Part shown: piece by piece, positions 1 through 32,000 of the stretch
Layout of the letters: every line of letters begins with the position of its first letter
How positions within the stretch are numbered: position 1 is the stretch's first letter
From: Holophaga sp.
GTDB taxonomy: Bacteria; Acidobacteriota; Holophagae; Holophagales; Holophagaceae
NCBI GenBank assembly: GCA_049508835.1
Contig: JBELAL010000004.1
Location: forward strand, 129,420 to 161,419
DNA: 32,000 bases
Direction of reading: 5' to 3'
Notes under the pieces: model-generated
Told to the model about the DNA's origin: nothing
Database searches by the model: none
Seen by the model: the letters and a program-made list of their open reading frames with translations, nothing else
Made by a program: the position numbers and the translations under genes

Positions 1-1027
1 GGCCCAGTTCCCGGGCGAAGGACGCGGAGCCCACCTTGACCACCGGCGCGTTGGCGGTGGCGGGAGGATCGAACAGCCAGGCGGTGAAGGTGTCCATGGG
101 ATCCTGGCCGTGCCAGGCGGAGGCGCCGGTGATCTCCCACACTGTTTCCCGGGCCAGGGTGTCCATGGGCATCACCCGGCCGTCGTGCTGCACCGGCAGC
201 ACGCGCAGCGTGTCCGGGCCGGCGCCGGCCCGGAGCGTGCCGGCGCCGGCGAGCAGAACCGCCGCCACCAGCGCCTTGGCGCCCAGGATGGCGGCGCTCC
301 TGACCTTCGCCCCGGCCAGTTCCCGAGCCTGGGCGATGCGGGTGGCCAGGACGATGATCATGCCGGCGATGAGGGTGATGTAGCCGGTGAACACCAGGTT
401 CTGGCCCGGGTCCTTGGACACTGACAGGACCGTGGCCTGCTGCCCGTTCTCCTGGCGGTAGCTGGACTGGTACAGGGCGAAGCCCCGGTGGTGCAGCTCG
501 TGGTTCATCCAGATCTCGGCCGGGAAGGTGCGCCCGCTGTCGTGGTCGGTGATCTCCACCACGCTCTTGAAGCCCGAGGGCCGCATGGTCCCGGGATAGG
601 TCTCCAGCACGAACCGGTCCAGCTTCACGTCGAAGGGCAGCTGGTGGGACGCGCGCAGGCTGCCTTGCGCGTCCCGGTCCTCGATCACCGAGCCCTGCTG
701 GCCTTCCCGGATGCCGATGGTGCCCTCGATCTTGAGGAAGTAGCTGGTGGCGGCGCCGGCGCAGATGAGCAGCAGCGAGGCGTGCACCACCACGAAGCCG
801 ATGCGCTTGCGGGCCCAGGGGAACAGGTCGGCGATGGCACAGGCCACGTTGAGCGCGAACAGGCACTGGAGGCCCAGGAACCACCAGGCGTAGTAGACCA
901 GGCGCCCGGCGGCCTCGGTGCCCAGCCGGCTCTCCAGGATGGTCCCGGCCGACAGCCCCGCCAGCAGCAGCACGAGCAGGATCACCGCCAGCTTGAGCGA
1001 GGCGAGGGTGGCAAAGAGCTTCTTCAT
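1..1027 (-). CDS. Cytochrome c biogenesis protein, ResB/CcsB-like N-terminal part of a probable fused CcsBA (System II). Partial: the 3' end runs off the window.
   Basis: The gene is absent from the ORF track because no stop codon lies in the window. My own translation of the minus strand from the ATG (complement of 1025-1027) stays open to position 1. It reads MKKLFATLASLKLAVILLVLLLAGLSAGTILESRLG...VVVHASLLLICAGA...IGIREGQQ...FDVKLDRFVLETYPGTMRPSGFKSVVEITDHDSGRTFPAEIWMNHELHHRGFALYQSSY...VFTGYITLIAGMIIVLA...LRVLPVQHDGRVMPMDTLARETVWEITG. It shows the ResB pattern: an N-terminal TM segment, a TM histidine, a periplasmic domain ending in YQSSY, and a second TM segment. An N-terminal CcsA-type segment follows. 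Confidence 0.75.
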   Translation of the reverse strand, partial: MKKLFATLASLKLAVILLVLLLAGLSAGTILESRLGTEAAGRLVYYAWWFLGLQCLFALNVACAIADLFPWARKRIGFVVVHASLLLICAGAATSYFLKIEGTIGIREGQQGSVIEDRDAQGSLRASHQLPFDVKLDRFVLETYPGTMRPSGFKSVVEITDHDSGRTFPAEIWMNHELHHRGFALYQSSYRQENGQQATVLSVSKDPGQNLVFTGYITLIAGMIIVLATRIAQARELAGAKVRSAAILGAKALVAAVLLAGAGTLRAGAGPDTLRVLPVQHDGRVMPMDTLARETVWEITGASAWHGQDPMDTFTAWLFDPPATANAPVVKVGSASFARELG

Positions 1028-1102
1028 GGGACGAATCCTGACCGGTCTGGCGACCCCATGGGGCGGACCGCGAAAAGCCTGCGGAGGAGGAACGGAGGCG
1101 GC

Positions 1103-1441
1103 CTACTTCTTCGTGCCCGGGGGGAACGCGGCCACCAGGCTATGGATCTGGGCGTAGACGCTGGTGGGGAGGATGTGGTGGGTGATGAGGTTGGCCTTGG
1201 AACGGTACGGCCGTCCGGCGATGATCTTGTCCGCATAGGCCTCGGTGATGCCTGGAAGGGTCATCAGCTGCGCCTTCCCGGCACTGTTGAGGTCGATCAG
1301 GCTCGCCAAGGGCTTGGGGGCGGGGGCAGAGCCCATGGGCCCGTGGGCCGCCGGCGGATTGGTCGGGCCCGCCACCACGGCGCCGGCGCCTGCCAGCAGG
1401 ATCCAAGCGGTGATGATGGCCTTGAGGGCGCCATGATTCAT
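1103..1441 (-). CDS. ComEA-like helix-hairpin-helix DNA-binding protein with a signal peptide
   Basis: 112-aa ORF. The hydrophobic N-terminus is MNHGALKAIITAWILLAGAGAVVAG. The segment 'IDLNSAGKAQLMTLPGITEAYADKIIAGRPYRSKANLI' matches the ComEA-type HhH motif. A GGAG-type RBS (complement of about 1449-1454) lies upstream of the ATG. Confidence 0.75.
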   Translation of the reverse strand: MNHGALKAIITAWILLAGAGAVVAGPTNPPAAHGPMGSAPAPKPLASLIDLNSAGKAQLMTLPGITEAYADKIIAGRPYRSKANLITHHILPTSVYAQIHSLVAAFPPGTKK

Positions 1442-1475
1442 AAATTATCTCCTCAAACAACTTATACGGTCTCTT

Positions 1476-1504
1476 TTTCTAACAAACGGGCGCGGGCTTG
1501 TCAA
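1476..1504 (-). promoter_or_regulatory. Putative sigma70-type promoter for the ComEA-like gene
   Basis: The minus strand reads TTGACA (complement of 1499-1504), then 17 nt, then TAGAAA (complement of 1476-1481). It sits about 35 nt upstream of the RBS/ATG at 1441. Pattern match only. Confidence 0.3.
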
Positions 1505-1541
1505 GGCGGCCCGTGCCGCCGGGGTCTCGGAGACAACCGCA

Positions 1542-1574
1542 AAACGACCCGGATGCGGGGTCGCACCCGGGTCG
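1542..1574 (-). terminator. Putative intrinsic terminator after the decaheme cytochrome gene
   Basis: The minus-sense RNA forms GACCCGGGUGCG-ACCC-CGCAUCCGGGUC, a 12-bp stem with one G.U pair. It is followed by GUUUUG and lies about 55 nt downstream of the TAA stop at 1630-1632. The U-tract is short. Confidence 0.4.
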
Positions 1575-1629
1575 CTGCTTCAGGTCCTGCAAGCGTCCGG
1601 GACGGAATCGCTTCCGCCCGGTCGGGACA

Positions 1630-4515
1630 TTAGAAGTTCATGTGAACGACATCGATGTCGGCCACGCCGCCGGACCCGTGGCACACCAGGCACTGCTCGT
1701 TGGAAGCCAGCACGATGGGGCTGGGAGCGGTGGTGGGCGTGGTGAAGGAGCCGTTGGCGTTCTTGACCGGGACGCTGCCGCGCTGGACATACCACGTGCC
1801 GCCGTTGGCGGTCATGTGGCTCACGGCCGCCGCGCTGTCGTGGCAGGCGCCGCAGGCCGAGGTGATCGGCGAAGTCACTGCGCTCAGGGCGTAATTGGCC
1901 GGCTGGGCGGTGACCCAGGCAGCGGTGGCCGGGGCCGGAGCAACGAAGGACTGGGTCGCGCCGTAGTTGCCGCTGGGGGTGACCCAGGGGGAATTGCCGG
2001 TGGCGGCCAAGGTGCCGGAGGCGACGGTCGGCCACAGCATGCCGGAGATCTGCCCGGCGTTGGTGCTGTTGCTGAAATCGTAGGAGCCGGGCACGTGGCA
2101 GGCTTCGCAGTCGTTCAGGATGCCGGGGTAGAGGATGCCCGGGAAGTTGGACTGCGCGGTGTAGGCGTTGCTGCGGAAACCGCCCGCATGGAGCGCGTGC
2201 ACCCAGGTCTTGGCGTCGTAGGTCCAGCCGCCGGTGGTGCCGGTGGCGTAGTGGCAGAAGACGCAGGCCGAGCCGTCGTTGAACTCGTTGCCGTGGAAGG
2301 ACGGGATGGCGCTGGTGCCGTTGGTGGTGAAGTTGCCCAGGTTCTCGTGGCAGGTGTTGCAGCTGCTGGGGTCGATGATGGAGCGCCGGGCGATCAGCTT
2401 GACGCCGTTGGCCGTGCCGGTGACGCTGGCCCAGGTGGTCTGGGCGGGCAGCAGGAGGCCGCCGGTGCCCTGGCTGCCGTTGCCGCTCGCGGTGGTCGCC
2501 TTGTTCCAGACGAAGTTCGGAGCGGTGGTGCCGTAGGCGCTGTTGGGACGGTTGGACAGGTGGGTGTCGGCGGTCAGGCTGGCCTGGACGACGCCGGAGA
2601 AGCCGATGCCGAGGGCGACCAGCTGGGTGCCGGGGGGCACCTGGATGCCGTCCATGACGATCTGGTAAGTGCCGGGGGCGCCAGGCATCTGGATGCCCTG
2701 GGAAGCGACCAGCACGCCCGACTTGGTGGTCGCGGTCTTGTTCCAGATGTACCTGAGGTTCCAGGAAGCACTGTCATTGTGACCGTAGTTGAAGTCGGTG
2801 GGCGTGATGCCGTCCTGGGGGATGCCCATGGCCAGCGCGATGTTCGGGCCTTGGGCGAACCCGGTGGGCATGGCTTCCGTGGTGGGATCGGTGGTGCCGG
2901 GCACGAACGGATTGAGGATGGCCGGAGTCCCGTTGATCAGGATCTGGAACTTCAGGACCGGGTTGTTGGTGGAGGTCATCGCGGCGGACAAGATGTTGTA
3001 GCTGACCGTGGCAGCGCCGGCGGGCAGGTTGGCCGGGCTGGTGGCCTGCCAGTTGTTGGTGGCGAGGCTGCCGTGCGCAGCAACGTTGGTGGCGTTCTCG
3101 GCCGGGCTCATCAGGGGCGTGTGGTAGACCTGGATGTCCTGGGCGGAGTGGCAGGTGGCGCACTGGCTGTCGTCGGTCACGACGCCGCCGACGTGGTTGG
3201 TGCCGGTGGTGATGAAGTCGACGTTGTCGTGGCAGCCGCCGCAGGCTGCGCGGCTGGGCACGGTCTGCCAGTTGCCGGCCTGGGGCGCGGCAGCGTTGGT
3301 GACGTGGCAGGCGCCGCAATTGGCGGTGTTCTGCGGGAAGTTGATGGAGTACTCGCCGGCGACACCGGAGGCCGCGGAGGCGTTGGAGGTGTTGTCCGGC
3401 GTGATGTCGTGGCCAGCCATCAGGAGGTTGGAACCCTGGTGGATCTGGTGGATCAGCTCGTCGAAGGTGAACTCGGCGGTTCCGTTGACCTGGGCGACGC
3501 TGCTGGTGAAGGTGCCGGTCACGTTGTTGTTCGCGGCGGTGTAGGTCCTGGTGGCCTCGGTGGCGCCGTACCTGCGCTGATCGGTGTGGCAGATCGTGCA
3601 GTTCTTGGGGTCGGTCCGGTGGCCGCCGTGGTAGGCCAGCTCGGTGTGGCATTTGTCGCAGGTGGACAGCAGGACGATCTCGCGGCTGTTGGCCGAGGGA
3701 GTCACGACCGCGCCGGTGGCCGGGACGAAATCGTAGCTGATGTTGATGGGATGCTGGATCTCAGCGTTGGACGGGCCGTTGGAGCCGTCCGGGGTGTTGG
3801 CGTGGCTGCCGACGCCGTAGCCGCGGGCGTTGCCGAAGAACTCGATGACGACGCGGGTGGGGGCGCTGGCGTCGAACGCCAGGTTGGTGGGATCCAGGCC
3901 ACTCACGTCCTTGCTGTTGGCCGTTCCGTACGCGGTCACGGCCGACGCCACCTTGGTGATGTCAGTCATGAAGGTGTAGGTGTAGGTGCCGTCGCCGTGA
4001 CCGACCAGGGTGCCGTTGCCGTCCGTGGTGGGACCGGTGGGAACCGAAGTGGGGCTCTTCTGGGTGGGCGTGGTCATGCATACGTAGTTGACCCACTTGC
4101 TCGGGGCCCCGGCAACGGGGGCGCTGGGCAGCCCGCCTTGCGGGATCAGCTTGGCGATGGTGAAGGTCAGGTTGGGATAGCTGGCGGTCAGGTCGCTGCT
4201 CGGGCTCAGCTTGGTGAAGGTGTCGAGCCCCGCGATGGGCATCTGGACGCCGCCGACATTGCCGGTGATCTTGAAGTTCACTACCGGCTTGCCCTGGGTC
4301 GAGCTGACGGTGACGCCGCTGATGGTGCCCACGGGATTGAGGGCGATCCACTGGGCCGAGGTCAGGTTGGCCGCGTTGACGGCGCCGTTGGTGTTGGGGG
4401 CGCTGGTGCCGGCTGGTCCGGCTGGTCCGGTCGAGCCGTTGCACCCGACCAGGATGGCGACGGTTATCGCGCCTGCGAGCAGGGCGCAAAACCGGGTGGT
4501 GGGATGAGGTGACAT
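1630..4515 (-). CDS. Decaheme c-type cytochrome lipoprotein, MtrC/OmcA-like architecture (961 aa)
   Basis: The signal peptide plus lipobox is ...AITVAILVGC(25)NGS. There are ten CXXCH motifs: CDKCH, CTICH, CGACH, CGGCH, CATCH, then CNTCH, CVFCH, CEACH, CGACH, CLVCH. They form two pentaheme blocks separated by a heme-free stretch of about 262 aa, after a heme-free N-terminal domain of about 260 aa. An AAGGAG RBS lies upstream of the ATG at 4515. Confidence 0.9.
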   Translation of the reverse strand: MSPHPTTRFCALLAGAITVAILVGCNGSTGPAGPAGTSAPNTNGAVNAANLTSAQWIALNPVGTISGVTVSSTQGKPVVNFKITGNVGGVQMPIAGLDTFTKLSPSSDLTASYPNLTFTIAKLIPQGGLPSAPVAGAPSKWVNYVCMTTPTQKSPTSVPTGPTTDGNGTLVGHGDGTYTYTFMTDITKVASAVTAYGTANSKDVSGLDPTNLAFDASAPTRVVIEFFGNARGYGVGSHANTPDGSNGPSNAEIQHPINISYDFVPATGAVVTPSANSREIVLLSTCDKCHTELAYHGGHRTDPKNCTICHTDQRRYGATEATRTYTAANNNVTGTFTSSVAQVNGTAEFTFDELIHQIHQGSNLLMAGHDITPDNTSNASAASGVAGEYSINFPQNTANCGACHVTNAAAPQAGNWQTVPSRAACGGCHDNVDFITTGTNHVGGVVTDDSQCATCHSAQDIQVYHTPLMSPAENATNVAAHGSLATNNWQATSPANLPAGAATVSYNILSAAMTSTNNPVLKFQILINGTPAILNPFVPGTTDPTTEAMPTGFAQGPNIALAMGIPQDGITPTDFNYGHNDSASWNLRYIWNKTATTKSGVLVASQGIQMPGAPGTYQIVMDGIQVPPGTQLVALGIGFSGVVQASLTADTHLSNRPNSAYGTTAPNFVWNKATTASGNGSQGTGGLLLPAQTTWASVTGTANGVKLIARRSIIDPSSCNTCHENLGNFTTNGTSAIPSFHGNEFNDGSACVFCHYATGTTGGWTYDAKTWVHALHAGGFRSNAYTAQSNFPGILYPGILNDCEACHVPGSYDFSNSTNAGQISGMLWPTVASGTLAATGNSPWVTPSGNYGATQSFVAPAPATAAWVTAQPANYALSAVTSPITSACGACHDSAAAVSHMTANGGTWYVQRGSVPVKNANGSFTTPTTAPSPIVLASNEQCLVCHGSGGVADIDVVHMNF

Positions 4516-4688
4516 TCTGGCGGTCTCCTTAGAGGTGAGGGTTGAGGTATGACGGTTCAGGGTTGCAATCGGTGGAAGCGACTGGATGGATGGCTCACCT
4601 CCTGCTGCAGAGTTGAATGGTTTTCAGGTCAAGATCTCTTTGAACCGGGAAGGGGGGTCCGCCGAAGCGGATCCGCCCGCACGGGCTT

Positions 4689-5342
4689 CTAGTTGTTGCT
4701 GGTCGGAGTCAGCTCGCCGTGGCACATGGTGTTGTTGGTGCACCCCGGCGCCGTGCCGGCGGGCGCGGGATTGGCCGGCCTGAGGGTGGAATTGGCCCCG
4801 CCGGCGTGGCACTGGTAGCAGACCGGGGCATTGCTCAGGTTCGTGATCGCATGGTTGATGAGGGGATCCGTCGGCCTAGTCCAGTCCGCCGCCGCCGGGT
4901 GCGGCGCCCCGGGGTGGCAGGCGTAGCAGGAGATGGCCGGGCCGTCGGCGAAGTCCGTGTTGTGGCAGGTGGTGCAGTAGGCCATGCCGGAGGTGGGACC
5001 GGCGACCGCCATGGCGCCCTGAAGCCCGTGCTGGTCGCCGTCCTGCCAGTTGGCGGGGTGCGCCGGGCCGTTGGGATGGTGGCAGCCGAAGCAGCTCACC
5101 TTGGAGATCCCGCCCGCCTGGGTGGGATCCGTGTAGGACCCGTGGCAGGTCGTGCAGTAGGCGGGGTTCTGGTAGAACGTGTTGGGGTGGGTCGTCACCC
5201 AATCCGCAGGATGCTGGCCCGTCGCGCTCAGTGTCGGCGCCTGGCTGGTTCCGCCAGAGCACCCCAGGAAGAGTGCGGCGATGGCCACCGCGATGCCGGT
5301 TCCGACCCTCAGGCTGGCTCTGCTCATCATGTTCCCCTTCAT
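4689..5342 (-). CDS. Multiheme c-type cytochrome lipoprotein (5 CXXCH plus one atypical CX5CH), 217 aa
   Basis: The lipobox is ALFLGC-SGG. CXXCH motifs are CTTCH, CFGCH, CTTCH, CYACH and CYQCH, plus a C-terminal CTNNTMCH. The start may be one of the internal ATGs at 5330 or 5327 (MMSRAS...), which have a better GGGGA RBS. Confidence 0.85.
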   Translation of the reverse strand: MKGNMMSRASLRVGTGIAVAIAALFLGCSGGTSQAPTLSATGQHPADWVTTHPNTFYQNPAYCTTCHGSYTDPTQAGGISKVSCFGCHHPNGPAHPANWQDGDQHGLQGAMAVAGPTSGMAYCTTCHNTDFADGPAISCYACHPGAPHPAAADWTRPTDPLINHAITNLSNAPVCYQCHAGGANSTLRPANPAPAGTAPGCTNNTMCHGELTPTSNN

Positions 5343-5356
5343 CTTTCAATCCGAAG

Positions 5357-5830
5357 CTATTTGTGGCAGAGGAGGCACTTCTCGTTGTCGGCCCGGCCGT
5401 GGCACTTGAAGCAGCTGGTCGGATCCGCCTGGGCGTCGAACTTGTGCAGGACCAGGTAGTTCCCCCGGTGCGGCATGTCCCGGTCGGGACGGTCCCCGAG
5501 CTTCACGTCGGGCCGCATCATCACCTTGCCGCTGTGGCAGTCGGCGCAGAAGGCGGTGGAATGGCAGACGGCGCACACGTTGGAGTCCCGGCCCGCCGCG
5601 AAACGGTGGTCCCTGATGAACTCGGGCGTGTGGTCGAAGGCGGAATAGGGCTTGGCCGCGCCGGCCAGGGTCCCGTCCGCGTGGCAGGTGGTGCACTGCG
5701 GCCGGCCGGGGCCCAGTTCCTGGGGATGGGTGGGAGCGAAGCTGGAGGCGGGGGCGATGGGATTGCAGGCGATCGTCAGCCCAAGGCCGAAGGCCACGGC
5801 CAGGACGAGAAGAAGGGCTTTACGGATCAT
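5357..5830 (-). CDS. Small pentaheme c-type cytochrome (157 aa), probably periplasmic or lipid-anchored
   Basis: The signal sequence is MIRKALLLVLAVAFGLGLTIAC. There are five CXXCH motifs (CTTCH, CAVCH, CADCH, CFKCH, CLLCH) in about 135 mature residues. The start ATG overlaps the stop of the upstream barrel gene (ATGA at 5827-5830). Confidence 0.85.
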   Translation of the reverse strand: MIRKALLLVLAVAFGLGLTIACNPIAPASSFAPTHPQELGPGRPQCTTCHADGTLAGAAKPYSAFDHTPEFIRDHRFAAGRDSNVCAVCHSTAFCADCHSGKVMMRPDVKLGDRPDRDMPHRGNYLVLHKFDAQADPTSCFKCHGRADNEKCLLCHK

Positions 5831-7233
5831 TTACTGCCTCCCTTGCTGGCGATGCTGAAGCGGTAGGTGGTGCGCAGCAGCACGCTGACTTGGTTCTTGT
5901 AGTAGGCGTCCAGGGCGTAGGTCAGGTCGCCGGACACGGAGAGGTTGGCGGTGGGGTTCATGCCCACGGAACCCACCACCTGGGTGATGGTCGACTTGCT
6001 GTAGAGGTTGGGGTTTGAGCTGTCGTCGAACTGGTAGAAGATCCCGTCCAGGCTGGCGTGGAAGCTCTTGCCCTGATACATGACCCAGGCGCGGTACTCT
6101 TCCCTGGACATGCCGAAGAGGGCCGGCGCGAAGGAGTAGGGGATGGCGGTCGGCATCAGCAGGTCGGGGGAGCTGACCTTGTGGAACCCGCCCCCGGCCT
6201 GGTACTTCGACTCGGGCACGGCCCAGCGCACGTCCGCGCCGTAGCGGGTGGTGGTCCCGTAGGTCTCGCGGTCGGTCTGGCGGTAGTCCAGGATCACCTG
6301 GACGGCGTCGGCGGGCCCCAGGGCCAGGGTGCCGCCCTTGGCCTTGATCTTGTCCGGGGTGTCCAGATGGAACAGGTCGGGCAGGTTGGTGCCGGCGAAG
6401 TACGCTTCGAGGTTGCGCTCCACGTAGTTCACGGTGAGGGTGGCCACCGGCGAGAACTTGTAGCTGGCGGCGTAGTCCTCTTCAGCCACTCGGGACGGGC
6501 TCTGGCCCGGCGTGCCGGGGGCCTGGTAGTGGCTGGCCACGTCGAACAGGGTGTGTCCGGTGATCTCCAGCCTGGCCACGGGCGCCAGGCGGAGGTCGGT
6601 GCCCACCTGCTTCCGGGTGAAGTCCACCGGGGGCGGGGTCGCTATGTCCTCCACCTTGGTGGTCCCGTCCTGGAGGTAGGAGACGCCCACCTCGCCCACG
6701 GTCCCCAGGCGGTAGCCCAGGCGGGAGCCGAAGATGACGTCGGTCTGGTACTTGTAGTCGTAGTTGGTGCCCGGCCGCAGTTCCTGGGTCTTGTAGTGGA
6801 CCGGGGTCCCGAAGAAGGCGGAGAGGTTGAAGCCGCCCCTGAGGTCGGTGCGGGCGCTGACCCCGTCGACCTGTTCCACCCCCGCGCCCTGGTTGACGGC
6901 GAACCGGCCCGCCTTGAGCTCCGCGTTGGCCTGGCCGAAACGGTAGTCCAGGTAGGCGTAGCTGAGGTCGCCGGCGGACTTGCCGAAGGGCAGGCTCTGG
7001 TCCCCGAGATCCATGGCCCCCCAGCCGTACAAGTGCAGAGACAACGCATCCGACCCCAGGTGGGTGCCATCGATGCCCAGGAATTCCGTCCCCGGCGCGA
7101 TGGTCTGGTTGAACCCCGGGACGTCCTGCTTGCCGTACTGGAGCATGGTGGTGCTGAAACCGCTGAATTCCTGGGCCCACGCACCGGTTGATGCCAGGGT
7201 GACTAGCAGGACCACACGGTTGCGTTGTTTCAT
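5827..7233 (-). CDS. Porin-like outer-membrane beta-barrel protein (468 aa from ATG 7233)
   Basis: The signal peptide is MKQRNRVVLLVTLASTGAWA-QEF. The sequence has an alternating hydrophobic/aromatic pattern throughout, is Tyr/Gly/Thr/Asp rich, has no Cys and no heme motifs, and carries the terminal strand ...LLRTTYRF near the C-terminus. The ATG at 7233 has a GAGGAG RBS. The track start at 7251 is a GTG lying within that RBS, so I prefer 7233. Confidence 0.8.
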   Translation of the reverse strand: MKQRNRVVLLVTLASTGAWAQEFSGFSTTMLQYGKQDVPGFNQTIAPGTEFLGIDGTHLGSDALSLHLYGWGAMDLGDQSLPFGKSAGDLSYAYLDYRFGQANAELKAGRFAVNQGAGVEQVDGVSARTDLRGGFNLSAFFGTPVHYKTQELRPGTNYDYKYQTDVIFGSRLGYRLGTVGEVGVSYLQDGTTKVEDIATPPPVDFTRKQVGTDLRLAPVARLEITGHTLFDVASHYQAPGTPGQSPSRVAEEDYAASYKFSPVATLTVNYVERNLEAYFAGTNLPDLFHLDTPDKIKAKGGTLALGPADAVQVILDYRQTDRETYGTTTRYGADVRWAVPESKYQAGGGFHKVSSPDLLMPTAIPYSFAPALFGMSREEYRAWVMYQGKSFHASLDGIFYQFDDSSNPNLYSKSTITQVVGSVGMNPTANLSVSGDLTYALDAYYKNQVSVLLRTTYRFSIASKGGSK

Positions 7234-7265
7234 GGTTCTTCTCCTCTGCACAGGCCAAGGCGCAA

Positions 7266-7292
7266 AGCCGGTCCAAACCTGCTGGACCGGCT
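7266..7292 (-). other. Perfect 10-bp stem hairpin or palindrome in the leader of the barrel-cytochrome operon
   Basis: AGCCGGTCCA-aacctgc-TGGACCGGCT (7266-7292), about 33 nt upstream of the ATG at 7233. Confidence 0.4.
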
Positions 7293-7337
7293 GGAAATCT
7301 GGGGGTGCTGCTGGATTTGAAATAATCAGGTGTCTGG

Positions 7338-7365
7338 ATTTTGAACCAAATTAAGGATACGTCAA
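7338..7365 (-). promoter_or_regulatory. Candidate sigma70-like promoter of the barrel-cytochrome operon
   Basis: The minus strand reads TTGACG (complement of 7360-7365), then 16 nt, then CAAAAT (complement of 7338-7343). The -10 element overlaps one of the CTGGATTT repeats. Pattern match only. Confidence 0.25.
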
Positions 7366-7988
7366 TCTTTTATCTGGTTTCCCCGATATGATTTCGGACA
7401 CAAGTTCCCGATAGGCACTGTGTTCCGGGCACGCCTCCAGCCCTCGAGGCCAGCCGCCCCGGGGGCCCGCTCATCGGGGCTACCGGCTCGACCCGCCTCC
7501 CCTGGGGCCTGTCCGATCACGGTTCTCCAAAGATCAAGTCCCGACATTGGACTGCTGAAACTATAAAGATTAATATTTCCAGCGGTTGACCGTTTGTGCC
7601 CATGTCAAGGGGCGCGAGCCCCGGGAGCTGGGGCACAGTCTCCAGACGACTAGGTATCTTGAATGTACAAAGGGTCGGGTACGTCTGCAAGAAAAGATTA
7701 AACTTGACTTCATTACTCAACAATAAGTCATGTTACAGGAACTTGTCTGGTTATATGGATATACCTTCTGGACACCGATCCCGGTGAAATGAGAAACCAT
7801 GATCCTAAAAATGAAAAAACGGCATATTCCAGAAATCCAATGATCCGTGCAGCAAGCCTGGATTTCAATAAAATATAAAAATACAATAAATTCAGGCTCC
7901 CAAGGGCGGAATAACCCGATGGTTTTGTATTAATTCTTAGGAGTAAAAAATGATTGCTATAACAAGATGTCCCCAGGCCCCGACCCGG

Positions 7989-8447
7989 TCACTTGTGGTA
8001 CGGGGTCCCCTTGAGGATGGAGCAGGCCCGGTACAGCTGCTCCAGGAACAGCACCCGGCTCAGGTCGTGGGGGAAGGTCATGGGGCCCAGGCTCAGGTGG
8101 TCGCGCACCTCGGCCTTGAGGGCCGGGTCGAAGCCGTGGCTGGAGCCCACCACGAAGGCCAGGCTGTCCCCCCGGTCCATGCGCTCGCCCAGCCACCCGG
8201 CGAACGCTTCCGAACTGCGCCCGGGCCCGTCGGCGCTCAGCAGCACCGGGCACCGGGCGGCGAGCAGGTGGGGTCGCAGCCGCTCGGCTTCGTCCTTGAG
8301 CTGGCGCGGGGGCTCGCCGCGTCCTTCGGGCAGCTCCAGCACCGCCAGGCGGACGTAGGGCTTGAGCAGGCCCTGGTAGTGCTGCTCGAGCTCGCGCACC
8401 GCCGCCAGCTTGGGGCGGCCGAAGACGATGAGACGGATGGGGTACAT
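7989..8447 (-). CDS. rlmH: 23S rRNA (pseudouridine1915-N3)-methyltransferase RlmH (SPOUT family)
   Basis: 152 aa: MYPIRLIVFGRPK...FVVGSSHGFDPALKAEVRDHLSLGPMTFPHDLSRVLFLEQLYRACSILKGTPYHK. The length and the C-terminal ...EQ.YRA..I..G.PYHK signature match RlmH. Confidence 0.93.
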   Translation of the reverse strand: MYPIRLIVFGRPKLAAVRELEQHYQGLLKPYVRLAVLELPEGRGEPPRQLKDEAERLRPHLLAARCPVLLSADGPGRSSEAFAGWLGERMDRGDSLAFVVGSSHGFDPALKAEVRDHLSLGPMTFPHDLSRVLFLEQLYRACSILKGTPYHK

Positions 8448-8580
8448 GGGGTTGCGTTGGCTGGGGGGCTGGGTGCCGGCCCGCCCGGGAGGCGGAAGGC
8501 GCCGTGCTAGGCTTTCCGACCCGGACCCCCGGATAGGACAGGCAAGCCCGTTGGAATCATATCGTTTTCAGGAGCACGTG

Positions 8581-9867
8581 ATGCTTGAGAAGCCTTTCAA
8601 CCCGTTCACCATGGCCCAGATGCAGTTCGACACCGTGGCCGAGAAGCTGGGCCTGGACCCGGGCACCCGGGACCTGCTGCGCAACCCGTCCCGGGAGCTG
8701 CACTTCACCATCCCGGTGCGGATGGACGACGGGAGCACCCGGGTGTTCCGCGGGTTCCGGGTGCAGCACAGCGACGCCCGGGGCCCCGCCAAGGGCGGGG
8801 TCCGCTTCCACCCCCAGGAGACCATCGACACGGTGCGGGCGCTGGCCACCTGGATGACCTGGAAGACGGCGGTGGTGGACATCCCCCTGGGCGGGGGCAA
8901 GGGCGGGGTGATCTGCGACCCCCGGGAGCTTTCCGACCGCGAGCAGGAGCAGATCTGCCGCGGCTGGGTCCGCCAGGCGTCCAGGCTGGTGGGCCCCCTG
9001 CGGGACGTGCCGGCGCCGGACGTCATGACCCACGGCCAGCACATGCTCTGGATGCTGGACGAGTACGAGGCGATCCACGGAGGCCGCTACCCCGGCTTCA
9101 TCACCGGCAAGCCCGTGGGCATGGGCGGCTCCCTGGGCCGCACCGAGGCCACCGGCTACGGCGTCGTCTACACCGTGCGGGAGGCCATGAAGGAGCTGGG
9201 CATCCCCATCGAGGGCGCCACCGCGGCCATCCAGGGGGCCGGCAACGTGGCCCAGTACGCGCTGGACCAGTTCACGCGGTACGGGGGCAAGGTCATCGCC
9301 GTCTCCTGCTGGGACAACGACGACAAGGTCCCGTACACCTACCGCTGTCCCGACGGGATCGGGTTCGCCTCCCTCCAGGCCGCCATCGACAAGTACGGCA
9401 CCATCGCCCCGGACAAGGCCCGGGCCTGCGGCTGGGAGCGGCTGGACGGCGGCGCCTGGCTGGAGCAGGAAGCGACCGTCCTCATCCCCGCGGCCCAGGA
9501 GAACATGATCAACGCCGACAATGTGCACCAGATCAGGCCTTCGGTCCGGGTCATCGCCGAAGGGGCCAACGGCCCCACCACCCCCGAGGCGGACGCGGTC
9601 ATCCAGCGACAGGGCATCTCCCTGGTCCCGGACTTCCTGTGCAACGCCGGGGGCGTGACCTGCTCGTACTTCGAGCAGGTGCAAAGCAACATGAACTACT
9701 ACTGGGAGAAGGAAGAGGTGCTCACCAAGCTGGACCAGAAGATGACGGCGGGGTTCAAGGCCGTCTCCGCGCTGGCCCGGGACCGGGGCGTCCACATGCG
9801 GGATGCGGCCTACATGATCTCCATCAAGCGGGTGGCCGAGGCGTGCCACCTGCGGGGCTGGGTCTGA
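8581..9867 (+). CDS. gdh: Glutamate dehydrogenase (Glu/Leu/Phe/Val dehydrogenase family, about 428-aa short type)
   Basis: From ATG 8581 (AGGAG RBS at about 8571): MLEKPFNPFTMAQMQFD...FRGFRVQHSDARGPAKGGVRFHP...WMTWKTAVVDIPLGGGKGGV. The dinucleotide-binding motif is IQGAGNVA. The upstream part of track ORF 8410 is Arg/Gly-rich and I rejected it. Confidence 0.9.
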   Translation: MLEKPFNPFTMAQMQFDTVAEKLGLDPGTRDLLRNPSRELHFTIPVRMDDGSTRVFRGFRVQHSDARGPAKGGVRFHPQETIDTVRALATWMTWKTAVVDIPLGGGKGGVICDPRELSDREQEQICRGWVRQASRLVGPLRDVPAPDVMTHGQHMLWMLDEYEAIHGGRYPGFITGKPVGMGGSLGRTEATGYGVVYTVREAMKELGIPIEGATAAIQGAGNVAQYALDQFTRYGGKVIAVSCWDNDDKVPYTYRCPDGIGFASLQAAIDKYGTIAPDKARACGWERLDGGAWLEQEATVLIPAAQENMINADNVHQIRPSVRVIAEGANGPTTPEADAVIQRQGISLVPDFLCNAGGVTCSYFEQVQSNMNYYWEKEEVLTKLDQKMTAGFKAVSALARDRGVHMRDAAYMISIKRVAEACHLRGWV

Positions 9868-12599
9868 TGGCCTCCACCTTCGGCGATTCGCGCGAGCTGC
9901 GCACCATCGTCGAGATCGCCGCGATCCTCGCCCGGGAGGATCTCTCCATCCCCCAGATCCTCCAGGCGGTGGCAGAGACGCTGCCCCACGGGTTCAAGTA
10001 CGAGGAGGTGTGCCAGGCGCGCATCCACTTCTGGGGGGAATGCTTCGAGACCCGGGGCTTCACGCCCGGGCCCTGGACCCTGCGGGCGCCCATCCCGGTC
10101 CGGGGCGACACCCTGGGGGAAGTGGAGGTGGTCTACCTGGAGAACCGTTCCTCCCGCGCTCCGGCCAGCCCGTTCCACCTGGACCAGAAGAAGCTGGTTG
10201 ACCTCACCGCCCAGAAGCTGGGGCACCTGGCCGAGGAACGCCTGGCCCGGCGCGACGGTGGGCCCCGGCCGCCGCCGCCGGCGCCCGAGCGCAAGCCCGA
10301 GTGGCGGGCCATCCTGGACCTGCTGGGGGACATCGACCCGCCCATGCACCACCGGCTCATCCGCAGGCTCATGAACCACGCCACCAAGCTGGGGGTGCCC
10401 GGGGTGCAGAAGATGATCGCGCGGCTCGACCCAGCGCTCTACGCCCAGGGCGAGGCCTCCACCCACGGGTCCAACGCCCCGCTGCCCAAGCAGGACCTGG
10501 AAACCCTGCGCAAGACCTTCGTCGACATCCAGGATGTGGCCTCCGTGGTGTTCCCGGACGCCGACCTCGCCAGCCTGCTCAAGCAGTGGATGCGCCAGGA
10601 CCGGCTGGGCTACCTCGCCGTCGCCACCGAGAAGCGCGACATCCCCCTGGTGGAGGTCACCGAACTGGTGGACCGGTTCTGCCGGGAGACCTCCGGGGCG
10701 GACCTGACCGGCCTGTCCCTGCCGGACGACCAGAACGTGCGGGTGGCCCTGATCCGCCGTTTCCTCACCGAAAGCCTGAAGTTCATCGGCATCGCCAAGA
10801 ACCACCTCGCCATCGCCGACTTCCGCTCGATCCTGGCCCGGGTGGCCGGCCCGGCCCAGGGCAACGGCAAGCTGGGGGGCAAGGCGGCCGGGCTGATCCT
10901 GGCCCAGCGCATCCTGGAGCGGCGGGGCCGGGGCGATCCGCTCATCGAGGCGGTCCGCACCCCCCGGACCTGGCACATCACCTCCGACGGCATCTGGAAC
11001 TTCCTCCGCCACAACAGCCTGGAGGACCTCTGGAGCCTGAAGTTCTCCCCCCTGGAGGAGGTGCGCCAGGCTTTCCCGTACCTGGAGCAGGTGTTCAAGA
11101 ACTCCTTCTTCTCGCCGGAGATGCAGCAGCAGATCCAGTTCATCCTGGACGACCTGGGCGACGGGCCGATCATCGTGCGCTCCTCCAGCCTGCTGGAGGA
11201 CACCGAGGGCATGGCCTTCTCCGGCAAGTACCGCAGCCTGTTCCTGGCCAACACCGGCTCCCGGGAGGACCGCCTGGAGGCGCTCCTGGATGCGGTGGCC
11301 GAGGTCTACGCCTCGGTGTTCGGGCCGGATCCCATCGGCTACCGGGCCGAGCGGGGCCTGCTGGATTTCGTGGAGGAGATGGGCATCATCATCCAGAAGG
11401 TGGTTGGGCGGCAGGTGGGGCGGTACTTCTTCCCCGCCTTCGCGGGGGTGGCGTTCAGCCACAACGAGTTCCGCTGGTCGTCCCGCCTGCGGCGGGAGGA
11501 CGGCATCGTCCGCATGGTGACCGGGCTGGGCACCCGGGCCGTGGACCGCGTGGGCCGCGACTTCCCGTTCATGTTCAGCCCCGGCCAGCCCAGCCTGCGG
11601 GTCAACGTCACCCCCGAGCAGGTGCGGCACTATGCCCAGAACGCCATGGACGTCATCGACCTGGAGAGCGGGCGGTTCGAGAGCCTGGAGGTGGCGGAGG
11701 TGCTGAAGCGGGCCGGAGACGCCTTCCCCATGCTGGAGCAGGTGGTCTCGGTGCTGGAGGACGGCATCCTGAAGAAGCCCCTCAAGGGCATGCTCCGGCC
11801 CGGAGAGGACGACCTGCTGGTGACCTTCTCGGGGCTGCTGGAGCGCACCCCGTTCGTGGCCCAGGTGCGCGCCATGCTGGCCATCCTCCAGGACGAGCTG
11901 AGCCTGGCGGTGGACCTGGAGTTCGCCCACGACGGGGAGCACCTGTACCTGCTCCAGTGCCGGCCCCAGAGCCGCCTGGCCGACGAAGGCCGCCCGGCCA
12001 TGCCCAGCAAGCTGGAATTCGGCCACAAGCTGTTTTCCGCCAGCAAGTACGTCACCAACGGGCGGGTCGGGGACATCCGCTACGTGGTCTACGTGGATCC
12101 GGAGGAGTACCGGCGGATCCCGGACCTGGCCGACCTGCTGGCCATCGCCGACTGCGTGGCCCGCCTCAACCAGGCCCTGCCCCGGCGCAGGTTCATCCTC
12201 ATGGGGCCCGGCCGCTGGGGCAGCCGGGGCGACCCCACCCTCGGGGTGGGGATAACTTATTCAGGAATCAACAACACCGCCCTGCTGGTGGAGATCGCCC
12301 GGAAAAGGGGGGGCTTCGTGCCGGACCTCTCCTTCGGGACCCATTTCTTCCAGGACCTGGTGGAGGCGCAGATCCACTACCTGGCCCTGTACCCCGACGA
12401 AGAAGGCAACCTGTTCAATGAAGGCTTCTTCCGGGACAGCCCGAACAGCCTGGGCGGACTGCTGCCGGAGCACGCCCGCCTGGAGCGGGCGGTGCGGGTC
12501 ATCGACGTGGAGCAGGTGTTCCCCGGGTGCGACCTCAACGTGGTCATGGACGCGGAGACGGACCGGGCCCTGGGCTACATCCGGGAGCGCCGCCCTTGA
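9867..12599 (+). CDS. GAF-like sensor plus PEP/pyruvate-binding (PPDK_N ATP-grasp) domain protein with an unusual C-terminal GPGRWGS/GTHFF module (910 aa)
   Basis: The ATG at 9867 overlaps the gdh stop (TGATG, 9865-9869). The N-terminus (IVEIAAILAREDLSIPQILQAV...GEVEVVYLE) is GAF-like. The core carries GNGKLGGKAAGL, IIVRSSSLLEDTEGMAFSGKYRSLF and EFAHDGEHLYLLQCRPQS, which are the hallmark motifs of the nucleotide-binding domain of PEP synthase and PPDK. I saw no canonical GG.TSHAA phosphohistidine motif and no PEP-utilizer TIM-barrel motif. Confidence 0.85.
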   Translation: MASTFGDSRELRTIVEIAAILAREDLSIPQILQAVAETLPHGFKYEEVCQARIHFWGECFETRGFTPGPWTLRAPIPVRGDTLGEVEVVYLENRSSRAPASPFHLDQKKLVDLTAQKLGHLAEERLARRDGGPRPPPPAPERKPEWRAILDLLGDIDPPMHHRLIRRLMNHATKLGVPGVQKMIARLDPALYAQGEASTHGSNAPLPKQDLETLRKTFVDIQDVASVVFPDADLASLLKQWMRQDRLGYLAVATEKRDIPLVEVTELVDRFCRETSGADLTGLSLPDDQNVRVALIRRFLTESLKFIGIAKNHLAIADFRSILARVAGPAQGNGKLGGKAAGLILAQRILERRGRGDPLIEAVRTPRTWHITSDGIWNFLRHNSLEDLWSLKFSPLEEVRQAFPYLEQVFKNSFFSPEMQQQIQFILDDLGDGPIIVRSSSLLEDTEGMAFSGKYRSLFLANTGSREDRLEALLDAVAEVYASVFGPDPIGYRAERGLLDFVEEMGIIIQKVVGRQVGRYFFPAFAGVAFSHNEFRWSSRLRREDGIVRMVTGLGTRAVDRVGRDFPFMFSPGQPSLRVNVTPEQVRHYAQNAMDVIDLESGRFESLEVAEVLKRAGDAFPMLEQVVSVLEDGILKKPLKGMLRPGEDDLLVTFSGLLERTPFVAQVRAMLAILQDELSLAVDLEFAHDGEHLYLLQCRPQSRLADEGRPAMPSKLEFGHKLFSASKYVTNGRVGDIRYVVYVDPEEYRRIPDLADLLAIADCVARLNQALPRRRFILMGPGRWGSRGDPTLGVGITYSGINNTALLVEIARKRGGFVPDLSFGTHFFQDLVEAQIHYLALYPDEEGNLFNEGFFRDSPNSLGGLLPEHARLERAVRVIDVEQVFPGCDLNVVMDAETDRALGYIRERRP

Positions 12600-12888
12600 G
12601 AATCCCAAGCCCCGGGTCAGGAAGTTCAAGCTCATCAATTAGGTAGGACGGACCCGTTGCCGGCGGTCTGTGCAGGCGGCCCCGGAAAGGCGCTGGCTGT
12701 GCAACAAGTCACGACTTACCTCGGCATCCCCTTGTTTGATGTATGCCCCGTTAGAATCCTTCATGCAAGAGTTGTCGCAGCATTTGGGCCGGGGATGACC
12801 ATGGATCGGGCGCTCGGCTTTTTCGAATAATTCATCCGCCCGCTCGGCGGTCTTTAGTGCATCTACCCAATCTCCCTCCGGAGGCATC

Positions 12889-14238
<1,350 letters not shown>

Positions 14239-14260
14239 CGTCGGGTTCCAGCGTTTCGGC

Positions 14261-14292
14261 AAGGAGGGGCCTTCGGGTCCCTCCTTCGTTTT
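14261..14292 (+). terminator. Rho-independent terminator after gdhA
   Basis: AAGGAGGGGCC-UUCG-GGUCCCUCCUU forms an 11-bp stem with one G.U pair and a UUCG tetraloop. It is followed by CGUUUU and starts 23 nt after the gdhA stop. Confidence 0.6.
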
Positions 14293-14442
14293 GGGGGAGC
14301 GCCCGTAACGCCGCGGCTAGGCCCGTGTCCCGTCCTTCCGCGCCGACCCACACCAGGTCCCCCGGAATGGGACGGCGCGAAGGGAGGTACGACGGGCGAT
14401 TCAAGTATGGCTAGACTGGATGCTCCACCGGAGGACGGGGTC

Positions 14443-17400
14443 ATGATCAGCCGAGAGATTCAGGAGATCTTCCGGAAGTACCGGTCGGACAAGGAGATAT
14501 TCCATAGCCTGATGCCGCTGCGGACCCGGGAGATTTTGCTGGTGGCGCCGGTGTACGATGCGTTCACCCTGGAGCAGGATGGGCTGCTCACGGAGCTGCT
14601 GTTCGAGAGCTACTACCAGCTCAACATGAGCAACCCGCCCCGGGTGACCAACTGCTCCACGGCCGAGGCGGCCCTGGAGCAGTTCGCCATCCGCCCGTTC
14701 GACCTGGTGATCGTCATGAGCCGCCTGGGCCAGGCGGGCCACGTGGAGCTGGCGCGGCAGCTGCGGGCGGCCAACGCCAAGGTGCCCATCTACCTCCTGC
14801 TCAACGACAACGTGGAGGTGGGGATCATGGACCGGCGCCGGCAGGAGTTCCTGCGCCACTACGACCAGATCTTCGTGTGGAACGGCAACCCGGACATCTT
14901 CATGGCCATGGTCAAGTACCTGGAGGACCGGGCCAACGTGCGCAACGACACGCGCATCGGCCTGACCCGGGTGATCCTCCTGGTGGAGGACAGCATCCGC
15001 TACTACTCCCGCTACCTGCCCATCCTGTACGGGGAGATCCTGAAGCAGACCCTGCGCCTGGCCAAGGAGCGCGCCATCGGCGGCATGGCCCGCAGCCTGG
15101 CCATGCGGGTGCGGCCCAAGGTGATCCTGGTGTCCACCTTTGAAGAGGCGATGAGCTTCGTCCAGGAGTACCGGGACTACCTGCTGTGCGTCATCTCCGA
15201 CCGCAAGTTCCCCAAGGACGGGATGGTGGACCGGGAAGCCGGCATCAAGCTGATCCAGGCGGTCAAGGCCATGAGCCCCGACCTGCCGACCATGCTCCAG
15301 TCCTCGGACCCTGACAAGGAGGCCTGGGCCACGGCCCTGAACAGCTGCTTCCTGAACAAGAACTCCTTCACCCTCGGGGCGGAGCTCTCCAGCTTCTTCT
15401 ACCAGTACCTGGGCTTCGGGGACTTCATCTTCCGCGACCAGGCCGGCGGGGAGATCGCCCGGGCGGTGCGCATGGAGGACCTGAATGAGAAGCTCCAGAC
15501 CGTGCCCCTGGAGTCCCTGCTCTACCACGCCTCCCGCAACCACTTCTCGGCCTGGCTGATGGCCCGGGGCGAGGTGGAGATCGCCCAGGTGGTGCTGCGG
15601 GTCAAGCCGTCGGACTTCGCCGACCTGGAGGAACTGCGCACCTTCCTCATCAACATGGGCGACTACATCCAGCGCCTGAAGTCCCGGGGCAGGGTGATGC
15701 CCTTCAGCGCCGCCTCCGCCCAGGAGGAGCACAATGTGCTGCGGCTCACCGAGGGCGCCTTGGGGGGGAAGGCCCGGGGGGTGGCCTTCATCAATTCCCT
15801 GCTGGTGGGCCTGGACCTGGAGCAGCTGTTCCCCGAGGCCAACGTCCGCATCCCGCGCAGCTTCGTCATCGGCACGGACGAGTACGCCGCCTTCATGGAG
15901 CGCAACGGGATGCGCGCCCTGCTCCAGGGCGAGGAGGACGACAACGCCATCAAGCGCCGGTTCCTGATGGGCAGCCTCTCCCCGGACCTGGCCCGGAAGC
16001 TGGAGGCCTTCCTCCGCCAGGCCCGCTACCCCCTGGCCGTGCGTTCCTCGGGGCTCCTGGAAGACAGCCTGTCCCACCCCTTCGCCGGGCTGTACGCGAC
16101 CTTCTTCCTGCCCAACAACCACCCCGAGCCGGACGTGCGCGCCGCCCAGCTCACCGAGGCCATCAAGCTGGTCTACGCCTCGGTGTACGCCAAGGAGTCC
16201 CGCTCCTACTTCCAGGCCATCGACTACAAGGTGGAGGAGGAGCAGATGGCCATCCTCATCCAGGAGGTGGCGGGGCACCGGTTCGGGGACCACTTCTACC
16301 CGCACATCGCCGGGGTGGCCCAGTCCTTCAACTACTACCCGGTGGCCTACACCCGGCCCCAGGATGGCATCGCCAACATCGCGGTGGGCCTTGGCAGCTA
16401 CGTGGTGGGCGGAGGCCGGGCCTTCCGGTTCACCCCCCCCTACCCCCGGATGGACATCCTGAACCCCAGGGAGCAGCTGCGCAACACCCAGAAGTTCTTC
16501 TGCGCCCTGGACATGAGCCGGAACACCGTGGACCTGTTCAACGGCGAGGACGCCACCCTGCTAAACCTGGACATCAAGGAGGCGGAGCGGGCCGGCGCGC
16601 TGGCCCATTGCGCCTCGGTCTGGGACGCCAACGACGAGCGCATCCAGGACAGCCTGGACTGGCCCGGGGCGCGGATCGTGAACTTCCGCGACGTGCTCAA
16701 GTACGACTGCTTCCCCCTGGCGGGGATCCTGGACAAGCTGCTGGAGCTGATCCGCGACGCCATGGAGACCCCGGTGGAGGTCGAGTTCGCGGTGAACCTG
16801 GACCCGGACCCGGTCAACGGCAAGCCCACCTTCTTCCTCCTGCAGATCAAGCACCAGCTCCTGGATTCGGCGGAAGTGAACCTGTCCCCGGAGGACCTTG
16901 ATCCCGGGTCCCTGTTCCTGTTCTCGGAGAAGTGCGTGGGCAACGGGGTCGTGGAGGGCCTGCGGGACATCGTCTGGATCGACCCCGAGAACTTCAACCT
17001 GTTCAACACCGTCGACCTGGCGGCGCGGGTGGAGCGCCTGAACGACCAGTTCCGGGCCGAGGGCGGCAAGTACCTCCTCATCGGCCCCGGGCGCTGGGGC
17101 AGCAACGACGTCCACCTGGGGATCCCCATCGGCTGGGCCATGATCTCCTGCGCCCAGGCGATCGTGGAATACGCCACCGAGGCCTTCCAGGTGGACGCCT
17201 CCCTGGGCTCCCACTTCTTCCACAACGTCACTTCGCTCAACATCGGCTACTTCACCATCCCCTACCCCCGGGGAAACAGCGTCCTGGACTTCGACTGGCT
17301 GCGGGCGCAGCCCCTGGTCCGCCGCGACGGGTGCCTGGTGCACAGCCGGGTGGAGGCGCCCATCCACATCGTCATGGACGGCCGCCGCAGCGCCTCGGCG

Positions 17401-17460
17401 GTGTTCAAGCAGGCGCCGGCCGCCAGGCCCGCCGAGCCGGAGCCGGACGGCCACAGCTGA
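14443..17460 (+). CDS. Tandem receiver-domain plus PEP/pyruvate-binding (PPDK_N ATP-grasp) protein, paralog of 9867-12599 (about 1005 aa; the longest ORF starts at 14407)
   Basis: I prefer the ATG at 14443 because a GGAGGA RBS lies 7 nt upstream. The track start at 14407 has no well-spaced RBS. There are two receiver-like segments (REILLVAPVYD...FDLVIVMSRL and RVILLVEDSIRYY...LLCVISDRKFPKDG...LPTMLQSSD). The core carries GGKARGVAF, LAVRSSGLLEDSLSHPFAGLYATFF and FFLLQIKHQ. The C-terminus carries LLIGPGRWGSND...LGSHFFHNV, matching the C-terminus of the 910-aa paralog. Confidence 0.85.
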   Translation: MISREIQEIFRKYRSDKEIFHSLMPLRTREILLVAPVYDAFTLEQDGLLTELLFESYYQLNMSNPPRVTNCSTAEAALEQFAIRPFDLVIVMSRLGQAGHVELARQLRAANAKVPIYLLLNDNVEVGIMDRRRQEFLRHYDQIFVWNGNPDIFMAMVKYLEDRANVRNDTRIGLTRVILLVEDSIRYYSRYLPILYGEILKQTLRLAKERAIGGMARSLAMRVRPKVILVSTFEEAMSFVQEYRDYLLCVISDRKFPKDGMVDREAGIKLIQAVKAMSPDLPTMLQSSDPDKEAWATALNSCFLNKNSFTLGAELSSFFYQYLGFGDFIFRDQAGGEIARAVRMEDLNEKLQTVPLESLLYHASRNHFSAWLMARGEVEIAQVVLRVKPSDFADLEELRTFLINMGDYIQRLKSRGRVMPFSAASAQEEHNVLRLTEGALGGKARGVAFINSLLVGLDLEQLFPEANVRIPRSFVIGTDEYAAFMERNGMRALLQGEEDDNAIKRRFLMGSLSPDLARKLEAFLRQARYPLAVRSSGLLEDSLSHPFAGLYATFFLPNNHPEPDVRAAQLTEAIKLVYASVYAKESRSYFQAIDYKVEEEQMAILIQEVAGHRFGDHFYPHIAGVAQSFNYYPVAYTRPQDGIANIAVGLGSYVVGGGRAFRFTPPYPRMDILNPREQLRNTQKFFCALDMSRNTVDLFNGEDATLLNLDIKEAERAGALAHCASVWDANDERIQDSLDWPGARIVNFRDVLKYDCFPLAGILDKLLELIRDAMETPVEVEFAVNLDPDPVNGKPTFFLLQIKHQLLDSAEVNLSPEDLDPGSLFLFSEKCVGNGVVEGLRDIVWIDPENFNLFNTVDLAARVERLNDQFRAEGGKYLLIGPGRWGSNDVHLGIPIGWAMISCAQAIVEYATEAFQVDASLGSHFFHNVTSLNIGYFTIPYPRGNSVLDFDWLRAQPLVRRDGCLVHSRVEAPIHIVMDGRRSASAVFKQAPAARPAEPEPDGHS

Positions 17461-18321
17461 TTACAGCCCGCTCCAGCTCAGCACGAAGGCCACCATCGAG
17501 GCGCAGATGCAGTAGGTCCCGAACAGGTGCCAGCGTCCCTTCTCCAGCCACGCCGACAGCCACTTCAGGGCCAGCAGCCCGGCGCCGAAGGCGAACACCA
17601 TGCCCAGGAGGCTGGGGCGGAACAGGGCGAACACGTCGACGCCGGCCGCGGCCTCGTGCTGGGCCTTGAGCAGGCGCAGGACCTCGCGGGCGATGATGGG
17701 CGGTGTGATGACCACCGCCATGGCGAAGCTGAACTCCTCCACCCGCCGGCGGGACAGCCCGCGCTGCAGCCCGGTGGAGATGGTGGCCCCGGAACGGGAG
17801 AAGCCCCGGAAGGGCAGGCAGAGGCCCTGCACCGCCCCCATCCAGCAGGCCCCCGGCAGGTCCAGGTCGCGCCCGGTGTCGCCGGAGCGGTGGCTCTTGA
17901 GCCCGGAGACGATGATCAGCCCGCCCACCGCCGCCAGGGAGATGGAGATGAGGGTCAGGTTGCCGAAGATCATCTCGATCTCCGCGTGGGGCGTGCCCCT
18001 CAGCACCCCCTTCTCGATCGCCAGTTTCAGCCCGAGCCCCACCGCCCCGGTAAGCGCTGTGGCGGCCGCAAGCCGGGCCAGGAAGGCCAGGAACGCGCGG
18101 CCGGAACGGAAGAAGGTGTCCCGCCAGGATGTCCAGAAGTAGACAATGACCGCGAACATGGTGCCCGTGTGCAGCATGACCAGGAGCAGGGTCATCTCCG
18201 GGCTGGTCGGATCCAGCCCCAGCAGCTTCTCGACCACGATGACGTGGGCCGAACTGGAGACGGGCAGCAGTTCCGCGGCTCCCTGGACGATGGCGAGAAG
18301 CAGGATGTGGAAGATCGTCAT
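17461..18321 (-). CDS. uppP: Undecaprenyl-diphosphate phosphatase (UppP/BacA)
   Basis: From ATG 18321: MTIFHILLLAIVQGAAELLPVSSSAHVIVVEKLLGLD...GLCLPFRGFSRSGATISTG. It is polytopic and hydrophobic, about 286 aa, with the UppP signature E.LP.SSS.H. The 41-aa upstream extension in the track ORF is not hydrophobic and I rejected it. Confidence 0.9.
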   Translation of the reverse strand: MTIFHILLLAIVQGAAELLPVSSSAHVIVVEKLLGLDPTSPEMTLLLVMLHTGTMFAVIVYFWTSWRDTFFRSGRAFLAFLARLAAATALTGAVGLGLKLAIEKGVLRGTPHAEIEMIFGNLTLISISLAAVGGLIIVSGLKSHRSGDTGRDLDLPGACWMGAVQGLCLPFRGFSRSGATISTGLQRGLSRRRVEEFSFAMAVVITPPIIAREVLRLLKAQHEAAAGVDVFALFRPSLLGMVFAFGAGLLALKWLSAWLEKGRWHLFGTYCICASMVAFVLSWSGL

Positions 18322-18475
18322 GGGAACGGCATCCCGAAATGGATGGCTGCACGCCACCGGGGTCCTGGCAACACGCGGGTCAGGAATGGAATGAGGCGAC
18401 CGTGACCCATGGTAGCAGTTGGGGCGAGGCTCCGTCCCGCCCATTCGGCCCGCCGGGCGGGACCCGGTGCGATGG

Positions 18476-18484
18476 TGCTACAAT
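18476..18484 (+). promoter_or_regulatory. Candidate extended -10 promoter (TGcTACAAT) for the guanine deaminase gene
   Basis: TG (18476-18477) and TACAAT (18479-18484) lie about 48 nt upstream of the GTG start at 18532. No good -35 element is present. Pattern match only. Confidence 0.3.
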
Positions 18485-18531
18485 ATGAGCAGTAGGGGCG
18501 GCTTTGCCGCTCTTTTCATGGAGGCGGGTCC

Positions 18532-19893
18532 GTGCTCTTCCGCGCCCAACTGGTGAGTCCGTACGAACCTATCGGCATCCACCACGAGCCGGACGGCGCC
18601 CTGGTGGTGGACGGGGCGGGGCGCATCGCCGCGGCCGGCCCCTTCGCGGCGGTGTCCGCCGCCAGGCCCGGGGAGGAGGTCCGGGACCTCCGGCCCCACT
18701 GGATCCTGCCCGGGCTGGTGGACCTCCATTCCCACCTGCCCCAGTACGAAGCGGTGGCCATGGACGGCCTGGAGCTGCTGCCCTGGCTCAAGACCCACAT
18801 CTTCCCCGCCGAGATCCGGTTCGAGGACCCGGACTGGGCCGCCCAGGCGGCCCGGACCTATTTCCTCCACCAGCTCGCCCTGGGCACCACCACGTCGGTG
18901 GTGTTCGGCTCCGTGCACCTGGAGGCCACCCACCGGGCCTTCCAGGAGGCGGAGCGGGCCGGGGTCCGCACGGTCCTGGGCAAGGTCATGATGGACCGGA
19001 ACACCCTGGACCGGCTGCAGGAGTCCACCGCCGACTCCCTGGCCCGCAGCGAGGAGCTCTGCGCCGCCTGGCACGGCCGGGACGGGGGGCGCCTGATGTA
19101 CGCCTTCACCCCCCGGTTCGCCCCCACCTGCACGCCGGAACTGCTCCGCGGCGCGGCGCGCCTGGCGGAAAAGCACGGCGCCTACGTGCAGACCCACGTG
19201 AGCGAGAACCTGGACGAGCTGGAGTGGGTCCACGACCTGTTCCCCGGCGCCCGGGACTACACCGACGTCTACGCCGGCGCCGGCCTGCTGGGTCCACGCA
19301 CGCTCCTGGCCCACGGCATCCACCTGGCCCCCGCCGAGCGGGAGGCGATCCGTGCCGCCGGGGCCGCGGTGGTCCACTGCCCCCGGTCCAACGCCTTCCT
19401 GAAGAGCGGCATCATGCCCTTGCGCCGCTGGCTGGAGGAAGGCCTCAAGGTGGGCCTGGGCACCGACGTGGGGGCCGGCCCCAGCCTGGACCTGTGGGCG
19501 GAGATGGCCATGGCCTGCACCGTCTCCAAGCTGCGCTGGGCCGGCCAGCTCAACCAGGCCCGGCGCCTGGAGCGGCTGGGCCTGCCCGAGCCGGAGCGGG
19601 CCCGGATCGCGTCGGCCCTGGCCCTGGATCCCGATCCGCCGGTGGGCCCGGTCCAGGCCTTCGTCCTGGCGACGCTGGGCGGGGCCCGCGCCCTGGGCCT
19701 GGGCGACCGCATCGGCAGCCTGGAAGCCGGCAAGGAAGCCGACTTCATCGTGGTGGACCCGGCCATGGCCGACCCGGCTCCGGACCGGGGCCCCGAGCCG
19801 CCCGGGCAGGTCCTGGGCCGGCTGATGTACCGGGGCGTGGCCGGGATGGTCCGCGCCAGCTACGTGCGAGGCCGCCTGTGCCACAGCGCCTGA
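18532..19893 (+). CDS. guaD: Guanine deaminase (amidohydrolase superfamily)
   Basis: 453 aa from the GTG at 18532 (GGAGG RBS at 18520-18524). It carries the metal-binding motif PGLVDLHSHLPQY, plus THVSENLDELEWV and LGTDVGAG, as in guanine deaminases. Confidence 0.85.
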   Translation: MLFRAQLVSPYEPIGIHHEPDGALVVDGAGRIAAAGPFAAVSAARPGEEVRDLRPHWILPGLVDLHSHLPQYEAVAMDGLELLPWLKTHIFPAEIRFEDPDWAAQAARTYFLHQLALGTTTSVVFGSVHLEATHRAFQEAERAGVRTVLGKVMMDRNTLDRLQESTADSLARSEELCAAWHGRDGGRLMYAFTPRFAPTCTPELLRGAARLAEKHGAYVQTHVSENLDELEWVHDLFPGARDYTDVYAGAGLLGPRTLLAHGIHLAPAEREAIRAAGAAVVHCPRSNAFLKSGIMPLRRWLEEGLKVGLGTDVGAGPSLDLWAEMAMACTVSKLRWAGQLNQARRLERLGLPEPERARIASALALDPDPPVGPVQAFVLATLGGARALGLGDRIGSLEAGKEADFIVVDPAMADPAPDRGPEPPGQVLGRLMYRGVAGMVRASYVRGRLCHSA

Positions 19894-20561
19894 TCCCGCG
19901 GGAGTTCTACCTGCGGCCGGTGGTGGAGGTGGCACGGGACCTCCTGGGCCGCCACCTGCGCCACTTCGATGTGGTGCTGCGCATCACCGAGGTGGAGGCC
20001 TACGCGGGCCAGGACGACACCGCCAGCCACTGCCGCTCGGGCCGCACCCCCCGCAACGCCCCCATGTGGGAGGAGGGGGGCCGCGCCTACGTGTACTTCT
20101 GCTACGGCATGCACCACATGCTCAACATCGTCACCGGCCCGGCGGGGGACGGCTCGGCCATCCTCATTCGCGGCTGTGAGCCGGTGGCGGGGCTGGAACT
20201 GGTGCGCCGGCGCCGGTGCGGCCCGGGCGGGCAGGCTCCGACCGGACCGGCGCTGCTCACCGGACCGGGCAAGGTGGCCCAGGCCCTGGGGGTGGACCTG
20301 AGCTTCACCCGCCACCTCCTGTACCGGGAGGGCGGACTGGAACTGCGGGAGGGGACGCCCCCGGCCGGGGTCCTGAGCGGCCCGCGGGTGGGGGTCGATT
20401 TCGCCTCCGACCTGGACCGGGCCCGGCCCTGGCGGTTCGCCCTGGCCGGAAGCCTCTGGGTCAGCCAGCCCAGAGGTCTGGCCCCGGACCTTACCGGAGC
20501 GGCAAATGATGGGCAGCCGGCCGCTACCGGGCCTGCTGCTCCAGGTACCCGCCCAAGGTGA
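19878..20561 (+). CDS. mpg: DNA-3-methyladenine glycosylase (Mpg/AAG family)
   Basis: This is the last 227 codons of track ORF 18504-20561. The in-frame GTG at 19878 gives MPQRLIPREFYLRPVVEVARDLLGRHL...ITEVEAYAGQDDTASHCRSGRTPRNAPMW..GRAYVYFCYGMHHMLNIV...GPGKVAQALGV, which is collinear with Mpg. It overlaps the end of guaD by 16 nt. The upstream part of that frame is an Arg/Pro/Gly-rich shadow of guaD. Confidence 0.8.
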   Translation: MPQRLIPREFYLRPVVEVARDLLGRHLRHFDVVLRITEVEAYAGQDDTASHCRSGRTPRNAPMWEEGGRAYVYFCYGMHHMLNIVTGPAGDGSAILIRGCEPVAGLELVRRRRCGPGGQAPTGPALLTGPGKVAQALGVDLSFTRHLLYREGGLELREGTPPAGVLSGPRVGVDFASDLDRARPWRFALAGSLWVSQPRGLAPDLTGAANDGQPAATGPAAPGTRPR

Positions 20562-21843
20562 GGATCCGTCCTTCAAGACCCAGCTCAGCCCTGGCTTCAT
20601 CCAAGGCATCCTGTTCCCGTTCGAGGGTCTCCGGAGCGCCTGCCTCCCAGCAGGCCTGGATCAGTTCCCGGCGGCCGTCCGGATGGCGGGCCACGAAGTC
20701 CACCTCCTTCCCGGACCGGGTCAGGTAGTAGGCCACCTCGCACCCCTCCCGGCGCAGGTCCAGGTAGACCAGGTTCTCGAACCGCTGCCCCAGGTCCTCG
20801 CCGCCCATGCGGAAGGCCGCGACCAGCCCGGGGTCCACCCCATAGATCTTTTTCGGCGCGGTCTCGGCCCTGCGCGGCGATGCTTCGTGCAAGGGCACCC
20901 CGAAGCACAGGAAGGCATCCTCGAAGTGGCCCAGGTAATCGTAGAGGGTGTTCTTGCCCACCTCGCGGCCCTGGCTGCGCAGGTCGTTGTGCAGCTTGTT
21001 GAGGGAAAGGGAGCGCCCGACGCTGCGGAGCAAGGTGCGGGTCAAGCAGCGCGCCAGGGCCAGGTTGGTGATGCCGTGGCGCTCCACCACGTCCCGGAGC
21101 ACCACCACGTCCACGTAATCCTGGAGCAGCCGCAGGCGCAGGGAAGGCTCCAGGCCGCGCACTTCCGGGAAGCCGCCTTCCTCCAGGTAGGCCTTCAGCA
21201 GGGGCCGCAGCCGGTCCAGGGCCCGCTGCCCGTACGGCGGCCGGGGCAGATGGACCTCCCGGCGGGGTTCCCCGGCGGCCAGCCACTCCCTGAAACCGTA
21301 AGGCCATACTTCGGTGGCCAGGGATCCCTCCCGCAGTTCGGTGGCGATCTCCCGGCTCAGCATCTTGGCGCTTGAACCGGTGAGGTAGAGACGCACTTTG
21401 CGCGTATCCTGCAGCCGTCGCACCAGCCGGGACCATTCCGGGAGCGCATGGACCTCATCCAGGAACAGGTGGACGGTGCGATCGTGGTTTCCGGGAAAGC
21501 GGGCGTAGAGCGCATCGACGATCCCGGCCGCTCCCGCGGTGTCGATCGGCTGCAGGCGATCGTCCTCGAAGTCCAGGAACAGGATGGAGTCTTCCGGGGT
21601 TCCCTGGGCCACCAGATCCTGCATGGCCTGGATCATCAGGCAAGTCTTCCCGGTGCGGCGCATCCCGACGGCCGCCGCGATGCGTTCGCCCGGCGCCGCG
21701 AGGTGGACCTGCCGTCGGACCAGGGAACGGGCAAGCCGGGCCCGGTTCTCCTCCATCAGGGTGACGACCCGATCTTCCACTTGTCCTTCTCTATGAGGAA
21801 AGGTATGCCTATCTTTGTCCTCTTGCAAGAGGAAAAGATCCAT
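20524..21843 (-). CDS. AAA-family ATPase with a DUF4143-type C-terminal domain
   Basis: It has the P-loop GMRRTGKTCL, the Walker B motif LFLDEVHALPEW, and then YLTGSSAKMLSREIATELRE..., typical of AAA_14/DUF4143 proteins. The start is uncertain. ATG 21843 has an AGGAG RBS, but the first 22 or so codons have low GC3. ATG 21756 would give the usual 30 or so residues before the P-loop. Confidence 0.8.
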   Translation of the reverse strand: MDLFLLQEDKDRHTFPHREGQVEDRVVTLMEENRARLARSLVRRQVHLAAPGERIAAAVGMRRTGKTCLMIQAMQDLVAQGTPEDSILFLDFEDDRLQPIDTAGAAGIVDALYARFPGNHDRTVHLFLDEVHALPEWSRLVRRLQDTRKVRLYLTGSSAKMLSREIATELREGSLATEVWPYGFREWLAAGEPRREVHLPRPPYGQRALDRLRPLLKAYLEEGGFPEVRGLEPSLRLRLLQDYVDVVVLRDVVERHGITNLALARCLTRTLLRSVGRSLSLNKLHNDLRSQGREVGKNTLYDYLGHFEDAFLCFGVPLHEASPRRAETAPKKIYGVDPGLVAAFRMGGEDLGQRFENLVYLDLRREGCEVAYYLTRSGKEVDFVARHPDGRRELIQACWEAGAPETLEREQDALDEARAELGLEGRILTLGGYLEQQAR

Positions 21844-22034
21844 TTTTTTGTCTCCTTGAAGAAGGAAACTCTGCCCAAGCCTCGAAGGTCGGCGCCCAAG
21901 CGCCACCCTGAACGCGCCGGCCGGAACCTGCCAGTGCCAGACACGGGCGATCGATGTTGGTCGAATGCAACGGTGCTAAAGTCTGGGACGCAACCGTGCC
22001 TGCCGCCCTTTTCTCAACCTTCCTGGAGGTTCCC

Positions 22035-22847
22035 ATGCCGGTCCAAGCTGAATGGGTCCGTTACGGCCAGCACTCGGCCTTTCTCGCACGTCCGGAGGGG
22101 GTCTCCTCCCCCCTGCCGGCGGTCCTGGTGATCCAGGAGATCTGGGGGGTGGACGGGCACATCGAGGACGTGACCCGGCGGATCGCCGCGTCCGGGTACG
22201 CGGCCTTGGCCCCGGACCTCTACGCCGTCAACGGCGAGCGCCCCCGGCCCCTGGTGCGGGAGCGGGTGGCCGGGGTGATGGCGTTCATGAACACCCTGGC
22301 CCCGGCCGTCTTCGGGGACCCGGAGGCCCGGGCCAAGGCCATGGCCGTCCTGCCCCAGCCGGAGCGGGGCCGGATGGAGGAGTCGTACGGGGCCCTGTTC
22401 GGGCACATCGGCAAGCTGGAGCAGTTCGTGCCGGCCCTGCGCGCCGCCGCGGCCCACCTGCGCCGGGACTGCGCGGCCTCGGCCGGGCAGAAGGTGGGCT
22501 GCGTCGGCTTCTGCATGGGCGGGGGGCTCACCGCCCTGCTGGCCTGCGAGGAGCCGGAACTGGCCGCGGGGGCCATCTTCTACGGCAGCGCCCCACCCCT
22601 GGAGCGGGTGACCCGGATTCCCTGCCCCATGGCCGGGTTCTACGGGAGCCTGGATGCCCGCGTCAATGCCGGCCTGCCGGCCTTCGCCGAGGCCATGCGT
22701 TCCGCCGGCAAGGCCTTCGAGTACCAGGTCTATGATGGGGCGGCCCACGCCTTCTTCAACGACACCCGGCCCAGCTACCACGTGGGGGCCGCCCGGGATT
22801 CCTTCGCGCGGCTGCTGGAGTTCTTCCGGCGCAACCTGGCTCCATGA
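22035..22847 (+). CDS. Dienelactone hydrolase family protein (alpha/beta hydrolase)
   Basis: From ATG 22035 (GGAGG RBS): MPVQAEWVRYGQHSAFLARPEG...PAVLVIQEIWGVDGHIEDVTRRIAASGYAALAPDLY. It carries the nucleophile motif GCVGFCMGGG and ...AAHAFFND. Confidence 0.85.
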   Translation: MPVQAEWVRYGQHSAFLARPEGVSSPLPAVLVIQEIWGVDGHIEDVTRRIAASGYAALAPDLYAVNGERPRPLVRERVAGVMAFMNTLAPAVFGDPEARAKAMAVLPQPERGRMEESYGALFGHIGKLEQFVPALRAAAAHLRRDCAASAGQKVGCVGFCMGGGLTALLACEEPELAAGAIFYGSAPPLERVTRIPCPMAGFYGSLDARVNAGLPAFAEAMRSAGKAFEYQVYDGAAHAFFNDTRPSYHVGAARDSFARLLEFFRRNLAP

Positions 22848-24016
22848 CCACGGCGACGGAGCCGGGGGCCGACTTCCTGGTCATGGCCAAGCCGGCCGGG
22901 GCACGCTGCAACCTCCGCTGCGCCTACTGCTACTACCTGCCCAAGGCCGGGCTGCTGGCCCAGCCCCCCGCGCCGCGCATGGACGAGGACCTGCTGGAGG
23001 ACTTCATCCGCCAGCGCCTGGAGGCCTCCCCGGGCCCCGCCACCCATTTCGAGTGGCATGGGGGCGAGCCCACCCTGCTGGGGCTGGACTACTTCCGGCA
23101 CATCGTCGCCCTGCAGAAGGCCCATTGCCCCCCGGGACGCAGCGTCACCAACGGCTTGCAGACCAACGGCACCCTCCTGGACGACGCCTGGGCCCGGTTC
23201 CTGGCCGCCGGGCGGTTCTCGGTGGGGCTGAGCCTGGATGGCCCCGCCGACGTCCACGACCTCTTCCGCCCCACCCGGGACCGCCGGCCCACCCACGCCC
23301 AGGTGATCCAGGCCTTCCGCCTGCTGCGGCGGTACGGGGTGCACTGCGACCTGCTCTGCGTGGTGCACGCGGGCAACGCCGGGTCGCCCCTGGAGGTGTA
23401 CCGGTTCTTCCGGGAACTGGGGGCCACCCACCTGCAGTTCCTGCCCCTGGTGCAGCCGGCCGGGGGCCGGGAGGCGGCGCCGCCGGAGGCGGTGGGCACG
23501 TTCCTGTGCCAGGTGTTCGACGACTGGATCCGCCACGACCTGGGCCGGATCGTCGTCCAGACCTTCGACGAGGCGTTCCGGACGGCCTGCGGCCTTTCCC
23601 ACGCCCTGTGCGTGTTCCGGGAGACCTGCGGGGACGTGCTGGTACTGGAGCACGACGGGGGCGTCTACGCCTGCGACCACTTCGTGGACCCGGAGCACCG
23701 CCTGGGCGACCTGCGCCGGGACCCCCTGGCCCGGCTCGCGGCCCATCCGGACCAGGTCCGGTTCGGACTGCGCAAGCGGGACGCCCTGCCCTCCCGGTGC
23801 CGGACCTGCGATGTGCTGGCCTACTGCAACGGCGGCTGTCCCAAAGACCGCCTGGGTGCCGAAGCCCCCGGCGAACCCGGGGTCAGCCTGCTCTGCCCAG
23901 CCTACCGGCGCTTCTTCCGCCACGCCCGCCCGGCGCTGGCCCGGCTCGCGGCCCATTGGAAGGCCGGGAGGCCGCTGCGGGAGTTCGGCGCGGGCCGCCG
24001 GGCGTCGCACCCTTGA
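22844..24016 (+). CDS. Radical SAM/SPASM enzyme, anaerobic sulfatase-maturase-like
   Basis: 390 aa. The N-terminus FLVMAKPAGARCNLRCAYCYY carries the CX3CX2C motif in an anSME-type context. It also has WHGGEPTLLG and a C-terminal Cys-rich SPASM region (...CRTCDVLAYCNGGCPKDR...). Its ATG overlaps the upstream stop (ATGA at 22844-22847). Confidence 0.85.
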   Translation: MTTATEPGADFLVMAKPAGARCNLRCAYCYYLPKAGLLAQPPAPRMDEDLLEDFIRQRLEASPGPATHFEWHGGEPTLLGLDYFRHIVALQKAHCPPGRSVTNGLQTNGTLLDDAWARFLAAGRFSVGLSLDGPADVHDLFRPTRDRRPTHAQVIQAFRLLRRYGVHCDLLCVVHAGNAGSPLEVYRFFRELGATHLQFLPLVQPAGGREAAPPEAVGTFLCQVFDDWIRHDLGRIVVQTFDEAFRTACGLSHALCVFRETCGDVLVLEHDGGVYACDHFVDPEHRLGDLRRDPLARLAAHPDQVRFGLRKRDALPSRCRTCDVLAYCNGGCPKDRLGAEAPGEPGVSLLCPAYRRFFRHARPALARLAAHWKAGRPLREFGAGRRASHP

Positions 24017-25165
24017 TCAGGGCTCGGTGCCTTCCGAGAGAACATTGAGCACTCGTTCATAGGAAAACAGGCGATTCCGCAGGCCGCCGGTAATTTCCTT
24101 CAGGAGACCGAGTTTAACCAAATGATCCAAGGCCTTGTTGGCAGTGGCAGGAGTCAGTCCCTCGGACTTGCAGATCGCGGCGGAGGAACTGATCGGATGA
24201 CCCTGGAGGTAGTGAAGCACCTGAACCACGGAAGCCGCCAATTTTGCCCCTTGGATGATCTTCCGGTCCTCCGTGAACAAGGCGAGCAGTCTCTTGGCCG
24301 TAGCCACGGCACCATCGGATGTCTCGGCTACTCCCTGGAAAAAGAAATCCAGCCATGATTCCCAATCACCCTCCAGCCGGACCTTTTGGAGGAGTTCGTA
24401 ATAGGTGGCACGATGTGCTTTCAAGAACAGGCTGAGGTACAGCATCGGGTCCTTCAGAACGCCCTCGTTGCTCAGGATCAATGTAATCAAAAGACGACCG
24501 ACCCGGCCGTTGCCATCCAGGAAGGGGTGCATGGTTTCGAACTGGACGTGGGCAAGGGCCGCCTTGGTCAAGGCATCCATATCACTATGCAGAAATGTTT
24601 CCCACGCACTTAGGCATTCCGGCAGAGCCTCGTGGGGGGGTGGCACGAAGGCGGCATTGCCGGGACGGCTTCCTCCGATCCAATTCTGGCTGCGCCTGAA
24701 CTCGCCCGGCTGCTTGATACTGCCTCTGCCCCGGGAGAGCAGCACCTGATGTATTTCGCGGACCAGACGAAGACAGAGCGGAAAGCCGCCATGCAGACGC
24801 TTGAGGCCATGTGTCAAGGCAGTCACATAGTTGGATACCTCCACCACATCGTCCATGGGCGCCCCTGGAGCTTGGGCGTTCTCGAACGCCAGCAAGTCCG
24901 AGAGGGAAGACTGGGGGCCTTCGATCTGGGATGACAGCACCGCTTCCTTGCGCACGTAGCTGTACAGAAACAGAGCGGGTTCTGGCAATAGGGCGGTCAC
25001 CCCATCCAGTCGGCCAACCGCCGTAGCGGCTCGCTGCTGGGCCCTGAACAGAGGTGGCGTCCACTGTACAGGTGGTGCAGGCGGGAGCGGTGCGGGTACG
25101 AAAGCTTGGACAGACTCGCCTTGGGTGGTCTGCGTCACGAACGTGCCGGTGGAAGCTCGCAGCAT
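24017..25165 (-). CDS. Fic family protein (class II; N-terminal inhibitory motif, C-terminal winged-helix-like tail)
   Basis: From ATG 25165 it is 382 aa. The Fic core motif is HPFLDGNGRVGRLL. The inhibitory-helix motif SSQIEG ([ST]xxxE[GN]) lies N-terminal to the core. The G+C content is visibly lower than in neighbouring genes. The track extension to 25252 runs through an AT-rich palindrome and I rejected it. Confidence 0.9.
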   Translation of the reverse strand: MLRASTGTFVTQTTQGESVQAFVPAPLPPAPPVQWTPPLFRAQQRAATAVGRLDGVTALLPEPALFLYSYVRKEAVLSSQIEGPQSSLSDLLAFENAQAPGAPMDDVVEVSNYVTALTHGLKRLHGGFPLCLRLVREIHQVLLSRGRGSIKQPGEFRRSQNWIGGSRPGNAAFVPPPHEALPECLSAWETFLHSDMDALTKAALAHVQFETMHPFLDGNGRVGRLLITLILSNEGVLKDPMLYLSLFLKAHRATYYELLQKVRLEGDWESWLDFFFQGVAETSDGAVATAKRLLALFTEDRKIIQGAKLAASVVQVLHYLQGHPISSSAAICKSEGLTPATANKALDHLVKLGLLKEITGGLRNRLFSYERVLNVLSEGTEP

Positions 25166-25184
25166 GAGGGCTCTTTTAGGAATT

Positions 25185-25233
25185 AAAATAAGACGGAGGC
25201 TTATTTTAGAAAACCACGATTTTCTAAAATAAG
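25185..25233. promoter_or_regulatory. Perfect 14-bp inverted repeat (CTTATTTTAGAAAA-N6-TTTTCTAAAATAAG) plus an extra AAAATAAG half-site, immediately upstream of fic
   Basis: Read directly from the sequence: the 14-bp arms are at 25200-25213 and 25220-25233, and an additional AAAATAAG is at 25185-25192. The repeat is AT-rich and lies 20-70 nt upstream of the fic ATG (25165). It is a likely operator and promoter region. Confidence 0.5.
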
Positions 25234-25345
25234 GGCAAGGGGGGGCTGTCAACCAGCGCTAGGGCTCGTCTCCTGTGCAAGGATGAGCTTCCAGGGGCCC
25301 AAAGGCTGGTCCGCCTGTGCCAGGACCCTCCCGCTGGTTTTACCC

Positions 25346-25374
25346 TTGAGCGGAAAGCAAGACCGGGATAGACT
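25346..25374 (+). promoter_or_regulatory. Candidate sigma70-like promoter for rpmE
   Basis: TTGAGC (25346-25351), then 17 nt, then TAGACT (25369-25374), about 65 nt upstream of the rpmE ATG. Weak match only. Confidence 0.25.
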
Positions 25375-25438
25375 TTCCGTTCATGCGTGAACAAGCCGCG
25401 CGCCATGGCGTGCGTGCGGTCGGTTCCAGGAGGCCCCG

Positions 25439-25711
25439 ATGAAGCCGAAGATCCACCCCCAGCTGCACGAAGTGATGGTCCACTGCGCCTGCGGCAACGA
25501 GTTCCTCACCCGCTCCACCAAGAAGGAGCTGCGCGTGGAAGTGTGCGCCGCCTGCCATCCGTACTTCACCGGCAAGCAGAAGATGATGGACACCGCCGGC
25601 CGGGTGGAGAAGTTCAACCGCAAGTGGGCCAAGAAGGTCGAAGCCCCCGCCGCGGCCGCTCCCGCCGCCCCCGCCCCCGCCGCGGCCGCTCCCGCCGCCG
25701 ACGCCCAGTAG
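25439..25711 (+). CDS. rpmE: 50S ribosomal protein L31 (Zn-ribbon type A) with an Ala/Pro-rich C-terminal extension
   Basis: [63 protein letters not shown] is collinear with L31 and keeps all four Cys. A GGAGG RBS is present. The 25 or so residue tail is [26 protein letters not shown]. Confidence 0.93.
25643..25699 (+). repeat. Tandem direct repeat (27 nt identical, 30-nt period) inside the 3' end of rpmE
   Basis: 25643-25669 is identical to 25673-25699 (gcccccgccgcggccgctcccgccgcc). It encodes the duplicated APAAAAPAA segment. Confidence 0.85.
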
Positions 25712-25726
25712 CGATGCATTCCCATG

Positions 25727-25759
25727 GGACGGGCCGACCTTCGGCCCGTCCTTTTTTTT
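25727..25759 (+). terminator. Rho-independent terminator after rpmE
   Basis: GGACGGGCCGA-cct-TCGGCCCGTCC forms a perfect 11-bp stem (25727-25751). It is followed by T8 (25752-25759). Confidence 0.85.
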
Positions 25760-25814
25760 AGGGGCCGTTGCCAAGTGGCCCCGCGCCGCGGGGACAATTG
25801 GCTACGGCCCCTTA

Positions 25815-25845
25815 CGCAGTTCCTTGACAACGTCAAGGAACTGCG
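25815..25845. promoter_or_regulatory. Perfect 14-bp inverted repeat (31 bp in total) upstream of prfA
   Basis: CGCAGTTCCTTGAC-aac-GTCAAGGAACTGCG lies 36 nt upstream of the prfA ATG and contains TTGAC on both strands. No U-tract follows, so it is not a classical terminator. Confidence 0.4.
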
Positions 25846-25880
25846 CGATGGATTCCGACCCATCTTGACCCAGGTGAACC

Positions 25881-26954
25881 ATGCTCGACCAGCTTGAATC
25901 CCTCGACGCCCGCTTCCAGGAGATCGAGGCCCAGCTCCAGGAGCCCGCGGTGGTCAGCGACCCCAGGCGGCTGCGGGAGCTGTCCAAGCTGCGCTCGGAG
26001 CTGGAGCCGGTGGTGGAGGCCTGGCACGCCCAGCGCACCCGTCTCAAGCAGCTGGAGGAGGCGGAGGCCATCCTGGCCGACAAGACCATGGACCCGGAGC
26101 TGCGGGAGCTGGCCTCCCTGGAGATCCAGGACCTCAAGGCCGCCATCCAGGAGGGGGAGGCCGGCCTGCGCCGGCTGCTGGTGCCCAGGGACCCCAAGGA
26201 CGCCAAGAACGTCATCCTGGAGGTGCGGGCCGGCACCGGCGGCGAGGAGGCGGCCCTGTTCGCGGCGGAGATCTTCCGGATGTACGTGCGCTTCGCCGAG
26301 CGCAGGGGCTTCAGGGTCAGCATGCTGAGCGAAAGCGAGGCCGAGCAGGGGGGCCTCAAGGAGGTGGTGGCCGAGATCGAGGGCGACGGGGCCTACTCCC
26401 AGTTCCGGTTCGAGAGCGGCGTGCACCGGGTCCAGCGGGTGCCCAAGACCGAGACCCAGGGCCGGATCCACACCTCCGCCTGCACCGTGGCGGTGATGCC
26501 CGAGGCGGAGGAGGTGGACATCGTCATCAACGAGAAGGACCTGCGCATCGACACCTTCTGCTCCGGGGGCAAGGGCGGGCAGAGCGTCAACACCACCTAC
26601 TCGGCGGTGCGCATCACCCACCTGCCCACCAACACGGTGGTGAGCTGCCAGGACGAGCGCAGCCAGAACAAGAACATGGCCAAGGCCATGACCGTGCTGC
26701 GCTCCCGCCTGCTGGAGAAGGCCCAGGGCGAGGCGGACGCCGCCGAGGCCAACCTGCGCAAGTCCCAGGTGGGTTCCGGGGACCGCAGCGAGAAGATCCG
26801 CACCTACAACTTCCCCCAGGGCCGGGTCACCGACCACCGGGTGAACGTGACCATCCACCAGCTGGACGCCTTCATGCAGGGCATGATCGAGCCGATCCTC
26901 GAACCCCTGCGGGCGGCCCACGAAGCGCAGCGCCTGCGCCAGCTGGAGGCGTGA
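25881..26954 (+). CDS. prfA: Peptide chain release factor 1
   Basis: 357 aa. It carries [26 protein letters not shown] (an RF1-type PxT tripeptide region) and the GGQ motif in [23 protein letters not shown]. Confidence 0.95.
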
Positions 26955-26960
26955 AAGGGG

Positions 26961-27614
26961 CTACCTGGCTTGGACGGTGTCGAACCCGGCCACGTACACG
27001 TCGGTCCCCCGCACCGCCAAGGCCCGGGCCTCGGCGGCCCCGGTCCCGTCGGACAGGGTCGCCAGGAGGGCGCCGTTCTTCCAGACCTTGGCCACCCGGT
27101 TGCCGCCCAGGCACTCGTAGCCCCCGGCGAACACGTCGCCGTCCGCCACCGCCACCGCGCTGGCCTTGGCCCCGCAACGGCCGTCGGTGAGCGCCACCGG
27201 GTCGCCGTTCTTCCAGATCTCCGCCACGTCCACCCGCTCCTCCCCCACCTGCCGGCTCTCGTAGCCGGCCACGTAGACGTCGCCGCCGGCCACCGCCACC
27301 GCCAGGCCTTCGGCGGGGCGGGCCGGATCGGGGGGCGCCGGCAGCACGGCGCCGTTCTTCAGGAGCACGATCCTGCACCGTCCCGCCTTGAACTGGGTTC
27401 CCACCGTGTAGATGTCGCGCCCGCTCACGGCCACCCCGTTGGCCACCAGGCCCGAGGCGGGGTCGGAGAGGGTCAGGAAGTACTTGCCGTTGTGCCAGAC
27501 CCTCGCCACCGGGTTGCCGGGCGGATCCCTCCGCTCCAGGGGACACCCCAGCCCCAGGGACAAGGTCACCGAGAACAAGAGGATGGAGGCTGGGTGGAGC
27601 GACCTCAGGAGCAT
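26961..27614 (-). CDS. Lipoprotein with four tandem repeats of about 45 aa (W[KH]NG ... A[VL]AV.G.D[VI]Y.[AV]G), beta-propeller-like
   Basis: From ATG 27614: MLLRSLHPASILLFSVTLSLGLGC, which contains a lipobox. The repeats are VWHNGKYFLTLSD..ANGVAVSGRDIYTVG, LLKNGAVL...GLAVAVAGGDVYVAGY, IWKNGDPVALTDG...ASAVAVADGDVFAGGY and VWKNGALLATLSDG...ARALAVRGTDVYVAGF. I did not recognise a family name. Confidence 0.7.
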   Translation of the reverse strand: MLLRSLHPASILLFSVTLSLGLGCPLERRDPPGNPVARVWHNGKYFLTLSDPASGLVANGVAVSGRDIYTVGTQFKAGRCRIVLLKNGAVLPAPPDPARPAEGLAVAVAGGDVYVAGYESRQVGEERVDVAEIWKNGDPVALTDGRCGAKASAVAVADGDVFAGGYECLGGNRVAKVWKNGALLATLSDGTGAAEARALAVRGTDVYVAGFDTVQAR

Positions 27615-27762
27615 GGCAAGGAACCTGAAAGCAAAGATAAATAAAACATTAAACCCGTCAAGCTGCACGGACACTGGCCTGTGCCGTTATTTTCCCATCC
27701 GGCCGTCCCATGCCCAGCCGCCCGGTCGCCAGTCCTGGAGGAAAACCGTAGTTCCAGGCAAG

Positions 27763-28740
27763 ATGGGTGGGATCCTGGACCAGCCCATGCCCGCCACCAT
27801 CCATAAGCCCCTCGACATCCTGCTCCAGGAATGCCGCAAGGTCATCGTCGGCCAGCCGCATCTGCTGAACCGCATGCTGGTGGCCCTGCTGGTGCCCGGG
27901 CACGTGCTGCTGGAGGGCCTGCCCGGCCTGGCCAAGACCCGCACGGTGAAGACCCTGGCCGGGGCCAGCCACATGACCTTCCGCCGGGTGCAGTTCACCC
28001 CCGACCTGCTGCCCTCGGACGTGATGGGCACCCTGGTGTTCGATCCCCGCAGCCTCAGCTTCACCCCGCGCAAGGGGCCGGTGTTCGCCAACCTGCTGCT
28101 GGCGGACGAGATCAACCGCGCGCCCAGCAAGGTGCAGTCGGCCCTCCTGGAGGCCATGGAGGAGCGCCAGGTGACCCTGGGCGAGGACAGCTTCCCCCTG
28201 CCCGACCCGTTCCTGGTGCTGGCCACCCAGAACCCCATCGAGCAGGAGGGCACCTTCCCGCTGCCGGAAGCGCAGATGGACCGGTTCTTGTTCAAGCTCA
28301 AGATCGACTACCCCAGCGCCCAGGAGGAGGGCGAGGTGCTGCGCCGGGCCGGGGGCCAGGAACAGCCGGTGCTGCCGGTCATGTCCGGGACGGAGATCCT
28401 GGAGGCCGGGAGGGCGGCCCGGGAGGTGCGCCTGGACGACGCCATCCGCACCTACATCGTGCGCCTGGTCCAGGCCACCCGCCCGGGTCCGGGCCCGGGC
28501 TGGAAGGGGCGGGAGATGCTGCGCTGCGGGGCTTCGCCGAGGGCCTCCCTGGCCCTGCAGGCGGCCTCCAGGGCCCTGGCCTTCCTGGAGGGGCGCGACC
28601 ACGTCCTGCCCGACGACGTGGCCGCCCTGGCCCCCGACGTCCTGCGCCACCGCCTGCTGCTCACCTTCGAGAGCGAGGCGGACGGCGCCACCACCGACGA
28701 GCTCATCAAGGCCCTGCTCGCTTCCACGCCAAGGCCGTGA
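27763..28740 (+). CDS. MoxR-family AAA+ ATPase
   Basis: It carries VIVGQPHLLNRMLVALLVPGHVLLEGLPGLAKT (Walker A), LLADEINRAPSKVQSALLEAMEERQVT (Walker B and sensor) and FLVLATQNPIEQEGTFPLPEAQMDRF. An alternative start lies at 27787. Confidence 0.9.
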   Translation: MGGILDQPMPATIHKPLDILLQECRKVIVGQPHLLNRMLVALLVPGHVLLEGLPGLAKTRTVKTLAGASHMTFRRVQFTPDLLPSDVMGTLVFDPRSLSFTPRKGPVFANLLLADEINRAPSKVQSALLEAMEERQVTLGEDSFPLPDPFLVLATQNPIEQEGTFPLPEAQMDRFLFKLKIDYPSAQEEGEVLRRAGGQEQPVLPVMSGTEILEAGRAAREVRLDDAIRTYIVRLVQATRPGPGPGWKGREMLRCGASPRASLALQAASRALAFLEGRDHVLPDDVAALAPDVLRHRLLLTFESEADGATTDELIKALLASTPRP

Positions 28741-28747
28741 TTCCCTG

Positions 28748-29731
28748 ATGGACAAGCGCGCGGTCACCCTCATCCACACCGGCGGCACCCTGGGCATGGC
28801 GCCCGGGGCGGACACCTCGACCCTCTCGCCGGGGCCGTCCCTGGACCGGATCCTGGAGCAGGTGCCCGAGCTGGAGCAGCTGGCCGACCTGCGCCTAGTG
28901 GTGGCGTTCAACCGGGATTCCAGCACCCTGGAGCCGGAGCACCTCCTGACCCTGGCCCGGCTGGCGCGGGACCATGCCGCCGACGGCGTGGTCCTGGTCC
29001 ACGGCACCGACACCATGGCCTACACCGCCTCGGTGCTGGGCTTCCTGCTGGCGGACCTGGGCAAGCCGGTGGTGCTCACCGGCTCCCAGCGCCCCCTGGC
29101 CTATGTGCGCAGCGACGCCCGCAGCAACCTGGTGGACGCGGTCACCCTGGCCACCCGGGGGGTGGCCGAAGTGGGCATCTGCTTCGGCGACCACTGGCTG
29201 CGCGGGGTGGCCGCGGACAAGGTCAGCGTCTACCAGTACCAGGCCTTCGTCTCGCCCAACCTGCCGCCCCTGGCGGAGCTGGGCCTGCACATCCAGTTCC
29301 ACCCCCACGCCGGCGCCTTCCCCCGCCAGGTGCCCGCCGCGGTGGGTCCGGCGCTGGAGTCGGCGCTGGAGGTGTACACCCCCTTCCCGGGCATGCCCTG
29401 GCGGCTGCCCGCCGAGGACACCCGGGGGGTGCTGGTCCAGGCCTTCGGCGCCGGCAACCTGCCCATGGACCGCCCGGACCTGCGGGCCCTGCTGGCCCAC
29501 TGCCGGGACCGGGGCCTGCCGGTGGTCCTCACCACCCAGTGCCCCTACGGCGGGGTGGACCTGGACACCTACGAGCTGGGGGCCCAGGCCCGGGACCTGG
29601 GCGCCGTCTCCGGGGGCCGGCACACCCGCTGGGCCGCCCTGGCCAAGCTGGCCCTGACCCTGGGCGCCGGCGGCACCACCGAGGACGTGCGCCAGGCCTT
29701 CGCTTGCTCCTGGGCGGGCGAGCCGGCCTAG
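28748..29731 (+). CDS. L-asparaginase, type I (cytoplasmic AnsA-like)
   Basis: It carries TLIHTGGTLGM, VLVHGTDTMAYTAS and VVLTGSQRP. It is 327 aa and starts 7 nt after the moxR-like stop. Confidence 0.85.
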   Translation: MDKRAVTLIHTGGTLGMAPGADTSTLSPGPSLDRILEQVPELEQLADLRLVVAFNRDSSTLEPEHLLTLARLARDHAADGVVLVHGTDTMAYTASVLGFLLADLGKPVVLTGSQRPLAYVRSDARSNLVDAVTLATRGVAEVGICFGDHWLRGVAADKVSVYQYQAFVSPNLPPLAELGLHIQFHPHAGAFPRQVPAAVGPALESALEVYTPFPGMPWRLPAEDTRGVLVQAFGAGNLPMDRPDLRALLAHCRDRGLPVVLTTQCPYGGVDLDTYELGAQARDLGAVSGGRHTRWAALAKLALTLGAGGTTEDVRQAFACSWAGEPA

Positions 29732-31027
<1,296 letters not shown>

Positions 31028-31104
31028 GAATCTCCGACGGCCGGCAATTTTGACGCTTTTTTAATAGCCTGGTCCCAGCCTGGGCGTGGGATAACCATCG
31101 CGCT

Positions 31105-32000
31105 ATGCCCCCTTTGGTCCCCCTCCTCGCCCACGTCGCCTTCTTCGCCCTTCTGGCGGCGGCGGCCGTGCCCCTGGGAACCTGGATCCACCGGGTGATG
31201 GAGCGGCCCGGACCGCCCCTGGGCGGTCCCCTGGGGCGGGCCCTGGGCCGCCTGGAGGCCTGGATCTACCGGACGGCCAGGGTGGATCCGGCCCGCACCA
31301 TGCCCTGGCGGGAATACGCATCGGCGTTCCTGGCCTTCACCGGGTGGGGCGCGCTGGTGCTGTTCCTGCTGCTGATGCTGCAGGGCCGGCTGCCCACCTA
31401 CGATCCGGCGGTGGCCTCCACGCCCATGACCTGGCACCTGGCCCTGAACACGGCGGTCAGCTTCGCCACCACCACCACTTGGCAGGCCTACGCCGGCGAG
31501 ACCACCCTCAGCCACCTGGCCCAGGTGCTGGGGCTGGCGGCCCAGAACTTCCTGGCCGGCGCGGCCGGGCTGGCCACCGGCATGGCCTTCCTGCGCAGCT
31601 TCACCCGCCGGCCCTTGGAAGGGCTGGGCAACTTCCACGCGGACGTCGTGCGGGCGGTGCTCTACCTGCTGCTGCCCATGGCCCTGGCCGGGACCCTGGT
31701 GCTGGTGTGGCAGGGGGTGCCCATGGACTTCGCCCGGGCGGTCCACGCCACGCCCCTGGAAGGCGGCCTGCAGGTGATCGTCCGGGGCCCGGTGGCCACC
31801 CTGGAGATCATCAAGAACCTGGGCACCGCCGGGGGTGGGTTCTTCGGCGCCAACGGCGCCCACCCGTACGCCAACCCGACCCCCCTCACCCAGTTCACGG
31901 GTATGCTGGCCATCGCGTTGGTGCCCGCGGCCCTCACCCACACCTACGGGCGCATGACCCGCAACCCGCGCCACGGCTGGCTATTGTTCTGGGTGATGGC
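31105..32000 (+). CDS. kdpA: Potassium-transporting ATPase subunit A (KdpA). Partial: the 3' end runs off the window.
   Basis: The gene is absent from the ORF track because no stop codon lies in the window. My own translation from ATG 31105 stays open to the window end. It reads MPPLVPLLAHVAFFALLAAAAVPLGTWIHRVM...LALNTAVSFATTTTWQAYAGETTLSHLAQ...IIKNLGTAGGGFFGANGAHPYANPTPLT. These are the KdpA selectivity-filter-like signatures (NT..SF.TNTNWQ.Y.GE and LGTNGGGFF.AN.AHP.ENPT). Confidence 0.9.
   Translation, partial: MPPLVPLLAHVAFFALLAAAAVPLGTWIHRVMERPGPPLGGPLGRALGRLEAWIYRTARVDPARTMPWREYASAFLAFTGWGALVLFLLLMLQGRLPTYDPAVASTPMTWHLALNTAVSFATTTTWQAYAGETTLSHLAQVLGLAAQNFLAGAAGLATGMAFLRSFTRRPLEGLGNFHADVVRAVLYLLLPMALAGTLVLVWQGVPMDFARAVHATPLEGGLQVIVRGPVATLEIIKNLGTAGGGFFGANGAHPYANPTPLTQFTGMLAIALVPAALTHTYGRMTRNPRHGWLLFWVM

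Follow-up and report, generated by a model that had tools for sequence, protein, structure and literature searches.

Recurrent pairing of glutamate dehydrogenase genes with sensor-fused PPDK_N proteins points to a previously undescribed control system

Introduction

Glutamate dehydrogenase (GDH) stands where carbon and nitrogen metabolism meet, and descriptions of its control in bacteria usually concern transcription or allostery. The known bacterial GDH regulators include the FHA proteins GarA and OdhI, Thermus GdhA/GdhB with an APRT homolog, and RocG-GltC of B. subtilis. Other central enzymes have dedicated covalent regulators, namely AceK for isocitrate dehydrogenase and GlnE for glutamine synthetase. 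Here we describe a 32,000 nt stretch of Holophaga sp. DNA (the window) in which two gdh genes are each followed by a gene for a large protein, L1 or L2, that carries the PPDK_N-type ATP-grasp and a C-terminal domain (CTD) of a new kind. The first-pass annotation knew of no described system of this kind, and a full-text literature search found no description of a gdh gene paired with a PPDK_N sensor protein.

The role that we propose for the L proteins resembles that of the known GDH regulators in being post-translational or protein-protein control at the glutamate/2-oxoglutarate node. However, to our knowledge none of those regulators has a PPDK_N ATP-grasp, a receiver-fused enzyme or an L-type CTD, and none is a gdh operon partner conserved across phyla. 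The analogy to AceK and GlnE is functional: L proteins would likewise be dedicated ATP-using modifiers that switch flux at a branch point. They have no sequence or fold relationship to AceK or GlnE, although some L1 variants carry NTP_transf_2, the fold family of GlnE/GlnD, and the modification of GDH is hypothetical. Moreover, AceK and GlnE are each one bifunctional enzyme, whereas an L protein and a metallophosphoesterase (Metallophos) would be separate writer and eraser. EI-Ntr (PtsP) shares with our proposal for L1 an N-terminal GAF-type sensor that gates a phosphohistidine enzyme in nitrogen regulation, but PtsP uses PEP, has a canonical swivel and barrel and no ATP-grasp, and targets NPr rather than GDH; the fold match of the PtsP GAF domain (3ci6) to the L1 N-terminus is weak (E 0.7).

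Two enzyme families resemble L1 and L2 in sequence. PEP synthase and PPDK (EC 2.7.9.2 and 2.7.9.1) likewise have an N-terminal PPDK_N domain with GGK, RSS..ED, F[SA]G and E...Q.RP motifs. In contrast, the L proteins lack the phosphohistidine swivel and the PEP-utilizers_C barrel, and add sensor domains, a new CTD and a dedicated gdh neighbourhood. The best solved-structure and NCBIfam matches of the ATP-grasp are to Listeria rifampin phosphotransferase (RPH; 5hv6/5fbs) and PigC/RedH-type proteins, and the profile match to RPH and to Neisseria PEP synthase is confined to the ATP-grasp part. RPH has an overall logic similar to that of L1, an ATP-grasp and then a C-terminal domain with one essential His; in RPH this is His825, to which His826 of L1 would be equivalent. 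The RPH domain is a canonical PF00391 swivel, whereas the L1 and L2 CTDs have neither sequence nor Foldseek similarity to it. The L proteins also differ from RPH in having no RIF-binding-type substrate domain, and in a context that is regulatory rather than that of antibiotic or pigment metabolism.

Results

Two gdh genes of different class each precede a paralogous large protein

The window contains the four ORFs that had been noted from its sequence, two GDHs each followed by a large protein, and an independent JGI gene call of the source contig agrees (438, 910, 449 and 1005 aa for gdh1, L1, gdh2 and L2):

8581..9867, + strand: gdh1, 428-aa hexameric-type glutamate dehydrogenase, partner gene of L1
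9867..12599, + strand: L1, 910 aa, with GAF/PAS-like domain, helical domain, PPDK_N ATP-grasp and new CTD
12889..14238, + strand: gdh2, 449-aa GdhA-type NADP-specific glutamate dehydrogenase, partner gene of L2
about 14262..14287, + strand: GC-rich hairpin followed by a U-rich tract, 3' of gdh2, terminator- or attenuator-like
14443..17460, + strand: L2, 1005 aa, response-regulator-type, with degenerate REC, canonical REC, DUF5752-like linker, PPDK_N and CTD

As had been proposed, the two GDHs belong to different classes, being only 33% identical, and L1 and L2 are paralogs, with 29% identity over 577 aa that span the ATP-grasp and the common CTD. Both GDHs carry ELFV_dehydrog_N and ELFV_dehydrog and closely match characterised GDHs. 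For gdh1 (Pfam E 2e-53 and 7e-67) the closest PDB match is Pyrococcus furiosus GDH 1gtm (E 2e-121), and the score against the archaeal GDH equivalog, 459, is below the cut-off of 750. The contexts of the glutamate-binding Lys and Ser are present (GPAKGGVRF, NAGGVTCS), as is an 'EWD..' loop insertion in common with the NAD-specific GDH of Peptoniphilus (2yfq). We conclude that gdh1 resembles archaeal and Peptoniphilus GDHs and is probably catabolic. The conserved insertion after 'AVS' was considered as an L1-linked docking site and rejected: since 2yfq has it too, it is characteristic of a subclass of GDHs and provides no evidence of docking. The gdh2 product exceeded the cut-off of PRK09414, the NCBIfam equivalog for NADP-specific GDH (709 bits, cut-off 536).

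The L1 start overlaps the gdh1 stop (TGATG at 9865-9869), from which translational coupling had been suggested; the overlap is there, but it is lineage-specific, most orthologous pairs being separated by about 60-260 bp. The terminator hairpin placed after gdh2 is likewise present by folding, with UUCGUUUU on its 3' side and -28.9 kcal/mol (z -2.6) for the 62-nt stretch 14239-14300, although a simple terminator scan did not list a hairpin at 14262-14287. L2 starts at the ATG at 14443, as do orthologs that open with MISREIQ, and has GGAGGA upstream; an alternative ATG lies upstream at 14407. There was no sigma-54 signal above chance and no sigma-70 promoter-like site; the window has no match to an Rfam family and no tRNA, and the two intergenic regions contain no repeats. 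A role in anti-phage defence was rejected, none of gdh1, L1, gdh2 and L2 having a match to PADLOC models.

gdh linkage is conserved across phyla

If the pairing in the window reflects a functional link rather than chance, as the first-pass annotation argued, homologs of the large proteins are expected to co-occur with gdh elsewhere, and they do so across many phyla. We compared 80 species-level genomes, which represent at least 10 phylum-level lineages; in 60 of them a gdh1 ortholog (64-81% identity) lies just upstream of the L1 ortholog. This corresponds to about 60/68 of the loci with enough flanking DNA, as the sequence upstream is too short for a verdict in about 12 of the 20 loci that lack gdh1. 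If a genome is assumed to have one to three gdh copies in several thousand genes, we estimate that chance would produce such a neighbour at fewer than about 0.2% of loci. The genes are directly adjacent in 27 of the 60 loci, separated only by a paralog in 25 and divergently oriented in 3, whereas the flanks are otherwise unrelated between phyla. Neighbours of L1 at loci without gdh1 are unrelated genes (peptidase M48, MutS2, glycosyltransferase, FBPase); the one exception is locus L035, which has a Glu_synthase-domain gene on the upstream side of L1.

Linkage of L2 to gdh is weaker: a GdhA-type gene lies within 3.5 kb of the L2 ortholog in 37/80 metagenome loci, with a variable gene order (divergent, convergent, or with tandem L2 paralogs). 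In Geothrix oryzae gdh2-L2 stands by itself at an unrelated genomic site, with the gdhA-type gene directly upstream of L2, and a close relative of Mesoterricola sediminis has gdh1-L1 by itself, gdh2-L2 being missing at the corresponding site. gdh1-L1 and gdh2-L2 are thus separable two-gene modules, and together with the counts at the L1 and L2 loci this strongly supports a functional link of the L proteins to gdh. Genes for 2-oxoacid:ferredoxin oxidoreductase lie near 21-26 L2 loci and Asp/Glu racemase genes recur in 13 loci; the ferredoxin-oxidoreductase and Glu_synthase neighbours fit a link through a shared metabolite as well as a link through a protein target. No other gene was consistently linked across both the L1 and the L2 sets.

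L1 and L2 share an intact ATP-grasp and a new C-terminal domain

The core of the L1/L2 family, about 555 aa, consists of a complete PPDK_N-type ATP-grasp and an alpha/beta CTD of about 190 aa. In L1 it follows two further domains:

9891..10253, + strand: aa 9-129, N-terminal alpha/beta domain, putative ligand sensor with GAF/PAS-like fold
10299..10847, + strand: aa 145-327, all-helical linker domain, highly conserved
10869..11993, + strand: aa 335-709, PPDK_N ATP-grasp (PF01326, E 6.6e-50)
12024..12596, + strand: aa 720-910, CTD, new alpha/beta domain

In L2 it follows two receiver-like domains and a linker:

14524..14922, + strand: first receiver-like domain, weak Response_reg match at aa 60-119
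14965..15378, + strand: second receiver, with E182/D183, acceptor D253 (codon 15199-15201), S287/S288 and K306
15460..15657, + strand: aa 340-405, DUF5752-like segment (PF19027, 21.7-24.3 bits against a cut-off of 23)
15760..16857, + strand: aa 440-805, PPDK_N ATP-grasp (E 3.8e-34)
16909..17457, + strand: CTD, with GPGRWGS (17083-17103) and SLGSHFF

Both PPDK_N assignments of the first-pass annotation were confirmed, and a check of the coordinates found the ATP-grasp motifs in place (GGKAAG, VRSSSLLED and LLQCRPQ in L1; GGKARG, VRSSGLLED and LLQIKHQ in L2). L1 also has FSGKY, and its last motif reads DLEFA...LLQCRPQ in full. Aligned to RPH, these motifs are invariant or nearly so. The reported absence of a phosphohistidine domain and a PEP-utilizer barrel was borne out: L1 and L2 have no match to PF00391 or PF02896, PF00391 does not match the isolated CTDs even at E <= 5, no GGxTSH motif occurs within the window, and no residues are left for a TIM barrel after the CTD.

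Instead, L1 and L2 have a conserved His within the new CTD, which is different from the canonical phosphohistidine domain. The CTD family comprises 1980 clusters at 50% identity. GPGRWG[ST] and SxG[ST]HFF, as well as a D and an E, do not vary across the subfamilies; the two motifs were found in 145-148 of 149 50%-identity representatives, the His in 148/149. In L1 the GPGRWGS loop is at 12204-12224 and SFGTHFF at 12330-12350 (His826, codon 12342-12344); in L2 the equivalent residue is His924 (codon 17212-17214). In the confident AF2 model of the L1 CTD (mean pLDDT 92.7) a predicted helix begins at the His. The CTD had no Pfam match even at E <= 5, and Foldseek against the PDB found no fold match (best E 0.1). 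Conservation of these catalytic-type residues in the ATP-grasp and CTD argues for catalysis.

Against the NCBIfam equivalogs PEP_synth, PRK06464 and PRK06241, L1 and L2 scored 25-52 bits, more than tenfold below the cut-offs of 598-883, and against the RPH and PigC-type equivalogs 25-56 bits (cut-offs 999-1350). In both domain content and equivalog scores they are not ordinary PEP synthases or PPDKs. Among the matches listed for L1, which has more than 6300 homologs, the only fitting name is 'PEP/pyruvate-binding domain-containing protein', the others being PEPS, PPDK, dikinase or hypothetical.

The core is joined to different signal inputs

The N-terminus of L1 had been called GAF-like. In the AF2 model of L1 aa 1-335 (mean pLDDT 82) blocks above 90 extend across the aa 9-129 domain, and the top Foldseek matches do include GAF and PAS folds (DosP PAS, NifA GAF, PtsP GAF, fRMsr, CodY). 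However, these matches are weak (E 0.03-2 and TM 0.25-0.5, despite a high 'prob'), and the N-terminus has no Pfam match, including to Pfam GAF. The helical domain has conserved motifs (KPEW, RRLMNH, GVPGV, NxPLPK, KQWxRQD, RFCR) and no known relative in Pfam or Foldseek comparison.

Both receiver-like domains attributed to L2 are present, but only the second has an acceptor Asp. The first has DLVIVMSRL at that site and is probably a pseudo-receiver. The second has the acidic pocket, Asp, Thr/Ser and Lys of a response regulator; these residues are invariant in the L2-family alignment, and in an hhalign comparison D57/T87/K109 of CheY fall on them. A Response_reg match was found in 14/14 L2-family members (best E 1.5e-12), the Pfam score of the L2 in the window itself being below the gathering cut-off, and a DUF5752 match in 11/14. 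No histidine kinase gene adjoins L2.

The core thus occurs with a REC, with a GAF-like domain or with no input at all. Fuller cassettes in related genomes add two components absent from the first-pass annotation, a sensor-less (short) paralog and a conserved metallophosphoesterase, the latter linked in 23/80 loci and not found in the window. One full cassette (L161) consists of L2, gdh1, the short paralog, an L1 with an NTP_transf_2 domain, and Metallophos. Fusions of the short paralog to L1 exist (P0241, P0251). A Rosetta-stone fusion of GDH to an L protein was sought and rejected: the eight longest or atypical architectures scanned, which are short-L1 fusions or have extra N- or C-terminal domains, contain no GDH domain by Pfam.

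Discussion

A proposed model for signal-gated control of GDH

Our tentative reading, to which we give nearly even chances, is that each L protein regulates the GDH encoded next to it, that it does so under the control of a signal and at the expense of ATP, and that it probably modifies the GDH covalently. In L1, the GAF/PAS-like and helical domains, presumably by binding a metabolite, would switch the catalytic core on or off; in L2, phosphorylation of the canonical receiver by a histidine kinase would do so. By analogy with dikinases, the ATP-grasp would bind ATP and pass a phosphoryl group to the CTD His (His826 in L1, His924 in L2), from which it would move to the cognate GDH and alter its activity. 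In the fuller cassettes, the linked metallophosphoesterase would strip the modification. If the catabolic-type GDH1 and the assimilatory NADP-GDH2 each had a switch of their own, the cell could decide whether to break glutamate down or to assimilate ammonium, and a futile cycle would be avoided. The analysis establishes the anatomy of the genes and domains, the conservation of catalytic-type residues and a strong linkage to gdh that is specific to each subfamily and spans phyla; from this we infer the enzymatic activity, the phospho-His step, the GDH protein as target and this physiological logic alike. The canonical swivel domain being absent, dikinase chemistry cannot be assumed for L1 and L2, and we know of no PPDK_N-family enzyme that modifies a protein, which counts against modification of GDH.

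Alternative explanations

The L proteins could instead be metabolic enzymes: acting as an 'X, water dikinase' or ATP-grasp ligase, L1, L2 and the short paralog would phosphorylate, or activate in another way, some small compound of the glutamate/2-oxoglutarate node, with GDH supplying or removing the substrate and the sensors only tuning flux. We consider this unlikely, even though all characterised PPDK_N enzymes known to us act on small molecules or glucans (pyruvate, rifampicin, prodigiosin precursors, phenol) and genes of this node recur at some loci, as described above for the oxidoreductase, the racemase and the Glu_synthase-domain gene. L1 and L2 have no recognisable substrate domain and no PEP-utilizer barrel; receiver and GAF-like inputs, and three paralogs that join one core to different inputs, are typical of signalling outputs, not of pathway enzymes; a paralog for each GDH class would be needless for a shared metabolite; and no further pathway gene is consistently linked. 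It is quite improbable, in our view, that an L protein senses ATP/AMP and a second signal and either binds GDH non-covalently, as a scaffold or allosteric subunit, or makes a nucleotide-derived messenger, sensed by GDH and degraded by the metallophosphoesterase. The start/stop overlap in the window suggests coupled expression and the short-L1 fusions suggest hetero-oligomers, and a messenger would suit both the NTP_transf_2 domain of some L1 variants and the linkage, in 23/80 loci, of Metallophos, a family that includes nucleotide phosphodiesterases. However, the invariant catalytic-type residues argue for catalysis, the gdh1-L1 overlap gives way to gaps in most orthologous pairs, and we know of no precedent for messenger synthesis by a PPDK_N ATP-grasp fold.

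An ordinary or split PEP synthase or PPDK, making PEP for gluconeogenesis from amino acids with a His/barrel subunit perhaps encoded elsewhere, is very improbable and, as judged from domain content, largely refuted. 'Phosphoenolpyruvate synthase' is among the database names of homologs, split dikinases such as phenylphosphate synthase exist, and at one locus (L084) an ORF with a canonical GGxTSH swivel lies upstream of the L2 ortholog. That locus is the only one of 160 with a canonical swivel-domain neighbour, on which ground we rejected the split dikinase; L1 and L2 score about 50 bits against the far higher equivalog cut-offs, lack PF00391 and PF02896, and have sensor and CTD modules foreign to these enzymes. 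Chance or purely historical juxtaposition without functional coupling has a negligible probability. The two pairs in the window are adjacent to each other only through a lineage-specific arrangement, as seen from the relative that lacks gdh2-L2 at that site, and a few L1 loci have unrelated neighbours. Nevertheless, the neighbourhood counts refute this explanation: across many phyla whose L1 flanks are otherwise unrelated, most L1 loci have a linked gdh1, rearrangements (an inserted paralog, divergent orientation) leave this linkage in place, and L2 has a parallel linkage to a different GDH class.

Significance

The recurrent pairing points to a previously undescribed control system for a central enzyme of nitrogen and carbon metabolism. 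More specifically, it is possible, though doubtful, that this is an unrecognised, phylum-spanning post-translational control of GDH, in which up to three paralogous writers and a metallophosphoesterase eraser switch the enzyme on and off covalently in response to nitrogen and carbon signals. The writers would combine PPDK_N with a new His-bearing carrier domain and would be receiver-gated, GAF-like-gated or sensor-less. If so, they would represent a new enzyme class, dikinase-like and acting on proteins, with a new phospho-carrier fold; the dikinase ATP-grasp family would extend beyond small-molecule substrates, and a new domain, marked by its invariant His, would be defined. Since hosts are in culture (Geothrix oryzae, Mesoterricola), the hypothesis is directly testable.

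One L subfamily alone occurs in more than 585 species-level genomes, and there are about 2000 50%-identity clusters overall. The lineages involved include Acidobacteriota, Calditrichota, Ignavibacteriota, Cloacimonadota and Zixibacteria, which dominate anoxic sediments, soils and digesters and in which amino-acid catabolism is central. A conserved gdh operon partner, having signalling inputs and a core for ATP use that is intact, would place an entire further layer of regulation on this enzyme.

Four genes encoding two dehydrogenases and two large paralogs

The window is part of a 212-kb JGI metagenome contig of high GC content (~0.68-0.70), and the best matches to its proteins come from Holophaga, Mesoterricola and Geothrix. 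Four genes reported in the first-pass annotation were confirmed, with independent JGI gene calls in addition (438, 910, 449 and 1005 aa for gdh1, L1, gdh2 and L2, respectively):

8581-9867: gdh1, glutamate dehydrogenase (GDH), 428 aa
9867-12599: L1, large protein encoded after gdh1, 910 aa
12889-14238: gdh2, GDH, 449 aa
14443-17460: L2, large paralog encoded after gdh2, 1005 aa (alternative ATG at 14407)

The TGATG overlap of gdh1 and L1 and the hairpin with a U-tract 3' of gdh2, both noted earlier, are real. The genes neighbouring this region are unrelated to it, and include Mtr-like multihaem cytochromes, rlmH, bacA and an amidohydrolase.

Both GDHs have the Pfam domains ELFV_dehydrog_N and ELFV_dehydrog, with an identity of just 33% between the two products. 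The gdh2 product scores above the NCBIfam equivalog cut-off for NADP-specific GDH (709 bits vs 536). The best match of gdh1 is Pyrococcus furiosus GDH (E 2e-121), and its loop insertion is common to the NAD-specific Peptoniphilus enzyme 2yfq.

A dikinase-type ATP-grasp core without swivel domain or barrel

The sole Pfam domain shared by L1 (aa 335-709, E 6.6e-50) and L2 (E 3.8e-34) is PPDK_N, the ATP-grasp domain of PEP synthase (PEPS), PPDK and rifampin phosphotransferase (RPH). Neither the swivel domain (PEP-utilizers, the canonical phosphohistidine domain) nor the barrel (PEP-utilizers_C) was found in L1 or L2 by the Pfam scan, in agreement with the initial reading of the sequence. The nucleotide-site motifs GGKxxG, VRSSxLLED, F[SA]GxY and (D/V)xEFA...LLQxxxQ are kept in both families, with most residues invariant. 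Against solved structures, an L1-family profile matched Listeria RPH (5hv6/5fbs) and Neisseria PEPS (2ols), with the match confined to the ATP-grasp. On the NCBIfam models for PEPS, RPH and PigC, L1 and L2 reach 25-52 bits, against cut-offs of 598-1350. Because L1 and L2, unlike PEPS, PPDK and RPH, lack two defining features, namely the swivel domain and either the barrel or an equivalog score, we file them as a variant of the dikinase ATP-grasp kind and not as members of those groups.

L1 and L2 are 29% identical across 577 aa. The similarity does not end with the ATP-grasp but includes a C-terminal domain (CTD) of ~190 aa that both proteins have. No Pfam family matches the CTD, even at E <= 5. 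Its AlphaFold model is a confident alpha/beta fold (pLDDT 92.7), for which Foldseek found nothing significant among PDB structures (best E 0.1, TM <= 0.39), so that none of the tests applied (Pfam, Foldseek) shows it to be a diverged swivel domain. Among the positions invariant in the CTDs of the L1 and L2 subfamilies alike are GPGRWG, two Asp residues, one Glu and S-x-G-x-H-F-F. The histidine of this last motif (L1 H826, L2 H924), located at the beginning of a predicted helix in the model, is the only one invariant in both families, and 148 of 149 representatives with pairwise identity <=50% have the motif. A CTD profile run over 1.84 billion representatives retrieved 1980 clusters at 50% identity (1345 at E <= 1e-10), and all full-length proteins that went through the Pfam scan have PPDK_N on the N-terminal side of the CTD.

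Different input domains precede this core. L1 aa 9-129, the "GAF-like" N-terminus described previously, are modelled as a small alpha/beta domain for which PAS/GAF domains (DosP, NifA, PtsP, fRMsr, CodY) are the best fold matches, at non-significant E-values. Residues 145-327 of L1 are helical and strongly conserved, and no relatives of this segment were found. As to the "two receiver-like domains" proposed for L2, the second is a canonical receiver (E182/D183, D253, S287/288, K306), but the first, at the N-terminal end, lacks the acceptor Asp. A DUF5752-like segment follows the canonical receiver.

L1 and L2 relatives are linked to gdh genes

We surveyed L1 relatives using one genome per GTDB species, which gave at least 585 loci. 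The best 80, used for linkage, encode full-length orthologs (42-77% identity) from Acidobacteriota, Calditrichota, Ignavibacteria/Melioribacter, Bacteroidota, Cloacimonadota, Gemmatimonadota, Zixibacteria and Fibrobacteres, and from MAGs labelled Planctomycetales, Myxococcales and others, labels that may be imprecise. Orthologs of gdh1 5' of L1 were sought by tblastn, and those counted are 64-81% identical.

Position of gdh1 relative to L1 in 80 loci
Immediately next to L1, same strand: 27
With just a short paralog (~560 aa, ATP-grasp and CTD only) in between: 25
Other spacing: 5
Divergent: 3
Not found near L1: 20

In ~12 of the 20 loci where gdh1 was not found, the sequence upstream of L1 is shorter than 1.6 kb; with these set aside, linkage holds in ~60 of 68 informative loci. 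At one L1 locus without gdh1 (L035, 7371-9721), the genes immediately upstream code for an Fe-S protein and for a product containing a glutamate-synthase conserved region, which is the glutamate node once more.

For L2 we used 80 metagenome loci (42-85% identity), which are not phylogenetically independent. A GdhA-type gene (57-91% identity) occurs in 38 of them, at a distance of no more than 3.5 kb in 37 and no more than 1 kb in 19; the gene order varies, being same-strand, divergent or following a tandem L2 paralog. Many L2-type loci have such tandem paralogs, which share ~45% and 37-40% identity with L2 of the window and are often bracketed by two GdhA-type genes (metagenome loci L090, L092, L095, L097, L100, L102-L106 and others). 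Also recurring near L2-type genes are those for both subunits (alpha and beta) of 2-oxoacid:ferredoxin oxidoreductase, in 21-26 loci, and for Asp/Glu racemase, in 13 loci; metagenome examples are L145 3507-6409 and L155 649-1776.

In a close relative of Mesoterricola sediminis, gdh1 and L1 are present together with rlmH and the amidohydrolase gene, and gdh2-L2 is missing; the cultured Geothrix oryzae (AP027079.1) has gdh2-L2 by itself at an unrelated site. As each pair is found alone in a relative, the "duplicated cassette" of the first-pass annotation is better described as two different modules side by side, each GDH class with its own paralog.

Fuller cassettes in other genomes

Architectures in the wider family
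Sensor-less core, ~560 aa
Form of ~770 aa
L1 type
L2 type
L1 extended C-terminally by NTP_transf_2
Short paralog and L1 fused in a single chain

Examples of the short paralog are L022 8266-9927, L046 8267-9937 and L161 4266-6008; fused to L1, it forms polypeptides of 1480-1640 aa in some organisms (P0241, P0251). A calcineurin-like metallophosphoesterase (Metallophos, ~285 aa, 50-62% identity across phyla) is linked in 23 of the 80 L1 loci, mostly those with the short paralog. Loci where it accompanies the cassette are L019, L022, L027, L030, L040-L042, L044, L046, L052-L054, L057, L062, L066, L068, L071, L076, L078, L079, L123 and L161. Its gene, absent from the window, is usually convergent 3' of L1; in Cloacimonadota it has the same orientation as L1 and is found between that gene and gdhA. 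L161 has the full set, in the order L2, gdh1, short paralog, L1 with nucleotidyltransferase, Metallophos. The L1 variant of this locus (P0247, 1059 aa, 6001-9180) carries the added C-terminal NTP_transf_2 domain, a Pol-beta-type nucleotidyltransferase. GlnE and GlnD, which act in nitrogen regulation, use this fold family.

Of 160 loci, a single one (L084) has a neighbour with a canonical swivel domain: an ORF at 1-1398 with a PEP-utilizers-type GGATSHASV motif lies directly 5' of the L2 ortholog.

Other features of the window

2-7251 (-): cluster of extracellular-electron-transfer type, with a ResB-like cytochrome c biogenesis protein and two smaller multihaem cytochromes in addition to the next two entries
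1630-4623 (-): MtrC/MtrF-like multihaem cytochrome, 997 aa
5827-7251 (-): 474-aa protein with no Pfam match, which may be the porin of the cluster
7252-7988: intergenic, ~740 bp, between the cluster and rlmH
24017-25252 (-): low-GC island encoding a ~380-411 aa protein

The intergenic stretch has an unusually low GC content (0.52); no tRNA, Rfam family or repeats were found in it, and the JGI calls there comprise one 29-aa ORF. The island (GC 0.58 vs ~0.68-0.70 window-wide) encodes a product with the Fic motif HPFLDGNGRVGR, which is therefore likely a Fic/AMPylation-family protein, and the gene was probably acquired horizontally. A perfect 14-nt palindrome, CTTATTTTAGAAAA/TTTTCTAAAATAAG, lies at 25200-25233, near its predicted 5' end.

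Possible functions of the L proteins

Public names of L relatives are generic or misleading ("PEP/pyruvate-binding domain-containing protein", "phosphoenolpyruvate synthase"), and our search of the full-text literature found no description of the L family, of DUF5752 or of the gdh link. An ordinary or split PEPS is contradicted by the domain content of L1 and L2 and is effectively excluded. The same holds for chance juxtaposition of gdh and L genes, given the neighbourhood counts: we estimate that, for genomes of several thousand genes with a few gdh among them, chance would give well below one gdh1-L1 locus. The functional link originally proposed is therefore upheld, and we conclude that the comparative evidence establishes functional coupling of the L proteins with GDH.

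Rival readings of this coupling are that the L proteins phosphorylate or ligate a small molecule at the glutamate/2-oxoglutarate node, or that they are non-covalent ATP-sensing partners of GDH or messenger synthases. We favour the prediction that the L proteins are signalling enzymes acting on the GDH protein, because their inputs are of signalling type (receiver, GAF-like domain), one conserved core is reused with different inputs, the pairing is class-specific with two GDH types, a phosphoesterase is linked, and some members are fused to a nucleotidyltransferase fold of the GlnE/GlnD type. For such signalling enzymes the most economical chemistry, we infer, would be a relay of the dikinase kind, with the phosphoryl group passing through the invariant histidine of the CTD.
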